A stretch of DNA of 64,000 nt from a virus (taxonomy: Duplodnaviria; Heunggongvirae; Uroviricota; Caudoviricetes), in IMG/VR virus record IMGVR_UViG_3300025000_000058. One strand, 5' to 3'. The notes beneath the pieces are model-generated. The model ran no database searches. It was not told the DNA's origin and saw nothing but the letters and a program-made list of their open reading frames with translations. Positions within the stretch are counted from its first letter, which is position 1. The number at the start of each line of letters is the position of its first letter. Shown in pieces: positions 1-64,000 of the stretch. Made by a program: the position numbers and the translations under genes.

Positions 1-95
1 TCATACTCTGGTAAAAATTCTCCTGCTGGTTTATAAACGATTATACACATAATAAAACCTCCTGTTTTTGTTTTAATTTTAAACATTTTAATTAA

Positions 96-170
96 AATGC
101 TTAATACAAGGCTTAAATTATTGATTGTTATTGTTTATGGATAATTTAAGCCTTCAATAAACATTCTTTT
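96..170. repeat. intergenic long hairpin element, B-type (stem AAGGCTTAAATTA / TAATTTAAGCCTT)
   Basis: Inverted repeat 108-120 pairs with 142-154. The conserved flanks AATGCTTAATACAAGG ... CCTTCAATAAACATTC are shared with elements at 366, 5367 and 7935. Confidence 0.6.
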
Positions 171-176
171 ATTTTT

Positions 177-332
177 TTATTTTCTTAAATCGTTAAGTAT
201 ATTCATAGCAATGATAATCATAAGTAAAATCACTTCATTGTTTGTAGGATTATTATTAAAAAATTTAATTGTACCACCTACAAGAACCCCAAATAAACAA
301 ATACCAGTTATTGTTTTAATATAACTCATCAT
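177..332 (-). CDS. small hydrophobic protein (51 aa), hypothetical
   Basis: ATG at 330-332 with GGAGG about 11 nt upstream; stop at 177-179. Flanked by two B-type hairpins. Not in the ORF track because it is under 60 aa. Confidence 0.3.
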   Translation of the reverse strand: MMSYIKTITGICLFGVLVGGTIKFFNNNPTNNEVILLMIIIAMNILNDLRK

Positions 333-365
333 TATTTAAATACCTCCTTTATTATTTTAAAATAA

Positions 366-420
366 ATACTTAATACAAGGCTTAAACATATTAGTAATTT
401 AAGCCTTCAATAAACATTTA
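366..420. repeat. intergenic hairpin element, B-type
   Basis: AAGGCTTAAA at 377-386 pairs with TTTAAGCCTT at 398-407. Flanks are the same as the element at 96-170. Confidence 0.6.
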
Positions 421-678
421 TTTTATACAGTCTATACATAACCATGCATCTTTATAAAAAAGCAAATCTACTGGCTTGCGACATGCTGTACAACATGGTT
501 TAAGAGTATATAGTTTACCTTTACAAATATAATTTCCTAATTGATAAACATTAGAATTATAAATACATTCAAACTTTAATATTTCTTCATTTGGTGGAGT
601 TTTCCGTTTATGTCCATAAGGTATTTGTCCTTTCCATTTTTTTTCATCTTCAGACCATAAATAATCTATTTTTGCCAT
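418..678 (-). CDS. Cys-rich zinc-ribbon protein, hypothetical
   Basis: 86-aa ORF with CxxC...CxxC pairs (CCTAC, CIDC). RBS CCTCC complement lies upstream. Confidence 0.45.
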   Translation of the reverse strand: MAKIDYLWSEDEKKWKGQIPYGHKRKTPPNEEILKFECIYNSNVYQLGNYICKGKLYTLKPCCTACRKPVDLLFYKDAWLCIDCIK

Positions 679-696
679 TGTATACTATACCCCTCC

Positions 697-804
697 TTAC
701 ACTTGTTTAATATCTTGTATATACCTTTGCTTGCAAATATTAATATGCTTAGGACTGTTACGACACTTATTTAAAAACAGACAACTAAAACATTTAGTGA
801 ACAT
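697..804 (-). CDS. small Cys-containing peptide (35 aa), hypothetical
   Basis: ATG at 802-804 preceded by GGAGGTATAATT; stop at 697-699. Confidence 0.25.
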   Translation of the reverse strand: MFTKCFSCLFLNKCRNSPKHINICKQRYIQDIKQV

Positions 805-837
805 AATTATACCTCCTATTATTTTTATTTTGTAAAA

Positions 838-906
838 CAAAAAGCCTTTATAATAAGCATTTACCTAATTGCATTTTGGCAGTAAATGCTTACATAAAAA
901 CTTCTT
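838..906. repeat. intergenic hairpin element, A-type (AAAGCCTTTA...palindrome...AAAAACTTCT)
   Basis: AAGCATTTAC pairs with GTAAATGCTT. Conserved outer flanks are shared with more than 10 other elements. Confidence 0.55.
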
Positions 907-918
907 AATATTTTGTTT

Positions 919-2388
919 TTATGCTAATTTTCTTTTTTGCAGGTATGCAAGTAATTCTTGGTAATTAAAATCATTAGCATAATTTATAATTGATTTCCAT
1001 GTTAAAGCTTGAATATGTTGAATATCTGTATTCCTTATTATATCTAATAAGGTTTGACAAAATTGCAATGTTGCGACAAATGTTTCATATTTCAATGTAC
1101 CTCTGAAAATACGTATTTCTACTGTGTTAAAAGGTTTTAAGTTTATGGCATGGAATCTTGAAGTGTCAGAATCTTTTGCTACTTCAAGCAATTCTTTTGC
1201 ATCATCTTGTGTATTATTAAGAATATTAAATCCGTATCTGTCACAATATTCCAGTTGTTTTTCTGTTCTACGTGAAAATTTAACAAACTTATTCCAATGC
1301 ATTTCTACAACAAGCAATAATTTTAATATATTTAGGTCTTGTTTATCCTCAGAAATTCCAAAAGCTTCTTTATTAATATGAATATGCAGACCACATGTTT
1401 CACAATCATGTGATTTATAATTCAAATCAATAGCTTCTTCCATTAATTCCTGCCACTTAAATTCTTTTAGGTGTTTTTCCAATGTTGCTGGATGACTAAC
1501 AATTTCAAAACCATCATCTATTGAAGCATCATTCTTAATATAAATATGATCTTCATCGTTATCATTCATTATGTCAAGCAATTTACTAGCATTTTCTTTG
1601 TCATCTCCTCCATTATCAATTTCCAGTTCAACACCAAAAAGGTCTAATTCGTTTTTGGTGTTTCTGTGAAATATAGGTTCTGGTTTATATGAATAATTAT
1701 GTATTTTACCCTTGTGTTTTGGATAGCATTTGTCACAATAATCTTCCCAGTCAATTTGATTTCTTCCATTGTTTCCATTGCACCAACAACCACAATCACT
1801 ACATCTTACTATGCTCTCATGGCATGAGTTACAAATGACTGTATTATAACTGTCACTATTACCTTGATCATCATTGTAAACATTGCCACACTCTTCACAC
1901 TTAAATGTATTATTGCTAAAACAATGTGAACAATAACAATTTTCATTATGGTCTTTTTTCTTATCATCAACGTGTGTTATATCTTCACAATGATAACAAG
2001 TAAAATAATTATCACCATAACAATCATTACAAACAAAAGTATGTCTGTCAATTTGTGTCATATCATCTTTTAAATGGTATTGATCGCATTCTTTGCACTG
2101 TTTATAGTTATCATTCAAACATTCTTCACAAACATAAACATACTCGTTACTTCCTCCAACATCTGTCATATCATTGGTTATAAAATATTCACCACATTCT
2201 GTACATTCTGTATAATTTTCTAAGCACTCTTTACATACTTTGTCACCAGAGTTTACAACTGTTAAAAAATTGTCAAATTTCCTGTTTCCACATTCTTCAC
2301 ATACACCAATAGCAAATAATTTAAGCTCTGTATGTCTTTGAATTATGTTTTTGCTGGGAATTAATTTCTTGTATTTCATTAGACACAA
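919..2388 (-). CDS. zinc-ribbon array fused to a GS-like amidoligase (Amidoligase_2 family)
   Basis: The N-terminal 230 aa hold more than 12 CxxC pairs. The C-terminal half carries GVELE (metal-binding strand), DDGFEIVSHP, CGLHIHI (the GxHxH hallmark) and EIRIFRGT, which are diagnostic of glutamine-synthetase-like amidoligases. Confidence 0.7.
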   Translation of the reverse strand: MCLMKYKKLIPSKNIIQRHTELKLFAIGVCEECGNRKFDNFLTVVNSGDKVCKECLENYTECTECGEYFITNDMTDVGGSNEYVYVCEECLNDNYKQCKECDQYHLKDDMTQIDRHTFVCNDCYGDNYFTCYHCEDITHVDDKKKDHNENCYCSHCFSNNTFKCEECGNVYNDDQGNSDSYNTVICNSCHESIVRCSDCGCWCNGNNGRNQIDWEDYCDKCYPKHKGKIHNYSYKPEPIFHRNTKNELDLFGVELEIDNGGDDKENASKLLDIMNDNDEDHIYIKNDASIDDGFEIVSHPATLEKHLKEFKWQELMEEAIDLNYKSHDCETCGLHIHINKEAFGISEDKQDLNILKLLLVVEMHWNKFVKFSRRTEKQLEYCDRYGFNILNNTQDDAKELLEVAKDSDTSRFHAINLKPFNTVEIRIFRGTLKYETFVATLQFCQTLLDIIRNTDIQHIQALTWKSIINYANDFNYQELLAYLQKRKLA

Positions 2389-2427
2389 CCTCCTGTTATA
2401 TTGATATTTTAAATTTACAGACTTTTT

Positions 2428-2504
2428 AAAAAGCCTTTATACTGCACACTAATATGTTAATATGTTGGAATTAGTGTACAGATTAAAAACTTCTTTTAAT
2501 TATG
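2428..2504. repeat. intergenic hairpin element, A-type
   Basis: CTGCACACTAAT at 2443-2454 pairs with ATTAGTGTACAG at 2471-2482. The right half is copied again at 2650-2682. Confidence 0.55.
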
Positions 2505-2649
2505 ATACTTAATATGTCCTTCTGTATCAATTTCCATATATTTGAATTTATTTTTACTATTTATACTAATATATACTTTTGTCCCTACATCATCAGTTCC
2601 TAAATATTCCCATTTTGCAGTATCAATTTTAATCATTTTATACCTCCTT

Positions 2650-2682
2650 AGAATTAGTGTACAGATTAAAAACTTTTTACTT
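2650..2682. repeat. partial copy (right half) of hairpin element 2428-2504
   Basis: GAATTAGTGTACAGATTAAAAACTTTT duplicates 2468-2494. Confidence 0.5.
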
Positions 2683-3051
2683 TTTATTAATTATATATTT
2701 TTCATAACACTTATCACAATATATTTTTCCTTTTCCATCATCTCCTGTTTTTTCAACGTGCATTTTTTCACCACAATAAAGACATTTAACATGGTTAATT
2801 CTGAATGGATTAACGCATCTTTTTGCAAAATTCCATTTACATTCATTGTCATCAATTCCTAAAGCATCAAATAATTTCATTCTTAACACATTTAATTCCG
2901 CACTTGTCCCATACGTTTCTTGCAATTCTTGAACATGTTCAATTAATAATTCTGCCTTGTCTCTTTTTACTAACATTAAATTTGTTTCTGCAAGCACTGA
3001 AGATAATACATTTCCCAATTCTACATTGTTTTTATTATTGTTGTTTTCCAT
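2677..3051 (-). CDS. hypothetical protein with C-terminal zinc ribbon
   Basis: 124-aa ORF. CLYCGEKMH...CDKC near the C-terminus. Good RBS context. Confidence 0.45.
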   Translation of the reverse strand: MENNNNKNNVELGNVLSSVLAETNLMLVKRDKAELLIEHVQELQETYGTSAELNVLRMKLFDALGIDDNECKWNFAKRCVNPFRINHVKCLYCGEKMHVEKTGDDGKGKIYCDKCYEKYIINKK

Positions 3052-3080
3052 TAATAAAACCTCTTTTCGTATTTTATTTT

Positions 3081-3153
3081 GTTAAAGCAAAAAGTTTTTA
3101 GAATGGATATTTACTGTGATAACAATAAGTAAATATCCATGTTAAAAACTTCT
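3081..3153. repeat. intergenic hairpin element, A-type
   Basis: GGATATTTACT pairs with AGTAAATATCC. Flanks are GTTAAAGCAAAAAGTTTTTAGAAT and ATGTTAAAAACTTCT. Confidence 0.55.
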
Positions 3154-3154
3154 T

Positions 3155-3595
3155 TTAATATTTCTTATCTCCAAACAATGCACACTGAATAATTATATTA
3201 CACATTTCATCAGTGTATAATGTTTCGTCAGAAAGAAAATAATTATACTTTTCCATATATACTTTTAAACCTTTTTTTAATTTTACGAGTGTTAAGGTAT
3301 ATTTTTCCACATTATCTTTATATTCATTTTTAACATCTTGAAATAACAAACTGCCACCAGCGACAAGAATTAATGTAGGGTTATTTGATTCTAAATTCAA
3401 TCTAAGACACATTTCTTGCTCTTTTTTTGGCAATTTTTTGGTAGGCTGTTTAATAATTTCAATATTATTGCACCAATATTGTTTACTTTTGTTAATTCCT
3501 TTTTTCATAATACGATTAATATCGAATAAATTTATAAAACTACTCACTTTTACCTTTATTTCATAGTCTGTAAACATATTAAAACCTCTTTTCAT
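3155..3595 (-). CDS. hypothetical protein
   Basis: 146-aa ORF in a same-strand array. RBS AGAGG upstream. Confidence 0.4.
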   Translation of the reverse strand: MKRGFNMFTDYEIKVKVSSFINLFDINRIMKKGINKSKQYWCNNIEIIKQPTKKLPKKEQEMCLRLNLESNNPTLILVAGGSLLFQDVKNEYKDNVEKYTLTLVKLKKGLKVYMEKYNYFLSDETLYTDEMCNIIIQCALFGDKKY

Positions 3596-3605
3596 ATTAT
3601 TATTT

Positions 3606-3676
3606 TGTTAAAGCAAAAAGTTTTTAGAATAGACACTTCGAATTAAATAATAAAGTGTCTATGTTAAAAACTTCTC
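3606..3676. repeat. intergenic hairpin element, A-type
   Basis: ATAGACACTT pairs with AAGTGTCTAT. Outer flanks are identical to the element at 3081. Confidence 0.55.
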
Positions 3677-3698
3677 TTTACCTTATGTGTTTATTATA

Positions 3699-4097
3699 TT
3701 AAAAATTATCATAATACTCTCTCCAATCACCACTTTCTATTTTGTTACACCTGTCTAATATGTCATAGTTAAGAATATAAACATATGCCAATATTGTTAT
3801 ACCCTCATTATCAAACACTTCTTTTAATTCCCTGTGATATCCTGCACCTGATTCAATACGATCCAATTCTTTTAATATTGTTTCAAAATATTCAGGTAAA
3901 ATATAATATAATTCGCCATGTATTTTACCTTTTCCTGGTATAATGCCAGGATAAGTCCATAATTCATACATGTCAAATCCTTGTAAGATAGCTTTTTTCA
4001 TTTCTGAAAAAATGTTTCGAATTCTGAAGTGATTACCAAAACCTTGCATCAGTGAACCATACATAAATAATGGATATTGTTTTTCAGTTTTTTTCAT
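3699..4097 (-). CDS. gamma-glutamyl cyclotransferase-like (GGCT/AIG2 family) protein
   Basis: N-terminal PLFMYGSLMQG (the YGSL motif) and a downstream acidic LDRIESG segment about 75 aa later, typical of GGCT/AIG2. 132 aa. Confidence 0.65.
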   Translation of the reverse strand: MKKTEKQYPLFMYGSLMQGFGNHFRIRNIFSEMKKAILQGFDMYELWTYPGIIPGKGKIHGELYYILPEYFETILKELDRIESGAGYHRELKEVFDNEGITILAYVYILNYDILDRCNKIESGDWREYYDNF

Positions 4098-4122
4098 TAA
4101 TAAAACCTCCTGTTTTTAATTT

Positions 4123-4189
4123 TAAAGCCTTTAGAATAGATACTTGTATAATATACAATATTATACAAGTATCCAGTGTTAAAAGCTTT
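4123..4189. repeat. intergenic hairpin element, A-type
   Basis: GATACTTGTATAAT pairs with ATTATACAAGTATC. Flanks are AAAGCCTTTAGAAT and CAGTGTTAAAAGCTTT. Confidence 0.55.
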
Positions 4190-4384
4190 TCATAATGTTG
4201 TTTTTAATCCTAATTGATTTAATAAATTCTTTATACTTTTTATATGCTGGTTTGGTTCTGCTTCTTGATCATCCACTAATATCCCTACTTTATCTCTCAT
4301 AGATTTTAACTTCATAATTCTTAAATTTAATTCTTCTTCTATTACATATAAATCATACTTAGATAAAATAATTTTATATTCCAT
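4190..4384 (-). CDS. hypothetical small protein
   Basis: 64-aa ORF with RBS. Confidence 0.35.
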   Translation of the reverse strand: MEYKIILSKYDLYVIEEELNLRIMKLKSMRDKVGILVDDQEAEPNQHIKSIKNLLNQLGLKTTL

Positions 4385-4412
4385 GAATAAAACCTCCTGT
4401 TTAATTTTTATT

Positions 4413-4484
4413 TTAAAGCTTTTAGAATAGACATATTAACATTATTATTAATAATTATTAATATGTCCAGTGTTAAAAGCTTCT
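4413..4484. repeat. intergenic hairpin element, A-type
   Basis: The outer stem AAAGCTTTT/AAAAGCTT and an inner stem GACATATTAA/TTAATATGTC are separated by an internal loop. Confidence 0.55.
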
Positions 4485-4745
4485 TTACACTCTTCTTCCT
4501 TTACTATATCCATCAAAATATTCATTTCCAGAATTAATGTTATTCTCTGTAATAAAATCATAACCCATATTTGACATCCATTTGATCATAGTCATTTTGG
4601 GATATCCTGTAAATATACCAGTTATAGGTATTTCTTTACTTGAAAATTGATAATAAGGTACATCATCTTTAAACCCCATAAATAACAGTGTCGTGAGTTT
4701 TGTTACTCTGTTTTTGAAAATCAGACATTTGTTTCTTTTATACAT
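4485..4745 (-). CDS. hypothetical protein
   Basis: 86-aa ORF. Confidence 0.35.
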   Translation of the reverse strand: MYKRNKCLIFKNRVTKLTTLLFMGFKDDVPYYQFSSKEIPITGIFTGYPKMTMIKWMSNMGYDFITENNINSGNEYFDGYSKGRRV

Positions 4746-4843
4746 ATGAAAACCTCCTTTTAATTTGAAAACCTTACATTAACAAGTATGCTAAATGTTA
4801 AAAATAAATGTTTCTAATGTTTTCATTTATTCAATTGCTCATT

Positions 4844-4903
4844 GTTAATGAATAAAGCCTTTAGAATAAGCATTAACAATAATTTTGTTAATGCTCAGTG
4901 TTA
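4844..4903. repeat. intergenic hairpin element, A-type
   Basis: AAGCATTAACAA pairs with TTGTTAATGCT, inside conserved flanks. Confidence 0.55.
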
Positions 4904-4909
4904 AAAGCC

Positions 4910-5326
4910 TTATTTAATTATGGTTGTTAAAGCTTCATAATATAAATCAGCTAACATTTCCTTTATATCTTGACAATCTTTTCTTATATACCCTTTTCTA
5001 TTTGAAAATTTTCCTTTAATTTGTAGATCTATTCCATGCTGAAGGTCTGGTGTAATAATAACCTGAAAATCAATCCATCCATCATAAAACCCATTATCAT
5101 CCATAACATGATAAAAACTATTAATTGTTATTTTATTCCTGTTTGATTTTTCCATGTTAATACTATTACCACTATCAATACCACTGCCAGAAGGTAAAAA
5201 AGATATTAGCGTTCTTAAATTATCTCTATGCTCTTCGGTTACTTCTTTGTCCATGTCTACCATTTTTTCACAATTTTTTACTGCTTGAATTCTCATAGCA
5301 ATTTTTACATATAATTTTTCTGTCAT
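4910..5326 (-). CDS. hypothetical protein
   Basis: 138-aa ORF. Confidence 0.4.
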   Translation of the reverse strand: MTEKLYVKIAMRIQAVKNCEKMVDMDKEVTEEHRDNLRTLISFLPSGSGIDSGNSINMEKSNRNKITINSFYHVMDDNGFYDGWIDFQVIITPDLQHGIDLQIKGKFSNRKGYIRKDCQDIKEMLADLYYEALTTIIK

Positions 5327-5366
5327 TATTAAAACCTCCTGTTATAGTTATATTTTTTAACATAAT

Positions 5367-5426
5367 ACTTGATACAAGGCTTAAACATATAAAATAATGC
5401 AGTGTTTAAGCCTTCAACAAATATTA
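5367..5426. repeat. intergenic hairpin element, B-type
   Basis: CTTGATACAAGGCTTAAAC ... GTTTAAGCCTTCAACAAATATT. Confidence 0.55.
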
Positions 5427-5428
5427 TA

Positions 5429-5743
5429 TTAACTTGTATAAGTATATACTTTTACACCATCACCACAATCAGACATTTTTACCATAATACCAGAAAAATA
5501 AGTCTGTGAAGAATAACCAGAAAATTCTTGCATCCACTCAGGAGCATTTTTTTCGACACGCATAATTTCACTTAAAAAATAGGTATTTCCTTCATGTTCA
5601 AAACAAGCTTCAAATTCCTGTTCGTCTTCTGGTTTATCTTTTTCCCACTCAGGTATTTTATAATCTATTTCTATATATTCATCATCTCCATAAATTTTTA
5701 TAGTGCTATTTTCTTGGTCAATTGTTTTCCATAATTTACTCAT
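5429..5743 (-). CDS. hypothetical acidic protein
   Basis: 104-aa ORF. Confidence 0.4.
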   Translation of the reverse strand: MSKLWKTIDQENSTIKIYGDDEYIEIDYKIPEWEKDKPEDEQEFEACFEHEGNTYFLSEIMRVEKNAPEWMQEFSGYSSQTYFSGIMVKMSDCGDGVKVYTYTS

Positions 5744-5777
5744 AAATAAAAACCTCCTGTTATATTAAAATTTTTAA

Positions 5778-5846
5778 TTTAATTCCTTTGTAAAATACCC
5801 TCTCACTAATAGGATACTTTACAAGGGAATTAAACCCTTGTTTATT
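5778..5846. repeat. intergenic hairpin element, C-type (CCTTTGTAAA...CTTTACAAGGGAATTAAACCCTTG)
   Basis: AATTCCTTTGTAAA pairs with CTTTACAAGGGAATT, followed by a second small hairpin CAAGGG/CCCTTG. Same architecture as the element at 6222. Confidence 0.5.
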
Positions 5847-5847
5847 G

Positions 5848-6192
5848 TTATAATCCCTTTTCTAAAATGTCACCTATGCAACCTAAGCGAAGCTTACTCT
5901 TGTAGAATAATATTGTAGTTGTATAAGTGTCCCCTGCATTAATATATTGTACTTCTTCTGGATCTGTTATACCTTCAACACCAAAAAATGAACCCCTATT
6001 ACAATGAGTGTTTAACACTTTATCAATATCTTTTAACCAGTCTGCAATAGCATGAGAAGGATGATGTCCCTGTATATGATAATCTTTCCATGATTTTTTA
6101 ATGCATATTTCCCTTAATTCTTTTACTCCTTCCTTTGTTGTTATAGACAGATCATTTGCACACTGTTTAAAATTCTTTTGATTTATTACCAT
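5848..6192 (-). CDS. hypothetical protein
   Basis: 114-aa ORF. Confidence 0.4.
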   Translation of the reverse strand: MVINQKNFKQCANDLSITTKEGVKELREICIKKSWKDYHIQGHHPSHAIADWLKDIDKVLNTHCNRGSFFGVEGITDPEEVQYINAGDTYTTTILFYKSKLRLGCIGDILEKGL

Positions 6193-6221
6193 GTTAAAAC
6201 CTCCTGTTAAAATTTAATTTA

Positions 6222-6290
6222 AATACCTTGTAAAACTCCTTTTTATAATAGTGTTAAAGAAGCTTTACAAGGGATTTAAATCCCTTGTTT
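6222..6290. repeat. intergenic hairpin element, C-type
   Basis: TACCTTGTAAAA pairs with CTTTACAAGGGA, followed by the GGATTTAAATCCC palindrome. Confidence 0.5.
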
Positions 6291-6650
6291 TATAACAGGT
6301 GACAAGTCTCCTTCTTCCTGCTGTTCAGGAGATAAGGGACATTTTATAAATAAGGATGATTCTAAAGTATGAATAAATAAACCCTTGCATAAGAATACAC
6401 CTTTATTTCTAGCACTTGGTACATTCTGGAATTCAATTAAAGTATAACCTGCACGTAACAATTTAAGAGAATAAGACAATGGTGCAACAATGGCAATGGT
6501 TTTTTCTGAGGTAATAGATTGAATTTGATTGATGATGTCATCGTTAAAGGTTACATTATGTTGCTTTATATTGGCAATACCTAAACTTTCCAATGTTTTT
6601 ACTTGACCATTTGTTAAAGCATGACGAGATAACCAGATTAATATTTTCAT
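6276..6650 (-). CDS. hypothetical protein
   Basis: 124-aa ORF. Confidence 0.4.
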   Translation of the reverse strand: MKILIWLSRHALTNGQVKTLESLGIANIKQHNVTFNDDIINQIQSITSEKTIAIVAPLSYSLKLLRAGYTLIEFQNVPSARNKGVFLCKGLFIHTLESSLFIKCPLSPEQQEEGDLSPVIKQGI

Positions 6651-6683
6651 TATTAAAAACCTCCTGTTTTATTATTGGTTAAT

Positions 6684-6748
6684 TTTAAAGCAAAAATGCT
6701 TTAATCAGGACATATTTATTTTATAATGTCCTGTTTAAAACACTCTTT
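6684..6748. repeat. intergenic hairpin element, A-like
   Basis: CAGGACAT pairs with ATGTCCTG. Flanks are TTTAAAGCAAAAATGCTTTAATC and GTTTAAAACACTCTTT. Confidence 0.5.
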
Positions 6749-6981
6749 TAGTAAATCATAATATATTCTTTTGGATATTTTAAACAATAGGAAATAATGT
6801 TTAGTTCTAACCATTTCCATCCCTGGGAAGGTATGTAAACTAATTCTTTATATCCTATATAATTATTTATCCAGCATTCTATAGAAATTATGCAAGGATT
6901 AGTACGTTTTTTAAATTCCTCCCATTCTTGGTCTGATATTTTAGGGAAATTCAACTTTAATAATATAGGTTGTTGTGTCAT
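6748..6981 (-). CDS. hypothetical protein
   Basis: 77-aa ORF. Confidence 0.35.
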   Translation of the reverse strand: MTQQPILLKLNFPKISDQEWEEFKKRTNPCIISIECWINNYIGYKELVYIPSQGWKWLELNIISYCLKYPKEYIMIY

Positions 6982-7018
6982 AATTGTAAAACCTCCTATG
7001 TTATATTTAAAACCTTAA

Positions 7019-7085
7019 CAATAGGTACAATTAATTTAAACTCTTTAAAACAAGTCTATTAATTGTACCTATGTTTAAAATTTTA
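7019..7085. repeat. intergenic hairpin element (D-type), copy 1 of a 75-bp near-identical repeat
   Basis: Perfect 13-bp arms AGGTACAATTAAT / ATTAATTGTACCT. About 95% identical to 8629-8704. Confidence 0.6.
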
Positions 7086-7092
7086 AATAATG

Positions 7093-7500
7093 CTATCCTT
7101 CAATTTGCTCAATGTCAAAGTTATCAAAAACCTTATGAAGCTTTTCACCTTGTCGCAAACAAGCTTTATATATTTTCAGATTTTCAGAATTTTCTGCATC
7201 ATAATCAAAATCATTGCAAAAACTGGTATATGTTGGGTAATATTCTTCAGTATAATAGAAATCTGATTTAATGCAAGCCATAACGGAATAGTACAGGTTT
7301 TCAGGATATATTATACCATTTTCTGTATTATTAATAGAATCATAAAACTTAAAGCCACATTTGGCTTTTGTTTCTTGGTTGGTACATGTTACACGATAGA
7401 CATTCCTTAAACTAGCTTCTTGCCATGTAGGATGAAATTCTTCTGCAATAAAGGTAATAGTAACCTTGATGTTATTGTGCATTTTTTGAAAATTTTTCAT
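7093..7500 (-). CDS. hypothetical protein
   Basis: 135-aa ORF. Confidence 0.4.
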   Translation of the reverse strand: MKNFQKMHNNIKVTITFIAEEFHPTWQEASLRNVYRVTCTNQETKAKCGFKFYDSINNTENGIIYPENLYYSVMACIKSDFYYTEEYYPTYTSFCNDFDYDAENSENLKIYKACLRQGEKLHKVFDNFDIEQIEG

Positions 7501-7530
7501 TTTAAAACCTCCTGTTTATTATTGTTTAAT

Positions 7531-7612
7531 TTAAATCAAAAAATGTTTTAATCATGGCATTTTATTGTCTGTTATAAGATTATAAATGCCATGTTTAAAA
7601 CATTCTTAGTTA
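7531..7612. repeat. intergenic hairpin element
   Basis: CATGGCATTT pairs with AAATGCCATG, inside flanks AAATCAAAAAATGTTTTAATC and GTTTAAAACATTCTT. Confidence 0.5.
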
Positions 7613-7950
7613 TTTTTATTCTGATTTCTAAAATAATCTTTTTCATACCATGATGTATATTGTTCTTTTGTTACATACTGTACATAATACCTATCTTTAT
7701 TATAATAAGGTTTTTTAGTACAGATATTAATATTTTTTTGATCTGTTCTGTTTTTTGCGTTGTCTTCAACTATACAAGCTTCAGAGTAAGAGCTACATTC
7801 AAAAACAAGCTTGTTAATTTTTCCCTTTGCTTTACCCCAACCAGACATAAATTTGTCAGTCATTGTTACATAATACTTTTTATTTTCTGGCATTGTTAAA
7901 AACCTCCTGTTATTATTGTTTAATTTTAAATCAAAAAATGCTTGATACAA
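7606..7950 (-). CDS. hypothetical protein
   Basis: 114-aa ORF. Confidence 0.4.
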   Translation of the reverse strand: MYQAFFDLKLNNNNRRFLTMPENKKYYVTMTDKFMSGWGKAKGKINKLVFECSSYSEACIVEDNAKNRTDQKNINICTKKPYYNKDRYYVQYVTKEQYTSWYEKDYFRNQNKNN

Positions 7951-8003
7951 GGGTTAAACAAGTAAATAATTTAACCCTTCAACAAACATTCTTTTACCTA
8001 TGC
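7935..8003. repeat. intergenic hairpin element, B-type with compensatory stem change
   Basis: The stem is AAGGGTTAAA / TTTAACCCTT here, against AAGGCTTAAA / TTTAAGCCTT in the other B-type copies. The C-to-G change on one arm is matched by G-to-C on the other, which preserves pairing. Confidence 0.6.
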
Positions 8004-8308
8004 ATAGTGTTATGCAAGTTTATTAATGGGTCTCTTTGTGCAATTTCTTGGAATTCACCCCTTCTGTTTAATCTTGCCATGCATTCTAAATATTTGTAAC
8101 CTGCCACATAGCCTTTATTAAAACCTTCATTTATTACAGAATATGCCATATTAAATTCTTCTGATTCTATAAAGGAAAAATGCATTCTTACTAATAATGG
8201 TTGGATATTGTCAAATGTTACATATTTCATACTAGATAATATTGCCTTTGTTGTTACTTCAACATGTTTCATTGACATATTTTCTGATATTATAGCTTTT
8301 CTTGCCAT
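7994..8308 (-). CDS. hypothetical protein
   Basis: 104-aa ORF. Confidence 0.4.
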   Translation of the reverse strand: MARKAIISENMSMKHVEVTTKAILSSMKYVTFDNIQPLLVRMHFSFIESEEFNMAYSVINEGFNKGYVAGYKYLECMARLNRRGEFQEIAQRDPLINLHNTMHR

Positions 8309-8326
8309 ATAAAAACCTCCTGTTTA

Positions 8327-8379
8327 AATTATTCGCAAAAACTCACTTGTTATTGTTAAGTGAGTTTTTGCGAATAATT
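8327..8379. repeat. perfect 22-bp-arm hairpin between stop codon and next RBS
   Basis: AATTATTCGCAAAAACTCACTT (loop GTTATTGTT) AAGTGAGTTTTTGCGAATAATT. It starts at the stop codon of 8378-8599 and no U-run follows it on the coding strand. Confidence 0.6.
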
Positions 8380-8599
8380 AAATAAGCCATAATTTCCTTA
8401 ATTCATTAAATATTGCTAGTTTTGTATTTTTACCTGTAAGGTCTGCATATAAACCAATAATGCCAGCCAGATCATCATCTCCTTTTTTAATTCTTTCCAT
8501 AACTTGGTCTAAATGGTGATAATTAACAGCCCTTTGATTAACTTTATAAAATTTCTCAGGATTATTAAAGGACATAACTTTTTTAGTCGCATTGTTCAT
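8378..8599 (-). CDS. hypothetical protein
   Basis: 73-aa ORF. Confidence 0.35.
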   Translation of the reverse strand: MNNATKKVMSFNNPEKFYKVNQRAVNYHHLDQVMERIKKGDDDLAGIIGLYADLTGKNTKLAIFNELRKLWLI

Positions 8600-8628
8600 A
8601 GTGTTTAAAACCTCCTGTTAATTATTAT

Positions 8629-8704
8629 AAAACCTTAACAATAGGTACAATTAATTTAAACTCTTTAAAACAAGTCTATTAATTATACCCATGTTTAAAA
8701 TTTT
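8629..8704. repeat. intergenic hairpin element (D-type), copy 2, degenerate stem
   Basis: Near-identical to 7019-7085, including the loop, but the right arm is mutated (ATTATACCC). Confidence 0.55.
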
Positions 8705-9227
8705 ATAACAAATGCTTATCTCTTTTATTGTCTTTTTCCTTTTTGGATTTTTTTGATTCTATTTTTTCAGATCCATAGATATTCCTAATTTTTTCCATTG
8801 GTATTGATTTTCTCCATTTTTTAGTTGTTTGGTCTTCAGAACACCAACTCCATAATTTTTTCTTACTTCTCCATATTAATCCAATTGCTTTTAATTCTTC
8901 CTTAATGGGCTTAGTTATTCCTCCTACCCACAGCCAAGAACCGCATATTTCTATTTCCAAGTCTTGGAATTTTAATAATGCATCAATAACTTCCCTGAAA
9001 AAATCATTAACATTGTGATTGTTAACATTAATAAATTCTTCACCAGACATTTTAATGTCTTTTAAATATTCGAAGGCTATTTCATAGTCTAAATTAATTC
9101 GCTTCATAATTTCCAGACACTTAGGGTCGCTGTTTAAATCAGGATGATACAATTTTGCAAGCTGTCTGTATTCCTTTTTCAATTCTACCAAGTTTTTACA
9201 TGATTTGAAGAATGTTAAATTTTTCAT
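8703..9227 (-). CDS. J-domain (DnaJ-like) protein
   Basis: ELKKEYRQLAKLYHPDLN contains the HPD tripeptide in a canonical J-domain helix II/III context. The C-terminus is lysine-rich. Confidence 0.75.
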   Translation of the reverse strand: MKNLTFFKSCKNLVELKKEYRQLAKLYHPDLNSDPKCLEIMKRINLDYEIAFEYLKDIKMSGEEFINVNNHNVNDFFREVIDALLKFQDLEIEICGSWLWVGGITKPIKEELKAIGLIWRSKKKLWSWCSEDQTTKKWRKSIPMEKIRNIYGSEKIESKKSKKEKDNKRDKHLL

Positions 9228-9257
9228 AGTATAAAAACCTCCTGTTATTCTTTAATT

Positions 9258-9423
9258 TTAATTTTAAAATGCTTTTTAAAACCATTATTAAAAGCTTTAT
9301 TGCCTACACTTTTTTATATATGGATTAAAACAACATTTTTATTAAAATGCTCTTAGTTATCCATAGTCTAAGCAAATGCTAGCTTAAAACAATTATACAA
9401 TGATTTTAAAAAGCATTTTAATA
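9258..9423. repeat. long-range perfect inverted repeat (16 nt arms) bounding the start of the non-coding region
   Basis: AAAATGCTTTTTAAAA at 9260-9275 and its reverse complement at about 9404-9419, separated by roughly 125 nt. Confidence 0.45.
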
Positions 9424-10613
9424 AATGCCTTTTGCTTCTCATTGTCATAGGAAAAAACTATCTTTTTAAATATCAGAAGAATATAAAACAGTAAAATGTA
9501 CATTATAGCTGATTTAGTATAATGTTATATTTTACAAAATATTCTCTGTGATTTTTTCAAGTTTTTTGCAGGTTGTTTTTACTTAGAGTTAAAGCCAACA
9601 ACCATAAAACAGACTTAAAGAAGCAAAAAAGCATTTAGTTATAAAATGCTTTAGGTATTACTTTTTGATTCGTTTTAGAGGTTTTTTATTGGTTTTTGTA
9701 TTTCATTTCCATTTAATAACTACTGCCATTATCCGAAGTTTTCATTAAGATAAGTAACAATCTTTACTAAAAAACTGTAAAACATACTCAAGTATACCTT
9801 AATAAATGCTTCGAACATGCTAAATATTTTGCCGTATCAGTTTAACAAGTCTAGTTATTTCACTTATTCCAAGGCTACTAATTAACAGAGTATCCCAACC
9901 AACGAAAAACAGTATTCTTGCCATTGCCAGTTCATTTAGTGGCAATTTAAATTCTCTAACAATTTCCTGTTTTCTGGAAAATGAAGTCCTTCTCTTTTAA
10001 CGGAGGAAGGGACTTTTGTTAATTTTCGCCTTGTATTTTAGCTTTTGTTAGACTTGTTTTTTTCCAATTATGTATAATTCATTCCTATACATAACCGACC
10101 ACGGGAGTATCCTACTTGAAAGGCTTTGAACCCCTCTTTGTTTCTCCAATGGATTTAGAACGATATCCCAATTGTTGACAACGCACGTTCCACAAGCTCT
10201 ATATAGTTATGAGTTTATCAAGATCCCTCCTTTGGTATTATGCACCCCTTCGACATTCCGCAGGCTTAACTTTTCAGTAAAATTTTTCGTCCTAGAGTGA
10301 GACTTCCCACTTTTTGGAATACTCCTTTTTACCTGTCTTGGGTAAACCACTCCCAAGCATTTTATAAAACCTTCGACTGCCAGCCTTCCTGCCCACATAC
10401 ACATGCTTATGTATGCTACTCCAAGTCAAAAAAGGTTTTTTGATTTGTCTTACACTAAGAGTATACGCAAAAACTTTAAAACTTATGCATGATATTTTAT
10501 GATATTTTTAATTCTCTTCCTCTTTTCTTACTCCCACTTGTGGCTCCCCTGCCACACGCATAATATAACATATCTAAAAAATAGAATCTAACCTGATATA
10601 ATGCCATATTAAG

Positions 10614-10690
10614 CGAATTTAAAATATTAGCTTGCATTTGCTTAATATAGCTTTTGAAATCAGCTTTTTTCGTGAATTTAAAATATTAGC
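10614..10690. repeat. two direct 20-bp repeats GAATTTAAAATATTAGCT
   Basis: Copies at about 10615-10634 and 10670-10689. Followed by an AACCCTTACA...TGTAGGGTT hairpin and a T-run at 10699-10735 (terminator-like on the plus strand). Confidence 0.4.
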
Positions 10691-11224
10691 TATTTAAAAA
10701 ACCCTTACATAATGCGGGTTGTAGGGTTTTTGCAAAAAGTTTAAAAATTAAAATCAAATAAAAATTATGTTTTTTTGCTGATTATTTTAATAATCATTTT
10801 AAGGCTTTTTTAGACAGGTAAAAATGCTTGTAGGATATAACATACTTGATTTAATTTTGTCCTGCCTTAAACGGGCTTAAATTAAGGTTTAAATTGATTT
10901 TATAAAGATAGGGAAAAGGTATAATTTTAATGTGAGTTTAAAAAGCTTATTTTAAGGCTTATTTGAGAAGGTTTTTTGTTGGTAGCAGGTTTTTATATTT
11001 AGCATGGCAAAAAGTAAGCTTAAACCGCATTGTAGAAGGTTTAAAAGGTATTTTATAGGCAGGGAAAATATTATTACTTCTATTAGAAGGAAAAAAAGAA
11101 AAGCGATCCAGTGTTGCCGTCCCAACAACACACATATTTTTATTACGTTTTTTACTTGTATGACTACAAAAAATTCTCTCTCCCAGTTGGTTGTTTGGAA
11201 AATGAGAATGGTTCTCATTAATAC

Positions 11225-11400
11225 ATTACATAGTATTCATTACTACTTCACATAGTAACATATAATATAATTTTCAATACCACATAATATATCATATAGT
11301 ATTCATTTCTATTATAATAGTAATATATAACATAGTATTAATTATTCTATAACATATCATATAGTATTAAAAACTACTTTATATATTACCATGTAGCATA
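11225..11400. repeat. iteron-like direct repeats (CATAGTATT core, at least 5 copies)
   Basis: ACATAGTATTCATT, TCATATAGTATTCATT, ACATAGTATTAATT and TCATATAGTATTAAAA recur within 180 bp. Confidence 0.5.
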
Positions 11401-11557
11401 TTCCATATTATTATATTACATAATTTTAAATACTATATTCAATTCTGAATATTTTGAATTTATTGAATTATTTTATTTTTAAAACAGGTAAAAAGACAAT
11501 TATAACAAATGCATAAATTATATTATTTTGCGTTCTCTAACATCAATAAAGTAAAGT

Positions 11558-12021
11558 TAAAATTGATTTTAAAGCTATTAGAAGCTTCATACAGACACGA
11601 AAAGCTTTTTAGGTATTAAACCATTGGCAAAAAATTATACATAGGTTGTAGAGCAAATATCATGTACCAATGATTCTACAAGGGAAAATTCACTCTTGAC
11701 AAATGCTAAATATTATGATTCGCTGATTATTTTATGCATTTATCAGAATATTCTATTTATTTATGAATGGCACGTTTTTTGCTAATTCAAAAAGTATGCC
11801 AATAGAAAATAGCAAAAAATTATTGATTTTTTAATCAAAAGTTAAAATCAATTTTAAGGCTTATATAAGCTTCATAGAGAGGAATTAATACTTTTAGGTA
11901 TTAAACCATTGCTTACGCAAATTTCGCTGAATACAGACGATCCAACAATTAACAACCTTGTACCAATGATTATATAAGGGTTTTTTGCCTATTGACAAAT
12001 TAAAAATATTATGATTCGCTA
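11558..12021. repeat. two copies of a composite ~170-185 bp unit, each ending in a promoter-like TTGACA-17 box whose -10 hexamer is replaced by TTCGCT
   Basis: Unit 1 is about 11558-11724 and unit 2 about 11836-12021. Shared blocks are GATTTTAARGCTTAT, AAGCTTCATA.AGA, CTTTTAGGTATTAAACCATTG, TGTACCAATGATT and TTGACAAAT...AAATATTATGATTCGCT. A third partial unit lies at 12640-12780. Confidence 0.55.
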
Positions 12022-12099
12022 CATAGCGAAAAGGATAATTAGTTTTAATTGATTTTAGCATAAATCAGCGAAAAGAATTAATGGCATGATTTATGCAGA

Positions 12100-12600
12100 T
12101 ATATTTGATTATTAATATATTTAATTATCCATATATAATGGTTTTAATATACATGAAGAATATAATATAGTGATATACATATATTTGAATTATATAATAT
12201 ACAGATATTCATATATAGTATGATTAATATATAGTGATATTATTCTATATAATAATTAATATATAGTGATAATTAAATATTTGATAAATATAATATATAA
12301 ATATTCATATATACATTATTTAATATATACAGATAATTAAATATATTATATTTATAATATACAGATAGTCGAATATTCAAATATTATTATATACAATTAA
12401 CATTATATATTAATTATAATATATTTAATGATTATATTATACAATAAATAGTATATATTGATATTCAAATATTCAATATTTATAATATAATGATATTCAT
12501 ATATATAATTATCTATATATGGAATTATTTGAATATATAATTATTCGTATATTTGAATAATATATATGTATCATTTAATACAATTAATTGTCTCATATCA
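12100..12600. repeat. AT-rich degenerate tandem repeat block (ATATATAGTGATA / AATATTCATATATA / ATACAGATA motifs)
   Basis: About 500 bp at over 85% A+T, built from short reiterated motifs. Candidate DNA-unwinding element. Confidence 0.5.
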
Positions 12601-12797
12601 TACAATATGCATAATTCATGCCAGTATGATATGATACATTTTTTATTTTATAGCTGAATAGCTTTTAAAGTGATTTTAAGCTTCATATAGAGGGCTGAAT
12701 ACTTTTAGGTATTGTATGAGGTAAAATTATTTTTTGTGGCTGTATGAAGCTTATATAAAGAGGTGAAATAATTAGATATTATTTGATTTAATTAATA

Positions 12798-12890
12798 AAA
12801 TTAGTGTATTAGTATGCTAGTACACTTAAAACAGTAGTGTCTGACTATGCAAACAGATAATTAAATTAGTGTATTAGTACGTTAGTACAC
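12798..12890. repeat. two direct copies of a 28-bp palindrome-containing site (AAATTAGTGTATTAGTAYGYTAGTACAC)
   Basis: Copies at 12798-12825 and 12863-12890. Each holds a GTGTATTAG...CTAGTACAC inverted repeat. Confidence 0.55.
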
Positions 12891-12939
12891 CCAACGGAAC
12901 CGAAGGTGTAGTCTTTCAGCTTGCCTCTATCGTTACCCA

Positions 12940-13135
12940 TAACGAACAATGTTCCACGTGGAACTATTCCGCTATTCCGCAATTGCGTATGTCAGTTAAA
13001 AATTCTAATATTACGGAATAACGGAGCATCGTAACACTTCATAAATTACGTGATTCCGTAATGTCGTAATTATTACTTATTTCCGTTATTCCGTTCTTAC
13101 GTAATTTCGTAATCTATCCGTCCCTGCTTCAACTA
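12940..13135. repeat. cluster of CpG-containing short palindromes and TTCCG repeats (GTTCCACGTGGAAC, TTACGTAA, TTCCGYTATTCCG)
   Basis: A perfect 14-bp palindrome GTTCCACGTGGAAC lies at 12951-12964. TTCCGCTATTCCGC, CGGAATAACGGAG and TTCCGTTATTCCGTT are also present, plus several TACGTAA and CGTAAT sites. In a genome this AT-rich the clustering is highly non-random. Confidence 0.55.
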
Positions 13136-13164
13136 TTCCTGATAATATACATTATCAATAATAT

Positions 13165-13290
13165 TATAATGATTATCATTATCACTCTACATATAGTATA
13201 TTTCTCTTGTCAAATATCTATATATAGATTTTACCCGTATGACATACTATATATAGATTATTTTTAGCTTATACATACTATATATAGGGG
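13165..13290. repeat. three direct repeats of CTATATATAGATT(T)
   Basis: ATATCTATATATAGATTTT, CATACTATATATAGATTATTTTT and CATACTATATATAGGGGG. Confidence 0.45.
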
Positions 13291-13362
13291 GTACTTTACA
13301 CATTGGAAATAATTTCCATCGCCAGGGGATGCCCTAGCACTTAAACCCCGACACTACGTGTC

Positions 13363-13560
13363 GAACTATACAACTATACAACTATACTATTTACTTTATA
13401 CTTACTTTACAATCAATTAACCAACTTCTAACTTCTAACCAACTAACTAACCTCTCAATCAACTAATCACTTAACTATACAACTAAAACTTACCAATGTA
13501 ACATCAAATTATAACATTTAACATTATACCACTTATAAAATAACTAACTAAAAATCAGAT
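13363..13560. repeat. strongly G-depleted (plus strand) low-complexity tract with tandem AACTATAC and AACTTCTA repeats
   Basis: About 190 nt containing only 2 G residues. Includes (AACTATAC)x3 and (AACTTCTA)x2, AACTAACTAACC. The complementary strand is correspondingly C-free. Confidence 0.6.
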
Positions 13561-13860
13561 TAACCACGAAAAATTTTTGGGTTTAAATCACCTGAGAAGG
13601 GAAAATATGCCCTAAAATGACGGTTTTTTTATCGAACTATCTTCCTTTATTTAAAACGAATTATGACTACAACCTTAATAATTATATAAGGTATACAATT
13701 TTCACAACTGATATTTATATTATATCATTAATTAAACTGTCAATCAATTAATTTATTAATAACGGGGGCTATCTTTACACCACACTATACATTATACATA
13801 ATAATAAAATTTCTATCGAAATTTTCTTAGTTTTTTTTCTTGGTGTGATAATATATAGGG

Positions 13861-13890
13861 TTGACAAGGTTTATTCGTATTTTCTACAAT
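13861..13890 (+). promoter_or_regulatory. sigma-70-like promoter (TTGACA-17/18-TACAAT) pointing antisense toward the rep-like gene
   Basis: TTGACA at 13861-13866 and CTACAAT at 13884-13890. The downstream plus strand is antisense to 14068-14829. Confidence 0.4.
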
Positions 13891-14019
13891 ACGTATTGGT
13901 ATTTATATTGTAATATATATTGTAATATATACTATAATATATATAAATTTTTGTCATACACTCTCATATAGATATATCTCATCATAAACTGTTGGAGGTG
14001 TCATACAAATGTATCATAA

Positions 14020-14057
14020 AAATATACAAAAAAATAAACTGATATATAATCAGTTTA
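14020..14057 (-). terminator. rho-independent terminator of the minus-strand unit ending with 14068-14829
   Basis: On the minus strand the hairpin AAACTGAT-tatat-ATCAGTTT is followed by ATTTTTTTGTATATTTTT. Confidence 0.6.
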
Positions 14058-14067
14058 ATCATGTGTT

Positions 14068-14829
14068 TTAATCATTTAATAAATATTCTCTAATTTCATC
14101 TACTGTAAGAACGATAAACTTTAAACTTTCCTTTTTTTCTACAATACCATTTTCATCATAATATTTATACTCTTTATTATTCTTCTTAACACTTTCTAAC
14201 ACTTTGGCTTTCTTCTTATCACTGTTGCAGACTATTAGTATATGAGGAAATCTGTTTACCCTATTAAACCAATATTCATTTTCATAATCTCTATTTTTAA
14301 ATATCTCATTATAATTAATAACTTTCATAAATTCATTTTTACTCTCTACTCTATCGCTTTCAATTATAAAATACATATATTCATTATTAACATAATTTTT
14401 AAATCCAATAATACCGTCTGGTCTTCTACCACAATCCATAACATATTCTTTTTTCATATCTGAATACTTATAATACTTATATTCTTTTTCAACCATTTTT
14501 AACAAATAAAGAAAACCCCAATTTCTATTAATATCGTGTTCAAGAAACTTCGGTAATTTATCTACATAAAACTTATTACATTCATTTATATCTAATCTAA
14601 TGCTACTAATTTTCTTTCTACCTACTAACTTCCTTAACCTCTCTCTACACTTAATTATGCCATATTTAATTGAAGAAAAAAACAATAAATATACCTGTTC
14701 TGTTGTCAATACTTCATACTCTTCAATGGTTTCAACAATCAATTTATCTCGGTAATAACCTTTTTTTCTGGTATTCATCTTGTTGTCCATGTTGAAGGAG
14801 TCCTTTATTATTTCCACTGATTTGTTCAT
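14068..14829 (-). CDS. Replication-relaxation (Replic_Relax)-like protein with a possible PD-(D/E)xK motif
   Basis: 253 aa. Basic N-terminus and RRPDGIIGF...FIIESDRVESK (a PD...ExD..K arrangement). Size, composition and adjacency to an FtsK-like ATPase match Replic_Relax proteins of Firmicute mobile elements. Overlaps the upstream gene by 86 nt. Confidence 0.4.
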   Translation of the reverse strand: MNKSVEIIKDSFNMDNKMNTRKKGYYRDKLIVETIEEYEVLTTEQVYLLFFSSIKYGIIKCRERLRKLVGRKKISSIRLDINECNKFYVDKLPKFLEHDINRNWGFLYLLKMVEKEYKYYKYSDMKKEYVMDCGRRPDGIIGFKNYVNNEYMYFIIESDRVESKNEFMKVINYNEIFKNRDYENEYWFNRVNRFPHILIVCNSDKKKAKVLESVKKNNKEYKYYDENGIVEKKESLKFIVLTVDEIREYLLND

Positions 14830-16138
14830 TAATTATATCATCACCTTTATAATAATAGCTTGCATATGTTTTTTTCTTTGCTTCGCCATACACCATTGCC
14901 CTTTCTCTGGCTGTCTCTGAATCTAAATATAAAGCCTGTGCTTCAACTAAATTACCTTTATATAATGATAATAACCTACCATCGGCATCTGACAAATAAA
15001 ACGCATCTGTACTGTTTAACACTGTTTGAGAATGCCCTCTATCAGCACAACGAAAACATATCCTTCCTATAAGATTGTTCTTAATTATGGGGCTAATTAA
15101 ATCTTTATCTGGTCTTTGCATACATATTATAAGATGTATTCCTACTTTACGTGCTTGTTGACTTAATTCTGCTATTGTACCTTGTAACATGTTTCTGATT
15201 CTCTTTTCTTCTTTTGTATGGTATTTCCCAGGTGCGGTAAAAGCAAATTCATCAATAAATAAAACCATATATGGCAATTTATTCTGTGGATATTTTACAT
15301 TATATTTAACAATATCTAAACCAAAGTCAGCTAAATAATACTTCCTCTTAATCATTTCCTGTTTAAGAAATAATATTATCTTTAATGCTTCTTCTATCTC
15401 ACTAGCAAACACAGCACAATCTTTAACATGAATAAAATCTATTAAAGCTAAATCAATAACAAATAATAATACATTTGGATTCTGTAGCAATGCATCAATC
15501 CATGATTTGATTAATACTGTCTTTCCTGAACCAGTATATCCAGCAATAAGGTAATGCACAACATTGGTTAACTCTATTATATTTAAACCTCTTTGATTAA
15601 CTCCAAGTGGCATTGGAAGTACATAATTATCTAAATATTCTATTGTGTTGAAGCTATATTTTACTTTACTTGGTATCACACCCTTAAATACATCAATAAC
15701 TAATACGCCTTTACTTTCTTTAACATCAACTAATGCTGTTAAACCATCTGCAAAATATTTTCTTTTGTTAATGTAATCTTTATATAATAAACCTCTTGGC
15801 AATTGCCATATAGTAGTAAAATGATTTGCATTATTTACATCTTTAATTGTTTCTAAATGCACAGCGTAATCGCCTTTATTCTTATTGGTCAATCCAATTT
15901 CATACATGATATTCTCAATCTCAGATTCTAATGTTCTACTTTTCCTAGTACGTATCATTTTCTTAATTGTAACTCTTAATTCTTCTGGTTTTTTCTTCTT
16001 TAATGGCTCATAGCCCCATTGTTGAAGTGCTTGCTTTGTCACCTGTTTTACTACTTCTTTACATAACTTTTTTAATTTTTTAAATTTAGATTCTTTACAT
16101 ACTTCTCCAGCTATTCTTTTTTGTTCCAATTCAACCAC
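14744..16138 (-). CDS. FtsK/SpoIIIE-family DNA translocase-like ATPase
   Basis: Walker A LIAGYTGSGKTVLIKS, Walker B-like LLFVIDLALIDF, and downstream ICMQRPD, typical of the FtsK/SpoIIIE/TraB/TcpA family. 464 aa. Confidence 0.7.
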   Translation of the reverse strand: MVELEQKRIAGEVCKESKFKKLKKLCKEVVKQVTKQALQQWGYEPLKKKKPEELRVTIKKMIRTRKSRTLESEIENIMYEIGLTNKNKGDYAVHLETIKDVNNANHFTTIWQLPRGLLYKDYINKRKYFADGLTALVDVKESKGVLVIDVFKGVIPSKVKYSFNTIEYLDNYVLPMPLGVNQRGLNIIELTNVVHYLIAGYTGSGKTVLIKSWIDALLQNPNVLLFVIDLALIDFIHVKDCAVFASEIEEALKIILFLKQEMIKRKYYLADFGLDIVKYNVKYPQNKLPYMVLFIDEFAFTAPGKYHTKEEKRIRNMLQGTIAELSQQARKVGIHLIICMQRPDKDLISPIIKNNLIGRICFRCADRGHSQTVLNSTDAFYLSDADGRLLSLYKGNLVEAQALYLDSETARERAMVYGEAKKKTYASYYYKGDDIINEQISGNNKGLLQHGQQDEYQKKRLLPR

Positions 16139-16839
16139 CTACTATTCTTTGGTTTATTTAAGTAATCCTTAAATCCTTTAACTTTTTCAATAACTCCTTT
16201 GCGAATACTACCTTCTTGAACTTTATTAATATAATCTAAAACGCCATCCACAATCTTTTCATAACACTTTTCATCAATTTCTGACATTTCCTTTGAACCC
16301 ATATCACGATTAATAATTATTTCTTCACCATTTTGGTTCTTAATAACTATGTTGATGCTCCCAGGTGTTTTATCATCTGTTATCTTAACATTTTCATTAT
16401 ACTTATCTTCTTTTTTATTGATGTTGCTGTTTGTATTATTATCAATTTTTTGTTCATTTTTATTAATTATTTCTTCTTTTTTAGTAGAATTATTGTTAAT
16501 TTCATGCTGTTTTTGCTCATTATATTGTTTATTTTCATTAATATCCTTGTTTTCTCTATATTGCTTATTTTCATTAATATCTCTGTTTTCATCATATATT
16601 TTATTCTCATTATAATTATACGTCTTTTCATTTCCAGCACCATCATCAACGCCCTCTTTAACACTTACAACTATTGGAAGTTTTTTATCATCAATAATCA
16701 AGTCCCCATAAAAACTATTATTATCATGTCTATAAATCTTAGCATCAATTGTATTGTTCTTGAATAAGAAACTAAGATTAAACATTACAAAAATTGCCAT
16801 TGCACCTACAATCACCTTATTTATAAATACTGTTTGCAT
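16111..16839 (-). CDS. membrane-anchored protein with Asn/Lys-rich low-complexity repeat region
   Basis: N-terminal TM helix (VIVGAMAIFVMF). Internal repeats ENKQYRENKDINENKQYNEQKQ. Confidence 0.45.
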   Translation of the reverse strand: MQTVFINKVIVGAMAIFVMFNLSFLFKNNTIDAKIYRHDNNSFYGDLIIDDKKLPIVVSVKEGVDDGAGNEKTYNYNENKIYDENRDINENKQYRENKDINENKQYNEQKQHEINNNSTKKEEIINKNEQKIDNNTNSNINKKEDKYNENVKITDDKTPGSINIVIKNQNGEEIIINRDMGSKEMSEIDEKCYEKIVDGVLDYINKVQEGSIRKGVIEKVKGFKDYLNKPKNSRWLNWNKKE

Positions 16840-16853
16840 AAATAACTCTCCTT

Positions 16854-17249
16854 TTACCTTGTTCTAGGATATTCTTGCAATTTCTTCATGTATTTATTAT
16901 TTGGCAATACTTCTTCTATTGAATCTTCAATTACTTTATCAATATCTTTTTGAACATCTGCCTTATCATAATACTTGCTGGAGGGATCTACATACTTCTT
17001 AACTTTATCAATTTGATTTTCTACATATTCTGCTTTCGCTTGTTGTTCTTCAATCAGTGGCATTGCTTTAGCCATAACAACATTCAGGCAAGCGAACAAA
17101 CTTATTACTATTATCATTTTAGCCATATGATATTTTCTTAATATTTTACATGTTATATAACCAAACACACCAATTAATATTTGCAACATTATCTGCGGTA
17201 AACATAAGCACAAGATAGCGAACAGTAAAATTGGTACAATAAATAACAT
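16854..17249 (-). CDS. membrane protein, hypothetical
   Basis: Two predicted TM helices in the N-terminal half. Confidence 0.45.
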   Translation of the reverse strand: MLFIVPILLFAILCLCLPQIMLQILIGVFGYITCKILRKYHMAKMIIVISLFACLNVVMAKAMPLIEEQQAKAEYVENQIDKVKKYVDPSSKYYDKADVQKDIDKVIEDSIEEVLPNNKYMKKLQEYPRTR

Positions 17250-17260
17250 TTTAAAACCTC

Positions 17261-17566
17261 CTAAAAACTGAATACAGAAATTGCTTCATTAATTAATTTA
17301 TATGCTACAGTTATTACTAATCCTAAAGCTATAAATGATGCTATTACTGCGATATATACTGCAAATTTTTCTTTATTTAATACTTTGCATATCATTTCTG
17401 CTATATACGATGCTACTGCTAAACCCATAATAACTAATATATAAAAACCAGGCTTGCCATAGCTTACTGTTTCTTTCATTAACTCTGCCAAGGTCATAGC
17501 ATGTGCTGTTGAAGGTATTAATAGTAACAATACAGTAGCCATTATCTTTTTCATTAAATTTTTCAT
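17261..17566 (-). CDS. small polytopic membrane protein
   Basis: 101 aa with a signal-like N-terminus plus 2-3 TM helices. Confidence 0.45.
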   Translation of the reverse strand: MKNLMKKIMATVLLLLIPSTAHAMTLAELMKETVSYGKPGFYILVIMGLAVASYIAEMICKVLNKEKFAVYIAVIASFIALGLVITVAYKLINEAISVFSF

Positions 17567-17899
17567 TTCATTCCTCCTAATAATTAATAATTTAATCTTA
17601 ACCAGCTTAAATATTCTTTTGCTTTAGATTTGTTTATAAAATATTTTATATCATTTATGTTGTATTCACTATTCCACAATACATAATCTTCAAATACATT
17701 TTTAAATAAATAATAGTCGATTCAATTATCAATACCTAAATGTCTAGCTAATTTATTTTTCATATGTCCTCCTTTCTTTTTAAATATATATTCCAATACG
17801 TATCTGCCCTTTCGATACGGTATGCTTATTATAGTATATTTATTTACTTTTGTTTTAGAATATCTTTTTATATGGTAATTTATAACATTTTATGACAAA

Positions 17900-17935
17900 T
17901 AAAAAACTCTCTATATTTTAGAGAGTTTAAATAAA
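17900..17935 (-). terminator. rho-independent terminator
   Basis: On the minus strand AACTCTCTA-aaatat-AGAGAGTT is followed by TTTTATTTG. Confidence 0.5.
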
Positions 17936-17948
17936 GTTACTATTAAAA

Positions 17949-18059
17949 TTATAAACGGTATATCGCATATATGCATAACAAAATAATAATAAAAAATATA
18001 AAAATTACAAAATCTGAAATGTCTTTAGAACTAAATATATTATTAATTTCTTCATACAT
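17949..18059 (-). CDS. small hydrophobic peptide (36 aa)
   Basis: ATG at 18057-18059 with GGAGGGA 7 nt upstream. A single TM helix. A terminator follows immediately. Confidence 0.35.
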   Translation of the reverse strand: MYEEINNIFSSKDISDFVIFIFFIIILLCIYAIYRL

Positions 18060-18188
18060 TTTAAATCCCTCCATTTAATTAAAAATAAAATAACCTTCTG
18101 GAATATTTCAGAAGGTTTAATAAAAACAATTTATATAAGAAGAAGTCGCTTCATAAAATATATTATGTCCTACTTTTAATATTTTAAT

Positions 18189-18515
18189 TCATTCAAAATT
18201 TAGCTGATACTCCTTCTTTTCTCTTTTAACCATTTCTTCTAATTCATATGTTACATTGTAATACCATTCTGTCAATGTCTTCGCATTTAATTTATTTTGA
18301 AAATTTATTAATTCTTGTTGAAGCATAAAAAATGTTTCTAATTTTGGTATATCATCAATATCTATAATTTTTTCTTTAAAATTTATTAATTCTTTTATTA
18401 ATGACGCAATATAAACTAAATATTCACGTTTTGAAAACTTTGCTGAATTTATGATTATTTTACTTATGTCATAATCATGCATATACATACTATTTTTCTT
18501 GATTTTCTTTGCCAT
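18189..18515 (-). CDS. hypothetical protein
   Basis: 108-aa ORF. Confidence 0.4.
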   Translation of the reverse strand: MAKKIKKNSMYMHDYDISKIIINSAKFSKREYLVYIASLIKELINFKEKIIDIDDIPKLETFFMLQQELINFQNKLNAKTLTEWYYNVTYELEEMVKREKKEYQLNFE

Positions 18516-18534
18516 AATTATTTTCTCCTTAGTT

Positions 18535-18777
18535 TTAATGTTTTATAGTAATAACATCACATCTTCTTATTTCAGTTTTTATTATATCACTGTTTTCTTT
18601 CCCATGAACATATATCACTTTTTCTATATTCCTTTCTATTGTTGCAGTGTCATTTTTTAATGCTTCTTTCACCCACTCTCCATAGTTTTCAATCATATAT
18701 CCTTTTATTTTGCCCCTTGTAGTGTTCCCTTCTTCAATACTTTCAATCTTACTACCATTTTCAAATTCTATGTACAT
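18535..18777 (-). CDS. hypothetical protein
   Basis: 80-aa ORF. Confidence 0.4.
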   Translation of the reverse strand: MYIEFENGSKIESIEEGNTTRGKIKGYMIENYGEWVKEALKNDTATIERNIEKVIYVHGKENSDIIKTEIRRCDVITIKH

Positions 18778-18790
18778 TATACTATTCTCC

Positions 18791-19093
18791 TCATAATAAT
18801 TTTAATTGTTTTAATATAGGTAATACATTTTCTTTTTCTTGTGGATAAAACTTCATTAATGTATCATACGCATCTGAAGGCTTATCTGGTTTTGTGAATC
18901 TTGCACATTCCCAATCAATAACCATCTCTACATAATTCTTTTTCCTTATAGATTCAACATGATGTTTTGAATATTTACGATGTATTTTTCTTATTGTATT
19001 TATCTTTAATGGCAATAAGTATAAAAATAATTTATCTATATCATGTAAATATCCTGACAATGTATTACCACCAAGTAACTGTTTTTCTACCAT
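18791..19093 (-). CDS. hypothetical protein
   Basis: 100-aa ORF. Confidence 0.4.
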   Translation of the reverse strand: MVEKQLLGGNTLSGYLHDIDKLFLYLLPLKINTIRKIHRKYSKHHVESIRKKNYVEMVIDWECARFTKPDKPSDAYDTLMKFYPQEKENVLPILKQLKLL

Positions 19094-19292
19094 AAAAAAC
19101 GCTTTTTTGTGTTTTATAGTATTTATTATATATTTTATTCTTTTTATAATTATTTCATCCTTTCATCTTTTATAACTATGCAGTGGTATATTTCATACGC
19201 ACATTATAAGCCCCCCCAAAAATAAACCAACTGATACCCCAAAGAAAAATGTAATATCATAACCCACTATAATATAACCCTCCTTTAATAAA

Positions 19293-19550
19293 CTATTCAC
19301 CAACAACTAACCACAATCTTTTATATCCTATTTTTATTTCTATAAAATCAATCTTATTTAGTTCTATAAACAAATCAGGTCTATTCTTTTTTATTTGTGA
19401 TTTAGATTTAAAAAATCCATGTTTTATTAATATATTAGGTAAAAATCTTTCTTGTTCATATAATGTTATTTCATCATCTTTTATCCCCAATATTTTTAAG
19501 TCAACTAATGGCTTGCCTATAATAATATTTTCTGGAAACATTTTATTCAC
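19293..19550 (-). CDS. hypothetical protein
   Basis: 85-aa ORF. Confidence 0.35.
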   Translation of the reverse strand: MNKMFPENIIIGKPLVDLKILGIKDDEITLYEQERFLPNILIKHGFFKSKSQIKKNRPDLFIELNKIDFIEIKIGYKRLWLVVGE

Positions 19551-19589
19551 TCTTTTCTTTTATTTCTAATTAAACCAAAAAACCAAAAA

Positions 19590-19811
19590 TCAATTTGATA
19601 AAATTATTTTATTTGCTTCATATTGATTAAAAATTGATGAACTAATATCATAAATTTCATCTGAGCAATAACCAATCCAGCCATGATGATAATCAGACCA
19701 TTGTACTGTAAATGTGGCATAATTACCATCTATTGTTTTACCAAACAGTTTGTCACCACCATAAATTAATTTATTGTTTTTATCATAATAACCAGTTGAT
19801 TTTTTATTCAT
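19590..19811 (-). CDS. hypothetical protein
   Basis: 73-aa ORF. Confidence 0.35.
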   Translation of the reverse strand: MNKKSTGYYDKNNKLIYGGDKLFGKTIDGNYATFTVQWSDYHHGWIGYCSDEIYDISSSIFNQYEANKIILSN

Positions 19812-19822
19812 ATTATTCTCCC

Positions 19823-20194
19823 TTAAGCTTCCTCTAAATTTAATTCTACATTATATAATACACCATCTTCAGTTAAACATGTAATATCTATAGACTTTAA
19901 TGTATGGCATTTTCCCCATTCGCCTGAAGGTATATTAATCCATGCATAACACGCAGTATTTGTATCTTCATCAAATAAAGTATATTCTTCGTCTTCTGCA
20001 TAATTTTCTAATTGTTGGTGTCCACTATAATTCTTTTGTATGTTTATTAATTCATCAACAATTAAATTAAATTCTTCTTCTGTATACTCTTCAATTGTTG
20101 TAATATAATCAGCATCGTTTGAATCTGCTATAATTGTTACTGTGTATTTTTTCTTGCCACCTGTTACAATTTTTACTAATTCATATTTATCCAT
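19823..20194 (-). CDS. hypothetical acidic protein
   Basis: 123-aa ORF. Confidence 0.4.
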   Translation of the reverse strand: MDKYELVKIVTGGKKKYTVTIIADSNDADYITTIEEYTEEEFNLIVDELINIQKNYSGHQQLENYAEDEEYTLFDEDTNTACYAWINIPSGEWGKCHTLKSIDITCLTEDGVLYNVELNLEEA

Positions 20195-20209
20195 TCTATC
20201 ATTCTCCTT

Positions 20210-20428
20210 TTATAATTCTGACTCATAACTTATTTTGGCTATTATCCTAGAACATAATATATCTAATCCTTTCCAATTTAATTTATATTCAAAATTTTTA
20301 ATCATATTCATAATATCAATAGCTAAAGATTTTCTTCCTTTAATATATGACTCTTTTAATTTATTCTTATACTCTTGTCTTGTCATTTTTATAATTTCTA
20401 CTTCTATATTTTCTTTTAATATTTCCAT
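20210..20428 (-). CDS. hypothetical protein
   Basis: 72-aa ORF with RBS AAGGAGAT. Confidence 0.4.
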   Translation of the reverse strand: MEILKENIEVEIIKMTRQEYKNKLKESYIKGRKSLAIDIMNMIKNFEYKLNWKGLDILCSRIIAKISYESEL

Positions 20429-20446
20429 ATAAATCTCCTTACAAAA

Positions 20447-20552
20447 TTAAATTTCTGTCAAATCATCACATTCAACTCTTTCTTCACATGATGGACAATC
20501 ATAACTTCCATCTCCATCTTCCACCACATTTAGGACATATTAATTTATTCAT
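20447..20552 (-). pseudogene. split zinc-ribbon ORF needing a +1 frameshift (CPKCGG in frame 0, CPSC...C in frame +1)
   Basis: ATG at 20550-20552 with AAGGAAG RBS. The 106-nt span is not a multiple of 3. The two halves together give a 4-Cys zinc ribbon of about 34 aa. Confidence 0.3.
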
Positions 20553-20567
20553 TCTTATTTATCTTCC

Positions 20568-20771
20568 TTATTTCAATTCATTTATAATACTTCCCAAATT
20601 ATTACCTTGCAATAACAATATTCCTACTGCAAACATTATAACAAATCCCATTAACATTATTGTGTCTACTATATAATTTAATGATGTAAATTCTGTATTA
20701 TTTTTAACATTAAATCTATATTTACTTACTTCATTATTTTTATCTTTAACTATAGATTCTTTAATTATCAT
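20568..20771 (-). CDS. small membrane protein
   Basis: 67 aa with a C-terminal TM helix LMGFVIMFAVGILLL. Confidence 0.4.
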   Translation of the reverse strand: MIIKESIVKDKNNEVSKYRFNVKNNTEFTSLNYIVDTIMLMGFVIMFAVGILLLQGNNLGSIINELK

Positions 20772-20775
20772 TTTT

Positions 20776-21049
20776 ATAATTTTCCTTTACACGGATTTCC
20801 AGCACTATTTAGCAATGGTGTTATCCCACCTCTTGGATATTCAGGACACAAATACAATATTTTTGTTTGAGTATCAATAACTACTTTAATATCTGAATTA
20901 TCTACAGTAAACGCTTCTCCTGTAAGTTTAAATCTTTCTGTGTAATTAGTATCACTTACACTATTTGAGTTTGCTTTTTTTTATACCACATCCTACCATT
21001 AACATTGTTAAAGCTAATGCCCCCAATAATAAATAATTTTTTCATTGTG
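20776..21049 (-). pseudogene. lipoprotein gene disrupted by two homopolymer frameshifts (G5 and A8)
   Basis: ATG at about 21047 gives MKKLFIIG. After a shift in GGGGG the frame continues ALALTMLMVGCGIKK (lipobox-like MVGC), and after a shift in AAAAAAAA a 64-codon open frame follows (NSNSVSDT...PCKGKL). It is not in the ORF track because it is broken. Confidence 0.4.
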
Positions 21050-21155
21050 TATACCCCCTATTTATTATAGTTTTCTATACAATATTTACATATACTACTA
21101 TCTTTATCATATATTTATTTTATATTTATTTTATATTTCATATTTCATTTCCCTA

Positions 21156-21485
21156 TTACACTCCTTTAATCCAGTTATTTATTTCTTCAATAAATTTATC
21201 TATTGACATATACCCTATGTATATTGATATACCCCAACTTATAAAATGCCCTACAAATAATTTGTCTATTACATCCATGTGAATTATTATCCCTGTAAGT
21301 ATTGCTGTAAATATTGATGCAATTAATGTGATACTAGCAATACATAGCATTCTTACAATTATACCTATATATAACAATTGTTTATTTAAATCTTTTCTAT
21401 TCACACTTTGCCCTCCTTTCTTTGATTTAATTCTACTATATCTTTTATTGCATTTTTTATCATATTTAAATCTTTTTTTATACAA
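21156..21485 (-). CDS. membrane protein, start uncertain (TTG at 21485 or ATG at 21350)
   Basis: The C-terminal 60 aa form two TM helices. The N-terminal 45 aa overlap the upstream ORF. Confidence 0.3.
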   Translation of the reverse strand: MYKKRFKYDKKCNKRYSRIKSKKGGQSVNRKDLNKQLLYIGIIVRMLCIASITLIASIFTAILTGIIIHMDVIDKLFVGHFISWGISIYIGYMSIDKFIEEINNWIKGV

Positions 21486-21724
21486 TATGTATAAAATACT
21501 AATTCATTTTCTAATGAAAATTCATAAATTGTTTTTAATTCTTTTTTCATAATTAATCTATATAACTCATTCTCTATTTTCATAACATATCTTTCTTTAT
21601 CTTCTTTTATTACTTTAAATTCCTTAACTTTTTCTTGATATTCTTTTTCGCCTTGTGTATTTGTTTCATACATACCAACTACCATATATATCTTTTTATT
21701 TTGTTTTTTTAGATTATTTTTCAT
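21401..21724 (-). CDS. hypothetical protein
   Basis: 107-aa ORF. Confidence 0.4.
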   Translation of the reverse strand: MKNNLKKQNKKIYMVVGMYETNTQGEKEYQEKVKEFKVIKEDKERYVMKIENELYRLIMKKELKTIYEFSLENELVFYTYCIKKDLNMIKNAIKDIVELNQRKEGKV

Positions 21725-21744
21725 TTAACGAATTCTCCTTTATA

Positions 21745-22179
21745 CTATTTCCAAAATTGCCACCATTTTTTATCAGTTATTTTTTTTAACATTATTTTCT
21801 TTACTGCTCCATTATTATATTTTTCTAAAGCTAATTCATATTCTTCCATTATTTTTGCTTTTGAGTCTTTATCTTCTAATATGTCTTTATTATTATAATA
21901 TTCACTAACCCTATATATTCTTTTATTAATACCTCTAATAATATCTTCAACATACACTATTTTATCATTAATACATACCCTTTCTCTTTCTCTAAATTCT
22001 TCTTGACAATCTTCTTCTTCAAAAAATGTAATATATTCTTTTACATTAAGTCTAAGAAATACTCCTGGTTCATCTTCTTTTAATTTATGCTCTGGATATA
22101 TTTTCTTTTCAAAACTAGATGCATTACTATTTACATAATATTCTTTTTCATAAATTGGTTTTTGAAATATTACTTTCAT
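21745..22179 (-). CDS. hypothetical protein
   Basis: 144-aa ORF. Confidence 0.4.
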   Translation of the reverse strand: MKVIFQKPIYEKEYYVNSNASSFEKKIYPEHKLKEDEPGVFLRLNVKEYITFFEEEDCQEEFRERERVCINDKIVYVEDIIRGINKRIYRVSEYYNNKDILEDKDSKAKIMEEYELALEKYNNGAVKKIMLKKITDKKWWQFWK

Positions 22180-22194
22180 TTTAACGCACTCCTT

Positions 22195-22770
22195 TTATTT
22201 TTTAAAATAGTCGCCATTTTTAATATCTAATAATATTCTTCTTAATTCTCCATAGTATTGATATAATTTTGGATTAACATATTTTATCCACTCTTCTTTA
22301 TTGCCTTCTATTATTAATTTTCTTAATTTTGTTGCACTTATACCATTTTCTATTTGTCTTGGTATAATTAATTGACTTGTTAGTGGAATATCTTCTGGAT
22401 TAAACCATTCATACCTTTTTTCATCATTACCATAAATCATTATTTCTGGAATAGAACCAATATGTTTTGTTATAGTGTCCATTAAGTATTTACCCCACTT
22501 ACCACCCTCAACATCATCTTCATGAGTTAAATCATCTAATGGTAATATATTTAATTTATTATGATAAATTTCTTTTTGGAATACCTCATATATCATACCT
22601 GTTCTTACATAGACATGAAAAGGATTTCTTTCAACTCCTTCTAATTGTGCAGAACCTACAACAACTAAAAATTTATCACACATACTAAGTCCCAAATTAA
22701 TCATTTCTTCATGTTTTATTGTTAACATTTGAAATCTTCCAATGCAAAATCCTGTTTTATATTTTTTCAT
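22195..22770 (-). CDS. natV: nicotinamide-nucleotide adenylyltransferase (NMNAT, NadM/NatV-like)
   Basis: The likely start is MKKYKTGF, with AGGAGG 9 nt upstream. FCIGRFQMLTIKH matches the archaeal/phage NMNAT GRFQPxHxGH nucleotidyltransferase motif, and ISATKLRKLI matches the ISGTxIR motif. Confidence 0.7.
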   Translation of the reverse strand: MKKYKTGFCIGRFQMLTIKHEEMINLGLSMCDKFLVVVGSAQLEGVERNPFHVYVRTGMIYEVFQKEIYHNKLNILPLDDLTHEDDVEGGKWGKYLMDTITKHIGSIPEIMIYGNDEKRYEWFNPEDIPLTSQLIIPRQIENGISATKLRKLIIEGNKEEWIKYVNPKLYQYYGELRRILLDIKNGDYFKK

Positions 22771-23014
22771 TAATATAATCCTCCTTCTATTTAAATTTAT
22801 CATAACAAATATGCCAACCACATATCTTACATGTTGCAGATACTTTTACCCCAGTTTTAAATCTCCAATTATATCTCTTATATTCGTATTCACGTTCTTC
22901 GTATTCCCATTGATGTTTGCAAAAACATGATCTAATATAATTTACAATATTTCTAAATCCCATTATGTTTTATCACCTACTTAATATTTTATATCCTCAA
23001 TTAAGATAAGAGAT

Positions 23015-23566
23015 TTACTCTCCTATCTTCTCCTCGCCCATTTTACCAACATAAGTTGCTATTTCCAATAACTCTTTATCATTATATCTTTTATACAAAT
23101 CATTAATCCAATTATTATATTTGCTACTATAATCTTCTATCATATCCGAATTAACTGCATTTTCCATTATTGCTAAATATAATTTTCTTGGCATATTAGC
23201 ATATCTCAATGTTTTAACTATATTTGTTATAGATTCTACTCCAACTATAGTTATCATATTACTTTCAAACATTGTATCTTTTCTTTCATCTTTATATTTT
23301 GTAGGGTCAAATACTAAAGTAAATATCATTTTATTTTCATATGTTATTATTGGTAGTAAATACATATTTTCTTTTATAATATATACTTTTACATCGTTAT
23401 TTGTTGATAGCAATTCTTTTTCTTCCATTGTCATATTTTTTAAATATATACTTATTGCATATCCTCCACCATATAATGTTTCAAATACTGCACCATCAGA
23501 TATATTATCTGGTTTTTCAAATAAGGTATATTGCTGTCCAACTGCTATAACATGCAATTTACTCAT
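23015..23566 (-). CDS. hypothetical protein (start revised to MSKLHV...)
   Basis: ATGA start/stop overlap with the upstream gene at 23563-23566. Strong RBS GGACAAGGAGGA. Confidence 0.45.
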   Translation of the reverse strand: MSKLHVIAVGQQYTLFEKPDNISDGAVFETLYGGGYAISIYLKNMTMEEKELLSTNNDVKVYIIKENMYLLPIITYENKMIFTLVFDPTKYKDERKDTMFESNMITIVGVESITNIVKTLRYANMPRKLYLAIMENAVNSDMIEDYSSKYNNWINDLYKRYNDKELLEIATYVGKMGEEKIGE

Positions 23567-23895
23567 TCCTCCTTGTCCCATTTTGATTTTGTTAAAGCAA
23601 ATCTTATTTCTAAATCTGGAGTTACATAACTTCCACAAACACTAATATAAATTCTACATATTTCAATAAACGTATTTATCCCTAAAGGAAATTCATAAAC
23701 AATTTTATCTGGATCATCACATGTATGACAATATTTTCCTTGTATGAATCCTCTGCCTTCTAATAAATTACTTTCAACTTCTAAACAAGCTAATATTTCT
23801 TTCCCGTCAGGTAAATTAAATAGATGTTTTTCAGCATTTAATTTCGTCATAGTAATTGGATTTGATTTTTTAAAAAACAAATCAGATTGATACAC
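23563..23895 (-). CDS. hypothetical protein
   Basis: 110-aa ORF. Confidence 0.4.
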   Translation of the reverse strand: MYQSDLFFKKSNPITMTKLNAEKHLFNLPDGKEILACLEVESNLLEGRGFIQGKYCHTCDDPDKIVYEFPLGINTFIEICRIYISVCGSYVTPDLEIRFALTKSKWDKEE

Positions 23896-23971
23896 CTCCC
23901 TACAAAAAAGTGTTATGTGTATTTATAATTATATTATAACACATAACACTTTTAATTGCAAGTATAAAATA

Positions 23972-24628
23972 CTATAGTTTTATTTTTAAATACATTTCAT
24001 CTAATTCTTTCTTAAATCTATCCTCTAAATCCTGAACACTTTCTTTTTCTCTAAATTGATTCCTTGATTTAATGTCCATTTTTTTTAATTTATTCCATAA
24101 ATCGGGATAATACATATATAAATTTCTTAATTCTCTTAAACTAGAAAAAGGACAACACCAGCAACTTACTCTATTAAATTTTGTATATAGTCCATTCCAA
24201 TCAAATCCTTTATCGTAACAATATTTAAGTGCTTCACCCTCTGTCATTTCCCAGTCAATTAATGGATATCTTTTTAGTTTATTATCTTCAATTCTTTGCA
24301 TTTCATCCATAGCAATTCCTATGTATTGTATATAATTTTCATTACCATATTTTTTATCTAAATATGATTTTATTATATTTCTTTTTAATACAGTAGCACA
24401 CCATTTATTTTGACTTTGCGAAGCCCATGCATAACCTTTTTGCCCTTTGTATTTACCTTTTGTTTTTTCATGCTTAAACATCCAATAATCATATGTTTTA
24501 TTACGTAATATTTTAATTGGTATGTCTATGTATTGTTCGATTTTTTTAATATGCTCATAAAGCTGTGGAAACTCCTTTGTTGTATCTGCAAAAATTATTT
24601 CATCTATTTGCATAGCTTTTTCATGCAT
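23972..24628 (-). CDS. PAPS-reductase-like / adenine-nucleotide alpha-hydrolase-family protein (C-terminal region; no SGGxDS P-loop seen)
   Basis: YPLIDWEMTEGEALKYCYDKGFDWNGLY...RVSCWCCP resembles the C-terminal part of phage PAPS-reductase-like proteins. An in-frame stop lies 33 nt upstream of the ATG, so no N-terminal extension is available. Confidence 0.35.
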   Translation of the reverse strand: MHEKAMQIDEIIFADTTKEFPQLYEHIKKIEQYIDIPIKILRNKTYDYWMFKHEKTKGKYKGQKGYAWASQSQNKWCATVLKRNIIKSYLDKKYGNENYIQYIGIAMDEMQRIEDNKLKRYPLIDWEMTEGEALKYCYDKGFDWNGLYTKFNRVSCWCCPFSSLRELRNLYMYYPDLWNKLKKMDIKSRNQFREKESVQDLEDRFKKELDEMYLKIKL

Positions 24629-24730
24629 TAAAAGTAAAAGAGCACTTGAATCTTTGTCAACCTCCCGAAAAACTAACTATATGTTTCACAGGTAAATCAC
24701 ACCCTTTCCCCTATAATAATAAATTATCTA

Positions 24731-25060
24731 TTACTGTTCATCATCATCTTCTTCTTCTAATTCGCATTCTTCTCTTTCACTTAAACAATAATCACACAAT
24801 GTATCTCCATTTTCATCATTATATGGTTGATCATACCACCAACCACACTCATCACATTGAAATATTTCATTTTCAATTGCTTGCAATGTTTCATCAGTTA
24901 TATTACATATTGTGTATTCTACATCAAATCTATCAAATAATTTTGATATTGCATCAGCGATATTTTGTGTAGTACCTTGTAAATCTTCAATTAATTCTTC
25001 AATTTCTTCACTTGTTAAAGTTATTTTATTACTTTTCATTATTATCCTCCTTATTTTCAA
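24731..25060 (-). CDS. acidic protein with C-terminal zinc ribbon
   Basis: CDECGWW...CDYC. 109 aa, highly acidic tail. Confidence 0.4.
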   Translation of the reverse strand: MKIRRIIMKSNKITLTSEEIEELIEDLQGTTQNIADAISKLFDRFDVEYTICNITDETLQAIENEIFQCDECGWWYDQPYNDENGDTLCDYCLSEREECELEEEDDDEQ

Positions 25061-25168
25061 CTGCTTTCATTTCCTTTTGAAATGCTTCACATGTATCATA
25101 ACATTTTTCTGTTTTAGTCAATTTAAAATAACTGCAATTCCAGCAGGGGCATTGTATTTGAGTCATTT

Positions 25169-25483
25169 TTATCTTTCACCTCTTTTATTCTTTACTGGTT
25201 TCTCTTTATATTCTAATATTTCAATTATATTAACAATATTAACATTATCTGCTTTAACCCAATTGCTTTCATCGTCACACAATACGAATAAACAATTTCT
25301 ATCATCAATGCCACCATTAACCCAACCTTGGCACATACTATATGTTCCATTGTCATTGATTTTCCAGTATTTAATATATCTATCTTGCACTTCATCATAA
25401 GTATAATATTTTTGATTAGTCAATTTATTTAAAAGCACTTGTTCTTCAGTATATGTTTTTTGTTCTTGGTTTTGGTTTTGCAT
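25169..25483 (-). CDS. hypothetical protein
   Basis: 104-aa ORF. Confidence 0.4.
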   Translation of the reverse strand: MQNQNQEQKTYTEEQVLLNKLTNQKYYTYDEVQDRYIKYWKINDNGTYSMCQGWVNGGIDDRNCLFVLCDDESNWVKADNVNIVNIIEILEYKEKPVKNKRGER

Positions 25484-25504
25484 TTTATTTCCTCCTTATT
25501 ATTT

Positions 25505-25822
25505 TTATTTTTGTGTTGATAATTTATTTACATCATACTCATTTTTTGCTTTTAATATTTCTGACATATGTTTTATTATTTCATTTTCATTTAATTTTAA
25601 AGTTGCTTTAATCAGATTTTTATATAATTTTAAATTTTGCATAACAAATACATTATCTTCTGTTGTAGTTTGATTTAATATATTTGCAACAAGGACTTCT
25701 TTCATTATATCTAATACAACTTTTTCATTTTCTTCTATTTTATTTTCACTGATATGCTCGTTATAACATTCATTAACAATATTAATAATTTCTTTTTTAA
25801 TATTTACTAATTCTGTACCCAT
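25505..25822 (-). CDS. hypothetical protein
   Basis: 105-aa ORF. Confidence 0.4.
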   Translation of the reverse strand: MGTELVNIKKEIINIVNECYNEHISENKIEENEKVVLDIMKEVLVANILNQTTTEDNVFVMQNLKLYKNLIKATLKLNENEIIKHMSEILKAKNEYDVNKLSTQK

Positions 25823-25902
25823 TTTATTATATCTCCTTTATTCTTAGGTGTTATAATATAATAATTATAACACCCATTATTTTTGGTATTTTTATAAATT
25901 AT

Positions 25903-27624
25903 TTATAAGCTACTTAATACTCTGCCTCTGATATCTGCTAAACTATCATCTCTTAATAATTTGCCATCAACAAATACTTCTTCCAGTAAATCATCTGCTC
26001 TAAATAGAGCTTGTTGTGCAATTGATAATCCATCAATATATGTTATTTCATTTGTTGTTGAATCTTGAAGTACAACAACTCTGCCTTTTTGTGATTTTTT
26101 GATTTTGTCGAGATCAGTTTTCGGATTTTTAAAAATCAGTTTTTCTTTTCCATTTATTACTACGTGTGTTGCTTTAATAGCGATCATAAATGTATCTCTA
26201 CTATAATAACCTAGTGAATATGAACCTACACCAAATATAACATTTTCACTAGAAAATCCTTTTTGTTCTAGTTTTTTAAATATTTCTTCTGCTCTTTCTG
26301 GATTGATGCTGTCACCATATATAAGTGAAATATGTGAATCTAATACTTTATATCCTTTAGAATTAATTGTACCACCAAATATATCCCATAGTGATTCTAT
26401 TGAACCTTTTTGTTCTATAGTCAATTCTACTTCTTCACAACTTATTACCTGTGTATAATCAATATAATAATATTGTTTATCATACCTGTTCCATTCAAAT
26501 TCGACAATTATTTTATATATTTTATTATTATATTTGAAATACCCTTCATTTTTATCTACTCCATATTCTCCATGAGGTGTTTCATCTCTTACTTCTTCTT
26601 CTAAATATTCTTTCATCGTTTTAATACAATCATCTAATGTTTTACAATATTTATCATTTGTAAAATCTTCAACAATCACATTACCACAAATAATGTCAAC
26701 TGGATTGCCCGTATCTGGTCTTACGACCAGTTTACCATTTCTATTCATTATAATTTCTTTTAATTTTGGAATAATATTACCAATAACATTCCAATAATCA
26801 TATCCATCTGATACAATACTAACAATACCTTCAGGTACGATTTCAGTAATCATTTTTTTATAATATTTTAAATCATCCTCATATTGGCATTGAATCGAAT
26901 GCTCAGAAGCGAGTACGCTTGAAAATACTAGCTCTTCTTCAACATTGGCATTATAGTAATGCTCTAAATACTGAGTGCTTGGTATAGTATCTGAGCCTGT
27001 GAAATATAGTAAATGTCCTGCCCCTGTTGTTATTGCATCTTCATTGCAACCCATTCCTCTATAACTGAAGTTGTGACATTGCCATTTAATATGTTCTTTA
27101 CTATCGCATGTTTTTTCAGCCCATTTTTCACATATATCTCTATATTTTTTTACTATTGTTGTAGATGTTATTACTTTCCACATTGAAACACTTATAAGTG
27201 TTTCTAAATAATTTGTTAACCAATGAAATTCATTATTAGTATTTTCAATTGTAAACAATGGTGTTTTAATTGGTGCTAAAGTACCTTCTTTAAGAGCACG
27301 TATTTTAATTGGCAAATACCCTAAATCATGTAATGCTTCAATATGCTTAGTATCTGCACAATTATCCCCTAAAGTGTATTTAATAATTCTTTTATATTCT
27401 GTAATTACTTCTTCTTTGTTTCTACTAAAGAAATTTTCATTAAAGTATTCAATCAAATATTCTTTTATAAAACCTTGCAAACCAAAGAATACTACTTCAT
27501 TAATATCTTTTAATCTTGTCCCTCTTGGAGTAAATGTAGAATATGTTTTCTCAATTCCTTTTTCAGTCATAATTCTGTGAGATATTTTATAACAATCTAC
27601 TAATAACATTGGATTATATTTCAT
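25903..27624 (-). CDS. nadV: nicotinamide phosphoribosyltransferase (NAMPT, NadV-like)
   Basis: 573 aa. The N-terminal MLLVDCYKISH and overall length and architecture match NAMPT/PBEF. Conserved GTDT-like and phosphoribosyltransferase regions are present. Confidence 0.85.
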   Translation of the reverse strand: MKYNPMLLVDCYKISHRIMTEKGIEKTYSTFTPRGTRLKDINEVVFFGLQGFIKEYLIEYFNENFFSRNKEEVITEYKRIIKYTLGDNCADTKHIEALHDLGYLPIKIRALKEGTLAPIKTPLFTIENTNNEFHWLTNYLETLISVSMWKVITSTTIVKKYRDICEKWAEKTCDSKEHIKWQCHNFSYRGMGCNEDAITTGAGHLLYFTGSDTIPSTQYLEHYYNANVEEELVFSSVLASEHSIQCQYEDDLKYYKKMITEIVPEGIVSIVSDGYDYWNVIGNIIPKLKEIIMNRNGKLVVRPDTGNPVDIICGNVIVEDFTNDKYCKTLDDCIKTMKEYLEEEVRDETPHGEYGVDKNEGYFKYNNKIYKIIVEFEWNRYDKQYYYIDYTQVISCEEVELTIEQKGSIESLWDIFGGTINSKGYKVLDSHISLIYGDSINPERAEEIFKKLEQKGFSSENVIFGVGSYSLGYYSRDTFMIAIKATHVVINGKEKLIFKNPKTDLDKIKKSQKGRVVVLQDSTTNEITYIDGLSIAQQALFRADDLLEEVFVDGKLLRDDSLADIRGRVLSSL

Positions 27625-28021
27625 TATTTTTTCTCTCCTTATTAAAATATTTTTTATATCTTTCTTTTCTAATTTTATTGCATAATTCTAATAATTCTTT
27701 ATCTATTTCTATATGTTTCCATGTTATTCTCTTGTTTTTATGATTTATTATTGGTAGATTTTTAGGATTTGGTATAAAAGCAACTGCTATTAATCTATGT
27801 ACCAAGCATGATTTTCTTTTTCCGTCTTTTTGCAATTGTACATACTCATAACCATTTGGATATAAGTTTATTTTAAGTATTCTTCCTAGTATTTTTCTTG
27901 TTGTATTTTTACTAATTACAATTCTATCCAAGCTTCTAACCCTGCCATGATTAGATACTTGATAACTACCTTCATATCCAATAATATCTTTCCATATTTC
28001 CTTTTCAAATTCTTCTTCCAT
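27614..28021 (-). CDS. HNH homing endonuclease with NUMOD4 motif
   Basis: WKDIIGYEGSYQVSNHGRVRS (NUMOD4) followed by HRLIAVAF...INHKNK (HNH_3). The stop of NAMPT overlaps the start of this gene. Confidence 0.8.
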   Translation of the reverse strand: MEEEFEKEIWKDIIGYEGSYQVSNHGRVRSLDRIVISKNTTRKILGRILKINLYPNGYEYVQLQKDGKRKSCLVHRLIAVAFIPNPKNLPIINHKNKRITWKHIEIDKELLELCNKIRKERYKKYFNKERKNNEI

Positions 28022-28047
28022 AGCTACTCCTTAATATTTTATCTTCT

Positions 28048-28911
28048 CTAATTTATTTCATTATATTCATCATAGTACATCCATCTTAAAGGTTCACCTG
28101 TAATTAAATGTTTACCTGCTGATTTTCTTTTGCCATTACAAACTTTATCTACACGTAAACCAAATTTTTTTCTTAAATAAAAAGCAGACTCGTAAATTTC
28201 CAAAGTATTTAAACAAATAACTTTCTTTTTGTTTTTTCCTCTATTGTCATTTTTAATTATTATTTTATTATTTTGATAATTTTCATAATAAGCAAATCTA
28301 TATCCACCATGTATTCTTCCATCATTACAACTTTTCCAAATATGTTGATGTAATGTATTTAATTTTATACTTGCGTCTGTAATACTATCAAATGTTTCAT
28401 GTGTATCCAAATTAATTACTTTTCTTTTTTTAGTTTTTAAATAGTCTATAAATTTTTTAGTTCTTATTAATTTATAAATTAAATTATTTTCTTTATATGT
28501 CTTTTCTCTTTTCTTTGCAGATTGACTTAATTTTTGCTTAGTAATATTTGATTTAAGCTTACCTTTATTTGCTTTACTTATTTTCATTTTAGTTATAGTT
28601 GAATGTGTGCCTGAAGTATTACCACCATTTTGTATGTTATAGCCATAATTTATATTAGTAGTATTACATTTTTTTATATATTCTATTTCTAAATTTTCTG
28701 CTTCTTTTTTTGTTAATTTTTCATGTAATATTTCATGATTAAAATTATTCCATTTATATTTTTTTATGGCATTATAAAAATAAATACATTCTTTATAACC
28801 TTCACCATTCCTCCATCTATCATTAGGTTTCTGACAAGTTATACCTATGTATTTTTTATTATTAATTTTATTAGTGTGAACATACAATATATATTTATTA
28901 TTTTCTTCCAT
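28048..28911 (-). CDS. GIY-YIG homing endonuclease with NUMOD3 repeats
   Basis: The true start is probably MEENNKYILYVHTNKINNKKYIGIT (GIY-YIG). It is followed by NGYNIQNGG and the NUMOD3-like TKMKISKANKGK. The ORF-track 5-prime extension to 29019 is probably read-through. Confidence 0.8.
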   Translation of the reverse strand: MEENNKYILYVHTNKINNKKYIGITCQKPNDRWRNGEGYKECIYFYNAIKKYKWNNFNHEILHEKLTKKEAENLEIEYIKKCNTTNINYGYNIQNGGNTSGTHSTITKMKISKANKGKLKSNITKQKLSQSAKKREKTYKENNLIYKLIRTKKFIDYLKTKKRKVINLDTHETFDSITDASIKLNTLHQHIWKSCNDGRIHGGYRFAYYENYQNNKIIIKNDNRGKNKKKVICLNTLEIYESAFYLRKKFGLRVDKVCNGKRKSAGKHLITGEPLRWMYYDEYNEIN

Positions 28912-29134
28912 TTTATTTATCCTTAATATTTTATATTCTCCAATCTCCTCTATCTCAAATGCCACGCCCTTAACATCCCATCTAACGAACCATTTTCTCC
29001 TAAAAACAACCATCCACAAAATACAATAAAACCAGTTGTAACCAAATGACTTACTTCAATTTTCCCAATTATCTTAGTATTCAACAAAGCATCTGTTTTA
29101 TTTAATATTTTACTCATTAAATTATTCCTCCTTT

Positions 29135-29542
29135 TTAACCAATCCTTTTCTCCATTTCTTCAACAACTTTCAATAAACAATTATAAGCACTGCTTAAACC
29201 AGCTCGATCATCAATAAGCATATTGTAATAAATCTTTCTTCCCTTAAAATTCATTGTTTCATCTGCATTTTCATTTATCTTATCATATGGAATATCATTT
29301 TCATTTAAATACTTTTTAATAACATCATATTTATCTTCTGTGTTACAGGTAAACACTATTAATGTAGTATCTAATTTCTTTAATCTTCTTAATAAATTAA
29401 TTACATTGTTATAAGAATATCCTTTGTTTCCATAGTCATACACTGTATTATCATAATCATATGCCACAATTAAACCATCATATTTTTCCCATTCTTCAAT
29501 CAATCTTTTGATTACATTATTATCATCAAGAAAATAGTCCAT
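29135..29542 (-). CDS. HAD-superfamily phosphatase/nucleotidase-like protein
   Basis: GLIVAYDYDNTV gives HAD motif I (DxDxT). Small 135-aa capless HAD, like phage 5-prime nucleotidases. Confidence 0.5.
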   Translation of the reverse strand: MDYFLDDNNVIKRLIEEWEKYDGLIVAYDYDNTVYDYGNKGYSYNNVINLLRRLKKLDTTLIVFTCNTEDKYDVIKKYLNENDIPYDKINENADETMNFKGRKIYYNMLIDDRAGLSSAYNCLLKVVEEMEKRIG

Positions 29543-29573
29543 ATTTATATTCTCCTTAATACATTCTATTATT

Positions 29574-30248
29574 TTAACTTATTAATGGTTTTTGCAAATA
29601 TGTGTTATCTATTTCAAATCCCATATATTTTCTATTCATATCCTTTGCTACTTTAGCAACAACACAACTTCCCATAAATGGATCAAGTATTACTTCATTT
29701 TCTTTACTACAAGCTTCTATAATTGGTCTAACAATCTCTTCTGGTTTTTGTGTTGGGTGTATTTTATTTTTACCTCTTGGCATTACTACATCTATAACAT
29801 TTCTTTGTCCATATTTTTCTAATTTTTTATATCCACCTTTTCTAAACATAAGTAAAAATTCACATGATTTATAAAAATATGAAGATGGTACAGCATTTGA
29901 TTTATTCATTATTAATATCTCACAAAATATAAATCCAGCTTTTTCACATTCTAACCAAATTTCTCTCATATTTCTGTCATTGGTCATAATTAATATATAT
30001 GTTTTATCCTTCATTATAGGATATAACAATGGTATCCATTCACTAAATTTAGGTGTTTTATATTTAAAACATTCTCCAGTTGTTGTAAATGGATTAACTC
30101 CTTCATTATTCCTTAATAAAGATTTTTTTCTACCCCCTGCTACTAATTTATATGGAGGGTCAGTAAATATCATATCTATACTTTCTGGAACAATTAATTT
30201 TAATCCTTCTATTGCATCCATATTATATACTTTATTTAATTCTAACAA
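29574..30248 (-). CDS. DNA N6-adenine/N4-cytosine methyltransferase (beta class)
   Basis: Motif IV IFTDPPY precedes motif I ILDPFMGSCVV. TTG start with GGAGG 7 nt upstream. Confidence 0.8.
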   Translation of the reverse strand: MLELNKVYNMDAIEGLKLIVPESIDMIFTDPPYKLVAGGRKKSLLRNNEGVNPFTTTGECFKYKTPKFSEWIPLLYPIMKDKTYILIMTNDRNMREIWLECEKAGFIFCEILIMNKSNAVPSSYFYKSCEFLLMFRKGGYKKLEKYGQRNVIDVVMPRGKNKIHPTQKPEEIVRPIIEACSKENEVILDPFMGSCVVAKVAKDMNRKYMGFEIDNTYLQKPLIS

Positions 30249-30261
30249 TTATTTACCTCCT

Positions 30262-31098
30262 TTATAATTCAATAATATCAAATATATGCATTTTTTCAAT
30301 TGATATTTTTTCTTTATCTAAAATACTATTTGTAGTAAATACTTTATCAATTAAATCTGTTTGAAACAAATCTCCTTTAAAAATACTATATTCACAATGA
30401 GCAACAAATAAATATACTTCTTTTGCTCCCAATTCTTTTAATTTCTTAGCACTTATAATAAACGTCCCAGCATAACTTGATATATCATCCAAAATAATAA
30501 CTTTAGCATCTTTTATTAAATTAATATCCCCTACAATATCTAATTTATCAATTTTACCTGTGTTGAAGTCTCTTGATTTATACCCCACTAAATATTTAAA
30601 ACCTTTAATATTTTTATGTGCTTTCGCACTTCCATCATCAGGATAAAATAATATATCTTTTTCTTTATCAAATCCAATTTTATTCATTACTTCACCTAAC
30701 AATTCAATTGTTGGGTATACTGCTGTACTTTTATTCAATAAAGCCATTGATACATTAGAATGTGGACTAATGACTACAACACTGTTAAAATTTAATGAAT
30801 TAATAAAATTACAAATATATTTTAAAGTGAATGCTGAAGTTGTTTCATAATACCCTTCAACTCTATCCATTCTTGAGTATGGTAAATATAATATCTTTAA
30901 ATCACAGTCAACTCCTAAATTATTTTCATCTATATAATTTTTAAGAAACATTAATTTGATTAAATCACTTTCATCTTCATATTTAAATGTAATTTCATTA
31001 TTTATATTTATATCTCTCCAAATTTGTTCATTATCTATTCTAATTTCTCCATTAGGGTATTTTTCAAAATTAAGTCTTTCACCATTTAATAAAATCAT
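30262..31098 (-). CDS. prs: ribose-phosphate pyrophosphokinase (PRPP synthetase)-like
   Basis: VIILDDISSYAGTF PRPP-binding loop. Two-domain phosphoribosyltransferase-type architecture of about 280 aa. Confidence 0.65.
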   Translation of the reverse strand: MILLNGERLNFEKYPNGEIRIDNEQIWRDININNEITFKYEDESDLIKLMFLKNYIDENNLGVDCDLKILYLPYSRMDRVEGYYETTSAFTLKYICNFINSLNFNSVVVISPHSNVSMALLNKSTAVYPTIELLGEVMNKIGFDKEKDILFYPDDGSAKAHKNIKGFKYLVGYKSRDFNTGKIDKLDIVGDINLIKDAKVIILDDISSYAGTFIISAKKLKELGAKEVYLFVAHCEYSIFKGDLFQTDLIDKVFTTNSILDKEKISIEKMHIFDIIEL

Positions 31099-31121
31099 TT
31101 ATATTTTATCCTCCATTATTT

Positions 31122-31514
31122 TTAATCATTATTTACATAATCAGCTACTTGAGATAATGCTTGAAACCATTTACCACCATTCTGCTCTACCATTTTACCT
31201 ACTTCTACCAATGATTTCATTTGTCTTATACTAAAATACACACCTTCGTCTTCTGATAAGATACAGAATAATGTTTTTTCTGGTCTTTTATTAGAATCAT
31301 CTACTACTTCTGCAATACTATATACTCCACTCATTTTAGGTGTAATGACATATAAACAATAATCACAACTTTCTCTTTTTTGTCTTTCTAATTCTTGGCA
31401 TTCAGGAGTCCAATCTTCTACTACTGGATTAAAATAATCAATTTTTAATAAAGATATTAATTGTTCTCTCCATTTACTTTCATTACAAGTCCCACCCAAA
31501 AATATTTCTTTCAT
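31122..31514 (-). CDS. nucleoside 2-deoxyribosyltransferase-like (Rossmann/flavodoxin-like) protein
   Basis: Probable start MKEIFLGGTCNESKW, matching the xIFLAGp...W N-terminus of the nucleoside deoxyribosyltransferase/LOG-like superfamily. GGAGG RBS. Confidence 0.4.
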   Translation of the reverse strand: MKEIFLGGTCNESKWREQLISLLKIDYFNPVVEDWTPECQELERQKRESCDYCLYVITPKMSGVYSIAEVVDDSNKRPEKTLFCILSEDEGVYFSIRQMKSLVEVGKMVEQNGGKWFQALSQVADYVNND

Positions 31515-31573
31515 TTTTCCTCCTTTTAAAAATGGGTGTTTTATTTGCACCCATTTTTATTATTTATATTTAA

Positions 31574-32410
31574 TTATTTTACTTGCATCATTGGCATAAC
31601 TCCATTGTCACCCATCATATATTGAGGTACTTTAGAACCACCTTTTTCCCATGCTTTAATCCATTCTTGTTGTGCTTCAATTTTTCTAAGTTCTAATAAT
31701 GTTGGAGTTATTTGTTCTTTTTGTAGTCTTAATGATTCAGCTTCAGCTCTAGCTTGCTCTACTTTTTGCTTTGCTTCTGCTTTAATTCTTTCTAAATCAT
31801 TATTTGCTGTTAAAGCATTTTGTTGTGCAGTTTGTTTTGCTTCAATAGCCTCATTAAAACCATCACTAAAATCAAAATCTGTAACATTAAACATCGTGAT
31901 TACCATTTTATAAGCATTAAGTTTACTTTGTAATAAATTTTTCATTTCTTGACTTACTATTTCTCTTTTAAGAACTAAATCTTCAGCAGAATATTTTGCT
32001 GTACTTGCTTTCACACACTCTTGTATAGCAGGACTCACAATTTTATCATTATATGATAAACCTACTTCTTTATAAAGTTTATTTACTGTAGCAGGATCAA
32101 TTTTATATACTACTGCAATTTTACTATGTGCTTTCTGCACATCTTTTGATACCGCTGTACAAATAGCTTCTACTTTTTGTTCTCTAATTTCAATCATTTC
32201 AAATGAATCTCTAATTGGTAGTCTTAAATGAATACCTTCACTTAAAACATTATTTTGAACTGCTCCAAAATGCATTTCTACCCCTTTATGTCCTGCTGGT
32301 ACAGTAACCCAAGGTTTAACTATTGGTAATATTACCAATCCTGCACATAATACAACTCCACCTAAAATAAGATTTCCTTTTACACCTAAATTTTTAATTG
32401 CATTTAACAT
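31574..32410 (-). CDS. SPFH/band-7 (prohibitin/stomatin-like) membrane protein
   Basis: N-terminal TM helix, an SPFH core (HKGVEMHFGAVQ...IAVVYKIDP) and a C-terminal coiled coil (AEAKQKVEQARAEAESLRLQ). Confidence 0.7.
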   Translation of the reverse strand: MLNAIKNLGVKGNLILGGVVLCAGLVILPIVKPWVTVPAGHKGVEMHFGAVQNNVLSEGIHLRLPIRDSFEMIEIREQKVEAICTAVSKDVQKAHSKIAVVYKIDPATVNKLYKEVGLSYNDKIVSPAIQECVKASTAKYSAEDLVLKREIVSQEMKNLLQSKLNAYKMVITMFNVTDFDFSDGFNEAIEAKQTAQQNALTANNDLERIKAEAKQKVEQARAEAESLRLQKEQITPTLLELRKIEAQQEWIKAWEKGGSKVPQYMMGDNGVMPMMQVK

Positions 32411-32490
32411 TAATATCTCTCCTTTTTATTTAATATTTTAAATTTACTATCAAAACAGAATAAAATTTTTCTCCTTTCATTATTTATTCT

Positions 32491-32844
32491 TTATTCTTTA
32501 ATAAAATCTTTTTTAAATATTTCATATAACTTCATATCATAATACTTTCCATCTTGTAACTTTGCTTCTTCTTTTCTTATACCTGCAATTCTTCCATTGT
32601 ACTTATTAATATATCTGTCATACATTTTTTCTATTGGATTACCAATAACTACTGCAAAACTTACTTTTCTAAATTCAGTTAATAAATTATTTATAAACAA
32701 TTTTAAATCTCTTGAAAATTCTAAATTATATTCTCCTGTAAAATTAATTATTCCTAAACCACTTGCTTCTTCACATACTCTATCTACATTAGCTGTAAAA
32801 TATCCTATAACATTATTGCCTTTATCTACACTAACAAATTGCAA
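32491..32844 (-). CDS. hypothetical protein
   Basis: 117-aa ORF. Confidence 0.4.
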   Translation of the reverse strand: MQFVSVDKGNNVIGYFTANVDRVCEEASGLGIINFTGEYNLEFSRDLKLFINNLLTEFRKVSFAVVIGNPIEKMYDRYINKYNGRIAGIRKEEAKLQDGKYYDMKLYEIFKKDFIKE

Positions 32845-33055
32845 ACAACTCCAACCACTATCTTTTATTTCAATATCTTAATTAATCCAAGGAGCACAAT
32901 GATAATACCTATACCTTTCATCACATAATATTTTCATATATTCTTGTTGAAGTTTTTCTTTATATTGAAAAGCCAATTTTAATATTTTTATCACCCCCGA
33001 CTTCTTATTTATTGTAACATAATATTTTATCTTTGTCAAGTATTTTTATTTTTTA

Positions 33056-33772
33056 TTAGTCTTTTAGTGCTTCGTAATCAATTAAATCAATATTAAAACT
33101 GTCTTGAAACAAAATAGGATCATAGAATAAACTAAATGTTTTTTTAAATTTATCTATATTAACTTTATCAATATTAGTAAATGTAAAATAAAAATTAATT
33201 CCTTCTAATATTAATTGTTGTATATTATACCAAAATAAAATAGGATTATAATCCATTCCTGTATTCTTTTTAAATTCTTCAAGATTAGTACCTTTAACAC
33301 TTACCGCATAAAGACAATTAGGTTTATTTATTTTTCTTAAATATTCCTTGTTATACACTTTTTCAATGCATAATAAATCACTATGAAATACTTTATCACT
33401 TGGTAATATATCAATAATCTCATGCCAATTTTCTAAATATAAAGCAGGACTTCCACCCATTAAATGAAATACATCTTGTTTTGATTCTATAAAATAATCA
33501 ATTAATTCATTAGTTGTAAATGTTTTATATTTACCCCATATACCGTCTGGCGTAACATAACAATATGGACATTTTAATGAACAAGCGTATAATTGTACTA
33601 CAAATTGATTATTACCATTCATATTTAATCTACTTTTACATATACTAGGAAACTTATCATATCCTCCACCAGATTTATATATATTACATTTTCTAAAGTA
33701 TCCACCATGTAATATATCATTTTTATCAACATCTCTTAATTGTTTCTCACATAAAGGCACTACTTTCCACAT
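33056..33772 (-). CDS. radical SAM enzyme (QueE/NrdG-like small activase type)
   Basis: CSLKCPYC is the CX3CX2C cluster motif. HLMGGSPAL is the glycine-rich SAM motif. 238 aa. Confidence 0.5.
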   Translation of the reverse strand: MWKVVPLCEKQLRDVDKNDILHGGYFRKCNIYKSGGGYDKFPSICKSRLNMNGNNQFVVQLYACSLKCPYCYVTPDGIWGKYKTFTTNELIDYFIESKQDVFHLMGGSPALYLENWHEIIDILPSDKVFHSDLLCIEKVYNKEYLRKINKPNCLYAVSVKGTNLEEFKKNTGMDYNPILFWYNIQQLILEGINFYFTFTNIDKVNIDKFKKTFSLFYDPILFQDSFNIDLIDYEALKD

Positions 33773-33789
33773 ATTATTCCTCCTTGTAT

Positions 33790-34098
33790 TTATGGTAAAT
33801 ATATTGAGTGATAAATATTTGAAACATTATCATCAGTAACTTTATATTTACTGTATATTACTTGAATATTATCACCTACATTAACTATATTATAAAGTCT
33901 ATAATTATCGAATTTTTTTTCAATATTGTCATACTTAATACTAATTTCATAATGAGTTGTTTTTGTTCCAGCATTCCAACAACTATTTTTATTTATTACT
34001 TTGCCAAATACCAATTTTTCTTCAATAACTTCTTTATTTGCACATCCTGAAAATAATAATAAACAAATTATCATTAAGGTACAAATTAATCTTTTCAT
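33790..34098 (-). CDS. lipoprotein
   Basis: MKRLICTLMIICLLLFSGCANKE is a signal peptide with lipobox LFSGC. Confidence 0.6.
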   Translation of the reverse strand: MKRLICTLMIICLLLFSGCANKEVIEEKLVFGKVINKNSCWNAGTKTTHYEISIKYDNIEKKFDNYRLYNIVNVGDNIQVIYSKYKVTDDNVSNIYHSIYLP

Positions 34099-34120
34099 TA
34101 TATATCACCCTCTTATTTAT

Positions 34121-34846
34121 TTAAACCATTCTAAATCCATACTTATTAAGAAATATATTTAATATATATTTGCTTTTCTCTTTTAAATCTTTTTCTAATA
34201 AATTACTTTTTTCCAATTTCTTTTCTACTCTTTCAATATTTTTATACCTGTCTTCAATTGCTTTATTTATTTTTTCTATAACATCTTTTACTTCTTCTTT
34301 ATAATTATTAAAATCATAAAGTAATCTAAAGAAGAATTTAACATCTTTTACTGCCCTCCAAGGACACTCATAATAATCTTCCCATTTTATTAAATCTTTC
34401 TTGTATTTAGATATTTCTTTATTGTCCCAATACATTTCCATACTACATTGTCTTCTATAATCTTCTCTGGTTTTTATTCCTCTTTCCTTAATTGTTTTAT
34501 TATAAATATCAATCTCAAACAATTGATTATTATCATATTTAACTACTATATTAGTAGGAAAATACATATTATCATATGTATAATCAAATTCATTACCATG
34601 TTTTTCTTTCAAATAATTAATTAATATATTGAATATATATTTCTGCACTGTATGATACGTAACATCTTTATCTTTTGGTGTATCAAATACTAAAAATGGA
34701 TAATTAAAATTCATTAATCTTAAATTATTACTAAATAGTTTTGTTAATATTAACTCTGGATTATTGTGTATTTTAGCAAATATCATTCTTATTTCTTTTA
34801 AATTTTCTTCTGATTGATATAACATATCATATATTTTTTTGTTCAT
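34121..34846 (-). CDS. hypothetical protein
   Basis: 241-aa ORF. Confidence 0.45.
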   Translation of the reverse strand: MNKKIYDMLYQSEENLKEIRMIFAKIHNNPELILTKLFSNNLRLMNFNYPFLVFDTPKDKDVTYHTVQKYIFNILINYLKEKHGNEFDYTYDNMYFPTNIVVKYDNNQLFEIDIYNKTIKERGIKTREDYRRQCSMEMYWDNKEISKYKKDLIKWEDYYECPWRAVKDVKFFFRLLYDFNNYKEEVKDVIEKINKAIEDRYKNIERVEKKLEKSNLLEKDLKEKSKYILNIFLNKYGFRMV

Positions 34847-34860
34847 ATGATTATCTCCTT

Positions 34861-35115
34861 TTATTCTTCTTCATATGTTAAATGCATCACCCATGCTTTA
34901 CCATATCCATTCCAATTGTCTACACCAACTGCTTTCAAAGCATTTAATAAACTACTATCTTCTAATAATCTTTCATACTCATCCTTTGTAATTGCTATCA
35001 TATCTGGATCGAAAAGAGAAGTATTAATACAATTACAATCTTTTTCATGATCTACACACTCTTCTTCATCATAAAATGTTGTACCACATTTATCACAAAT
35101 ATATTTTAAATACAT
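34861..35115 (-). CDS. zinc-ribbon protein
   Basis: CDKCGTTF...HEKDCNC. 84 aa. Confidence 0.4.
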   Translation of the reverse strand: MYLKYICDKCGTTFYDEEECVDHEKDCNCINTSLFDPDMIAITKDEYERLLEDSSLLNALKAVGVDNWNGYGKAWVMHLTYEEE

Positions 35116-35138
35116 ATTTTATTTTAACTCTCCTTTAC

Positions 35139-35363
35139 TCAAAGATATTTTATATCAATTATGTTTATTACTCCATCTTTAACAATACTTGCAGAAACAC
35201 ATCCTCTATCGTCTTTGTAAGGTAATGTAATTGCTAAAGATATGTCTTTAATTTTTAATGCATAGTCAGCTACTATTTTACATAATTCTTTATATCTTAA
35301 TGGATATGATTGTGCAAAACTAAATAATTCATTTGTGTCAAAATCTTTCATAATATTAATCAT
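35139..35363 (-). CDS. hypothetical protein
   Basis: 74-aa ORF. Confidence 0.35.
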   Translation of the reverse strand: MINIMKDFDTNELFSFAQSYPLRYKELCKIVADYALKIKDISLAITLPYKDDRGCVSASIVKDGVINIIDIKYL

Positions 35364-35566
35364 AGTCTTTTATTTAAACAAACATTATAGCACTGATTTA
35401 CATTTAAATACTTCCAACAATTATTTGGTACTGCAAATTTTATATTAATATTAAAATTATCTTCATAGTTAGGACAATTTATATTCCAACATGCATCAAC
35501 ACTTCCAAATCCATTTGGATTATTATTTACTGTGATACCATTAACTTTTGTTTTTGATTTATTCAT
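35360..35566 (-). CDS. hypothetical Cys-rich small protein
   Basis: 68 aa. 4-nt overlap with the downstream gene. Confidence 0.35.
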   Translation of the reverse strand: MNKSKTKVNGITVNNNPNGFGSVDACWNINCPNYEDNFNINIKFAVPNNCWKYLNVNQCYNVCLNKRL

Positions 35567-35992
35567 TTATAATTTTCCTTTCATTTGTTTTTTGTACATG
35601 TTATAAAAATCTTTTATTTTCATATCCCAAAATAGTATTTTATCTTTATTATTTTTAATAAATTCTATTTCTTCTTTATTTAAAATAACTAATGTTATTG
35701 TATGGTATCCACTTATTTTATACTTATTTACAATTTTTTTATCCCATTCATCATATTGTATTATCCCATTTTTTTCATATCCACAATTGTTCATAGATAG
35801 ATTGTTTATTCTATTAAATATTTTTATAATTAACTGCTCACACCATTTTTCTAAATGTTCATCTTCTGTATAACCTTTATTGATTAAACTTATTATATTT
35901 CTTTCTTCTTTAAATTTAATATTATAACTATTATTAATTTTATTTTTTTTATTTCTAAATGTTCCTGGCAATAAACCATACATATTATACAT
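35567..35992 (-). CDS. hypothetical protein
   Basis: 141-aa ORF. Confidence 0.4.
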   Translation of the reverse strand: MYNMYGLLPGTFRNKKNKINNSYNIKFKEERNIISLINKGYTEDEHLEKWCEQLIIKIFNRINNLSMNNCGYEKNGIIQYDEWDKKIVNKYKISGYHTITLVILNKEEIEFIKNNKDKILFWDMKIKDFYNMYKKQMKGKL

Positions 35993-35994
35993 AA

Positions 35995-36642
35995 TTAATC
36001 CCCCATGACATTCTTTTTATATTCTTCATATTTTGAATTGTTTATTATATCACCATATTCAACTTCAGCTTGATTCTCTAAATTTTCTGCTTTAATTTCT
36101 GCAACATAATACTTTTTATCAATCTCTTCTTCTATTTTGTCAATCTCAGTTGTATCAATACTTAAATCGAGATTTAAGTTTTCATTTATTTTATTTACAG
36201 ATACAGCAAATGAATTCTTAATCTTCAATGTATCAATTTTCAATTTAATATCATTTATTTTGTTAGCAAAAATTATTAATTGTTTTTGTAATTTATTTTC
36301 TACTTGATTTATTAATTCAATATTTTTATTATAGATAATTACTTTTTCTTTATTACTTTCCATTAACACAAAACTGTGTTGTGCCAAATCTTCTTTTTTA
36401 TCATTAATTGCTTTTTTTGTTGCTTTATCTAATTGTAATATAATATCTTCCGTTTTGTCTTTAATATCTATTAACCTTCTTTTCTCCGCTTGTATATTAA
36501 TTAATTCATCATTGGCTTTTTTATATGCTTTATTAATTTTTTCATACTCATAATTAAGACATTCAATTTTATCTTCTAATTGTCTAACAAGTTTATTTCC
36601 TCTAGTTACAAATAATCTTGTCAATTTTTTAAATAATTTCAT
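35995..36642 (-). CDS. coiled-coil protein
   Basis: 215 aa. Heptad-rich throughout (NDELINIQAEKRRLIDIKDK...). Confidence 0.45.
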   Translation of the reverse strand: MKLFKKLTRLFVTRGNKLVRQLEDKIECLNYEYEKINKAYKKANDELINIQAEKRRLIDIKDKTEDIILQLDKATKKAINDKKEDLAQHSFVLMESNKEKVIIYNKNIELINQVENKLQKQLIIFANKINDIKLKIDTLKIKNSFAVSVNKINENLNLDLSIDTTEIDKIEEEIDKKYYVAEIKAENLENQAEVEYGDIINNSKYEEYKKNVMGD

Positions 36643-36730
36643 ATAATTCTTCCTCCTATATTATATGTTTATAATTAATATTTTTAGGAAGTAACAATCA
36701 TAAATTTATTACTTCCTAAAAATTAATTTA

Positions 36731-37126
36731 TTAACTTTCTAACTCATTAATCATTTTTTGGATGTCTTCAGTTGATTTATCTAATAAATCTTGTTCTTCT
36801 TTTCCCTTTAAAATCTCCATTAATCTCTGTTTCTTCTCTTTTAATTCTTTTGCTTTTAATCTCTTCTGTTCTTCTTCTCGTTTGATATTAAAAATATACT
36901 TAACAATTTCAATCTTAATTTCTAATTCTTTGTCTTGTTGTGTTTTAACTTCAAGCAAACTTTCTTCTTTAACTTTCTTCAATTCTGAATTTAGTTTTTT
37001 GAATATTAAATCTAATTCTTTCACATTTAAATCGAATAAATCTTCAGAATTAATCATACCCTTAAACGGAAATCTAAATTTCATCCTATTTGCCATTTCA
37101 AACATATCTATATTAGTGGTTGTCAT
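36731..37126 (-). CDS. coiled-coil protein
   Basis: 131 aa with a K/E-rich coiled coil. Confidence 0.4.
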   Translation of the reverse strand: MTTTNIDMFEMANRMKFRFPFKGMINSEDLFDLNVKELDLIFKKLNSELKKVKEESLLEVKTQQDKELEIKIEIVKYIFNIKREEEQKRLKAKELKEKKQRLMEILKGKEEQDLLDKSTEDIQKMINELES

Positions 37127-37158
37127 AATAAATTCTCTCCTTTTTATTTTAATTTATT

Positions 37159-39207
37159 TTAAAATTTAATTTTTAATAATCTTTCTGTACTACCTTTAAT
37201 TTTAACTAATAATTCATTCCTTTTGGTTGAACTAAAAGCAATTCCTGATAATTGATCATTTGTATCTTTAACTGTCATTTTACTTCCAAGTGCTTCTGTA
37301 ACTTTTCTATACTGATTTAGTTCTTGATTCAAATATTCATTGAACATTCCATTCGGTTTTTCTGAGTTGCAACAGCCCTTCAGCATGAACATCACATGCT
37401 TATTCCCAATCCCTTGTTGCAAATTCCAGTAATTAGGTGAATAACAAACAACTGATACTGGTACAAATTGATTAGTTTTCAATCCCCATACTTCTTTACT
37501 TGACACATTTGATGGTAATTTTTCTTTAATAGTAAATCCGCTAGTTTTATTAAAATTAACTTCTGCAACTTGTACTTTTTCACCTTGTCTTAATTCTTTA
37601 TTATAATCAAAACTAAATATTTGCCCATCATATTCTACTTCTGCTCTAAACCCATTCTTTCCTCCTCTGTGGCTATAATTATGAACTAAAAACTTATAAA
37701 TACCTTCTTCCATTTTATTTTTACTAGTCCAAGTTATATTCTCAACAGCAGGTTTGTTTCTTGTTGGGTTAATTATATCAACGTCTAATTGTCCAGTAGT
37801 ACTCCTATTTTCTTTATTTCCATAATAAATTAAATTACCGCTAGGCTCGTAACAATGAGCATCTAAATCATTGCCATCAAACTCATTATCATTCCATTGT
37901 ATACTAAATCTTAATACTCCTTCTACATTTCCACCAGCACTTTTTACTCTTTCTTTCATTGAACTATCTGTAATATTTCCAGTGTATGCCCAACTAAAGT
38001 TATTGTCCCATTTGAACATTGTTTTACTGTCTTTATTTTCAGGTGCAATTAGTGATACCATATTGCTACTATGCTTATTCTCTAAAAATACTTCAATTTC
38101 TCTTGCTGCAGGTAATACATTTGCAATAAAATCATCAATAGAGATTTCTGTAACTTTATTAAACTTTTTAGGATTAAAAGGAATACCTTTCGACATTTCA
38201 TCAAAGACATCTAATCCACCTTGTATTTTCTTAGCAGAATCTTTGTTTGAGAACAAAATATTATTTATATTTATATCATTTAGATTAGCAAATCTTCTGT
38301 CTAATGATTCCATATATCCTAATTCAATAATCTTATTTTTAAAATCATTTAACATTTTTTCTGTATACACTGGTTTGGGTCTTTTATAACCATCACCAAC
38401 AATAAATTCAAATTTACCAACTGCTGTATCCAAATCCATATCTTCACTAATATTAGTAAGTAATGTTCCCATCGAATGATTTTTTAACCTACCAATCGCT
38501 CCACCCACTTTTACAGATTGTTCCCATGTATAATTTTCTTTTTCTTCTATTGTTTCTAATTTATCATATTCTTTCTTGTATTTAAGAAATTCTGTTAATA
38601 CACCTTCCCATTCTTTTCCTCGATATAAACTATTTTGAGAAATTAATTCCAATACAGTAAGTAAACTATCTTCTGTAATTTTTTCTAATGAACCTTTAAA
38701 CACATCTCTAGTGCTTCTAAAGATTCCTTTAATTTCACCTTCACTACGATTACTATTATCTACAAATTTTCTATCCAACTCAAGGTAAAAATGTTCCCAT
38801 GTATTAATTTTACCATTTTCTAATTGCTCAAAATTCTTATCTGTACCAATTTTCTTTAACTTACTAACAAACACGTCAGAAACAACATGTGATTTTACAA
38901 ATTTATCTAAAGCATTTACTACTGGTTGAAATGTTTCACTACCAGTTTCAAAATCCCAAATAGTTTTAATTTGATTATCTTTAAGAACAATTACATTTCC
39001 AATATTTTTAATAAAGTATCTACAACATACGCAATCAAATTCTCTAAGCTTTCTATAAATTGGATTATCTTCTGGTTTAAAACTATCGAGGTATAAATTC
39101 CACATATCGTCTTTGTTTAATTCTACTTGAAATAAATGACTAGCATTTTTAGTTAGCTCTTTAAAATTCTTTTGGAATAATTCTTTAAAATATTTAAAAT
39201 TTGACAT
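37159..39207 (-). CDS. large hypothetical protein (682 aa)
   Basis: Longest uncharacterised ORF in the window. No motif I can name. Confidence 0.5.
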   Translation of the reverse strand: MSNFKYFKELFQKNFKELTKNASHLFQVELNKDDMWNLYLDSFKPEDNPIYRKLREFDCVCCRYFIKNIGNVIVLKDNQIKTIWDFETGSETFQPVVNALDKFVKSHVVSDVFVSKLKKIGTDKNFEQLENGKINTWEHFYLELDRKFVDNSNRSEGEIKGIFRSTRDVFKGSLEKITEDSLLTVLELISQNSLYRGKEWEGVLTEFLKYKKEYDKLETIEEKENYTWEQSVKVGGAIGRLKNHSMGTLLTNISEDMDLDTAVGKFEFIVGDGYKRPKPVYTEKMLNDFKNKIIELGYMESLDRRFANLNDININNILFSNKDSAKKIQGGLDVFDEMSKGIPFNPKKFNKVTEISIDDFIANVLPAAREIEVFLENKHSSNMVSLIAPENKDSKTMFKWDNNFSWAYTGNITDSSMKERVKSAGGNVEGVLRFSIQWNDNEFDGNDLDAHCYEPSGNLIYYGNKENRSTTGQLDVDIINPTRNKPAVENITWTSKNKMEEGIYKFLVHNYSHRGGKNGFRAEVEYDGQIFSFDYNKELRQGEKVQVAEVNFNKTSGFTIKEKLPSNVSSKEVWGLKTNQFVPVSVVCYSPNYWNLQQGIGNKHVMFMLKGCCNSEKPNGMFNEYLNQELNQYRKVTEALGSKMTVKDTNDQLSGIAFSSTKRNELLVKIKGSTERLLKIKF

Positions 39208-39261
39208 ATTTTTTAATCTCCTTTTTTATATTTTTATTTTATTTTTTATTTTTTAATATTT

Positions 39262-39444
39262 TCAATATCCATACTTTTCTTTCATTTTTTCAGCCCAGCT
39301 TTTACAATCAGGACAATACAACGTATTTACACCAAGTTCTGGATCATATCTTTTATATGCCATAGACTTAAAAAATAAAATACCACACTTTTTACATTCA
39401 ACAATAGAGGATTTAATTATATATTTTTGTTTATCCTTACTCAA
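39262..39444 (-). CDS. zinc-ribbon protein
   Basis: CKKCG...CPDC. 60 aa. Confidence 0.4.
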   Translation of the reverse strand: MSKDKQKYIIKSSIVECKKCGILFFKSMAYKRYDPELGVNTLYCPDCKSWAEKMKEKYGY

Positions 39445-39464
39445 ATAATCTACTCCTTTAATTT

Positions 39465-39704
39465 TTATCCATATAATTCAAGATACTCTTCAAATGTACA
39501 TTCACGTATAGGTTTTGTATTTTCGTAGCCTATAAAATCCATATAAATATCTTTGCTTCCCCAATCATCAATTACTTTAACGTTTATCACTTCATATATG
39601 CCAAATCTACCACTTTTCATTTGTAATTTTTCTTTTATACCTATACATTCTGGATAGTAAAACTGTGAGAAAGGAATATAGTAATCTTTACATTTGCCAA
39701 TCAT
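39465..39704 (-). CDS. hypothetical protein
   Basis: 79-aa ORF. Confidence 0.35.
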   Translation of the reverse strand: MIGKCKDYYIPFSQFYYPECIGIKEKLQMKSGRFGIYEVINVKVIDDWGSKDIYMDFIGYENTKPIRECTFEEYLELYG

Positions 39705-39819
39705 TTTTCTTTTATAATATTTACGATGTTTTACATATTGTCTCCATCCATATTCTTCAATGTGACTTATAAATAGTATAATTCTTTTAATTATTTTTTC
39801 TCAACTCCTTTTTATAATA

Positions 39820-40182
39820 TTAATCAGTTATTGACTCATGTACAAAATCACTGCAAACCATATTTCTACATGATTTGCAACATACCAATGCTGGGGTAAA
39901 TGAACATATTGGTATAATACTGCATTCATCTGAATCATATTTAAAACATTCTTTACAGCATCTTGGAATTAATTTTTCTCTATATTCTTGTTCTATAGGT
40001 TTTTTATAATCATCTAATACTTTTTTAATTTTACAATTATCAGAATGTCCTTCTTTTTCGGACATATGACAATATGGGCAATTATAATTTTCTTGATAAC
40101 CATTATAAGCAGTACCACTCTCGTATAAGCAAAATTCTAATTCAGTAATTAAATCATAAAATTCTTTTTCTTTATTAGTCAA
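39820..40182 (-). CDS. Cys-rich (multi-CxxC) protein
   Basis: CPYC, CCKEC and CKSC motifs. 120 aa. Confidence 0.4.
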   Translation of the reverse strand: MTNKEKEFYDLITELEFCLYESGTAYNGYQENYNCPYCHMSEKEGHSDNCKIKKVLDDYKKPIEQEYREKLIPRCCKECFKYDSDECSIIPICSFTPALVCCKSCRNMVCSDFVHESITD

Positions 40183-40295
40183 TCATTTACCTCCTATCAG
40201 TCTATGCTTATTTCTATACTAGTTATTATACATTAATATTTTAAATTTGTCAATAGCCAATATAGAAAAAATTTATATTGGCATTATCATTTAAA

Positions 40296-40736
40296 CTAAC
40301 TTTTTTTATATACTTTTTTAAAACGGCTTTCAACAATTGCTGATAACGGCTCATTTATTTTTGTTTCAGGCACTTCTTGTTTTTGTTTTGTAAATGAAGA
40401 TTTAATAACTTTTTCTTCAATAACTTCTTCAATAATATTGCTATTAATTGTATTCTCAACAAGTTGAATTGTGGTTGTTTCAATTATTTCTTCTTGAATA
40501 CCAGATATCATATCTTTCAATATTAAGTCACGCATATATTTACTTGCATCCCATTTAGTTGTTTCAGTAGTTTTTAATTCACATTGTTTATTAATATGTT
40601 TAAGCATTTCATTTGATACTCTAAGATTTAGTCTTTTATCATTCTTAGTTATATTATTGTCTGACACCGCAATACCTTTCATTTTATTACCTCCTTTGTC
40701 TGACGGTATTAATCTATTGTATGACAAAGGAGACAT
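40296..40736 (-). CDS. hypothetical protein, possible ribbon-helix-helix N-terminus
   Basis: KRLNLRVSNEMLKHINKQ resembles an RHH beta-strand-helix. Confidence 0.3.
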   Translation of the reverse strand: MSPLSYNRLIPSDKGGNKMKGIAVSDNNITKNDKRLNLRVSNEMLKHINKQCELKTTETTKWDASKYMRDLILKDMISGIQEEIIETTTIQLVENTINSNIIEEVIEEKVIKSSFTKQKQEVPETKINEPLSAIVESRFKKVYKKS

Positions 40737-40744
40737 TAATATTC

Positions 40745-41521
40745 TTATTGTTTTTGATACTTTTCATTAATTAATTTTGTAAATTTTTCCATATATAACA
40801 TTGAAATATCTTCTTCATTTAAGCTAATATTTTTATATTGCTCACCTAAAAAAAATAATACTTTTGACATACCATATTCTGATATTAATATTACTAATTT
40901 AGCTTTTGCCATAGGTGACATTTTAATTTTTAATACTTCTTCAAACATATCAGATACTACTTGTTCTTCTTTTGTTGGCATATACCCAAAACCGTATGTT
41001 ATCCAATTTCTAACTATTGTAACAAGATATCCAAAATTAGTTTTTATATTATCGCCTTTGCGTGAAAATATATCAATCGCCGCCATAATATATTTACAAC
41101 TGTCTACTTGTCTTGTATTAAGCCAATAATACATTTCTGTAATACCTTCTTGCTCATTTGTTTGCATATAATGATTTATTTTACTTCTATAATACTTAAA
41201 TAATTTTGCTATATTTTTTTCATGTATATCTGATTCATTTTCTATTTTGACTTCTTCTAAATCTATTTTTTTATTTTGTTTTTTTGAATATCTGCCCCAT
41301 GCTGAAGACACAGCGGATACACTAATTTCTGTTTTTTTTGCATATATCCTAAAGGCTTGTGTCTTTGTAGAACCTGAATTAATTTCACTGTCAATAATAT
41401 TTTTTAATTCTTCATACATTGCAGGAGTCCAATCAATTCTAATTTGATATTCTTGTTTTTGTATATCTTCTTGTTTTTCATGTTCTTGCTGTTGTTCTTG
41501 TTGAATGTTTTCTTCTAACAT
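40745..41521 (-). CDS. DnaD-like replisome organizer/replication protein
   Basis: C-terminal NFGYLVTIVRNWITYGFGYMPTKEE matches the DnaD-domain YxxxIxxxW motif. HTH-like segment upstream. Confidence 0.45.
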   Translation of the reverse strand: MLEENIQQEQQQEHEKQEDIQKQEYQIRIDWTPAMYEELKNIIDSEINSGSTKTQAFRIYAKKTEISVSAVSSAWGRYSKKQNKKIDLEEVKIENESDIHEKNIAKLFKYYRSKINHYMQTNEQEGITEMYYWLNTRQVDSCKYIMAAIDIFSRKGDNIKTNFGYLVTIVRNWITYGFGYMPTKEEQVVSDMFEEVLKIKMSPMAKAKLVILISEYGMSKVLFFLGEQYKNISLNEEDISMLYMEKFTKLINEKYQKQ

Positions 41522-41608
41522 TATATTACCTTCTTTCTATAAAGATAATATAATAATATCATACTTTTTATATTTTTGCAATACAATATTTTATATTAAT
41601 AAAGTACA

Positions 41609-42061
41609 CTAAATTATTTTCCCTGTATCTCTTAACTTCATTAATCTACTACAAAATTCTTGCTCTGTTAATACTGTATGTGATTCATCATTTTTTCCAC
41701 ATGAATGTCTCAATACAGCATTCCTTGTTGAATTTAATGCTCTTCTAAATCCTAAATTTTGGTTATATAATTCTTGATATGCTCTATCTAATAATTCTTG
41801 ATATTTTTTTGAATGTCTGTCATAGGTTACGCCTTGCCAATATAATTTTTGTTCTTTCCACCATTTTTTATTTTTACCTTTATATTTAGCTGGTAAACCA
41901 CTTAATGAGCAAACATATTTCTGTATTTCAATATCTGAAAATTTAAAGCTTTGTAATAGCCCTTCCATTCCAGCAACTTCAATATTATCAAAAATAAATT
42001 TATTGTGTGCAAAGTTGCTTAATTTTGAAGCAGGGTATCCCATACCGCTTTTAATATCCAT
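41609..42061 (-). CDS. NADAR-domain (YbiA-like N-glycosidase) protein
   Basis: GYPASKLSNFAHNKFIFDNIEVAGMEGLLQSFKF matches the NADAR N-terminal signature (F..G..LSNF ... E..xQAxKF). 150 aa. Confidence 0.6.
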   Translation of the reverse strand: MDIKSGMGYPASKLSNFAHNKFIFDNIEVAGMEGLLQSFKFSDIEIQKYVCSLSGLPAKYKGKNKKWWKEQKLYWQGVTYDRHSKKYQELLDRAYQELYNQNLGFRRALNSTRNAVLRHSCGKNDESHTVLTEQEFCSRLMKLRDTGKII

Positions 42062-42083
42062 TTATATTAACCTCCCTTATATT

Positions 42084-42455
42084 TTAACAATAACAAGATT
42101 CTCTATCTATTTTATCTAACTTATCTTTATCAATAATTAAATTAACTTCTAATCCCAATATATTTCTTAAATCAAAATCTTTTTTCCTATCAAATTTACT
42201 TCCCCAATATCCTACTTCTTTTGCTTGTAAATATATTCTATTTTCATCGCTTATTACTCTTATACTTATTATTTGAAAATAATGTTCTTTATTTTCATAA
42301 TTAATACTTAATTTACTATTAATTGTTATATTTTCTTCAGTTACAATATTAATAATAGTCCCCAATTTATCTTGAATTTCTGCTCCTATTATTTTAAATG
42401 TATTCATATTATTTATCCCCTTTACTTTTTTATAATAATCGTAATCCTTTAACAA
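42084..42455 (-). CDS. hypothetical protein
   Basis: 123-aa ORF. Confidence 0.4.
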   Translation of the reverse strand: MLKDYDYYKKVKGINNMNTFKIIGAEIQDKLGTIINIVTEENITINSKLSINYENKEHYFQIISIRVISDENRIYLQAKEVGYWGSKFDRKKDFDLRNILGLEVNLIIDKDKLDKIDRESCYC

Positions 42456-42999
42456 ACATTTTAGCTTGCTCCCTTTTCATTGGCTTTAAACCAATTGCTG
42501 TAATACTACCCTTTGGCACTTCAGTTAATCCATTATCTCTTACACTATAAAAATCATATGGGAATTTATTTAATAATTTTTCTATTGTTTTTGTATTTGC
42601 TTTTAATACAATTTTTTTCATCCCATTGTCAACCCATTCACTATATACTAAATCTTCACGCTCTCTCCAATTACTAGGTATGTCAATTGTTGTTAATGTA
42701 TTTATATGTCCTACTGATACTGCTATTTTTCCAACACTCATATTTAAATCCGTATTAACAATATAATATTGAAGTACTTCTTGATTTCTCCTATATTCTT
42801 CATCAATCTTTGTTGATTTTTTTTCATCTTCAAAATATGCATTACAAAGTAATCTCAATACTTCCATTCCCTCAATTCCTGTTACTACTTTACTTTCTAA
42901 TTTAACTACTCCATCTTCTTTTATACATCTTCCTAATTGTCCTACTTTTTGAGAAGTATTGTATTTACAAAGCATCCAATCACAAATAATTTCTGGCAT
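42430..42999 (-). CDS. PTH2-family peptidyl-tRNA hydrolase domain protein with N-terminal Cys-containing extension
   Basis: VNTDLNMSVGKIAVSVGH aligns with PTH2 TDLGMGKGKIAAQCSHA, and VRDNGLTEVPKGSITAIGLKP aligns with TDAGRTQIAPGSQTVLGIGP. Confidence 0.6.
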   Translation of the reverse strand: MPEIICDWMLCKYNTSQKVGQLGRCIKEDGVVKLESKVVTGIEGMEVLRLLCNAYFEDEKKSTKIDEEYRRNQEVLQYYIVNTDLNMSVGKIAVSVGHINTLTTIDIPSNWREREDLVYSEWVDNGMKKIVLKANTKTIEKLLNKFPYDFYSVRDNGLTEVPKGSITAIGLKPMKREQAKMFVKGLRLL

Positions 43000-43019
43000 T
43001 TTATCATTCTCCTTTTTAC

Positions 43020-43640
43020 TTAATAATCAAATCCATAATCTATTTCATCATTTATTAATAATCGTTTTGCTTTATATTTTTTTAATATATTAACTTCCAT
43101 ACATCCTAATATACCTTCATAACCACAATAATTGCAATAAAAACCTATTTTAAAAATATCATTAACTACTGAAGGACTTTTTGTTCCACATACAGGACAA
43201 TATTTTATTGTTGGTTTACATATACCACTTCTCATTTTATACTCATAATCATAACTATTTACTTTTTTAAACAATTTATCAATCCAATCATTTTTTATAT
43301 CTTCTTCACGACAACTTACTAATACGTCATCTTTTATAATATCATCAAAATGCCTTGTAACATAATCCAATGCTTCTTTTTCTATTTTACATAATATACA
43401 CATCATTATTTTACAAGATTTATTTGTTTGTTTTTTACAATTTAAACATATACAATGCTTGCAAGCTTTAAATTTTCTTTCTAATTTTCTTAATTGTTCA
43501 ACTTCAACTAATATAAGCTCGTTATCAATACTAATATATCCTAATTTGTCATTTTTTATATTATAACAAATAAATACTCCTCTCTTATTATTAAATTCTA
43601 TTAAATCATTTTCTTTAAAATATAATTTTTTTATTATCAT
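43020..43640 (-). CDS. Cys-rich protein with several zinc ribbons
   Basis: CKHCICLNC, CILC, CPVCG and CNYCG. 206 aa. Confidence 0.4.
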   Translation of the reverse strand: MIIKKLYFKENDLIEFNNKRGVFICYNIKNDKLGYISIDNELILVEVEQLRKLERKFKACKHCICLNCKKQTNKSCKIMMCILCKIEKEALDYVTRHFDDIIKDDVLVSCREEDIKNDWIDKLFKKVNSYDYEYKMRSGICKPTIKYCPVCGTKSPSVVNDIFKIGFYCNYCGYEGILGCMEVNILKKYKAKRLLINDEIDYGFDY

Positions 43641-43659
43641 GTTTCACTTACTCCTCTCA

Positions 43660-45636
43660 TTATTTTAACAAGCTCATAAATTGCTGTTCATTAATTATAA
43701 TACTATTCTTACTTTCTTCTGCTTTTTTCAACGTACCTCCTGGCTTATCTCCGACAATAACATAATTTACTTTTTTATTAAAACTCTTACTAAACACTCC
43801 ACCATTTGTAACAATTAATTCTTCAAAATATTTTCTTGGTTGTGATAACACTCCAGTTATTGTAAATACTAAACCTTCAATTCTACTATCACTTTTTATA
43901 TTGTTCTTTATCTTGTTTTCTTCATTATTAAATCTTAAATATTTTAATATCGCATATAATTGTAATAAATTATTTTGATTATTAAAATATTCATTTATAG
44001 ATCGTGCTGTTTCTATTCCTATGTCTTCAACATCTAATAATATATTTATTTTTGCATTAACAATATAATTAATATCGTTATTGAAATAATTGCATAATTT
44101 CTTAGCTGTAGTAATGCCAACATGATTTATACCAAGACCATAAATCAATCTATATAATTCCGTATCTTTTGATTTTTCAATTGATTTTAATATTTTATTG
44201 TAAGATTTCTCTCCAAACCCCTCTAACCAAAGTATTTCTTCTTTATATTGTTCAAGATTATATACGTCTGCAAACTCTGCAATAAAACCTTCTTCAACAA
44301 ATTTACTTATTGTAGCATCAGCAAGTCCTTTAATATTTAAAGCATCTTTCTCAATAAAATGACTTATTTTGTCTACTAATTTACCAAAGCAATTATTATT
44401 AGTGCATACCAATACAGTTGCTTCCTTCAACAATTTAAATTCTACATTATATCCACAATCAGGACAAAACTTTGGAAATTCAATTGTATTACTTCTTGTT
44501 AGATTGTCTTCTATTTTAGGAATTATAGAACCACGTTTACTAATTATAACAGTATCTCCATATCCTAATTGTAATTTTTTAATATAGTCTATATTATGCA
44601 ATGTAGCACGTTCTACTATTGTTCCATCAATCTCAATTGGTTCAAAGTGTCCTGTAGGATTTACAAAACCCCCTCTTGACGTATTCCATAATATATCAAT
44701 TAATTTTGTTTCATATACATCATCTTGAAATTTAAATGCAATTGCATCTAATGGATATTTACTTGTTTTTCCTAGTGATTCTGAATAAGCAATATCATTA
44801 TATTGAATCACGACTCCATCGTAACTAATACCTTTATCTTCTGCAATTTTTTTAACTTCATCAATACATTTTTCAGCATTAAATATCCATCCATTTGTTA
44901 TAATTATACTGGGTGCAGTTTGAAATCCTAATTCTAACAACCATTCTAATTGCTGTGTTTTTGTAGTAAATTTCATACCTTCAACAACTGATATTTTAAA
45001 TGCACGAAAATGTAGCTTTCTTTCTGCACATTTTCTACTGTCTAAATTTTTTACACTTCCTGATGCCAAATTTCTAGCAGTTTTATATTTTTCATTTTCA
45101 GAAAGACCCTCATTAATTTCTTCAAAATCTTTTAAATATATGTATGATTCACCTGCTATTTCCAAATATCCTTTAAATGGTATTTTTAAAGGCACATTTT
45201 TATATGTTCTAATATTATGCGTAATATCTTCTTGTCCTCTTGTTGAAGCTTCAATAAGAATACCATTATTATATTTAATATTTGTTGTAAGTCCATCTAT
45301 TTTTAAACTAGCATAACTTTCTTTTCCTTTAATAAATTCTTCAACACCTTTAATTGTCTTTTCTTTCTTTAAAGATATTAAGGGAATTGTATGTTTAACT
45401 TTTTTAAATTCATCAATCATTTCATAGTTAACTTTTTGCGTTGGGCTATTGCATAATACAAAATCCAATTTTTTCTCCAACATTTCTAATTCTTCATATA
45501 ATAAATCAAATTCTTTATCACTCATAATAGGTTGTGCTAAAGCATAATAACTAAAACAAGCGTTGTTTAATAGTTCAACTAAATATTTTATTCTTTCTTT
45601 TTTTATTGTTCTATCTTTATTTGTCATCTGTGTCAT
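43660..45636 (-). CDS. ligA: NAD+-dependent DNA ligase (LigA)
   Basis: Ia domain (YYALAQPIMSDKEFD), adenylation motif I KIDGLT, Cys4 zinc finger CPDCG...CTNNNC, HhH region and C-terminal BRCT (ITGVLS...VIVGDKPG). 658 aa. Confidence 0.9.
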   Translation of the reverse strand: MTQMTNKDRTIKKERIKYLVELLNNACFSYYALAQPIMSDKEFDLLYEELEMLEKKLDFVLCNSPTQKVNYEMIDEFKKVKHTIPLISLKKEKTIKGVEEFIKGKESYASLKIDGLTTNIKYNNGILIEASTRGQEDITHNIRTYKNVPLKIPFKGYLEIAGESYIYLKDFEEINEGLSENEKYKTARNLASGSVKNLDSRKCAERKLHFRAFKISVVEGMKFTTKTQQLEWLLELGFQTAPSIIITNGWIFNAEKCIDEVKKIAEDKGISYDGVVIQYNDIAYSESLGKTSKYPLDAIAFKFQDDVYETKLIDILWNTSRGGFVNPTGHFEPIEIDGTIVERATLHNIDYIKKLQLGYGDTVIISKRGSIIPKIEDNLTRSNTIEFPKFCPDCGYNVEFKLLKEATVLVCTNNNCFGKLVDKISHFIEKDALNIKGLADATISKFVEEGFIAEFADVYNLEQYKEEILWLEGFGEKSYNKILKSIEKSKDTELYRLIYGLGINHVGITTAKKLCNYFNNDINYIVNAKINILLDVEDIGIETARSINEYFNNQNNLLQLYAILKYLRFNNEENKIKNNIKSDSRIEGLVFTITGVLSQPRKYFEELIVTNGGVFSKSFNKKVNYVIVGDKPGGTLKKAEESKNSIIINEQQFMSLLK

Positions 45637-45639
45637 TTA

Positions 45640-45888
45640 TTAATCCTCCTTTTTATCACAATTACTACGATAAAAACAATCGTCACAATTATATTTTTCG
45701 CAAATATCTAAAGGACATTCATCATCACTGCATATACAATATCCTTTTTCATCACATCCTGGTTCTTCAATACCTTCACAATATAATTGGCATTTACCTG
45801 TATAAAAATCTACATATCTACAACTCATTATATATTCTCCTTCGTTGAATAATAACGCTAGTTGTTTATTACTAGCGTTATATTTCAT
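45640..45888 (-). CDS. Cys-rich small protein
   Basis: 13 Cys in 82 aa. Confidence 0.4.
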   Translation of the reverse strand: MKYNASNKQLALLFNEGEYIMSCRYVDFYTGKCQLYCEGIEEPGCDEKGYCICSDDECPLDICEKYNCDDCFYRSNCDKKED

Positions 45889-46044
45889 GTTATTTACTCA
45901 TATTTTCAAACAACTTTAACATTTCATCATCAAATTTGGTTATAATAAATCGTTCTGCCCAAGAACCTCTCCATGCTTCTTTATTTACATAAAATTTCTT
46001 TGTCAATTTCCACATTTCTCTTCTTTCTTTTCTTAATACTTTAC

Positions 46045-46464
46045 TCATTTATTCTTCCTCCTTTTAAATTTTACCATTCCATTTTTATTAACAATCTTTT
46101 CCAAAGCAATTAATTCTTTGGATTTATCTTTCATCTCTCTTACTTTTAACCTATATATTAATCTGTATAATTCATTCCAGATATACTTTTCATCTCTACT
46201 ATATGCATACCATTCTTCACTAGTAAATAATTCATTTTCAATATCATCTTTTGGGAAAAAACATATTATCTTTTCACTGTATTCATAAAAACCTTTTGTT
46301 ACTTGAAGATATGCTTTATACCTATTGACTTCAATTGTTCTTAATTGTGTACCAATAGGCAAAACAATATCTTCATCTGTCTCTAACATATCATTATAAA
46401 ATGTCGTTTCAACTGGCTTTTTAAGATAATATGTTGTATACATTTTTATATCTGTATATTTCAT
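46045..46464 (-). CDS. hypothetical protein
   Basis: 139-aa ORF. Confidence 0.4.
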   Translation of the reverse strand: MKYTDIKMYTTYYLKKPVETTFYNDMLETDEDIVLPIGTQLRTIEVNRYKAYLQVTKGFYEYSEKIICFFPKDDIENELFTSEEWYAYSRDEKYIWNELYRLIYRLKVREMKDKSKELIALEKIVNKNGMVKFKRRKNK

Positions 46465-46651
46465 TGTATCAGTCCTTTATTTTCTAATTAAAAAAAGAAA
46501 AATACAATTTATAAAAGCGATACCAACTATTATATTATCTGGTTGATAACCAAAAAACAAAGATATAAATAACCCTGTCCACCATAACGCAAATAAATAA
46601 TTAACATATTTTAACATCTTATTATTCCTCCTTTTAAAGTATTAATTTTGG

Positions 46652-46981
46652 TTATACTATATCATCATAATCAATACTTCCTTTACTGCTTACTGTAGCT
46701 TTCAAAGTCTTTTTAGGTGTTTTCTTAAACTTCATTAATAAATCATCTTGTTGTTTTTCTTTTCTTTTTCTTTTAGTTTTTGGTTTTAACAATGATACTA
46801 CTGTCAATCCATCGAGCATTTCTCTTAATCCAACTAAATATATTGTCATACCTAAACCTAATTCAAATACTTCTATGGTTAATTTATCATATTGTACTTG
46901 TGTTATTATTCCTACGCAAACTTTATATGTTTCAAATTCATCAGATTTTCCAAGTGTAGTTTTATATTCAACTTGTACCAC
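46652..46981 (-). CDS. hypothetical protein
   Basis: 109-aa ORF. Confidence 0.4.
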   Translation of the reverse strand: MVQVEYKTTLGKSDEFETYKVCVGIITQVQYDKLTIEVFELGLGMTIYLVGLREMLDGLTVVSLLKPKTKRKRKEKQQDDLLMKFKKTPKKTLKATVSSKGSIDYDDIV

Positions 46982-47061
46982 ACTATACCGATTTTATAAA
47001 AATTTTTACAAAATGTTGGTGTTTTAGCTACTCCTTCAATAATTCTACCATTAATTTTCAT

Positions 47062-47406
47062 TTATTTATCCTCCTTCTTTTTCCTTGGTTTTCTTTTCTT
47101 TTTACTACTATCTACTACAACGCCATCAAATCTTTGTACTTCTTTGCAATTTGCTTCTTCTCTATAATGACATTGATCACATATCCCTGCATTTTTCTTC
47201 GGTGGATTAAAACAAACATTTAATGGATATTTTGGTTTTCTATTTAATATTTTTCGACCACCAACAATTATATATTCTTCTTCTATTTGTTTTGTTTCAG
47301 TTTGAGTTTGAGTTTGAGTTTGAGTTTGAGTTTGAGTTTGAGTTTGAGTTTGAGTTTGAGTTTGATTATCCACTCCTTCTATATTTAATATTTTATCATT
47401 ACTCAT
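47062..47406 (-). CDS. protein with (QT)n repeat and C-terminal zinc knuckle
   Basis: QTQTQTQTQTQTQTQTQTQTQ is encoded by a GTTTGA hexamer tandem repeat. CDQCHY...C. Confidence 0.45.
   Translation of the reverse strand: MSNDKILNIEGVDNQTQTQTQTQTQTQTQTQTQTQTETKQIEEEYIIVGGRKILNRKPKYPLNVCFNPPKKNAGICDQCHYREEANCKEVQRFDGVVVDSSKKKRKPRKKKEDK
47299..47364. repeat. (GTTTGA)n hexanucleotide tandem repeat, about 11 copies, inside CDS
   Basis: Direct reading of 47299-47364. Confidence 0.9.
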
Positions 47407-47503
47407 ATAATTTCTAATCTCCCGTCTGTATCTTTATATAGTATAACTTAATATTTTATATTTGTCAAGAATAAATTTAAAAACAATTTTATTATTATGT
47501 ATA

Positions 47504-47875
47504 TTACTTTGTTTTAATTTTTTTAGATTTAATATTTTCAAATTTTTTACTGAAACATTTACTAAATAGTTCTACATTATCTACTGAACAATCTATACAA
47601 ATTCCATTCATCCCATCAGGATTACCAAATCCTGAACATTCTTTCTTCTTTTCTAATTTCTTTTCTTTATTATTGAGTATTTTATATTCTACTTCGATTT
47701 TTGTGTCTACATGATCCATAAACATAAATGGGTCATCTTTAATGCAAGATATATCAAATTGAACCGCTTCTTCTATTGTTTTACAATCTTCCATTCCTTG
47801 CATATTTTGATAATCTTTTAAATCAATTTCATATGCTCTTTTTATATATACTGTGAATTCTACTTTTTTCTTCAT
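47504..47875 (-). CDS. hypothetical protein
   Basis: 123-aa ORF. Confidence 0.4.
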   Translation of the reverse strand: MKKKVEFTVYIKRAYEIDLKDYQNMQGMEDCKTIEEAVQFDISCIKDDPFMFMDHVDTKIEVEYKILNNKEKKLEKKKECSGFGNPDGMNGICIDCSVDNVELFSKCFSKKFENIKSKKIKTK

Positions 47876-47877
47876 AA

Positions 47878-48129
47878 TTATTTTATCTCCTTATATGTAA
47901 GCCATCCTTTAGGATAACAACGTCTTATTACTCTTAAACCAATTATACTTTGTATCTGATGTATTCCGTCAACAAATTCTTGCAACTCATTTGGATGTTG
48001 TAATTCTAGTTTTAATATTTCTTTATGACAATCTGATAATTTATCCATTATTAATTGTTCTTGTTCAGTTAATCCCATTATATTTTCTTCTTGTGATATA
48101 ATATTCTCTGCGTTTATTTTATCCCACAT
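47878..48129 (-). CDS. hypothetical protein
   Basis: 83-aa ORF. Confidence 0.4.
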   Translation of the reverse strand: MWDKINAENIISQEENIMGLTEQEQLIMDKLSDCHKEILKLELQHPNELQEFVDGIHQIQSIIGLRVIRRCYPKGWLTYKEIK

Positions 48130-48177
48130 TTATATTATTCTCCTTTAATCTAAATAAGCTTAACATATTATTACCTC

Positions 48178-48837
48178 CTAATATTTATATAACCATTTCC
48201 ACCAACCAGTATTACTTGCCATATTTAAACATTCCCATTTACATTTATCATATTGTCCTTTTATATTTACATGATAATGACCAAAATAGTATTTTCTTAT
48301 ACTCGGATACATTTCTAATATTCTTGACAATGCAACTCTACTACAATCTTTATGTTTTTGAGTATCTTTGAATCTATCTCCTAAATCAAATTCTAATGGA
48401 CATGTATGTGATATTACGATATCTATTTTTGTATTTGTTGAGGGAAGATTCTCAAAATCTTTTTGCGATATAACTTCTTGCGGAAACCAGTCTACTCCAA
48501 TTGTTCTTGTATTTTTATCAATTGATTCAGCACCACCCATAAACAGTACAACTTTCCCATTGGGAAGAGTTAATGTAGAACCACGTTTCATATAAAATAT
48601 ATTTGGTGCAATTTCATTATTTGTAAGAGTATTTAAATAATCATGGTGTTCATGATTTCCATCTGCAAAATATATTTTACAATCACCGTTTTTAATTTTA
48701 TCTAAAGAACATTCTTTATGATATGGCCATATTCCAAAGTCTCCACATTGTAATATAATATCTGGTTTTTTCTTATTTATTAAAGTATTTAATTTATTCC
48801 ATTCTGCATGAATATCTCCAACAATTATTAATTTCAT
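48178..48837 (-). CDS. calcineurin-like metallophosphoesterase
   Basis: MKLIIVGDIHAEW (motif I GDxHG), QCGDFG (GDxxDRG-like) and GNHEHHD (GNHE). Confidence 0.75.
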   Translation of the reverse strand: MKLIIVGDIHAEWNKLNTLINKKKPDIILQCGDFGIWPYHKECSLDKIKNGDCKIYFADGNHEHHDYLNTLTNNEIAPNIFYMKRGSTLTLPNGKVVLFMGGAESIDKNTRTIGVDWFPQEVISQKDFENLPSTNTKIDIVISHTCPLEFDLGDRFKDTQKHKDCSRVALSRILEMYPSIRKYYFGHYHVNIKGQYDKCKWECLNMASNTGWWKWLYKY

Positions 48838-48853
48838 TTATTCATTTCTCCTT

Positions 48854-49444
48854 TTAATTAAATAATTCATAATTATTTTCTAATTTTCCATCTCCAACAA
48901 TAAATATTTTACTTCCACAATCATATAAACAATCACTAATTTCTTTTATATTTAAAGATATAATATAATCATAATAACTACTTTTTACCCTTATAAATCT
49001 CATTGTTTCATATCCTCTTTTTATCCTAATTACTAAATTATAAAATTTATAAGCTTCTCTAATAACAATTGCATTGTCATTCATTTTTAATCTTTTAATT
49101 TTCTTTTGAATAAAATTGAATTGTTTTCTATTTTCTTTAATATCTTCATCATCCCAATATTTTGTTTTCTTAAAATCTGCTCCATCAACATCAATAACTC
49201 TAATAGCATCAAAATGGTAAGGAAAATTTTTATCATAACCTTTACATGTTTCACAAAAATGACTTGTGATAAATAAATCATTTATTCCCCATTGAGTATA
49301 TAGCTCTTGATATATTTTATTAATAATACTTAATGGAATTTTCTTTTTTGTTGAAGTTTCAATATTATACCCATAATTTTTACCTGCATAATCAACAAAC
49401 CATTTTATAAACTTATTAAAGTATATTCTTTCAAATCTTGTCAT
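48854..49444 (-). CDS. hypothetical protein
   Basis: 196-aa ORF lying between the phosphatase and the ligase-like gene. Confidence 0.4.
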   Translation of the reverse strand: MTRFERIYFNKFIKWFVDYAGKNYGYNIETSTKKKIPLSIINKIYQELYTQWGINDLFITSHFCETCKGYDKNFPYHFDAIRVIDVDGADFKKTKYWDDEDIKENRKQFNFIQKKIKRLKMNDNAIVIREAYKFYNLVIRIKRGYETMRFIRVKSSYYDYIISLNIKEISDCLYDCGSKIFIVGDGKLENNYELFN

Positions 49445-49567
49445 TGTTTTTACTCTCCTTTTTATTTGATTTATTAAGTAATTTTTAATTCATTTTTAAT
49501 TAAAGCATTATTTTTCCAATGAATATCTGTTTGCACATGATTTTTTCTAACATACTTAACAACTGAT

Positions 49568-50119
49568 TTATAAAAAATCATCTACAATAAAACTGTCTTT
49601 TATTCTAATTACATATCCTTCTTGTAAGCCACCGCATTTACTTATCCCTGTAAACAAGTTTTTAATAATATCTATATTATATATTCCTTCATACAAAATA
49701 GGAACAGTTTGTAAATTTAATAATTCACACCATTCTAATGTTTCTTCCCACGACAAACAACAATCATTTTCCCATATTGAAAATACTAATAAATATGATA
49801 GCAATTCATTATAACGAATACTATGCTTAGCATATAAATTTTCACCACAAACTCTATAATTTTCAGGTATATCATGTTTTATTATGCTATGTAGTTTTTT
49901 AATTGCATGTTGTGATATATGATTTTTACTGTTTATTGAACGAGCATGGTAATAATTAAAATATAAATTTGTATTTTCACCATCCATTTTTTCTGTTACT
50001 ACAATCTCTTTGTTATAAAAATTAGATAAATCATATAATACTTTATCATCAGATGATATTCCTTCTGACCAAGGTAAATGTAATGTTCTAGGATATTTAT
50101 ATAGTTTCATAATGCTCAT
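49568..50119 (-). CDS. RNA-ligase-like covalent nucleotidyltransferase (minimal, NTase domain only)
   Basis: YKYPRTLHL followed by VVTEKMDGEN (motif I KxDGxN) and GLQEGYVIRIKD (motif IV EGYV plus K). 183 aa. Confidence 0.5.
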   Translation of the reverse strand: MSIMKLYKYPRTLHLPWSEGISSDDKVLYDLSNFYNKEIVVTEKMDGENTNLYFNYYHARSINSKNHISQHAIKKLHSIIKHDIPENYRVCGENLYAKHSIRYNELLSYLLVFSIWENDCCLSWEETLEWCELLNLQTVPILYEGIYNIDIIKNLFTGISKCGGLQEGYVIRIKDSFIVDDFL

Positions 50120-50122
50120 TCC

Positions 50123-50485
50123 TTATTCTTTTTTACTTTTACACTCATATTCAACACATTTCCCTAATCTTCTACTTATAATCTCTCTTAAAAACTTTTG
50201 CTCCCAATCCATAAACCCAATTGGGTGCTTTGTTAATTCACAATATTTATTCACAGCTATTTCATGCTCATTAAATATAAAACATATTTCATCAATAGAC
50301 AATTCACCTCTGGATACTAGCACTCTTAGTGCTTGAATGATATTATTTGTTGATACTTTTATAATTATATCTCTATTATTTTGTTCAATTTTCTTTTTAT
50401 ATTGGTCTATTATAAACTGTGCATTTTCAAGAAGATTAAAATCTGAATATGGATTACCTTGTTCACAATATATAATTTTTAGCAT
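50123..50485 (-). CDS. hypothetical protein
   Basis: 120-aa ORF. Confidence 0.4.
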   Translation of the reverse strand: MLKIIYCEQGNPYSDFNLLENAQFIIDQYKKKIEQNNRDIIIKVSTNNIIQALRVLVSRGELSIDEICFIFNEHEIAVNKYCELTKHPIGFMDWEQKFLREIISRRLGKCVEYECKSKKE

Positions 50486-50502
50486 AATTTTTTATCTCCT
50501 TT

Positions 50503-51444
50503 TTAAAAATTAACATAATCTCCACCATTTTCTATTTTACTTTGCAATGGCTTATAATATCTTTCTATTGTTGTATTTATATTACTATGTCCTACAAAAC
50601 GCTGAACTACTTCAATTGGTGCTTTATTCATTAGCATCTGAGTAACACACGTTTTCCTAAGTGTATGAGGACTAACATCTTCAATTTCAACTTTTTTACA
50701 CCACTTCTTTAATATTTTAGACACATTATCCGCTGTCATTGGAAATAATAAATCATTTGATACTCCAAACTCTCCTCTCTTATCAAAATAATCCTTTAAC
50801 AATTTCATTAATTCTGTATTTACTTTTATACTTCTTGCTTTTCTTCCTTTGGCTTTAACAATGGTTAAATAATAACAGCCAATCATTTCATCATAATTAA
50901 AATCATTCATTCTAACATTAATCATTTCACTTCTTCGGAGTCCAAAATTCAATAAACATTTAATAAGTAAATATTCTGATTGTTTATTTCCTTGTTTAAC
51001 CATATCTAATAACTTTTCAACTTCTTCTTTACTCAAAGCTCTGCCAGAATCAACATCATTCTTATCAAGATTTAAAAACATATGTTCTTTAACAACTTCA
51101 TTTCCAAAAGGATTTATTTTAACATCATTATTAATTGCCATTGTGTATTTATAAAATGAATTTAAAGTTGAAATACGATTTCTTATTGTGTTACTGCTTG
51201 CCCCTTTGTCAACCATCTCATTAATAAAATTTTCTATATTTAAGATACCAATTTCTTTAACCATATCAATTGTAATGTGTTCAAGATGATTTACTTTAAA
51301 AAATACCTTTAGTGTTTGAGAATATGATCTTTTTGTTTCAGCACTTTTAAATCTGTTAATGAATCTTCCTCCAATATCTTGATTTATTTTATCTTGATTT
51401 AATGTAATAACTTTGTTTAAGGCTGTATTCATTTGTGTTTGCAT
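50503..51444 (-). CDS. int: tyrosine recombinase/integrase
   Basis: Catalytic box GLRRSE...HTLRKTCVTQ...VGHSNINTTIERYY carries the R..H-x-x-R..Y signature. 313 aa. Confidence 0.85.
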   Translation of the reverse strand: MQTQMNTALNKVITLNQDKINQDIGGRFINRFKSAETKRSYSQTLKVFFKVNHLEHITIDMVKEIGILNIENFINEMVDKGASSNTIRNRISTLNSFYKYTMAINNDVKINPFGNEVVKEHMFLNLDKNDVDSGRALSKEEVEKLLDMVKQGNKQSEYLLIKCLLNFGLRRSEMINVRMNDFNYDEMIGCYYLTIVKAKGRKARSIKVNTELMKLLKDYFDKRGEFGVSNDLLFPMTADNVSKILKKWCKKVEIEDVSPHTLRKTCVTQMLMNKAPIEVVQRFVGHSNINTTIERYYKPLQSKIENGGDYVNF

Positions 51445-51461
51445 TTATAAAACCTCCATTC

Positions 51462-52232
51462 TTAAAATACATATCTATCTATATAATTTCTATCTTGAGT
51501 AAATATAGGAATTTCCTTATCTATAATCCATCTAGTTCTCATTGTACCTTCTTTGTCATATTGTTCTTTAATAACACAACTACCACGTTTCTGATAGGCA
51601 GGAAAATCATTAAAATTAATACCTTTCTCTTGAAAAAGCATTTCTTGTATTTGATTACAATTTTTATTTTGTAATTGTTTATGACTAAACTTTGCACTGC
51701 CAACCATTTGAATAGCATTTCTTGTAGCGTCTTGTTGTCTCCAAATAAATGCGTTGCATACTTCTTCTTTTGGAATATTAAATACTCTTGAATCAAATAA
51801 AGCGGTGTTAAATCTTTTTTGATAAATATCAACATAATCTGATATATCTTCTAAATCAATTTCATCATATATATTTCTAAATATTTTATTAAATGCTAAT
51901 GTTGCCATACTAGCAGACACAGATACCATTTTTTGTACATTATAATTAAACCATCCTTGTGTTTCAATTGTATCATAATCTGTCATTAACAATGTTATTT
52001 CATCACTCTGAGTATATGCTAATTTACAACCTTGTATGTTTTCGCATAAATACTTTGCTGTCTCTTGCATTGTAGCAATCATAATTTCATCAAATGGCTT
52101 TTGAAATCCTTTAGTAAATGTGTGAAATGACTTTCCATCAATTCTTACTAGCACTGGTACATTATTTAATATATAATTTCTATTTACATTTTCATAATTT
52201 TTCATGCGACTTCCAAGTGCATCATTTTTCAT
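51462..52232 (-). CDS. Thg1-like tRNA-His guanylyltransferase family 3'-5' nucleotidyltransferase
   Basis: VPVLVRIDGKSFHTFTKGFQKPFDE and AYTQSDEITLL match the Thg1 palm-domain motifs (RxDGxxFxxF, SDE). Confidence 0.8.
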   Translation of the reverse strand: MKNDALGSRMKNYENVNRNYILNNVPVLVRIDGKSFHTFTKGFQKPFDEIMIATMQETAKYLCENIQGCKLAYTQSDEITLLMTDYDTIETQGWFNYNVQKMVSVSASMATLAFNKIFRNIYDEIDLEDISDYVDIYQKRFNTALFDSRVFNIPKEEVCNAFIWRQQDATRNAIQMVGSAKFSHKQLQNKNCNQIQEMLFQEKGINFNDFPAYQKRGSCVIKEQYDKEGTMRTRWIIDKEIPIFTQDRNYIDRYVF

Positions 52233-52247
52233 TTTAATTTCCCTCCA

Positions 52248-52487
52248 TTAATTTATATTTTCAATTTCTATATCTTTATTACATTGTTTACATTTTACTT
52301 TAAATACTGCACCAACTGCATCATAACAACCCATACAGCCATCCCATATAATATGACAATCAATATTAAAACCAATACTTTTATCATCGTTTATTTCATA
52401 TAAATCATATTTATCTAAATCTTTATCAATTGTGATTCTATTTCCACAGTCACATTCAATTATAATTTTCAATATTTTTACCTCCAA
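52248..52487 (-). CDS. zinc-ribbon protein
   Basis: CDCGN...CKQCN. 79 aa. Confidence 0.4.
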   Translation of the reverse strand: MEVKILKIIIECDCGNRITIDKDLDKYDLYEINDDKSIGFNIDCHIIWDGCMGCYDAVGAVFKVKCKQCNKDIEIENIN

Positions 52488-52671
52488 AGTTTTAATATTT
52501 TGTTATTCTATTATTATACCATATTTTTCTGAGTATTGCAAGCATTATTTTATCAATAGACGGCTTGATATTTTGTCACTGTCAATTTATTATTGATAAT
52601 TATAGCATATGTTGTTATCGAATGCAATATGTTATTTTTCATAATTCAAATCATAATTTTAAATCAAAAAA

Positions 52672-52698
52672 TAACTTCCTTATTATAATAAGGAAGTT
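52672..52698. terminator. perfect 11-bp-arm hairpin in divergent control region (bidirectional insulator/terminator-like)
   Basis: AACTTCCTTAT-tataa-TAAGGAAGTT. A T-run follows on the minus-strand side. Confidence 0.4.
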
Positions 52699-52940
52699 TT
52701 AAAATAAAATTATATGAGAGGTCGCTTTAATAATAGCAAGTTAATCATGAGAAAGCTAATTCACTGAAGCCTTCAACAATTAAAATTGGTTAATAGTATT
52801 TTGTCCGACTCCAAAGAAGTTTATGCATTTTATATTATATAGGAAGAGATAGGATTTTATCTGTTTTTAATATAGGGGGTATTGTGTTTTTGTTAATGGT
52901 CGGGCGTAAGCGTAGTTAAGGATTATTTATTATATAATAG

Positions 52941-52969
52941 TTGACAATGATAAAATATTATGCTATAAT
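52941..52969 (+). promoter_or_regulatory. strong sigma-A-type promoter with extended -10 (TTGACA-17-TGcTATAAT)
   Basis: TTGACA at 52941-52946 and TATAAT at 52964-52969. The spacer contains the conserved AAAATATTATG. Confidence 0.7.
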
Positions 52970-53046
52970 AAGTAAAATATAATTATATAAAAAGGAGAGA
53001 GATAAAAGAGCATTGATGAAATTATTAAAAAAGAACACCTACAACA

Positions 53047-53229
53047 TTGGTTAAAGATTTAGTTAACCATAATTTTGTAAAAAATATTGAAGCAGAATTA
53101 GAATTTACCTTAAATAATTATAATTTAGTTGTTATTGAATCTAGTGACTATACAGAATGCCATAATGATTACGAAGTTATAAGAAAAACATTAATAATAA
53201 TGGAGGCGATTAAAAATGAATATAAATAG
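53047..53229 (+). CDS. hypothetical small protein (TTG start, weak support)
   Basis: 60-aa ORF with no clear RBS. Confidence 0.25.
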   Translation: MVKDLVNHNFVKNIEAELEFTLNNYNLVVIESSDYTECHNDYEVIRKTLIIMEAIKNEYK

Positions 53230-53773
53230 ATCAATGGTTAATATTGGTGATGAAATTAATGCAAAATATGATAAAATTACTGGTATCACAGAAGGTAAAC
53301 ATTATAAAATATTAGGATATGGTAATTATTATGATACAGTATACATTACTGACGACAAAGGAAATGAAGAAGAATATACATTAAAACATTTTGATATGAT
53401 AATTAAAAATAAAAACAATAAGGATGGTGCTGATAAAATGAATAAAAGATACTTAATAATTTTGTCCTCATATTGCATGAAGGGAGGATATGTACATAAT
53501 GAAATTTATAAATCTGATTATGTTGATGATGATACTTTAGAAGCTTTAAAACATCATTATAATAAGAATAAACCTCCTTATACTATCAATCTTGAAAAAG
53601 GGAAAATTGAAATTATAGATATAAGGTATATTGATAATAATAAAATCACAGATGCTACAACATGTATTAATGAATATAATAATGATGCTGTATTAAATGA
53701 AAAAAGAAAACTTGAACAAGAAGAAAGAAAAGAATTGGCAAGATTAAAGAAAAAATATGAAGGAGTTGAATAA
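53216..53773 (+). CDS. hypothetical protein
   Basis: 185 aa with GGAGG 9 nt upstream of the ATG. Confidence 0.5.
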   Translation: MNINRSMVNIGDEINAKYDKITGITEGKHYKILGYGNYYDTVYITDDKGNEEEYTLKHFDMIIKNKNNKDGADKMNKRYLIILSSYCMKGGYVHNEIYKSDYVDDDTLEALKHHYNKNKPPYTINLEKGKIEIIDIRYIDNNKITDATTCINEYNNDAVLNEKRKLEQEERKELARLKKKYEGVE

Positions 53774-54012
53774 TAATAAGTACTGCGATAGACAGTGCAG
53801 ATGAATTAATTAAAATTCAAAAAATAAATATTGCTGATGAAATAATTGAATTACTAAAAAATAAGAAATTCAGAACAAATATTTATAGAGACAATTCAGC
53901 AGAGTTGTCTATTGAATTAACAATTGAATTATTAGAGTTTACTATTTTAAAAATTAAGAATAGAGTAAACGCACAAAATATAAATGAATTGTTTTAGGAG
54001 GATAGTTTTATA

Positions 54013-54186
54013 ATGCGGAAAGCAAAATTTCAAGGATGGATTATTTTTGATGAAGATGAATGTAATCATGGAGATGATATAATTTCTCAAATTGAGCATG
54101 AATTATACAATGTTGATGGGGCAATTGAATGGGATTTACAGGAATTTAGTAATGAGAAGGTTGAGATAGCAAGTGAGGATATATAA
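54013..54186 (+). CDS. hypothetical small acidic protein (57 aa)
   Basis: ATG at 54013 with GGAGG RBS. Not in the ORF track. Confidence 0.35.
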   Translation: MRKAKFQGWIIFDEDECNHGDDIISQIEHELYNVDGAIEWDLQEFSNEKVEIASEDI

Positions 54187-54211
54187 AAAAAGTAGCAAAT
54201 AAATATTTATC

Positions 54212-54240
54212 TTGACAAATTTAAAATATTATGGTATAAT
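54212..54240 (+). promoter_or_regulatory. strong promoter TTGACA-17-TGgTATAAT
   Basis: TTGACA at 54212-54217 and TATAAT at 54235-54240. Same AAAATATTATG spacer core. Confidence 0.7.
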
Positions 54241-54275
54241 GATATTCTGATAGTAAATAAAGGAGGTTATATTTT

Positions 54276-54416
54276 ATGAAAAAGTTTTTATTACCTTTAA
54301 CAGAAGAAATGCATTTAAAATTAAAGAAATTAGCACTTGATAAAGGAATAAGTTTAAAAGCATTGTTAACAAAAGCAATTGAAGAAAAATATAGTGCAGA
54401 ATTAAAAAAGTATTAA
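54276..54416 (+). CDS. ribbon-helix-helix (CopG/Arc-like) DNA-binding protein, 46 aa
   Basis: MKKFLLPLTEEMHLKLKKLALDKGISLKALLTKAIEE. AGGAGG 8 nt upstream. Directly downstream of the promoter at 54212. Confidence 0.55.
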   Translation: MKKFLLPLTEEMHLKLKKLALDKGISLKALLTKAIEEKYSAELKKY

Positions 54417-54516
54417 TGTAATTTTGTTAATATAAGTATTTTTCTTCAATAATAAGAAAGGAGTTGTTTATTATGGAAATAAGAATTATAGACGTTTAAG
54501 CAGGGAGTGAATTTAG

Positions 54517-55332
54517 TTGATTATTCCTAATGTAAATAAAGAAGTAGAGGATAGTGCAAGTTGGATACCAATAGCAAATGATTTAATAAATGAAAATTGG
54601 ATTCCTGTCTTACACAATAAAGGTGTTAAAGAAAGTGGAATTGGTGTTTTAGGATTATCGTTACTATGTCAATTAATGATATTAGCAGATAAAAAAGATT
54701 ATTGTTACATTACTTTAACAATGCTAAAAGACATTATGGATTTAGATGAGCATATAAGAACGGTCAAGGAATATATAGATTTATTAGAAAAACAAAATTA
54801 CATAAAAATTACTAATGTAACTGAAGAAAAAAAAGAAACTCCAATAAATAAAAATACAACATTAAAAATAGACATTCCATATAAGATATGGTCTTTAGAT
54901 AAAACATTAAATAAAAATGGTTATTTTAGAATGCCTGTTGATGCATTTAAAATGTTTAAAAAATTGAAACATTATGGGTGGAGTATCTTGTGTATGCTAT
55001 GTGTTAGATATAATATTAAATATAAATACGCATATCCTACTTATGACCAAATTGAAAAAGCATTAGGAATATCAGATAAAACAGTTCATGAATATTTGGA
55101 AATTTTAATTAAAGAAAGGGCAATTGCAATTTGGAATGGGAAAAGAACTTTAATAGAAGAAGATGAGAATGGTAAAAAATCAAATAGAAAAGAAAATAAT
55201 AAATATAAAATTAGTTTTATTTTAAAATATTATGAAATATTTAAAAAAAATGAAGAAAAGTATAGTAGTTCAAAAACAACAACAGCAAATAAAAGGCAAA
55301 AAACTTCTTCGGATTTCCGAAGACAACTGTAG
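54517..55332 (+). CDS. DnaD-N/RepA-like wHTH replication-initiator-like protein
   Basis: YPTYDQIEKALGISDKTVHEYLEILIKERAI is a wHTH typical of replisome-organizer/initiator N-terminal domains. Paralogous to 59658-60272. Confidence 0.4.
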   Translation: MIIPNVNKEVEDSASWIPIANDLINENWIPVLHNKGVKESGIGVLGLSLLCQLMILADKKDYCYITLTMLKDIMDLDEHIRTVKEYIDLLEKQNYIKITNVTEEKKETPINKNTTLKIDIPYKIWSLDKTLNKNGYFRMPVDAFKMFKKLKHYGWSILCMLCVRYNIKYKYAYPTYDQIEKALGISDKTVHEYLEILIKERAIAIWNGKRTLIEEDENGKKSNRKENNKYKISFILKYYEIFKKNEEKYSSSKTTTANKRQKTSSDFRRQL

Positions 55333-55387
55333 TTTTATTCTTTATAATTTAATTTTAATCTGTATATAATTATAATCTGTATATACC

Positions 55388-55480
55388 GCTCTCAGGTCTC
55401 AAAACGGGAGCTGGCTCAGATCTCAGGTCTCAAAACGGGAGCTGAGTCGGAAAATTTTCAGTCTCAGGTCTCAAAAGTGG
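55388..55480. repeat. three direct 24-bp GC-rich repeats (TCTCAGGTCTCAAAACGGGAGCTG), iteron-like
   Basis: Copies start at about 55388, 55417 and 55456. Located 55 bp downstream of the initiator-like gene. Confidence 0.6.
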
Positions 55481-55589
55481 AAATGAGAACGGTGACTGTC
55501 AGAATGCGGGTTACAGGGTTTTTTATAATAAACTTTGACAATTTTAGATTTATTTATAAATAAGTAAAATAAAAAAGGAGATAATAAAT

Positions 55590-55802
55590 ATGGCAAAAAT
55601 ATTTTGTTGTGATAACTGTAATAGTATAGATTTGAATAAAATTGGAGAAGAAAAAAGAAACCAACATAGAACTGAAGAAAGTGGTTGGTTTGGTCTTGGT
55701 GGGAGTTGGAGTACGATGTATTATTCACATTATAATTTATATGGCAAATATAAATGTAATAAATGCGGTTATGAATTTGATGAATTAGAATATAGCTGTT
55801 AG
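55590..55802 (+). CDS. zinc-ribbon protein
   Basis: CCDNCNS...CNKCG. 70 aa. GGAG RBS. Confidence 0.45.
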   Translation: MAKIFCCDNCNSIDLNKIGEEKRNQHRTEESGWFGLGGSWSTMYYSHYNLYGKYKCNKCGYEFDELEYSC

Positions 55803-55846
55803 AAGTAACGGTTCTATAAATTTAAAATATTAATCTTGTTAAAGGA

Positions 55847-58267
55847 GTGTTTTTATACTTGGACGTACTAAATTTAAATAAAGACAATGATAAAAAGTAT
55901 CATAAAGCAATTTTAGAACCTGTAAGAAAACTTTTTCCTATAAATGGTGAGTCAGAAAATAATTATTATATTTATGCTTGTAATATTATAAAAGAAATTG
56001 AAGGACACTTTATTGTTGGGAGTTATGGCAATATAACTTTGTTGGGAACAATGCCATTACTCGATTTGTATCAACAATATACAATTACTTGTATTGAAGA
56101 AGAATCAAAAAAATATAAAGGTAAACAATATGTATTTGTTACAATGGAGCAAGAAGAAATGCCTAAGTCAAAGGAACAGCAGATACGCTTCTTCTCTTCT
56201 TTGCTAACACCATTGCAAGTAGAAAACATATTTAAAGTGTATGATAGTCCCATTGATGAATTTGTAAATGATACATTTGAGTATGAAAAGGTACATGGAT
56301 TTGGTTTAATTATGTATGAAAAAGTTAAAAAAAGAATTTTAGAACATTATGTTTTGTTTGAGTTGCTTGCTGAATTAAGTATTTATGGAATTAATTTTGG
56401 ACAGATTGTTCAATTGTATAATAAATATAAAGATGCAAAATTGATTTTAGAGAAAATCAATAATAATCCGTATGTATTAATGGAGTTGAGTGGAGTAGCT
56501 TTTGAAAAAGCTGATGCCATTGCTATTAAAATGGGGTTATTAAAAAATGATCCAAGAAGAATAAAAGCTTGTATTGAGTTTTGTTTAAGTAATGAAGAAA
56601 ATGATGGTGGTCATACATGGACTGATATTAAAACACTAGAAAGGAAAGTCAAAGGATTAACAGGTAGATTTGATAAAAAGTTTAATGAATTAATTCAAGA
56701 ACATGAAAAAGATTTTATTATTGTTGATGGGAATAAAGTTGCTTTATTAAAAGCATATAATACAGAAGTAGCAATTAAAGAACATTTATTTAAAATACAA
56801 AATGATGATAATAGTTTTAAACAATTAGAAATATTGGGATTTAATATATATAGTTTTGTTGAAGAATTTATCAAAGAACAAGAAGAAGTACAAGGATTTC
56901 TATATAATGATGCACAAAAGCAAGGATTTTATAACATGATCGAAAATAACGTGAGTTTGATTATAGGCTATGCTGGAACTGGGAAATCGACACTTGTTAA
57001 TGGGTTATTGAATTTTATTGATAAATTAAATGCAAGTGTTAGAGAATTTTTAAATAAATATATTGAAGAAAATAAAGACAATCAAGAAAAAATGGATTTA
57101 TATAATCAATTAGTTACTTGTTTTAGTTATGTATTATTAAGTCCTACAGCAAAAGCATGTAAAGTATTGTCATCTTACACTTTTAGAAATGCGTATACGT
57201 ATGAACGTGGTATGTGCTGGACTCCAACTGGTTATTTATATAATGAATTTAACCCAATGCCATATAATGTTGTAATTAATGATGAAAATTCAATGGTTGG
57301 GATATATAAGTTTTTACTTATGTTAAAAGCACAAGGAAGTAGTCCAAAAATATTTTTAATAGGTGATACTGCACAACTTGAAAGTATAGAAGCTGGTGCG
57401 GTGCTTAATGATATTATGAATTCTAAATTATTTCCTGTTACAGAGTTAACAGAAGTGCATCGTCAGAGTTTAGATAGTGGTATTATAGAAATTGCAACAA
57501 ATGTTAGATTAGGTAGAATATTTATTAGTAATAATGAAAAGAGAACACAATTTTATGGAGTAAATAAAGATGCTATTATTATACCAGGGACAAAAGAAAA
57601 AACTCTTAAAAATATAATTGGTACGTATAAATTATTATTAAAGAAAGGTTACAAGCAAGATGAAATAGCAGTTATTCTTCCTATGAAAAAAGGAGAATCA
57701 GGTACAAGAGAAGTTAATAGATTATTGCAAGAATTAAATAATCCATTAATTGATGATATAAAAGAAATTAAGTATGGTAAAAAATTTGAAAGAATATATA
57801 GAGAAAATGATTTAGTAATGAATGTTATAAATGATTATAAGATACAACACTATGATTGTGATTTAAAACCTATTAATGGAAGTACTGGTGTAATTAATGG
57901 TGATGGAGGATATATATATAAAATTATAGGTGACATTGAAAATGGTAAAAATATATATATTGCAGTTTTTATAGATGGACATGTTATATTATATCCAAAA
58001 CATAGTTTTGATATGCTAGAACATTCATGGGCTTTTAGTATTCATAAAAGTCAAGGCAGTTCAATTCCAGTGGTTATAATGGGGTTGGATTCAAGACATA
58101 GTTATAATATGGCAAAACGATCAATTTTATATACTGGCAGTACTAGAGCTTCAAAATTATTTATTTTATGTGGTGACCCTGAAATAATTAACAAAGCAAT
58201 TAAAAATAATCAGATAATACACAAGCGTACATTTTTAAAAGATTTATTATTGAAGGAGAGTATTTAA
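55847..58267 (+). CDS. RecD-like SF1B DNA helicase
   Basis: Walker A IIGYAGTGKSTL, a DExx-like region, and motif VI SIHKSQGSS. 806 aa with a large N-terminal domain. Confidence 0.8.
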   Translation: MFLYLDVLNLNKDNDKKYHKAILEPVRKLFPINGESENNYYIYACNIIKEIEGHFIVGSYGNITLLGTMPLLDLYQQYTITCIEEESKKYKGKQYVFVTMEQEEMPKSKEQQIRFFSSLLTPLQVENIFKVYDSPIDEFVNDTFEYEKVHGFGLIMYEKVKKRILEHYVLFELLAELSIYGINFGQIVQLYNKYKDAKLILEKINNNPYVLMELSGVAFEKADAIAIKMGLLKNDPRRIKACIEFCLSNEENDGGHTWTDIKTLERKVKGLTGRFDKKFNELIQEHEKDFIIVDGNKVALLKAYNTEVAIKEHLFKIQNDDNSFKQLEILGFNIYSFVEEFIKEQEEVQGFLYNDAQKQGFYNMIENNVSLIIGYAGTGKSTLVNGLLNFIDKLNASVREFLNKYIEENKDNQEKMDLYNQLVTCFSYVLLSPTAKACKVLSSYTFRNAYTYERGMCWTPTGYLYNEFNPMPYNVVINDENSMVGIYKFLLMLKAQGSSPKIFLIGDTAQLESIEAGAVLNDIMNSKLFPVTELTEVHRQSLDSGIIEIATNVRLGRIFISNNEKRTQFYGVNKDAIIIPGTKEKTLKNIIGTYKLLLKKGYKQDEIAVILPMKKGESGTREVNRLLQELNNPLIDDIKEIKYGKKFERIYRENDLVMNVINDYKIQHYDCDLKPINGSTGVINGDGGYIYKIIGDIENGKNIYIAVFIDGHVILYPKHSFDMLEHSWAFSIHKSQGSSIPVVIMGLDSRHSYNMAKRSILYTGSTRASKLFILCGDPEIINKAIKNNQIIHKRTFLKDLLLKESI

Positions 58268-58627
58268 TTGCAATGTGAAAACTGTGAAAAAACAAAGCAA
58301 CAAATATAGTTAATATATTTTATACCAGTGATAAAATTAAATCAATTCATTTATGTGACTTATGTGGATATATAATGACTTTAATGTTTGAGGAGTTTTA
58401 ATTGTTGATATTTAATAAAAATAATCATCCTGTGTTTGAGGAAATCTCCGAGGAATTATCACCTCCAGAATCCCCTCAAACACGAAATAAAGCCCCATAT
58501 TCAAGAGTAAATCTTGTTCAGGATAGAAACTACCTGCGGTATTTTTTCAGTAACATAAATTACATGAGATTGGATATATCCTAAGTGCAATGATGATAAT
58601 TTGAATTATAAAGGAGAGAAATAATAT

Positions 58628-58825
58628 ATGAATGATAAATCAATTTTTATATGTCCTAAATGTGGTAAAAAATTTATTAGGGACTTACATTACAATATAA
58701 TAACTGGTATGCAGAATCTTATAAGTATTGCTTCTGGTGGGGAGAGAATTGAAGATATGTGTATGTGTTGTAATTATGTTGTTGTAAAGAAAGATAAGGA
58801 GGATAATTATAATGGGAATGTTTGA
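58628..58825 (+). CDS. zinc-ribbon protein
   Basis: CPKCGKKF...CMCCNY. 65 aa. Confidence 0.4.
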   Translation: MNDKSIFICPKCGKKFIRDLHYNIITGMQNLISIASGGERIEDMCMCCNYVVVKKDKEDNYNGNV

Positions 58826-59459
58826 TACATTAATAAGTGAAAATTATGAAACACAAGTAAAATGCTTTTATATTCCAATGTATGAAGGAAAATATAAAGA
58901 TTATTTTAATAGATTAACAAGTCATTTAGGTGGCAGTATGCAAGAATATAAGATTGGAGATTCTGTACCCACAAAAACAATTTATTATGAATACCCAAAT
59001 GTATTTTTAATTTATCTACAAGATGGATTCAGTAAAGAAAAATATGATTTTGCTCTATTTAAAGATGAAATATTTAAAGGATTTTATAATTTAAATGATA
59101 ATGAATTAGATAAATATGAAAATATATTTTCTAATGTTTATGATTATAGAGGTAGAAAATTAAAAGTTAAGAGTAGAAAAGGCATATTAGAGTATTTAAA
59201 ACAACTTTTAGAAGAATATAATAAAGAAATAGGGAAAAGAAATTTTATAAAATTTTATAATAAATGGTGTGAAGTTATTTCTTTAGAAAATCAATTGGGA
59301 GAATTATTTGAATGTTTATATTTTAAAAAATTAATGGATAATGGAAGAAAATTAAAAGAAATAAAAAATGATATTATTGATTTTAAAAAGGAATATGAAG
59401 AAGTATATAATCAATTTATAAAAAAATATCCTGAGATGGAAAACTTAATAAATAATTAA
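58812..59459 (+). CDS. hypothetical protein
   Basis: 215-aa ORF. Confidence 0.45.
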   Translation: MGMFDTLISENYETQVKCFYIPMYEGKYKDYFNRLTSHLGGSMQEYKIGDSVPTKTIYYEYPNVFLIYLQDGFSKEKYDFALFKDEIFKGFYNLNDNELDKYENIFSNVYDYRGRKLKVKSRKGILEYLKQLLEEYNKEIGKRNFIKFYNKWCEVISLENQLGELFECLYFKKLMDNGRKLKEIKNDIIDFKKEYEEVYNQFIKKYPEMENLINN

Positions 59460-59657
59460 AAAATCAAAATTAACACTTAGTGGATAGATTTTCACAATAA
59501 GATTTTCTCCAAATCTAAAGCGAAATATGACACCTAAAATCAATTTATGCGTGTCTGAGTGGCTCGTATTTGAGAATAAAAATGCCACAGGTAGTTTTTA
59601 ACCTAATCACAATTTGCGTGTAAAATATTTTACAGAAATCTAATTTATATCAAACAC

Positions 59658-60272
59658 TTAATTAGTGTTTACTACATGAGACCGCCAACCATAGCGGTTT
59701 TCTCCTTTTTTAACTCGTATATCTTGTAGTCCATAGAGATATTTTAATAATTGTCTTTTTTTATTTTTTAATTTTAATTTTTCTGCCTTGGTATGATTAT
59801 TATTAAGATCAAACTTCCTTTTATTATTATTACTGTTCAAATTCTTAACACAACTCTGAGAAGCAAAGTTATCCACAGGCTTATTATGTTTTGAGCAACT
59901 TCTATCATTCCAACTTCTAATTTTAGTTAATTCATCTCCAATATATGATACTTCATTATATATGTTAAAGGTGGTTTTATACTTACCGTTGATTGTGGGA
60001 AAGTAATTCCAATCTATTAAGCCGACTTCATATAATAATTTTGCACGATTCAAAAAGGTTGTCCTATTAATACCCATTTTAAAAGCAAGAAATGTAGAAG
60101 TAAAGGTTATTGTGTTAGAGTTTTTATTTTTCCTTCTATCTATATATCTTAGCATCATTATGTATTGTTCAAGAATGCCTTTTCCTAATTTAATAAGTTT
60201 ATCAATTAAAACAACAGGAATCATAATTTTAAATTTATTTGGATTTTTTGTTTTATTAGCCAAAATATTCAC
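59658..60272 (-). CDS. DnaD-N/RepA-like wHTH protein (paralog of 54517-55332)
   Basis: ITFTSTFLAFKMGINRTTFLNRAKLLYEVGLI is a wHTH. The only minus-strand gene in the right-hand block. Confidence 0.4.
   Translation of the reverse strand: MNILANKTKNPNKFKIMIPVVLIDKLIKLGKGILEQYIMMLRYIDRRKNKNSNTITFTSTFLAFKMGINRTTFLNRAKLLYEVGLIDWNYFPTINGKYKTTFNIYNEVSYIGDELTKIRSWNDRSCSKHNKPVDNFASQSCVKNLNSNNNKRKFDLNNNHTKAEKLKLKNKKRQLLKYLYGLQDIRVKKGENRYGWRSHVVNTN
59678..59712 (+). terminator. rho-independent terminator for the plus-strand unit (overlaps 3-prime end of convergent gene)
   Basis: ACCGC-caaccata-GCGGT followed by TTTCTCCTTTTTT. Confidence 0.55.
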
Positions 60273-60305
60273 TCCAATATTTTTATTAAAAAATGCAATT
60301 GGAGG

Positions 60306-60334
60306 TTGACTTTATTTTGGTTTGCCTTTATAAT
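60306..60334 (+). promoter_or_regulatory. promoter TTGACT-17-TATAAT
   Basis: TTGACT at 60306-60311 and TATAAT at 60329-60334. Confidence 0.5.
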
Positions 60335-60339
60335 AAGGT

Positions 60340-60435
60340 TACAACAAAATAAATTGTACTCCAAAAGGGTACTCCCACAAGTGATAACGCTACTTTATGG
60401 TTTTGCCGACCTGTAGCGTTATTTGCATTTAATTA
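60340..60435 (+). ncRNA. candidate small RNA between promoter and weak terminator hairpin
   Basis: The promoter at 60306 is followed about 90 nt later by the AACGCTAC...GTAGCGTT hairpin and ATTTGCATTT. No ORF with an RBS lies in this span. Confidence 0.2.
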
Positions 60436-60514
60436 ATAAATATAGTAACACATTTCGACAATATTATCAATAATATAAGTGCCGTTATAAAAAATATTAT
60501 TGAAAAAGTTTTTC

Positions 60515-60543
60515 TTGACAAGTAAAAAATATTATGTTAGAAT
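60515..60543 (+). promoter_or_regulatory. promoter TTGACA-17-TGtTAGAAT (first of three tandem)
   Basis: TTGACA at 60515-60520 and TAGAAT at 60538-60543. Confidence 0.6.
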
Positions 60544-60595
60544 GTAGAAGTAAGGTTGAAATTAAGTTGGTTAAGAAAATTTAATCTAAAAAGTG

Positions 60596-60624
60596 TTGAC
60601 AAAGAAAAAATATTATGTTATAAT
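60596..60624 (+). promoter_or_regulatory. promoter TTGACA-17-TGtTATAAT (second tandem)
   Basis: TTGACA at 60596-60601 and TATAAT at 60619-60624. Confidence 0.65.
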
Positions 60625-60684
60625 AATAAAAGATTAAGGAATAAGTTAGACGGTAGAAATCAAGGAGATAACGAAAAAAACTTC

Positions 60685-60713
60685 TTGACAAATTAAAAAT
60701 ATTATGCTATAAT
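60685..60713 (+). promoter_or_regulatory. promoter TTGACA-17-TGcTATAAT (third tandem)
   Basis: TTGACA at 60685-60690 and TATAAT at 60708-60713. Confidence 0.65.
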
Positions 60714-60790
60714 AAGAGAGCGATGAAAAATGGAGGTGTGGTGTTAAAATTATTGATATAAATTATAGCACCAAAAATGAAGTTATGTAA

Positions 60791-61351
60791 TTGGAAGTGA
60801 TTAAAATCGGAGTAGTTAAAATTGATGTTGATAAAGCAGAATTAGAATGGGTTAATGTAAATTTATCAGATATTACTGCAATAAAAGGTTTACTGAGATA
60901 TGGAAAAAGATTTAAGTATGATATTATATACAAAAAAATGTTTTGTTTTGACATGTATGCTAAAGAAAATAACCATGAAATATTGTGTTTGTATATTTGG
61001 TTAGATTCTCTAATTAAGAAATGTAAATTATCACAAAAACAACAAAATGTTTTATATTGGCATTATCTTGAAGGAATATCAAAAAAGGATATTGCAGAAA
61101 TGTATGAAACTGAATCTAAAAATATTGAAAATATAATTAATACAATATGTAAGAAAATACTTAAACAAGTGCAATTAAATTATACTTATGATTTAATTTA
61201 TAGAAATCTTGTAAAAGTAAAAACAAATTGGAAGAGATGTAGTAGATGTGGCAATACATTTCCACAAACAAGAGAATTTTTTAGTCCAGATAATAGAAAA
61301 AAGGATGGATTAAAATACACTTGTAAATCATGTGAAGCTGTGAAGCTGTAA
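60791..61351 (+). CDS. sigma-70 region-4-like HTH transcription factor with C-terminal zinc ribbon (start uncertain)
   Basis: LSQKQQNVLYWHYLEGISKKDIAEMYETESKNIENIINTICKKI resembles sigma region 4 / LuxR-type HTH. C-terminal CSRCG...CKSC. TTG start with no SD; an internal ATG is an alternative start. Confidence 0.4.
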   Translation: MEVIKIGVVKIDVDKAELEWVNVNLSDITAIKGLLRYGKRFKYDIIYKKMFCFDMYAKENNHEILCLYIWLDSLIKKCKLSQKQQNVLYWHYLEGISKKDIAEMYETESKNIENIINTICKKILKQVQLNYTYDLIYRNLVKVKTNWKRCSRCGNTFPQTREFFSPDNRKKDGLKYTCKSCEAVKL

Positions 61352-61425
61352 AGCCAAGCACGAAAAAAAACAGTACATAAAAATTATTAATGCCAATATG
61401 ATACCAGAGAGGAAGATTAAATGAT

Positions 61426-62166
61426 GTGAAACTGAAGGTAGACGGAGAAATTTATTCATTAAACAATGAACTAGAATACAAAGAAAAATTAAAAATAGTT
61501 GAAAGTATAATTGAGAAACATTATAATTTCTTTTATGAAAGTAATTTTGAAAAAAATAATGTAAGAGTAGCATTAGACATATTAGGACAATATCTTTGCT
61601 TAGGAAAGAAAAAAGAAGATGAAATATTGTCTAAAGAGTATTTAAGAACAGTTGCAAGAAAAGAATTGACTTGCGGTAGTTTTAATAAAGACAGTGAAGG
61701 TTTTATTAATGAATTTAAGGAAATGCATAGAAAACAAAATCCAAAAAAGTCAGCAAAAAAATATCAGCAATCTATAACACATAAATTAGCAACAATTAGA
61801 ATACCAAAAGAAAAAAGAGTTAATAGAGAAATCAAGGAAAATCCAATGCTTCATACTTTTATATTGAAAGATGGTGAATGGGAATATGAAGCTGGCGAGT
61901 ATGCAGTTAAAATTGAAATAAATTGTTTTACTGAAGAAGATATGAATCTGCCATATGTAAATACTGAATTACCATATTATATGGTATGGTGCTTGGTAGA
62001 TGAAGATAATTTTTTTAGATTTAAATCAGATAACTTAAGTTTTGATTTAAAATTTAAAATAAAAGGTAAATATGAATTTAATTCAGTTTTAGTTATATGG
62101 CAAGATGAAGCGTTTTGCTTTATGGATGAAAAAATAAATATTTTAAATAATATAGAGAGAATTTAA
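61426..62166 (+). CDS. hypothetical protein
   Basis: 246-aa ORF. Confidence 0.45.
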   Translation: MKLKVDGEIYSLNNELEYKEKLKIVESIIEKHYNFFYESNFEKNNVRVALDILGQYLCLGKKKEDEILSKEYLRTVARKELTCGSFNKDSEGFINEFKEMHRKQNPKKSAKKYQQSITHKLATIRIPKEKRVNREIKENPMLHTFILKDGEWEYEAGEYAVKIEINCFTEEDMNLPYVNTELPYYMVWCLVDEDNFFRFKSDNLSFDLKFKIKGKYEFNSVLVIWQDEAFCFMDEKINILNNIERI

Positions 62167-62203
62167 AATATTAAAACCCAAAGAGAAAGAATGGGGGCTA
62201 CCA

Positions 62204-63100
62204 ATGAATGAGAATAAGGGTAAATTAGAAAGAAAATATGAAGGTATTGTTGAATTTATCTTACCAGACTATGAAATGGCTGAGTTTTATATAACAAAGA
62301 AGATTAACAATAGACAGATATATTTAAATGAGTATGTGCTTATTCAAGATATGAATGGTGACTATGTAAAAGATGCAGTTTTTAAGTATAAAGAAAATGG
62401 TTTATATAAAGTTGATTATAAAGTTATTACAAATAATTTTATAGATATTTTAAAACCAAGAAATTTGAAGCAAAGATGTTGTTTTGATTTATTACAAGAC
62501 AATAACATCCCAGTAAAACTGATTACAGGTAATCAGGGTGGTGGCAAGACGTATTTGGCAATACATACTGCACTTGAAAACTGGGAAAGGCATGAAATGA
62601 AAATAGTTTATATAAGAAATAATATTGATGTTAAAGATACAATGCAGATTGGTTCATTGCCAGGCAGTTTGAAAGATAAATTATTGCCATATGTAATGCC
62701 AATAGCTGATTGTGTTGGAGATATTAAAGCATTAGACATATTAGAAGAAAAAGGCAGAATTGAATATGTACACTTGGGCTTTATAAGAGGAAGAAGTTTT
62801 TCAAATGCAACAATTATTGTTTCAGAAGCAGAAAATTTAACTGAAGATCATGTTAAATTATTAATTGGTAGAGTTGGAGAAGGAAGTATTATTATTTTTG
62901 AAGGTGATACTTCTCAAGTAGATAAAAAAGTGTTTGAATTAAAAAGTGGTATACAAGCATTAAAAGACACTCTAGGTGGCAATAAAATGTTTGGTTCAGT
63001 GCATTTAGATAAAAGTGAAAGAAGTAAAACAGCACAGCTTGCAGAATTATTCAATAACAGAAAAGAAAAAAATTATAAAGAGAATTATCAAATAACATAA
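62204..63100 (+). CDS. phoH: PhoH-like ATPase
   Basis: Walker A ITGNQGGGKTYLAIH, Walker B IIVSEAENL, and PhoH-type architecture of 298 aa. Confidence 0.7.
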   Translation: MNENKGKLERKYEGIVEFILPDYEMAEFYITKKINNRQIYLNEYVLIQDMNGDYVKDAVFKYKENGLYKVDYKVITNNFIDILKPRNLKQRCCFDLLQDNNIPVKLITGNQGGGKTYLAIHTALENWERHEMKIVYIRNNIDVKDTMQIGSLPGSLKDKLLPYVMPIADCVGDIKALDILEEKGRIEYVHLGFIRGRSFSNATIIVSEAENLTEDHVKLLIGRVGEGSIIIFEGDTSQVDKKVFELKSGIQALKDTLGGNKMFGSVHLDKSERSKTAQLAELFNNRKEKNYKENYQIT

Positions 63101-63118
63101 AAAAGGAGATTGAATAAT

Positions 63119-63277
63119 ATGAAAAAGAATGATGTGAAGTTACAAAGAAATGAAGGTTGTCAAGGTTGTAGGAAAGATTGTCAATTTAATGGATTGACTA
63201 CAGATGCAAATAGAAATAATAAAATGGACAAGTATGGTTGTAATAGTAGTAAATTTGAAGATATCACAAGAGATTAG
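63119..63277 (+). CDS. small Cys-containing protein (52 aa)
   Basis: ATG at 63119 with AAAAGGAGAT RBS. CQGCRKDC. Confidence 0.35.
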   Translation: MKKNDVKLQRNEGCQGCRKDCQFNGLTTDANRNNKMDKYGCNSSKFEDITRD

Positions 63278-63365
63278 TTAAATGATTTTTTAAGAAGAAT
63301 TTAACTCTTAAAATAAGAGTTAAAAATAAAAAAAATAAAAATAAGAGGAAAAGGGGTAATTTAAA

Positions 63366-63773
63366 ATGGCTAAAATGGCTAAAAAAGTTAAGGAAGTAGA
63401 AGTGGTTGAAGAAGTAGTGGGTAAAGGTGCAACAAAAAAAGACGTAATTGAATTAGCAGTAGGCATTGCAAAAGGGATGAAAAATACAGATGAAGCTGTA
63501 AAAAGTGCAACAGCATTAGAAGCTAAAAAATGGATGAAGATTTTTGAAGAAGTATATAAAAATTTAGTTGAAGAAGGTAAACCATGTAATGTAATGGGTA
63601 TTTGCAATTTTGATTTAGTTGAAAGAGCAGAGAGGATTGTACGTAATCCGAGTGCTGAAGGTGCTCCTGTGATTGGGACAACTCCTGCACATGAAAGTCC
63701 TAAATTTAAGCCTGTAAGTTGGGTTAAAAAATATTATAAGGTTGAAGTAATTCCTGTTCAAGAAGAAGAATAG
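63366..63773 (+). CDS. HU/IHF-family histone-like DNA-binding protein (TF1-like) with N-terminal extension
   Basis: GICNFDLVERAERIVRNPSAEGAPVIGTTPAHESPKFKP aligns with the HU arm region [36 protein letters not shown]. Confidence 0.7.
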   Translation: MAKMAKKVKEVEVVEEVVGKGATKKDVIELAVGIAKGMKNTDEAVKSATALEAKKWMKIFEEVYKNLVEEGKPCNVMGICNFDLVERAERIVRNPSAEGAPVIGTTPAHESPKFKPVSWVKKYYKVEVIPVQEEE

Positions 63774-63845
63774 AATTATGCATAAGAATTATAATAAAAA
63801 TGTAGATAGTGTGATTTATCATTATCTACATGAAAAAAATAATTC

Positions 63846-63874
63846 TTGACAAAGCAAAAATATTATGGTATAAT
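63846..63874 (+). promoter_or_regulatory. promoter TTGACA-17-TGgTATAAT
   Basis: TTGACA at 63846-63851 and TATAAT at 63869-63874. Same spacer core as the other six. Confidence 0.7.
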
Positions 63875-64000
63875 AAGAGAGTAGTTGATATTTGGGTTTT
63901 TACACCCCGCACAACTGAGTGCAGTATGAATTTTGTAATTATATAAAATTAACGAAAATAGTAAGTGGTAAGGATATTCACTTATTGAGTATACGCAGTA

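Follow-up and report, generated by a model that had tools for sequence, protein, structure and literature searches.

A hairpin in almost every spacer: candidate RNA processing elements in a small-gene array of an uncultured phage

Introduction

Why should a phage place a long, imperfect hairpin between almost all the members of a run of small genes, and is it the transcript or the DNA that such hairpins serve? The question is raised by one end of a 64,000-nt stretch of DNA (IMGVR_UViG_3300025000_000058, referred to in full as the window) from an AT-rich, uncultured phage known from groundwater metagenomes alone. Between 1 and 9.3 kb, every gene lies on the minus strand, is preceded by a complete AGGAGGT ribosome-binding site and has a spacer of ~100 nt. 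This array covers 9.4 kb of the window, and ~16.6 kb with ~33 genes in the complete phage; 4.6 kb of non-coding DNA lies upstream of it. The phage has marker genes in common with SPO1-like and Bastille-like phages, and its host is probably Gram-positive.

Results

Long hairpins, a single dominant one per spacer, were found in 18 spacers between positions 90 and 8712 and were numbered E01 to E18; a half copy (2651-2676) and a 158-nt palindrome in the leader (9264-9421) were found besides, all on the minus strand. An earlier inspection of the letters alone (the sequence-only reading) had described a hairpin between nearly every gene, which holds for these 18 spacers, but the spacer at 679-696 contains none and that at 2637-2676 a 5' arm alone. 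The three flank types that it had distinguished (A, B and C) were recovered as described, and to these were added types A' (E13, E15) and D (E14, E18) and the unique perfect 22-bp stem of E17, the elements falling into at least five sequence types without cross-homology. Elements start at or beside the stop codon of the upstream gene, and the end of the stem is separated from the next ribosome-binding site by 6-33 nt, or by an unusually long 92 nt in E09.

The A-type comprises two variants, E03 (836-908, ending CUUUUUGUUUU) and E04 (2424-2497; 12 + 2x2 + 12 bp, ending UUUUU), together with E05 (3085-3157; 12 + 2x2 + 13 bp, ending UUUUUGCUUU), E06 (3612-3676), E07 (4122-4189; 10 + 4x3 + 18 bp), E08 (4412-4484) and E09 (4852-4912), E07 and E08 being without a U-run. 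The half copy repeats 25 nt of the E04 5' arm in direct orientation. The A'-type elements are E13 (6688-6750; 13 + 1x1 + 8 bp, ending UUUUUGCUUU) and E15 (7535-7610, ending UUUUUUGAUUU). To the B-type belong E01 (90-176; 24 bp, made up of 10 bp, a 3x4 internal loop and 14 bp), E02 (352-423), E10 (5358-5428) and E16 (7930-7996, ending UUUUUUGAUUU), and to the C-type E11 (5772-5847), which includes an invariant upstream AACAAGGG right after the stop codon, and E12 (6212-6290). The D-type consists of E14 (7000-7092; 36 bp) and its twin E18 (8620-8712), while E17 (8320-8386) is an uninterrupted stem without a U-run. The leader palindrome, irregular in shape and preceding the first array gene, has a TATAAT at 9397-9392 and matches a relative, L011, in either orientation.

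All 18 elements were predicted to fold far more stably than their dinucleotide shuffles (z -4.6 to -10.8; 0/200 shuffles as stable). Minus-strand energies in kcal/mol were -22.5 for E01 (z -6.5), -18.4 for E02 (z -4.6), -25.1 for E05 (z -8.3), -28.8 for E07 (z -8.5), -24.6 for E08 (z -8.0), -32.4 for E14 (z -8.7) and -56.2 for the leader palindrome (z -8.9), and z was -6.0 for both E06 and E10, -8.3 for E09, -5.7 for E11, -7.3 for E12, -8.4 for E15 and -10.8 for E17. When the whole window was folded in sliding 80-nt segments, 18 of the ~24 minus-strand sites at or below -22 kcal/mol fell in the array spacers, which make up 15% of it.

The folds were strongly biased towards the coding strand, with lower energy on the minus strand in 16/18 elements, as in E03 (-25.9 versus -15.2 kcal/mol on the plus strand; z -5.9), E04 (-24.8 versus -11.4; z -6.7), E13 (-22.9 versus -14.4; z -7.4) and E16 (-24.4 versus -12.0). 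The sequence-only reading had pointed to a plus-strand C-A mismatch that becomes a G-U wobble on the minus strand, and this proved to be both real and general: the minimum-energy folds contain 54 G-U pairs on the minus strand versus 13 on the plus strand, and a strand-neutral count, with helices defined without G-U, gave 21 G.T versus 4 A.C among the small mismatches on the minus strand. Its view that the second D-type copy (8629-8704, within E18) carries stem-breaking mutations was not borne out, as the A-to-G and C-to-U differences from E14 yield coding-strand G-U wobbles, and E18 folds at -32.6 kcal/mol on the minus versus -11.0 on the plus strand. The covariation that it had noted in the B-type at 7935 is a genuine GC-to-CG compensated pair of E16.

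Formal covariation was found in two independent alignments. In the A-type alignment, made by plain MAFFT, compensatory changes were present at 12/17 pairs, 90.5% of cells were paired versus 73.4% in shuffles (0/500 reached 90.5%), and double-change cells numbered 49 versus 16.2 in shuffles; slid controls gave 35-63% paired. In the C-type alignment (A2), which contains E11, E12 and orthologues from other metagenomes, 6 of 20 pairs were compensated and G-U was conserved at two positions. Matches within the window to a covariance model built from the A-type elements were confined to 0.8-8.7 kb (E03, 64 bits; E04, 75 bits). Against L011, 29 of the changed pairs were still paired and 13 were broken, and hairpin identity was 88-98%, versus 79-91% for the adjoining coding sequences, in 6/6 comparisons (E06, 98% versus 91% for its adjoining gene); judging from such comparisons, the hairpins are under purifying selection. 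Because the wobbles are asymmetric, both alignments covary and the hairpins are better conserved than the neighbouring genes, selection on them as RNA structure of the coding-strand transcript is supported, as the sequence-only reading had proposed.

A common geometry was seen across otherwise unrelated sequence types. An A-U- and G-U-rich lower stem is followed by a small internal loop or mismatch and then by an upper stem of free sequence; sequence is conserved in the outer stems and the leaders but varies in the inner stems, which nevertheless remain perfectly complementary. Stem length ranged from 18 to 36 bp with a median of 26 bp in 39 elements (21-36 bp in E01-E18), the lower and upper stems each having a median of 13 bp. 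The mid-stem interruption was present in 38/40 elements, at a median of 13 bp above the base, and apical loops measured 3-26 nt. E17, which lacks an internal loop, counts against reading the hairpins as processing sites.

The sequence-only reading had also held that no U-run follows the hairpins, and had set them apart from terminators. Neither statement can be kept as written: at the 3' base of the stem 7/18 elements (E03, E04, E05, E06, E13, E15 and E16) carry a terminator-grade run of 5-6 U, ending CUUUUU(G) or AUUUUUUGAUUU flush after a G-C closing pair, with these U residues paired with a 5' AAGAAG-type run, while a further 4/18 have UUUU and 7/18 (E07-E12 and E17) have at most three U. 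The phage's own terminators elsewhere in the window consist of uninterrupted 8-17 bp stems followed by U5-6, and fit the compact, uninterrupted, G+C-rich stem of ~5-14 bp with a short loop that is expected of an intrinsic terminator; array elements do not, and a simple terminator scan picked up none of them. Two features of RNase III sites, a duplex of at least ~20 bp (two helical turns) and an internal loop within the stem, were both found. The geometry of the elements fits an RNase III-type substrate better than it fits the phage's own terminators.

No promoter was detected in any array spacer. A strict promoter family, TTGACAA-N4-AAAATATTA-N3-TANAAT, occurs in 9 copies at 33-64 kb, where 0.23 would be expected by chance, and in zero copies in the array; the next coding-strand consensus promoter lies at L018 16468. 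The hairpins look, from these scans, to sit inside one long, promoterless polycistronic unit. A promoter driving the array was not identified, which likewise counts against a processing role.

Insertions, deletions and reorderings of genes between relatives were found to break at the hairpin elements. The gene order of L011 is a mosaic of cassettes from the window, with breakpoints in the 3' flank of the hairpin or in the leader carrying the ribosome-binding site, and hairpins move together with the upstream gene. The half copy and E04 bracket a ribosome-binding site and a 46-aa ORF (2496-2636) that is absent from L011, E14 and E18 form a dispersed duplicate, and the homology of contig L016 to the window stops inside the 3' arm of E04. 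Sharing conserved outer stems and leaders around divergent inner stems, the elements also constitute homologous joints for whole cassettes. The sequence-only reading did not mention this DNA-level role, in which related phages gain, lose and reorder cassettes at the elements.

Discussion

We put at about even the chance that the hairpins act in cis between cistrons as RNA processing and stability elements, with the shape of RNase III substrates, and split one long mRNA. Under this proposal, a long, internally promoterless polycistronic mRNA would be divided by the hairpins into gene-sized segments, with RNase III, a double-strand-specific endonuclease, cutting at or near the mid-stem interruption. 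As no RNase III gene was found among the proteins of the window, the host enzyme must be assumed. The upstream cistron would retain a 3' duplex able to block 3' exonucleases, and the downstream cistron would begin just before a very strong Shine-Dalgarno sequence, at which a bound ribosome could block a 5' exonuclease. Every small gene would in this way be stabilised and translated apart from its neighbours. The elements also serve as joints at which the cassette of ribosome-binding site, gene and hairpin is inserted, deleted and reordered between related phages. The seven elements with a run of 5-6 U probably act as leaky terminators in addition, ending a fraction of transcripts.

If this is true, a single transcript serves more than 30 accessory genes of the phage, and it is RNA structure, not promoters and terminators, that makes each gene an independent unit; to our knowledge, experimental demonstration of such a scheme is limited to a handful of T7 and SP82 sites. 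A standardised module would also explain how orphan genes are swapped between phages without regulation being broken. Short, portable and available in at least five versions, the elements would be candidate insulator parts for Gram-positive synthetic operons and a natural test set for the rules governing RNase III substrates outside E. coli.

It was also considered whether the hairpins are intrinsic terminators or attenuators, which would impose a falling gradient of expression or be overridden by processive antitermination, perhaps through the 158-nt leader. The flush U5-6 run after a G-C pair with its matching 5' A-run in 7/18 elements is what would be expected of terminators, as are hairpins that begin at the stop codon and travel with the upstream gene, and a conserved, strongly structured leader lies ahead of the array, where it might set up antitermination much as lambda N/nut, HK022 put or the Bacillus EAR element do. 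This explanation nevertheless seems rather unlikely to us, given that the seven elements with at most three U are equally conserved and structured, that stems of 21-36 bp, interrupted midway and capped by apical loops of up to 19-26 nt, are far from the uninterrupted 8-17 bp stems of the phage's canonical terminators, and that neither an antiterminator protein nor an Rfam antitermination RNA was detected. Furthermore, no promoter follows any element over ~16.6 kb and ~33 genes, and efficient termination would therefore silence most of the array.

Alternatively, the hairpins might serve mainly as recombination joints in the DNA, either through homology, as in the PeSL elements of T4-type phages, or as folded single-strand substrates like attC sites, the RNA hairpin being a by-product. 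The mosaic of L011 with its breakpoints in the hairpin 3' flank or leader, the 46-aa ORF lying between a duplicated 25-nt arm and E04 and missing from L011, the E14/E18 duplicate and the end of L016 homology in the E04 3' arm are all in keeping with this, and PeSL crossovers of two T4-type phages, RB49 and phi1, have been located within the stem-loop or beside it (PMC2839356). We regard it as distinctly unlikely to be the main role, since homology alone leaves unexplained both the perfect complementarity of unrelated inner stems and the two-part geometry common to all types, and no integrase lies beside the array, the sole tyrosine recombinase (50503-51444) being ~41 kb away. The GTTRRRY / RYYYAAC core is found in none of the types, and the wobble bias and conserved G-U pairs indicate that selection acts on a single folded strand and that this is the mRNA-sense strand; in integrons it is the bottom strand that is used. 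Passive barriers or insulators, working without a dedicated nuclease by blocking 3' and 5' exonucleases after cleavage elsewhere (selective RNA processing and stabilisation, known from REP sequences of E. coli operons) and by stopping ribosome sliding and re-initiation between cistrons, would account for structure, strand and conservation as well as processing does, and also for a stop codon at the stem base with a perfect ribosome-binding site after it; in E. coli, differential stability set by intercistronic stem-loops is documented genome-wide (PMC10667835). For such a barrier any stable stem would suffice, which leaves unexplained the conserved interruption, lying roughly a helical turn from either end, and the ~20-bp minimum in all 39 elements, and we consider it very unlikely.

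The processing elements proposed here most closely recall those of SP82 and T7 in that structured elements separate the small early genes of a polycistronic phage transcript, their stems being long and broken by an internal loop, with a strong ribosome-binding site downstream. The Bacillus phage SP82 (SPO1 group) offers a direct precedent from a Gram-positive host: internal-loop stems in its early mRNA are cut once, on the downstream side, by B. subtilis RNase III, as are T7 RNase III substrates with an internal bubble in their own system (PMC1935012, PMC4838370), and the half-life of an SP82 mRNA was shortened by mutation of the ribosome-binding site, according to the passage of PMC7509114 citing Hue 1995. 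Unlike these, the array elements have no sequence similarity to SP82/SPO1; the best match of the covariance model (R1) in SPO1, in its terminal region, reached only 21.8 bits (E 0.52) and was not convincing. Promoterless spacers of SPO1 carry a different, GC-rich motif, GTTGCTAG...CATGGAGCC, which we infer to be the SP82 sites. In SPO1 most spacers hold a promoter of their own and such sites are few, whereas the array has one element per gene, at least 33 in succession, of at least five sequence types and with no internal promoters, and RNase III cleavage is here a prediction from sequence.

PeSLs (promoter-early stem-loops) resemble the array in that conserved motifs of ~100 nt flank small orphan genes where the genome is plastic (PMC2839356, PMC4122927) and end in a ribosome-binding site; a stem-loop motif, orphan-gene flanks and insertion/deletion breakpoints between relatives at the motif were all found in the array. 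They differ in having a strong sigma-70 promoter and a short, efficiently terminating G/C stem, whereas the array elements have no sigma-70-type early promoter and a long, two-part, A/U-rich stem, and in having Gram-negative hosts, whereas the host here is probably Gram-positive. The AT-rich palindromes found after almost every gene of a large virus under the Mimiviridae 'hairpin rule' define mRNA 3' ends through hairpin cleavage, but there the virus is eukaryotic, its mRNAs are monocistronic and polyadenylated, and it encodes the cleavage enzyme itself (PMC4402537); the array combines bacterial signals with a polycistronic organisation, and an RNase III gene was not seen in the window. REP/BIME sequences are likewise repeated intercistronic palindromes able to protect upstream mRNA (PMC10667835), but REPs are 35-40 nt long and spread chromosome-wide by the RAYT transposase with a GTAG/CTAC head that is absent from the array elements, and Pfam lists covering 14-55 kb contained no Y1 transposase. 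Rfam gave 0 matches at the gathering score, the sub-threshold hits being to pre-miRNA models only.

As in integrons, the promoterless cassettes share one orientation, and the imperfect palindrome that closes each of them has outer parts that are conserved, a spacer that is unpaired and an apex that varies. The attC cores RYYYAAC ... GTTRRRY were absent from all types on both strands, the nearest approach being GTTAAAAAC in the A-type (plus strand), which has no complementary AAC to pair with. The array also differs in having no adjacent intI integrase or attI, in its favoured folded strand being mRNA-sense, and in breakpoints that look like homologous exchange in the leader, where integrons have a fixed G/TT crossover. 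That the array is nonetheless a phage analogue of an integron, with more than 30 promoterless orphan-gene cassettes expressed from one upstream start and the hairpin acting as RNA signal and DNA joint at once, strikes us as quite improbable. Were it so, the hairpin would make each cassette an independent unit of expression through processing and stability, the C-type would add a translation-sensing alternative hairpin, the joint would let cassettes be captured, lost and reordered, and the variability of the inner stems would prevent excessive recombination between adjacent joints. More speculatively, RNase III might free the variable upper stems as small RNAs, in the manner of pri-miRNAs.

Array Layout and Element Geometry

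Between 1 and 9.3 kb, all genes of the window are small, lie on the minus strand and are each preceded by a full AGGAGGT Shine-Dalgarno sequence, and the spacers separating them measure about 100 nt, whereas genes at 14–52 kb are 10–30 nt apart. One dominant hairpin per spacer was found in 18 spacers (E01–E18, window 90–8712), with z-scores of −4.6 to −10.8 and none of 200 shuffles folding as well. When the minus strand of the whole window was folded in a sliding fashion, 18 of approximately 24 sites at or below −22 kcal/mol fell within the array spacers. The sequence-only reading had placed a hairpin at nearly every gene, which holds for these 18 spacers but not for the spacer at 679–696, which has none, or that at 2637–2676, which carries a 5′ arm only. 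Its flank types A, B and C were correct, and were supplemented here by types A′ (E13 and E15) and D (E14 and E18) and by the unique perfect stem of E17. On contig L018, which derives from the same phage, the design extends leftwards beyond window position 1 by at least another 8 kb.

Across 39 elements of all types, the stem has a median length of 26 bp and the apical loop spans 3–26 nt. The stem is interrupted, by 1 × 1 to 4 × 3 nt, at a median of 13 bp from its base, with 13 bp of stem above. Relative to the stop codon, its base falls at −13 to +14 nt, often at 0–1 nt, and 6–33 nt separate the end of the stem from the ribosome-binding site.

Covariation and Strand Preference

For the A and A′ types, 18 elements taken from the window, L018 and a 71%-related phage (contigs L011 and L013) were aligned with plain MAFFT, and the alignment was folded with RNAalifold. 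The resulting two-part stem showed compensatory double changes in 12 of its 17 pairs. On this structure 90.5% of cells were paired, compared with 73.4% in column shuffles (0/500 reaching the observed value), and double-change cells numbered 49 against 16.2, while pairing fell to 35–63% in a control in which the partners were slid. An alignment of 13 C-type elements, of which nine originated in other metagenomes, gave 20 pairs with compensation in 6. Comparing window and L011 element by element, 29 changed pairs still paired and 13 were broken, 6 of these breaks being in the weak apical part of E15. Identity to L011 was 88–98% in hairpins versus 79–91% in the adjoining coding sequences, a difference seen in all six comparisons. 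Chance palindromes were ruled out by the z-scores together with the covariation.

The minus (coding) strand gave the more stable fold in 16 of 18 elements, and the folds contained 54 G-U pairs on this strand versus 13 on the plus strand. With helices defined under exclusion of G-U, small symmetric mismatches on the minus strand were G·T in 21 cases and A·C in 4. The A-type lower stem and the C-type stem each had two G-U positions that were conserved across sequences. The copy at 8629–8704 had been described as carrying stem-breaking mutations; the A→G and C→U changes relative to its twin instead give wobble pairs, with folding energies of −32.6 kcal/mol (coding strand) and −11.0 kcal/mol (opposite strand). 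Because of this stability difference, the G-U bias, the conserved G-U positions and the wobble pairs at 8629–8704, the selected structure was assigned to the mRNA-sense strand, in agreement with the proposal that the elements function as RNA structure of the transcript.

Transcription of the Array and Likely Function

A strict phage promoter family, TTGACAA-N4-AAAATATTA-N3-TANAAT, with conserved spacer sequence, was represented by nine sites at 33–64 kb (33011, 40225 and 47440 on the minus strand; 52941, 54212, 60515, 60596, 60685 and 63846 on the plus strand), versus 0.23 expected by chance. The array spacers contained no copy of this motif and no consistent sigma-70 arrangement. A promoter hidden within the elements was also considered, as they contain conserved TTAACA and TATTCT-like hexamers, but these lie at a variable distance of 35–55 bp and form no sigma-70 or phage motif. 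The next perfect coding-strand promoter is at position 16468 of L018, about 16.6 kb and 33 genes downstream of the array start. There is firm support for the view that the hairpins are RNA structures under selection in the sense transcript, that they share a standard two-part design, and that they lie within a gene array lacking promoters.

The most likely function, to which we would give about an even chance, is that the hairpins segment a polycistronic RNA by means of a double-strand-specific nuclease, with protection of the resulting ends. This proposal follows the precedents of the T7 early sites and of the SP82 sites, the latter containing internal loops and receiving a single B. subtilis RNase III cut on their downstream side (PMC1935012, PMC4838370). 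A strong ribosome-binding site contributes to SP82 mRNA stability (PMC7509114). For the present array, we infer the cleavage, the enzyme and the stabilising effect.

Leaky or antiterminated terminators are a less likely alternative. The earlier statement that no U-run follows the hairpins was incorrect for seven elements (E03, E04, E05, E06, E13, E15 and E16), which end in 5–6 U right after a G-C pair and possess a complementary 5′ A-run. Four of the remaining elements have 4 U and seven have three or fewer. As an internal control, the window terminators at 17.9, 18.1, 23.9 and 31.5 kb consist of uninterrupted 8–17 bp stems with short loops followed by U5–6, which the interrupted stems of the array do not resemble. 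Even obvious terminators scored negative with a d'Aubenton-Carafa-type score, which was therefore uninformative in a genome this rich in AT. With no promoter for about 16.6 kb, most of the array would fall silent if every element terminated efficiently. Some transcripts may end at the U-run elements, and an antitermination mechanism may allow readthrough; the structured leader ahead of the array would be a candidate for such a mechanism. This leader, an irregular 158-nt palindrome (9264–9421; −56 kcal/mol, z −8.9), immediately precedes the first array gene, contains a TATAAT and is conserved in L011; leader RNA, antitermination element and DNA site are its candidate roles.

A primarily DNA-level recombination role is unlikely, even though a shuffling role of the elements is directly visible. 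The relative L011 is a mosaic in which the window's cassettes recur in another order. Homology blocks span the leader and ribosome-binding site, the gene and the whole of the hairpin that follows it, and neighbouring blocks share about 24 nt of the conserved leader. At the DNA level this behaviour matches that of the PeSL cassettes of T4-type phages (PMC2839356, PMC4122927), but the elements described here carry no promoter. Least probable of all would be passive barriers that involve no dedicated nuclease. These readings can hold side by side, and a subset of the elements probably attenuates transcription. Precedents exist both for RNase III sites within early phage transcripts and for modular shuffling mediated by regulatory cassettes. 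What is new here is the scale, with an element for each gene and over 30 in succession, together with the lack of promoters inside the array, a standard geometry common to five or more unrelated sequence types, and the union of both roles.

Further junctions were observed at E04, an A-type variant (2424–2497, minus strand). Within window 2496–2676, a ribosome-binding site and 46-aa ORF, absent from L011, are bracketed by E04 and a 25-nt direct repeat of its 5′ arm, and look like a cassette inserted at the hairpin apex. Metagenome contig L016 is 97% identical to the window over its positions 1–1481, until homology stops inside the E04 3′ arm (window 2446) and is replaced by 40% G+C DNA with Flp/Tad-like membrane-protein ORFs. 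This is either a recombinant, in which case the junction is real and might point to the host, or an assembly chimera. Membership of the elements in the attC or REP classes was rejected on their defining motifs.

Invariant C-Type Motif and Distribution

The motif AACAAGGG was invariant in all 13 C-type elements, including those at window 5836–5847 and 6279–6290 and at metagenome loci L047, L050, L053, L055, L057, L059, L061, L062 and L064, and directly follows the stop codon of whichever gene precedes. Its complementarity to CCCTTGT of the 5′ arm allows a small hairpin whose formation is incompatible with pairing at the base of the long stem. Since a ribosome would sit over the motif during termination, AACAAGGG may constitute a translation-sensing switch.

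A search of JGI metagenomes with the C-type pattern returned 25 loci, approximately 12 of them true orthologues and none with A-type elements; C-type elements are present in about a dozen AT-rich metagenome contigs. The same pattern had no match in IMG/VR, where A-type and B-type pattern matches were single chance matches without inner stems and a protein-anchored search found nothing. An A-type covariance model matched only 0.8–8.7 kb of the window and related contigs, with no convincing match in SPO1 and none in Sundance or any IMG/VR candidate. The Sundance spacers were rejected as equivalents, containing ordinary terminators and a promoter-like motif. A generic 20-bp hairpin scan of related loci was too noisy for use. 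No Rfam family reached threshold in the window, and none was found for the hairpins; the closest models, all far below threshold, were eukaryotic pre-miRNA families similar in shape only (8318–8387, 6226–6274, 3090–3153, 5775–5843 and 6682–6755).

Two paralogous amidoligase-domain proteins with zinc-ribbon repeats are encoded within the array (window 919–2388; L018 10001–11563). Their homologues number thousands in metagenomes, many being fused to LIM or zinc-ribbon domains. The more distant contigs L025 and L026, linked through the amidoligase, have ordinary short G/C terminators.

Phage Background and Other Repeats

The source is a large phage with a G+C content of 26% in the window, which encodes an NAD-dependent ligase, NAMPT, PhoH, a RecD-like helicase and homing endonucleases; a 682-aa protein shares approximately 61% identity with its counterparts in Bastille-like and SPO1-like Bacillus phages. 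No tRNAs were found in the window, nor was an RNase III gene in these 64 kb of a genome of roughly 125–175 kb. Among 50,697 phage records, DNA similarity was limited to one gene common to Brevibacillus phage Sundance, and no annotated phage with similar DNA was found. All identical and related contigs originated from groundwater metagenomes.

Between the array and the next gene, 4.6 kb (9430–14067) contain no credible ORF and are conserved at 75–84% in L011. This region is a candidate origin, packaging or small-RNA region and comprises 65-bp repeats (11215–11450), a 16/32-bp periodic AT-rich array (12100–12560), a G+C-richer island with CGGAAT repeats (about 12880–13130) and short tandem repeats (13364–13466). 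A conserved 51-nt unit is present in three minus-strand copies (11567–11617, 11852–11902 and 12663–12713), two of them about 60–100 nt downstream of the duplicated promoter-like sites TTGTCA-18-TATAAT (11998) and TTGTCA-18-TAGAAT (11702); these units may be small non-coding RNA genes. Elsewhere, three G+C-rich direct repeats, CTCAGGTCTCAAAACGGGAGCTG, at about 55360–55500, resemble iterons and occupy the spacer upstream of the gene at 55590–55802 and the RecD-like helicase gene.

Follow-up and report, generated by a model that had tools for sequence, protein, structure and literature searches.

Which genes make up the amidoligase module found in the accessory-gene region of a large groundwater phage, and on what kind of target does its ligase act? 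The question was addressed in a window of 64,000 nucleotides, the whole stretch of phage DNA that was analysed, in which an earlier note had taken a zinc-ribbon amidoligase and a nearby gamma-glutamyl cyclotransferase-like (GGCT) gene as the unit. Phage modules of amidoligase, class-II glutamine amidotransferase (GATase), GGCT and ATP-grasp genes have been predicted in silico (Iyer, Abhiman, Burroughs & Aravind 2009) and occur in LUZ24-like, phiEco32, Marvin and OM43 phages. No biochemistry is known for any of them, in line with the earlier description of amidoligase and GGCT modules as uncharacterised predictions.

Gene arrangement

The two open reading frames at 919-2388 and 3699-4097 were recovered where they had been placed before, on the minus strand within a one-directional array. 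The first encodes the ligase (ligase A), the second a GGACT/AIG2-like gamma-glutamyl(amine) cyclotransferase of 132 aa. They are separated by about 1.3 kb, and every intervening ORF shares their strand. One of these, a 124-aa ORF (2677..3051, minus strand), ends in a single C-terminal CxxC...CxxC ribbon of the array type and has weak Pfam matches to LIM and MCM_WH under cut-off. A 151-aa homologue occupies the same position in the related loci L003-L005, and that of L003 also gives a score with the profile of the ligase. Another, a 146-aa ORF (3155..3595, minus strand), gave no matches in Pfam, PHROG, NCBIfam and PADLOC and probably lies outside the module; the 71%-identical relative L003 has a single ORF between GGACT and ligase.

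Two further minus-strand genes lie between ligase A and the GATase-II gene, namely an 86-aa ORF (418..678) with a C-terminal Cys-rich ribbon (CCTAC...CIDC) and no family match in Pfam or PHROG, and a 51-aa hydrophobic ORF (177..332). L001 and L006 carry both at the corresponding place. The GATase-II gene itself begins at position 50, so that only its first 16 codons (1..50, minus strand; MCIIVYKPAGEFLPEY) fall inside the window and the remainder extends beyond the left edge, which kept the gene out of reach of the earlier note. The full gene corresponds to L006:8687-9529 (P0121) and encodes 280 aa.

Ligase A and its catalytic domain

The ORF of ligase A is open from a TTG at 2388, and the extent given for it in the earlier note stands, the start does not. 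Based on a conserved GGAGG 9 nt upstream and the same length of the database protein P0001, the true start is the ATG at 2379. The gene (919..2379, minus strand) thus encodes 486 aa, in which a six-module zinc-finger array is fused to an Amidoligase_2 domain.

The catalytic domain (919..1704, minus strand; aa 226-486 and the stop codon) matched Pfam Amidoligase_2 over aa 280-447 with 42.6 bits (cut-off 22, E 8.9e-11), and the PHROG search also gave a match for ligase A. The motifs reported before for the C-terminal half (GVELE, DDGFEIVSHP, CGLHIHI, EIRIFRG) are all present in the translation and fall on invariant columns of an alignment of 59 sequences. Invariant among these homologues are G249, E251, E253, D284, S286, G290, E292, H332, H334, R408, E421 and R423 (numbering of ligase A); the catalytic domain keeps every acidic, His and Arg residue that is invariant in the family.

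The AlphaFold2 model (mean pLDDT 88.5) bore out the expected glutamine synthetase (GS) fold of the C-terminal domain. Foldseek returned YbdK/GCS2 (1r8g, 1tt4), Dop/PafA, glutamine synthetase and GmaS, with YbdK as the best structural match, and ligase A had detectable sequence similarity to none of the PDB chains. The C-terminal half of ligase A is hence a GS-fold carboxylate-amine ligase domain of the Amidoligase_2 type, and ligase A is the subunit that uses ATP for ligation within an amidoligase module carried by mobile elements. In the literature no experimental activity, complex or substrate was found for any member of its family.

PafA and Dop share the GS-like fold with ligase A (Foldseek probability 0.9-1.0), but the TM-scores are low (~0.25). 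Both systems have in common the pairing of a ligase with an amidase, and PafA and Dop act on a protein-borne glutamyl gamma-carboxylate. However, the amidase of the phage module is of the Ntn/GATase-II type and not a PafA paralogue. No Pup-like protein or proteasome context is present, and ligase A is not a member of the PafA/Dop family.

The zinc-finger array

The array (1726..2301, minus strand; aa 27-218) contains CxxC motifs starting at aa 27, 49, 59, 84, 95, 117, 128, 150, 161, 183, 193 and 215. These twelve motifs do not amount to the dozen or more zinc ribbons described earlier, since the start-to-start spacing alternates between ~22 and ~10-11 residues and indicates six Cys4 zinc modules. 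Which four Cys would hold each zinc is suggested by the spacing. In the AlphaFold2 prediction each module consists of beta-hairpins followed by a short helix, with block-mean pLDDT values of ~81-96 at residues 21-200 and of ~63-81 in the last module. A chance pattern is excluded by the E-values of the HMM matches, by the strict periodicity and by this model.

The array had been called unusual, but nearly all of the best 120 homologues carry 6-17 CxxC motifs before GVELE. Across thousands of proteins the length of the rod varies from 3 to 8 or more zinc modules. Fusion to a zinc array is standard in this large, unstudied family, which occurs on phages and on integrative elements of Clostridia.

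Foldseek matched the array to the eukaryotic tandem LIM domains of LMO2, LMO4, PINCH and FHL2 (probability 0.9-1.0), which are likewise rods of successive two-knuckle zinc modules. The array differs from LIM in that its ligands are all Cys, that it is very acidic and that linkers of 6-7 residues separate the modules, compared with 2 residues within a LIM domain. Some homologues scored against Pfam LIM, and one phage homologue is annotated as 'LIM domain containing protein'; ligase A itself remained under the Pfam LIM threshold.

The net charge of the array is -24 over 192 aa (pI 4.3), and 97% of 118 homologues have acidic arrays as well (median -0.2 charge per residue). Together with the LIM-like fold this acidity points to a protein rather than DNA as docking partner. 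Since zinc ribbons often bind nucleic acids, the array might instead bind DNA or RNA, the enzyme amidating or aminoacylating a modified base or an RNA end. Consistent with this, the array of the ligase paralogue B is basic (pI 8.2), and RNA-repair genes are found near the ligase in some phages (Thg1 and a metallophosphoesterase in L008, KptA and RlaP in Clostridioides phage AR1086-1) and in the window, which harbours Thg1 (51462-52232), a Metallophos gene (48178-48837) and RNA-ligase and PTH2 genes. However, these genes lie 46 kb off in the window and are non-adjacent in most loci, and neither the charge of the array nor its best structural matches, which are protein-binding, suit a nucleic acid. 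Such a target is therefore very improbable, and of the two kinds of target previously named, nucleic acid and protein, the protein is favoured. The array may also have no other role than that of a spacer or oligomerisation element.

The class-II GATase partner

The constant partner of the ligase is a stand-alone class-II glutamine-amidotransferase/Ntn protein. The protein encoded downstream of ligase A reached a probability of 96% in hhalign against bona fide GATase-II partners, and Foldseek with its AlphaFold2 model retrieved GlmS/GFAT glutaminase domains, EgtC and PurF. A Cys nucleophile stands at its N-terminus, the motifs HxR, HNG and SDT are present, and the residues holding a free gamma-glutamyl moiety are retained.

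Most of 240 related loci have a GATase-II gene. The ligase is directly followed by it in 76/80 loci from bacterial genomes, in 67/80 from metagenomes and in 74/88 of the phage and contig set (79 IMG/VR loci and 9 contig look-ups). The distance is mostly 0-30 nt, on the same strand. In the source phage it amounts to 0.87 kb, and the GATase-II gene is followed by the second, basic ligase paralogue, a duplication of the ligase around a single GATase that is seen in the large phages. Gp105/gp106 of Mycobacteriophage Marvin represent the same pair. Against constant pairing, some relatives lack the GATase, as does Clostridioides phage AR1086-1 with RlaP downstream of its ligase.

The GGACT gene and its linkage

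The cyclotransferase gene (3699..4097, minus strand) matched Pfam GGACT over its full length (84.9 bits, cut-off 22.8, E 8e-24) and phrog_2520, so that both Pfam searches suggested in the earlier note, Amidoligase_2 and GGACT, gave hits above cut-off. Its PDB relatives are YtfP, YkqA and PH0828. The YGSL motif described before lies at aa 13-16, and the catalytic Glu is present as Glu82, which corresponds in the alignment to the Glu of LDDFE in mouse GGACT (1vkb), at the catalytic position of the family; Y13, G14 and E82 are invariant across six phage GGACTs. The gene is intact. YGSL and the conserved Glu are common to the GGACT/AIG2 family (human gamma-glutamylamine cyclotransferase, YtfP of E. 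coli, YkqA of B. subtilis, BtrG of butirosin), among which the window member stands out as phage-encoded and short; the nearest solved relatives, YtfP and YkqA, are without an assigned function.

In the fetched flanks GGACT was detected in 2/79 IMG/VR, 0/80 bacterial-genome and 0/80 metagenome loci. Amidoligase and GGCT as a unit, as proposed earlier, did not hold up against these counts. Within the flanks of ~240 loci just three phage lineages, those of the window clade, L013 and L061, have GGACT close to the ligase, and in each of them the gene is part of the module and shares its strand: L003 retains its place with respect to the ligase, in L013 it lies 111 nt upstream of a ligase, and in L061 it overlaps with the 3' part of the GATase gene. 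One lineage also has a RadC-type JAB peptidase between ligase and GATase. Elsewhere, in a Bacillus phage an amidoligase precedes a GGCT gene by 1.1 kb on its upstream side, and Phage G has GGCT genes without an annotated amidoligase nearby.

GGACT could be a coincidental neighbour in a dense accessory-gene array, considering its rarity in related loci, the Phage G genes and the three ORFs, each with its own RBS, which separate it from the ligase in the window. Furthermore, a further small gene is common to L061 and the window clade, so the linkage may reflect one ancestral block instead of independent events. On the other hand, each GGACT ORF in the examined flanks adjoins a module gene, its position has been maintained in L003, the Bacillus phage shows a comparable neighbourhood and GGCT also belongs to LUZ24-type clusters; a mere coincidence is thus unlikely. 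GGACT seems to be functionally linked to the module where it is present, and is best read as an optional accessory, with ligase and GGACT not forming the conserved unit.

Proposed function of the module

The module is best regarded as a variant, with a zinc-array ligase, of the phage modules of amidoligase, GATase and GGCT from the 2009 in silico prediction. Common to both are the carriage by phages, Amidoligase_2 with an adjoining class-II GATase and sometimes a GGCT/AIG2 gene; the present module differs by its N-terminal LIM-like array, the lack of an ATP-grasp or COOH-NH2_lig gene and, in large phages, the ligase duplicated around a single GATase.

With a probability of roughly 0.4, we favour a glutamine-dependent amidoligase of two subunits that docks on a protein target and has GGACT as an optional accessory. 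Ligase A and the Ntn protein would form one enzyme, in which the Ntn subunit would hydrolyse glutamine and pass the amide nitrogen to the ligase, and the ligase would use ATP to phosphorylate a gamma-glutamyl-type carboxylate before forming the amide. The zinc-finger rod would hold the substrate, probably a cytoplasmic protein or peptide-like target. By analogy with characterised family members, GGACT would free amines of gamma-glutamyl groups as 5-oxoproline and so edit or recycle the ligase products. Tight, near-obligate gene coupling is typical of glutaminase-synthetase heteromers, and the near-obligate coupling of ligase and GATase-II supports this reading. All characterised GS-fold relatives among the Foldseek matches (YbdK/GCS2, GS, GmaS, PafA/Dop) convert a glutamyl gamma-carboxylate to an acyl-phosphate that is attacked by ammonia or an amine.

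Several points weigh against a simple amidation. In canonical GATase-II amidotransferases the acceptor domain is fused C-terminally, and stand-alone relatives such as EgtC are gamma-glutamyl hydrolases; the stand-alone partner with its EgtC match may thus act as an eraser instead of donating ammonia. GGACT implies gamma-glutamyl-amine products with a free alpha-amino group, which amidation does not make, and the two small ORFs between ligase A and the GATase gene preclude translational coupling in the window phage.

A second, rather unlikely explanation refines the idea of the earlier note: the ligase or ligases would place glutamate via its gamma-carboxyl on a target amine (e.g. a protein lysine) as an isopeptide tag, the Ntn protein would hydrolyse this tag as EgtC does and GGACT would cyclise it to 5-oxoproline, both serving as erasers or recyclers, analogous to PafA/Dop or BtrJ/BtrG. 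Characterised GGACT cleaves gamma-glutamyl-epsilon-lysine, and BtrG takes off a gamma-glutamyl protecting group. The resemblance of the ligase to PafA/Dop and YbdK, the gamma-glutamyl-holding residues of the EgtC-like partner, GGACT inside the module in three lineages, the JAB peptidase in one lineage and the protein-binding type of the array are consistent with it. However, the absence of GGACT from ~99% of related loci shows that it is not part of a core mechanism, an eraser near-obligately and often overlappingly coupled to its writer would be futile unless regulated, and no tag protein or modified target is known for the module.

The module might alternatively serve small-molecule or cell-wall chemistry, i.e. 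the synthesis of a peptide-like metabolite, the gamma-glutamylation of amines or polyamines, or the amidation or extension of peptidoglycan precursors blocking superinfection, with a purely structural array. A GS-like ligase with a glutamine-amidotransferase-type hydrolase is the core of amine gamma-glutamylation (PuuA/PuuD, GmaS with NMG synthase, EgtA/EgtC), and peptidoglycan carboxylates are amidated by the glutamine-dependent MurT/GatD and AsnB/LtsA. GmaS and EgtC are among the fold matches, and with EgtA-EgtC and YbdK the module has in common a GS-fold ligase, a GATase-II-type protein and gamma-glutamyl chemistry. YbdK/GCS2 and EgtA-EgtC differ from it as chromosomal small-molecule enzymes that have no zinc arrays and are not on mobile elements. 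The related LUZ24-like and phiEco32 modules are interpreted in this way in the literature, and the in silico proposal for phage clusters of amidoligase, GATase, ATP-grasp and GGCT was of this kind. Yet an enzyme for soluble metabolites hardly explains a zinc rod of variable length in so many proteins, and neither the window nor the related loci showed the ATP-grasp and COOH-NH2_lig partners known from LUZ24-type clusters. We consider such chemistry improbable.

Likely role on mobile elements

The family of the amidoligase is carried by phages and other mobile elements, with thousands of relatives. Bacterial copies adjoin integrases, a MobA/VirD2 relaxase, excisionase-type HTH proteins, D5/VapE primase and a TraG-like ATPase, and in Ruminococcus flavefaciens they are multi-copy. 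Roles of such modules as nitrogen-metabolism AMGs are the suggestion of one paper, made as speculation without enzymology, and a housekeeping function in nitrogen metabolism is less likely. Based on the accessory-gene region in the phage and the mobility genes beside the bacterial copies, a role in the conflict of phages and mobile elements with their host, such as takeover, exclusion or anti-defence, is likely.

The amidoligase domain and its family

Both open reading frames described in the earlier note, 919-2388(-) and 3699-4097(-), are present in the window. For the first, the start was placed at the ATG at 2379, since a GGAGG lies 9 nt ahead of this codon; the encoded zinc-array amidoligase, ligase A (919-2379(-)), thus comprises 486 aa and has the same length as the database protein P0001. 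Its C-terminal half, assigned to Amidoligase_2 from its motifs in the earlier note, scored above the curated gathering score of this Pfam family of GS-like carboxylate-amine ligases (PF12224; 42.6 bits vs cut-off 22, E 8.9e-11). Ligase A is also matched by PHROG amidoligase families and by phrog_16683, a family without assigned function in PHROG, which spans aa 147-487. The motifs quoted in the earlier note fall on invariant columns of an alignment of 59 sequences, and the residues invariant in these homologues and kept in ligase A are E251, E253, D284, E292, H332, H334, R408, E421 and R423. By analogy only, these acidic, histidine and arginine residues may be assigned to the binding of metal or ATP.

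The GS fold proposed for the C-terminal half was recovered in the AF2 model (mean pLDDT 88.5), for which YbdK (1r8g, 1tt4) was the top Foldseek match, followed in the PDB, after YbdK/GCS2, by Dop, glutamine synthetase, GmaS and PafA. The similarity of ligase A to PafA and Dop is at the level of the fold only (TM-score ~0.25), and a PDB sequence search with ligase A gave no match even at E <= 1. No Pup-like gene was seen, and ligase A is not counted among the pupylation enzymes. In the literature we found no experimentally characterised member of the Amidoligase_2 family.

A protein search with ligase A returned 4,981 clustered proteins at E <= 1e-5, and the carriers of the family are almost exclusively phages and integrative or mobilisable elements. 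BFVD contains many phage proteins with an identical full-length fold that are annotated as “Amidoligase enzyme”, and one such protein annotated as “LIM domain containing protein”.

The zinc array

The N-terminal half of ligase A had been described as a run of at least a dozen zinc ribbons. Twelve CxxC motifs were indeed counted, but their spacing alternates between ~22 and ~10-11 residues, so that they form six Cys4 modules. Each module is predicted by AF2 to consist of beta-hairpins and a short helix, with a block-mean pLDDT of ~81-96 across most of the array and of ~63-81 at the last module. Foldseek also returned the tandem LIM domains of LMO2, LMO4, PINCH and FHL2 from the PDB, matches which we attribute to the N-terminal half of the protein. 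A scan of ligase A with the Pfam LIM model (PF00412) gave no match above threshold; moreover, the ligands of the array are all Cys and its modules are joined by linkers of 6-7 residues, whereas canonical LIM domains have C2HC-C4 ligands and an inter-finger spacer of 2 residues. The array is therefore regarded as LIM-like and not as a member of the LIM family.

Such a run of CxxC motifs had been called unusual, but its fusion to an amidoligase is common: the best 120 of the 4,981 homologues nearly all carry 6 to 17 CxxC motifs ahead of the GVELE motif, the commonest architecture among these 120 being six CxxC motifs in ~365 aa.

The array of ligase A has a net charge of -24 over 192 residues (pI 4.3), and the arrays of 97% of 118 homologues are acidic as well. 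It looks like a protein-docking rod or spacer and not like a nucleic-acid binder. Binding of nucleic acids by the array was judged unlikely from charge and fold, and a nucleic acid as the target of the ligase, one of the two kinds of target suggested by the earlier note, appears very improbable.

Two small ORFs flanking the ligase A gene (2677-3051(-) and 418-678(-)) each end in a single CxxC...CxxC ribbon resembling one unit of the array. The one at 2677-3051 encodes 124 aa, and its homologue on L003, a contig of the window clade, scores against the ligase profile.

A class-II GATase/Ntn protein as the constant partner

Open reading frames were clustered from 88 loci (79 from IMG/VR and nine from contig look-ups) together with the first 12 kb of the window. 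The ligase gene is immediately followed at 74 of the 88 loci by a gene for a protein of ~300-330 aa, which lies on the same strand and mostly at a distance of 0-30 nt. A GATase-II/Ntn gene likewise directly follows the ligase at 76/80 bacterial-genome loci and at 67/80 metagenome loci, and the same adjacency is found in Mycobacteriophage Marvin (gp105/gp106), there without a zinc array. The conserved unit is the ligase together with the GATase-II/Ntn protein.

The partner proteins start with MCGLFG... or MCII..., and one subgroup lies above the Pfam cut-offs of GATase_6, GATase_7 and GATase_4. P0121, the partner protein of the window phage, is itself under the Pfam cut-off (13.3 bits vs 23); its subgroup aligned to the Pfam-passing subgroup with an hhalign probability of 96% across the HxR, N-HPF and HNG motifs. 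P0121 begins with MC and contains H75-x-R77, H114-N115-G116 and S128-D129-T130. Its AF2 model, with pLDDT > 90 for most of aa 1-200, matched the glutaminase domains of GlmS/GFAT as well as EgtC and PurF in Foldseek. In sequence and model, P0121 shows the features of a class-II GATase/Ntn protein: an N-terminal Cys nucleophile, Arg and Asp for binding of Gln, an oxyanion motif of Asn-Gly and an Ntn fold. An NCBIfam scan of eight module proteins gave only weak GlmS-like matches, namely for P0121 and for L143:9092-10030, both of which are GATase-II proteins.

In the window only the start of the GATase-II/Ntn gene is present (1-50(-)), cut after 16 codons (translation MCIIVYKPAGEFLPEY). The gene is complete on contig L006 of the window clade (L006:8687-9529, 280 aa, P0121), where it is followed by the gene of ligase B (P0010; L006:10001-11563, 520 aa), a second zinc-array ligase with 40% identity to ligase A. 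In contrast to the acidic ligase A, ligase B is basic in its array (pI 8.2) as well as in its catalytic domain (pI 8.9). We also considered ligases A and B as an ancient orthologous pair common to L013, a further related contig, but the bit scores instead suggest lineage-specific duplications.

Starting from the established domain identities, conserved residues, gene linkage and mobile-element context, the chemistry of characterised relatives offers a possible scheme: the GS-fold ligase would phosphorylate a glutamyl gamma-carboxylate, which would be attacked by ammonia or an amine, and the class-II GATase would use Cys1 to liberate amide nitrogen from a free gamma-glutamyl compound. Because the ligase and GATase genes form a near-obligate and often overlapping pair, a two-subunit, glutamine-dependent amidoligase appears to be the best explanation, to which we assign a probability of roughly 0.4. 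A role in small-molecule or cell-wall metabolism, as the literature proposes for related clusters, would leave the zinc rod unexplained and is considered unlikely.

The cyclotransferase as an occasional addition

The gene at 3699-4097(-) proved to encode a cyclotransferase as proposed, with 84.9 bits against Pfam GGACT (PF06094, GGACT/AIG2-like; cut-off 22.8) and a further match to phrog_2520. The protein retains Y13, G14, S15 and L16 of the YGS/TL substrate-binding motif. Its E82, found without exception in six phage GGACTs, aligns to the Glu of the LDDFE motif in mouse GGACT (1vkb) and to the conserved Glu of AIG2 (2jqv), a residue which we take to be catalytic from human GGACT and GGCT. Since YGSL and E82 are both kept, the lack of a GGCT-like Glu that the earlier note had named as counter-evidence is not seen.

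The pairing of amidoligase and cyclotransferase as a conserved linkage, by contrast with the identity of the enzymes, found no support: HMMs built from phage GGACTs detected such a gene in the flanks of 2/79 IMG/VR, 0/80 genome and 0/80 metagenome loci. The GGACT is thus an occasional add-on to the conserved unit, present at L013 and L061 among the 79 IMG/VR loci and in the window clade (L003, L004, L006, L007). Where found, it is embedded in the module. On L003, the ligase of which is 71% identical to that of the window, a single ORF lies between GGACT and ligase; on L013, a contig 124 kb long with a higher GC content, the genes follow one another at short distances as GGACT, ligase, GATase-II, ligase; and the operon at L061:4300-7417 encodes a zinc-array ligase, a RadC-type JAB peptidase, a GATase-II and a GGACT, the last two genes overlapping. 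The RadC-type JAB peptidase of L061 represents a third kind of amide-cleaving enzyme in the module. In a cultured Bacillus phage an amidoligase gene precedes that of a GGCT by 1.1 kb.

A 114-aa protein of the window (7606-7950(-)) is 59% identical to the product of L061:3898-4185, the ORF directly upstream of the L061 ligase. Members of its family were detected in the window clade and L061 alone, both of which are among the three lineages with a GGACT. Due to this shared small gene the number of independent GGACT lineages may be two or three.

GGACT-type enzymes would, as their characterised relatives do, cyclise gamma-glutamyl-amines to 5-oxoproline, so that by analogy ligase, GATase-II and GGACT may all converge on gamma-glutamyl amide chemistry. 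The main rival to the two-subunit amidoligase takes the ligase as a writer of gamma-glutamyl groups and the Ntn protein and the GGACT as their erasers. It would account better for the GGACT and for the EgtC-like nature of the partner, but worse for the rarity of the GGACT and for the tight coupling of ligase and GATase, and it seems to us somewhat unlikely.

Bacterial loci and mobile elements

The best 80 genome matches derive almost all from Clostridia, Oscillospiraceae among them, with one contig attributed to an Alistipes MAG. Several copies per genome occur in some Clostridia of the rumen and gut, Ruminococcus flavefaciens included. The neighbouring genes in the bacterial loci encode tyrosine integrases, a MobA/VirD2 relaxase, an HTH_17 protein, a D5/VapE-type primase and a TraG-like ATPase, which indicates that the operon is cargo of integrative, mobilisable elements.

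At 45 of the 80 genome loci (L089-L168, e.g. L153:2354-2638) the gene immediately ahead of the ligase encodes a 94-aa DUF960 protein, which was also detected at L015, L017, L029, L033, L037-L039, L045 and L051. It was looked for in the window and is absent there. A homologue search returned close relatives only and no PDB relative. DUF960 is reportedly also a gene of staphylococcal cassette chromosomes. The C-terminus of the protein almost always reads ...TMLLAEEY, and this conserved -EEY end next to an amidoligase may recall the substrates of C-terminal ligases. An 86-aa protein of L061 ending in ...TILLPEDY resembles the DUF960 C-terminus; its relationship to DUF960 was not supported by BLASTP.

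The whole family might be viewed as a system by which mobile elements modify proteins, in analogy to pupylation or tubulin tyrosination, although we regard this as quite improbable. The LIM-like zinc rod would then pick a protein of the host or of the element, the GS-fold ligase would add an amide or gamma-glutamyl mark, and this mark would be processed or erased by the Ntn protein, the GGACT and, in one lineage, the JAB peptidase; in the Clostridia the ligase might instead modify the -EEY end of the DUF960 protein encoded beside it.

The cultured Clostridioides difficile phage AR1086-1 (L170) encodes a zinc-array amidoligase of 370 aa annotated as hypothetical (OR397124.1, 99895-101007). Its gene is followed by that of an RlaP-family nucleotidyltransferase, with no GATase downstream, and a KptA RNA 2'-phosphotransferase is encoded 4 kb upstream.

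Genomic setting in the window

The window has a GC content of 26%, and nearly all of its genes lie on the minus strand up to ~52 kb; its sequence is also present in contigs, up to 174 kb long, from Rifle groundwater metagenomes. The larger ORFs matched phage families of a NAMPT-like protein (25903-27624(-), 573 aa), a PRPP-synthetase-like protein (ribose-phosphate-pyrophosphokinase-like; 30262-31098(-), 278 aa) encoded close to it, an NAD-dependent DNA ligase (43660-45636), a RecD-like helicase, PhoH, an FtsK-like ATPase, an integrase-like protein (50503-51444(-)) and a homing endonuclease. Further matches comprise Thg1 (51462-52232(-)), RNA ligase, PTH2, a metallophosphoesterase (48178-48837(-)), a DNA methylase, a radical-SAM protein and HU. 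This content of phage-family genes identifies the window as an accessory-gene region of a large phage. The pairing of NAMPT-like and PRPP-kinase-like genes recalls pathways of NAD+ reconstitution that have been described in phages as a form of counter-defence. The Thg1-like, integrase-like and metallophosphoesterase genes are clustered at 48178-52232(-), and a similar Thg1/Metallophos/YodL/integrase set occurs at L008:1117-4529, an unrelated phage locus with a zinc-array ligase. With RNA-ligase and PTH2 genes also present, the window carries an RNA-repair set.

At ~52300 the signs of both GC and AT skew reverse and the genes turn from the minus to the plus strand, which marks a point of divergent transcription or a replication-related switch. 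Nearly every gene of the minus-strand array is preceded by a near-identical extended ribosome-binding site (AACAGGAGGTTTT, coding strand), located on the minus strand at 49-68, 2388-2400, 4097-4116, 5326-5345, 5744-5763, 6191-6210, 7894-7913 and 8602-8621. The intergenic regions contain several repeat families (80-171, 349-424, 5348-5431 and 7921-7996; 4150-4186, 4444-4480 and 4872-4908; 7008-7085 and 8628-8705), among them one of ~90 nt with the inverted repeat AAGGCTTAAA...TTTAAGCCTT, and another pair with 97% identity across 78 nt. The repeats may serve the gene array as promoters, terminators or processing sites. A promoter and terminator scan of positions 1-5000, uninformative at 26% GC, gave promoter-like sites not above shuffled controls and no terminators.

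Relation to known systems and implications

Iyer et al. 2009 reportedly predicted in silico phage modules of amidoligase and GATase-II, with or without GGCT and ATP-grasp genes. Such modules have repeatedly been annotated in phage genomes since that prediction, and the class-II GATase/Ntn gene adjoining the window ligase places the locus among them. Our literature search found no experimental study of phage amidoligase/GATase-II modules, and nothing relevant on amidoligases linked to anti-defence, a leading region or LIM. PADLOC defence-system models gave no match with eight module proteins. The module class is thus already known, and its enzymology and target are testable. What is new is that a large subfamily is found to carry the acidic, LIM-like array as its standard N-terminal module, that the constant partner is the GATase-II and not the GGACT, that a two-ligase variant occurs in large phages, and that the accessory genes (GGACT, RadC-JAB, DUF960-EEY) differ by lineage.

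The ligase and GATase-II as the conserved unit change the choice of proteins to be co-expressed and of chemistries to be assayed, for which the Clostridioides phage AR1086-1, Marvin gp105/gp106 and Ruminococcus flavefaciens FD-1 are tractable entry points. The scale is shown by the ~5,000 clustered proteins of the family, for no member of which the literature found assigns a substrate. As a device for targeting, an acidic, LIM-like rod of zinc fingers is unusual on enzymes of prokaryotes or viruses. If the family does modify proteins, phages and integrative elements would use the mark to disarm or rewire host functions, and should the rod pick out proteins as substrates, the conflict between phages and their hosts would be extended by a system of post-translational modification.

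What the first reader, a model, noticed from the sequence alone, without database searches (positions are those of the whole stretch)
9228..14067. 4.8 kb non-coding, repeat-dense region in an otherwise tightly packed genome: candidate origin, partition or regulatory hub
No ORF with a credible start, RBS and length lies here, while the flanks are gene-dense. It contains, in order: a GC-richer island, CATAGTATT iterons, two and a half copies of a roughly 280-bp composite repeat, a 500-bp AT-rich microsatellite-like block (candidate DNA-unwinding element), paired 28-bp palindromic sites, a CpG-palindrome and TTCCG cluster, CTATATATAGA repeats, a 190-nt G-free tract, and a promoter antisense to the adjacent rep-like gene. 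This is the architecture of a plasmid or phage-plasmid replication and partition region. It lies directly upstream of a Replic_Relax-like gene and an FtsK-like ATPase.
Basis: seen in the sequence. Interest (0 to 1): 0.7.

Follow-up and report, generated by a model that had tools for sequence, protein, structure and literature searches.

The report
Gene-free phage locus centred on parS
A 4.8-kb stretch with no genes in a large AT-rich groundwater phage is a conserved cis-acting control region built around a bacterial-chromosome-type centromere site (parS), so it probably serves genome segregation or maintenance, while a replication origin there is not shown.

Summary
Window 9228-14067 has no credible ORF under any tested genetic code. 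It is by far the largest gap in the window (4.84 kb; next 743 nt; median 92 nt). Four independent assemblies reproduce it at 99.6-99.99% identity.

Relatives whose neighbouring genes are only 55-65% identical keep a 3-4 kb gene-poor stretch in the same place, 3' of an FtsK-like/winged-helix operon. Four elements are conserved there:
- A parS palindrome, TGTTCCACGTGGAACA, identical to the Pseudomonas chromosomal parS (15/16 in the window, 12950-12965). It lies at a sharp local GC-skew inversion.
- One to three AGTGTAT-N10-GTACACT dyads.
- A block about 400 nt from parS that carries either a Fur-box or CG[G/T]AAT 8-mers. The window has both.
- A promoter convergent with the winged-helix gene.

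The 480-bp AT block (about 30 in-register 16-bp units), the composite repeats and the GC island are specific to this lineage. There are no DnaA boxes, no Rfam hits and no structured RNA. A DnaD-like initiator lies 40 kb away.

Verdict: this is a partition and regulatory hub. The partition reading is supported. The origin reading is plausible but unproven. It is a new variant of a known kind.

The parts
9228..9700 (-). Left boundary. It holds the promoter and RBS of the DnaJ-like gene (8703-9227), AT-rich hairpins followed by T-runs on the minus strand (about 9405-9440 and 9628-9655), and a 23-nt inverted repeat (9264-9286 / 9399-9421).
   Evidence: Sequence. Inverted repeat I14 is 96% complementary. 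Weak terminator-like Rfam hit at 9408-9459. The terminator role is inferred.
9983..10015 (.). GC-rich hairpin GAAGTCCTTCTC-N8-GAGGAAGGGACTT with T-rich tails on both strands. Several metagenome contigs break just beside it (10022-10130).
   Evidence: Sequence. Contig ends of L018-L020.
10085..10560 (.). Lineage-specific GC-richer island (38-45% GC, C-rich on the + strand). It is neither coding nor a stably folded RNA. Function unknown.
   Evidence: Composition. Fold z-scores -0.75 and -0.69. Its pseudo-translation matches only itself. No Rfam hit.
10696..10731 (.). Hairpin AAAAACCCTTACA-N10-TGTAGGGTTTTT, a bidirectional terminator-like element. Upstream of it lie two perfect 18-nt direct repeats, GAATTTAAAATATTAGCT, at 10615 and 10674.
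   Evidence: Sequence. Repeat family D18.
11215..11445 (.). Degenerate 36/65-nt AT-rich tandem repeats containing (C)ATAGTATT.
   Evidence: The exact 9-mer occurs only twice here, and its window-wide count is not significant.
11553..12020 (.). Two copies of a composite repeat (11553-11724 and 11838-12020). Each carries a + strand copy of the phage's standard promoter (TTGACAAAnnnAAATATTATG, at 11696 and 11992) whose -10 is replaced by TTCGCT. That copy overlaps a minus-strand TTGTCA-18-TA(G/T)AAT promoter-like site.
   Evidence: (alignment A7).
12096..12580 (.). About 30 in-register 16-bp units (nTnATATATAnnGATA) at 10.9% GC, the most AT-rich 450 bp in the window. It is the best candidate for an easily melted or protein-coated array. 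It is absent from relatives.
   Evidence: Absence in L005/L009/L022/L024.
12663..12758 (.). Partial third copy of the composite repeat, with an inverted AAGCTTCATA arm.
   Evidence: Family D5 and inverted repeats I16, I24. Alignment A7.
12798..12890 (.). Two dyad sites AGTGTAT-N10-GTACACT (12798-12825 and 12863-12890). The family-wide conserved operator lies on the side of parS opposite block B. The window's local GC-skew maximum (12885) falls inside the second site.
   Evidence: 2 sites, 0 expected. TAGTACAC is present in 12 of 20 family loci, and the dyad lies within about 70-470 nt of parS. Skew maximum.
12948..12965 (.). parS: ATGTTCCACGTGGAAC(t). The 16-mer TGTTCCACGTGGAACT matches the perfect chromosomal parS palindrome TGTTCCACGTGGAACA at 15 of 16 positions.
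   Evidence: Invariant core in the 5-lineage alignment A1. Unique in the window. Identity to P. aeruginosa parS2/3 and P. putida parS. Present with 0-1 mismatch in 19 of about 21 further family loci.
12964..13115 (.). Cluster of 8-bp-phased CGGAAT(A)/CGTAAT motifs in both orientations. It is equivalent to 'variant 2' of block B in relatives (TTACGGAATAACGTAATGGCGTAAT).
13160..13213 (-). Minus-strand promoter-like site TTGACA-18-TAGAGT, followed at once by GATAATGATAATCATTATA (13183->13165). This matches the Fur-box consensus at 18 of 19 positions. It is equivalent to 'variant 1' of block B in relatives, where L005 carries a perfect TGATAATcATTATCA.
   Evidence: The Fur consensus is taken from established knowledge.
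13218..13287 (.). Three CTATATATAG palindromes about 30 bp apart, directly upstream of the minus-strand promoter. A related TATATAG abuts the -35 of the block A promoter. Relatives carry ATACTATATAGGGTAT-type palindromes.
   Evidence: Sequences of L005 and L009.
13364..13497 (+). G-free, C/A/T-only low-complexity tract. It is part of the G-poor arm that continues the genome-wide strand bias.
13852..13944 (+). Block A: conserved promoter TTGACA-18-TACAAT (13861-13890) followed by AT-rich 12-nt repeats. It points into the 3' end of the winged-helix gene. Probably an insulator or antisense promoter.
   Evidence: Conserved in L001, L005, L009, L022 and L024..
14036..14056 (-). Terminator hairpin of the FtsK-like/winged-helix operon: AAACTGAT-ATATA-ATCAGTTT followed by a T-run on the minus strand.
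   Evidence: Sequence. Function inferred.
14068..16138 (-). Syntenic operon that always flanks the locus. It encodes a 253-aa protein with an N-terminal winged helix (14068-14829) and an FtsK/SpoIIIE-like ATPase (14744-16138). Upstream lie membrane-anchored proteins (16111-17249).

Best explanation
The region is a conserved, gene-free, cis-acting maintenance and regulatory locus of a family of large, very AT-rich groundwater phages.

Core and proposed mechanism. Its core is a chromosome-type parS centromere. ParB dimers would load at this site. The ParB could come from the host, because none is encoded in the 64-kb window. It could also be phage-encoded, because one relative carries a ParB_N+HTH_ParB gene 9 kb from the module. 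Loaded ParB would form a partition complex that lets the phage DNA ride the cell's segregation machinery. That could serve a plasmid-like prophage, a carrier state, or a phi29-type entrapment.

Other conserved sites around parS:
- AGTGTAT-N10-GTACACT dyads, probably bound by a conserved phage protein. The neighbouring winged-helix protein is the obvious candidate.
- An exchangeable operator cassette about 400 nt away: a Fur box or CG[G/T]AAT 8-mers.
- CTATATATAG sites at a promoter.

Boundaries and lineage-specific parts. Terminators and a conserved convergent promoter insulate the locus from the flanking operons. The 480-bp 16-bp-unit AT array, the composite repeats with disabled promoter copies, and the GC island are lineage-specific additions.

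Shown: sequence identity of parS, conservation of the sites, synteny, absence of genes, and the skew inversion.
Inferred: ParB binding, the segregation role, which protein binds which site, and any origin activity.
For: Non-coding status and reproducibility:
- The region is non-coding and reproducible across assemblies.

Conservation of position and synteny:
- A gene-poor stretch sits in the same syntenic position in L005, L009, L022, L024, L147 and L149, although the flanking protein is only 55-67% identical.

parS:
- The 18-bp palindrome is invariant while its flanks cannot be aligned.
- It equals the published chromosomal parS and is unique in the window.
- It is present with 0-1 mismatch, 365-771 nt from block B, in 19 of about 21 further family loci.

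Skew inversion:
- The cumulative GC-skew maximum lies within 37-65 nt of parS in four relatives and 65 nt from it in the window.
- It lies within about 106 nt in 11 of 16 further loci.
- 69 unrelated parS-bearing viral contigs show no such inversion.

Other conserved sites:
- Dyad sites are conserved across the family.
- The Fur-box match is 18 of 19 and unique in the window, and L005 carries a perfect 7-1-7 box.
- The convergent promoter is conserved.

ParB and precedents:
- A ParB gene is present in relative L147.
- phi29 carries host-type parS sites used with host Spo0J (PMC2731898).
- An FtsK/SpoIIIE-replication-relaxation operon lies beside repA/parABS in a Bacillus plasmid prophage (PMC11526630).
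Against: - No ParB or ParA gene was found among 74 window ORFs or by tblastn with the L147 ParB.
- The window's parS has one mismatch, and there is only one site in 64 kb.
- The relative that does encode ParB (L147) has only a degenerate parS.
- A single 16-bp site does not explain why 3-5 kb must stay gene-free.
- The skew inversion has terminus-like polarity. That is the opposite of the ori-proximal setting of chromosomal parS.
- There are no binding, expression or lifestyle data, and the host is unknown.
Confidence: 0.55

Rival explanations
1. The region is a replication origin, either for lytic growth or for plasmid-mode replication. The AT-rich 16-bp array would act as the DNA-unwinding element. 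Repeats would bind an initiator. A promoter-driven RNA would prime synthesis (ColE1/T4-oriF-like, or like the RNA-based prophage origins next to parABS in mycobacteriophages). This could coexist with the partition function.
For: - The most AT-rich 450 bp of the window, with strictly phased units, lies here.
- Several promoter-like sites face AT-rich DNA, for example block A followed by AT-rich 12-nt repeats.
- There is no adjacent Rep gene but parS is adjacent, as in the non-RepA mycobacteriophage origins (PMC7157519).
- The FtsK/replication-relaxation pair sits in a plasmid-prophage replication module (PMC11526630).
Against: - The AT array and the 'iterons' are missing in all relatives examined.
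- No DnaA boxes lie in the region.
- The block-B variants do not co-vary with the winged-helix protein.
- A DnaD-like initiator, a RecD2-like helicase and a divergent promoter region with an origin-type (- to +) skew switch lie at 52.5-58 kb.
- The local skew inversion here has the opposite, terminus-like sign.
Confidence: 0.25
2. The region is mainly a set of non-coding transcription units that converge on parS. These would be a C-poor RNA from the left arm and G-rich read-through or antisense RNAs from the right arm. The RNAs, or the act of transcription, would be the functional product (regulatory RNAs, or confinement of ParB or SMC by convergent RNA polymerases).
For: - The strand bias of both arms matches that of sense strands elsewhere in this genome and flips at parS.
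- Promoter-like and terminator-like elements delimit units.
- The Fur-box promoter and the convergent promoter are conserved.
Against: - No Rfam family matches in the window or in six relatives.
- Tested segments fold no better than shuffled sequence.
- No strong consensus promoter was found in the relatives' arms.
- The two + strand promoter copies in the window lack a usable -10.
- There are no expression data.
Confidence: 0.15
3. The locus is the DNA target of the adjacent FtsK/SpoIIIE-like pump. The oppositely skewed arms would act like KOPS/SRS polarity signals converging on a central site, as at a chromosomal dif. Alternatively the 8-bp repeats would act like the clt/TRS repeats read by Streptomyces TraB. 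Either way the phage DNA would be oriented for translocation, dimer resolution or transfer.
For: - Synteny of the FtsK-like gene with the locus is invariant.
- The skew maximum, a dif-like polarity, coincides with the parS/dyad core and is specific to this family.
- A Xer-like tyrosine recombinase lies 3-4 kb from the module in relatives and at 50503-51444 in the window.
- 8-bp-phased CGGAAT/CGTAAT repeats are present.
- The dyads have an 11-6-11-like layout.
Against: - No repeated polar 7-8-mer shared across 20 loci was found beyond composition effects.
- The FtsK-like protein has no detectable gamma/winged-helix domain by Pfam, and only about 30 residues follow the motor.
- Two directly repeated dyads 65 bp apart would be unstable if they were recombination sites.
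- The arms are not inverted copies of each other.
Confidence: 0.1
4. The region is mostly functionless filler. It would be a recombination-prone, hypervariable spacer holding decayed genes and slippage repeats, with only a few short sites under selection.
For: - Arm sequences cannot be aligned between relatives.
- Many short low-copy tandem repeats are present.
- Many metagenome contigs break inside the region.
- Strain variants show a local patch (9878-9969) and a rearrangement (11699-11796).
- Block-B cassettes are exchanged between close relatives.
Against: - A multi-kb gap persists across lineages in otherwise tightly packed genomes.
- The arms keep an extreme, ordered strand composition rather than drifting.
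- No protein relics were detected.
- The 16-bp array stays in register for about 480 bp.
Confidence: 0.08

Closest known systems
Chromosomal ParABS centromere parS (B. subtilis Spo0J sites; P. aeruginosa parS2/3 TGTTCCACGTGGAACA)
   Same: The 16-bp palindrome is identical in relatives and matches at 15 of 16 positions in the window. It is intergenic, and one to two copies occur per 20 kb.
   Different: It sits in a phage. No cognate parAB operon lies next to it. It is located at a terminus-type, not origin-type, skew switch, inside a multi-kb gene desert.
Host-type parS sites in virulent Bacillus phage phi29 (Spo0J-dependent spore entrapment; PMC2731898)
   Same: A phage carries chromosomal-type parS without its own ParB and presumably exploits host segregation. 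Binding sites for a host global regulator accompany it: Spo0A boxes there, a Fur-like box here.
   Different: phi29 has five sites dispersed through a compact 19-kb genome. Here a single site is embedded in a dedicated 3-5 kb non-coding locus beside an FtsK-like operon. Host and lifestyle are unknown.
Plasmid-prophage maintenance modules (P1, N15, mycobacteriophage RedRock parABS with RNA-based ori, PMC7157519; Bacillus RBClin15 with FtsK/SpoIIIE-replication-relaxation beside repA/parABS, PMC11526630)
   Same: A centromere is combined with adjacent non-coding DNA and the same FtsK-like/replication-relaxation-like gene pair. A Xer-like recombinase is nearby.
   Different: Those systems use their own ParB with element-specific repeats. 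No repA or parAB was found here. The genome is large (a 165.7-kb contig carries an ORF from the island; family contigs reach 541 kb). The non-coding tract is several-fold longer.
Fur-regulated promoters (Fur box GATAATGATAATCATTATC; 7-1-7 TGATAATnATTATCA)
   Same: The match is 18 of 19 in the window and a perfect 7-1-7 in L005. The box overlaps a promoter-like site.
   Different: No regulated gene follows it. It is interchangeable with a CG[G/T]AAT-repeat cassette in sister phages.
FtsK-KOPS-dif / SpoIIIE-SRS polarity systems and Streptomyces TraB-clt
   Same: An FtsK-family motor is encoded beside DNA whose strand asymmetry converges on a central palindromic site. 8-bp repeats are present.
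   Different: No defined polar motif, no gamma domain and no demonstrated recombination site were found. This is a resemblance only.

Membership tests
ParABS-type centromere (chromosomal parS) | 16-bp palindrome matching TGTTNCACGTGNAACA | tested here: met
   The window matches at 15 of 16 positions at 12950-12965. Relatives match at 16 of 16. The sequence is the same as published parS sites.
ParABS-type centromere (chromosomal parS) | Cognate ParB (ParB_N + HTH_ParB) and ParA encoded by the same element | tested here: not met
   No ParB_N, HTH_ParB or ParA-type hit among 74 window ORFs. tblastn with the L147 ParB is negative. ParB is present in relative L147 only. The rest of the genome lies outside the 64-kb window and was not seen.
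ParABS-type centromere (chromosomal parS) | Specific ParB binding and stabilisation of an unstable replicon | not testable with these tools
   Needs ChIP or EMSA and plasmid-stability assays.
Iteron/DnaA-type plasmid or phage origin | Initiator gene adjacent to the origin | tested here: inconclusive
Iteron/DnaA-type plasmid or phage origin | Phased direct repeats (iterons) conserved with the replicon | tested here: not met
   The 16-bp array and the 36/65-nt repeats exist in the window but not in relatives.
Iteron/DnaA-type plasmid or phage origin | DnaA boxes | tested here: not met
   No TTATCCACA or close variant in 9228-14067.
Iteron/DnaA-type plasmid or phage origin | AT-rich unwinding element | tested here: met
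   12096-12545 has 10.9% GC, the lowest in the window.
Iteron/DnaA-type plasmid or phage origin | Origin-type cumulative GC-skew minimum | tested here: not met
   The region holds a local skew maximum. The - to + switch lies at about 52.5-53 kb.
Fur box | Match to the 19-bp / 7-1-7 consensus, overlapping a promoter | tested here: met
   18 of 19 at 13165-13183, unique in the window, next to TTGACA-18-TAGAGT. L005 carries a perfect TGATAATcATTATCA.
Fur box | Binding by host Fur and iron-dependent expression | not testable with these tools
   Host unknown; no expression data.
Known structured ncRNA families (Rfam) | Covariance-model match at the gathering score | tested here: not met
   Zero hits in the window and in six related loci. 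Only sub-threshold chance-level hits at E<1.
Xer/dif-type recombination site | 11-6-11 dyad bound by a XerC/D-like recombinase at the skew maximum | tested here: inconclusive
   The dyads at 12798 and 12863 fit an 11-6-11 layout, and the second one spans the local skew maximum. A Xer-like gene is present. There is no similarity to known dif arms, and the two direct copies lie only 65 bp apart.
FtsK-KOPS / SpoIIIE-SRS polarity system | Over-represented polar 8-mer and a gamma recognition domain | tested here: not met
   No shared polar 7-8-mer beyond composition effects in 20 loci. No gamma domain by Pfam.

The most novel reading that the evidence does not exclude
The gene-free arms may be a sequence-coded polarity device. 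Their opposite, extreme strand compositions converge on the parS/dyad core. They would steer the adjacent phage FtsK/SpoIIIE-like pump, together with its winged-helix partner, toward a ParB-marked site. This would be a phage-borne hybrid of the KOPS-dif and ParB-parS systems, used to position, resolve or move a large phage genome into a daughter cell or spore.
Probability: 0.1. Interest if true: 0.85.

Novelty: new variant of a known kind. Interest (0 to 1): 0.6.

Why it matters
Large and huge phages from groundwater are known almost only from metagenomes, and how their genomes are maintained in cells is open. This locus gives a concrete, testable handle. It combines a canonical bacterial centromere, a conserved dyad operator, a host metal-regulator box and an FtsK-like pump in fixed order across a diverse family whose contigs reach 541 kb. 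If the parS is used, these phages tap the near-universal ParB system. That would point to a plasmid-like or carrier lifestyle and to a broad host-independent strategy. The parS-centred skew inversion is an unexplained signature specific to this family. It could also serve as a search key for more members.

Tried and rejected
- Alternative genetic codes: reading through TGA or TAG opens no long frame.
- Known RNAs: no tRNA or tmRNA and no Rfam family in the window or in relatives.
- Structured RNA in the GC islands: folds are no better than shuffled sequence.
- Pseudogene in the GC island: three-frame translations look non-protein-like, and the best frame matches only itself in 5.8 billion proteins.
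- Small conserved ORFs in the C-poor arms: none with an RBS or plausible composition.
- DNA similarity to phage records (INPHARED/GenBank collection) or PLSDB plasmids: none.
- Close relatives in IMG/VR via the flanking proteins: none.
- Host assignment through GTDB genomes: none.
- Giant palindrome (arms as inverted copies of each other): rejected.
- KOPS-like polar motif: not found.
- Iteron arrays in relatives: not found.
- Co-variation of the block-B cassette with the winged-helix protein: rejected. Proteins 90-91% identical sit next to different cassettes.
- Defence-system membership of the flanking operon: no relevant PADLOC hit.
- Structure of the 242-aa neighbour: low-confidence model, not pursued.
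- Physical terminus or packaging site: contig breaks are scattered over many positions rather than one, and no terminal-repeat evidence exists. This was not pursued further.
- The conserved 21-mer ACCGGGGCGTAGTTTACAAAT of relatives is absent from the window.

Full report
CONTEXT. The window is a 25.7% GC, gene-dense phage segment. It encodes NAMPT, an NAD-dependent ligase, a RecD2-like helicase, Thg1, an RNA ligase, a PhoH-like protein and a phrog_1735 protein. That last protein is 61% identical to proteins of SPO1-like Bacillus phages and of a Clostridioides phage record, pCD1602_4. Near-identical and related contigs all come from Rifle groundwater metagenomes. Family contigs reach 162-541 kb. 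A 165.7-kb contig carries an ORF from the GC island. Genes lie on the minus strand from 1 to 52 kb and on the plus strand from 53 kb onward. The coding strand is extremely C-poor throughout.

OBSERVATION: NON-CODING STATUS.
- Window 9228-14067 holds no frame longer than 94 codons, or 100 with TGA or TAG read through.
- Four independent assemblies (L012-L015) reproduce the 4.84-kb gap at 99.6-99.99% identity, and no gene was called in it.
- It is the outlier gap of the window: 4.84 kb against 743 nt for the next largest and a median of 92 nt.

OBSERVATION: THE REPEAT INVENTORY. Three points need correction.
- The exact 'CATAGTATT iteron' occurs only twice in the region.
- The strict G-free run is 134 nt and is ordinary for this genome.
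- In transcriptional terms the region lies 3' of the rep-like and FtsK-like genes.

COMPARATIVE ANATOMY: SYNTENY. Homologues of the flanking 253-aa protein and of the 242-aa membrane protein retrieve relatives in which the 253-aa protein is 55-67% identical. Each relative has the same operon: membrane proteins, then an FtsK-like ATPase, then a winged-helix protein. In each, the operon is followed by a 3-4 kb gene-poor stretch. The arms cannot be aligned between lineages, but collinear blocks are conserved.

COMPARATIVE ANATOMY: CONSERVED ELEMENTS.
1. parS. The palindrome ATGTTCCACGTGGAACAT is invariant in five lineages.
   - Its 16-bp core is letter for letter the perfect chromosomal parS of P. 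aeruginosa (parS2/3) and P. putida. It is one base from the B. subtilis site.
   - The window matches at 15 of 16 positions at 12950-12965 and has no other site with two or fewer mismatches.
2. Block B. This block starts with ACCGGGGCGTAGTTTACAAAT. It is followed by one of two cassettes.
   - One cassette is a Fur-type 7-1-7 box, perfect in L005.
   - The other is a run of 8-bp-phased CG[G/T]AAT motifs.
   - A metagenome scan with the block-B motif returned about 21 further family loci. Of these, 19 have parS (0-1 mismatch) 365-771 nt away.
   - The window lacks the 21-mer but has both cassettes: CGGAAT/CGTAAT repeats at 12964-13115 and a Fur-box match of 18 of 19 at 13165-13183. The Fur box sits beside a minus-strand TTGACA-18-TAGAGT site.
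3. Dyads. It is present once to three times, on the side of parS opposite block B.
4. Block A. This is a promoter with -35 TTGACA in the window and TGGACA in relatives, an 18-nt spacer and -10 TACAAT, followed by AT-rich 12-nt repeats. It is conserved in six lineages and points into the 3' end of the winged-helix gene, across that operon's terminator.
5. CTATATATAG. Three copies lie at 13218-13287. Related TATATAG(GG) motifs abut the -35 of two promoters, and relatives carry related palindromes.

STRAND COMPOSITION. In every relative one arm is C-depleted and the other G-depleted on the same strand.
- The cumulative skew maximum lies 37-65 nt from parS in L005, L009, L022 and L024. In the window the local maximum, at 12885, lies 65 nt from parS.
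- It lies within about 106 nt of parS in 11 of 16 further loci.
- In L147 it lies about 70 nt from a degenerate parS, and in L149 220 nt from a parS-like site.
- The pattern is unchanged by reverse complementation.
- It is absent from 69 unrelated parS-bearing IMG/VR contigs, where the mean left-minus-right skew is 0.00.
- The polarity is terminus-like. The arms are not inverted copies of each other. No shared polar 7-8-mer was found. The inversion remains unexplained.

LINEAGE-SPECIFIC PARTS.
- The 480-bp array of about 30 in-register 16-bp units (10.9% GC) has no counterpart in relatives.
- The composite repeats carry two plus-strand copies of the phage's stereotyped promoter, TTGACAAAnnnAAAATATTATGnTATAAT. 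Eleven canonical copies occur elsewhere in the window, all oriented with their genes. In the repeat copies the -10 is replaced by TTCGCT, and each copy overlaps a minus-strand consensus promoter.
- The GC islands of the window and of L009 are neither structured nor protein relics.

PROTEINS.
- The window copy has no Pfam hit. Only one distant homologue shows a faint Replic_Relax hit.
- The FtsK-like protein has the motor domain only.
- No ParB or ParA was found among 74 window ORFs.
- Relative L147 encodes a ParB_N+HTH_ParB protein 9 kb from the module. No homologue of it occurs in the window.
- A DnaD-like initiator (54517-55332), a RecD2-like helicase and a Xer-like recombinase (50503-51444) lie about 40 kb away. 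They sit near the divergent-promoter region where the skew switches in the origin sense.

INTERPRETATION. The locus is best read as a parS-centred, insulated, cis-acting hub that is decorated with operator sites for phage and host regulators.
- phi29 shows that a virulent phage can carry host-type parS sites (PMC2731898).
- Bacillus plasmid prophages place the same FtsK/replication-relaxation pair beside repA/parABS (PMC11526630).
- Mycobacteriophage prophages have non-coding RNA-based origins next to parABS (PMC7157519).

Origin function remains possible but rests on AT-richness alone. Three results argue against it: the AT array is not conserved, DnaA boxes are absent, and the block-B cassette does not co-vary with the neighbouring DNA-binding protein. 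Chromosomal-type parS is itself common in IMG/VR viral contigs, including phi29-like ones. It usually has no adjacent ParB there. The novelty therefore lies in the dedicated multi-kb architecture and the skew inversion, not in parS alone.

VERDICT. This is a new variant of a known kind. Interest 0.6.

Noticed in passing
window 25402, 33018, 40232, 47447, 52941, 54212, 60515, 60596, 60685, 63846 (plus 11696 and 11992): The phage uses a stereotyped promoter, TTGACAAAnnnAAAATATTATGnTATAAT, with an almost invariant spacer and an extended -10. Every copy is oriented with the genes it precedes. The conserved spacer suggests that something besides sigma reads it.
   Followed up: partly
whole window; L005, L009, L022, L024: GC skew is extreme across the genome. 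The coding strand has only 1-5% C over long stretches, and G-free or C-free runs longer than 100 nt occur inside genes (for example 48811-48956). The cause is unknown.
   Followed up: partly
IMG/VR loci L027-L146: More than 120 viral contigs carry the parS 16-mer, and about 90 of the 120 returned loci have the full palindrome, across 28-60% GC. Contexts include phi29-like capsid and connector genes and tail sheath genes. A ParB gene is usually not adjacent.
   Followed up: partly
window 9878-9969 (against L013): All 25 differences between the window and strain variant L013 fall in one roughly 90-nt patch of the non-coding region. This looks like a recombination patch. The changes are not adenine-specific, so the pattern is not DGR-like.
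   Followed up: no
window 11699-11796 (against L014): One strain variant has a 36-nt-longer rearrangement between the two composite repeat copies.
   Followed up: no
L009 17481-17496; L149 17899-17914: A second parS (perfect in L009, one mismatch in L149) lies about 3-5 kb beyond the main locus in some relatives, in a short intergenic gap.
   Followed up: no
L147 vs L231; L009 vs L022: Phages whose winged-helix proteins are 90-91% identical carry different block-B cassettes (Fur-box type or CG[G/T]AAT-repeat type). The cassette is therefore exchanged independently of the protein. The CGTAAT half-site resembles the Zur-type TCGTAAT half-site (a lead from memory only).
   Followed up: partly
L147 1-1140 and 17385-17415: The one relative with a nearby ParB gene (GHQR motif, HTH_ParB domain) has only a degenerate parS (ATGTTCCAC...TTTCACAAGTGAAC) at its skew inversion.
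   Followed up: partly
window 14009-14071 (+): A 20-codon ORF (MYHKNIQKNKLIYNQFNHVF) follows a strong GGAGG RBS, downstream of the block A promoter, and overlaps the operon terminator. It is not conserved in the alignment of relatives.
   Followed up: no
window 8592-8705 and about 6973-7085: A roughly 115-nt intergenic cassette is repeated at 90% identity upstream of small minus-strand genes.
   Followed up: no
window 25903-27624, 51462-52232, and other ORFs between 33 and 52 kb: The window encodes NAD-salvage and RNA-repair functions: NAMPT, PRPP-synthetase-like, Thg1-like tRNA-His guanylyltransferase, RNA ligase and PTH2. It also encodes a T7 gp5.9-like RecBCD inhibitor and a radical-SAM protein.
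   Followed up: no
window 13300-13362: A GC-rich segment between the CTATATATAG sites and the G-free tract holds two short palindromes, TGGAAATAATTTCCA and CGACACTACGTGTCG. They were not examined in relatives.
   Followed up: no
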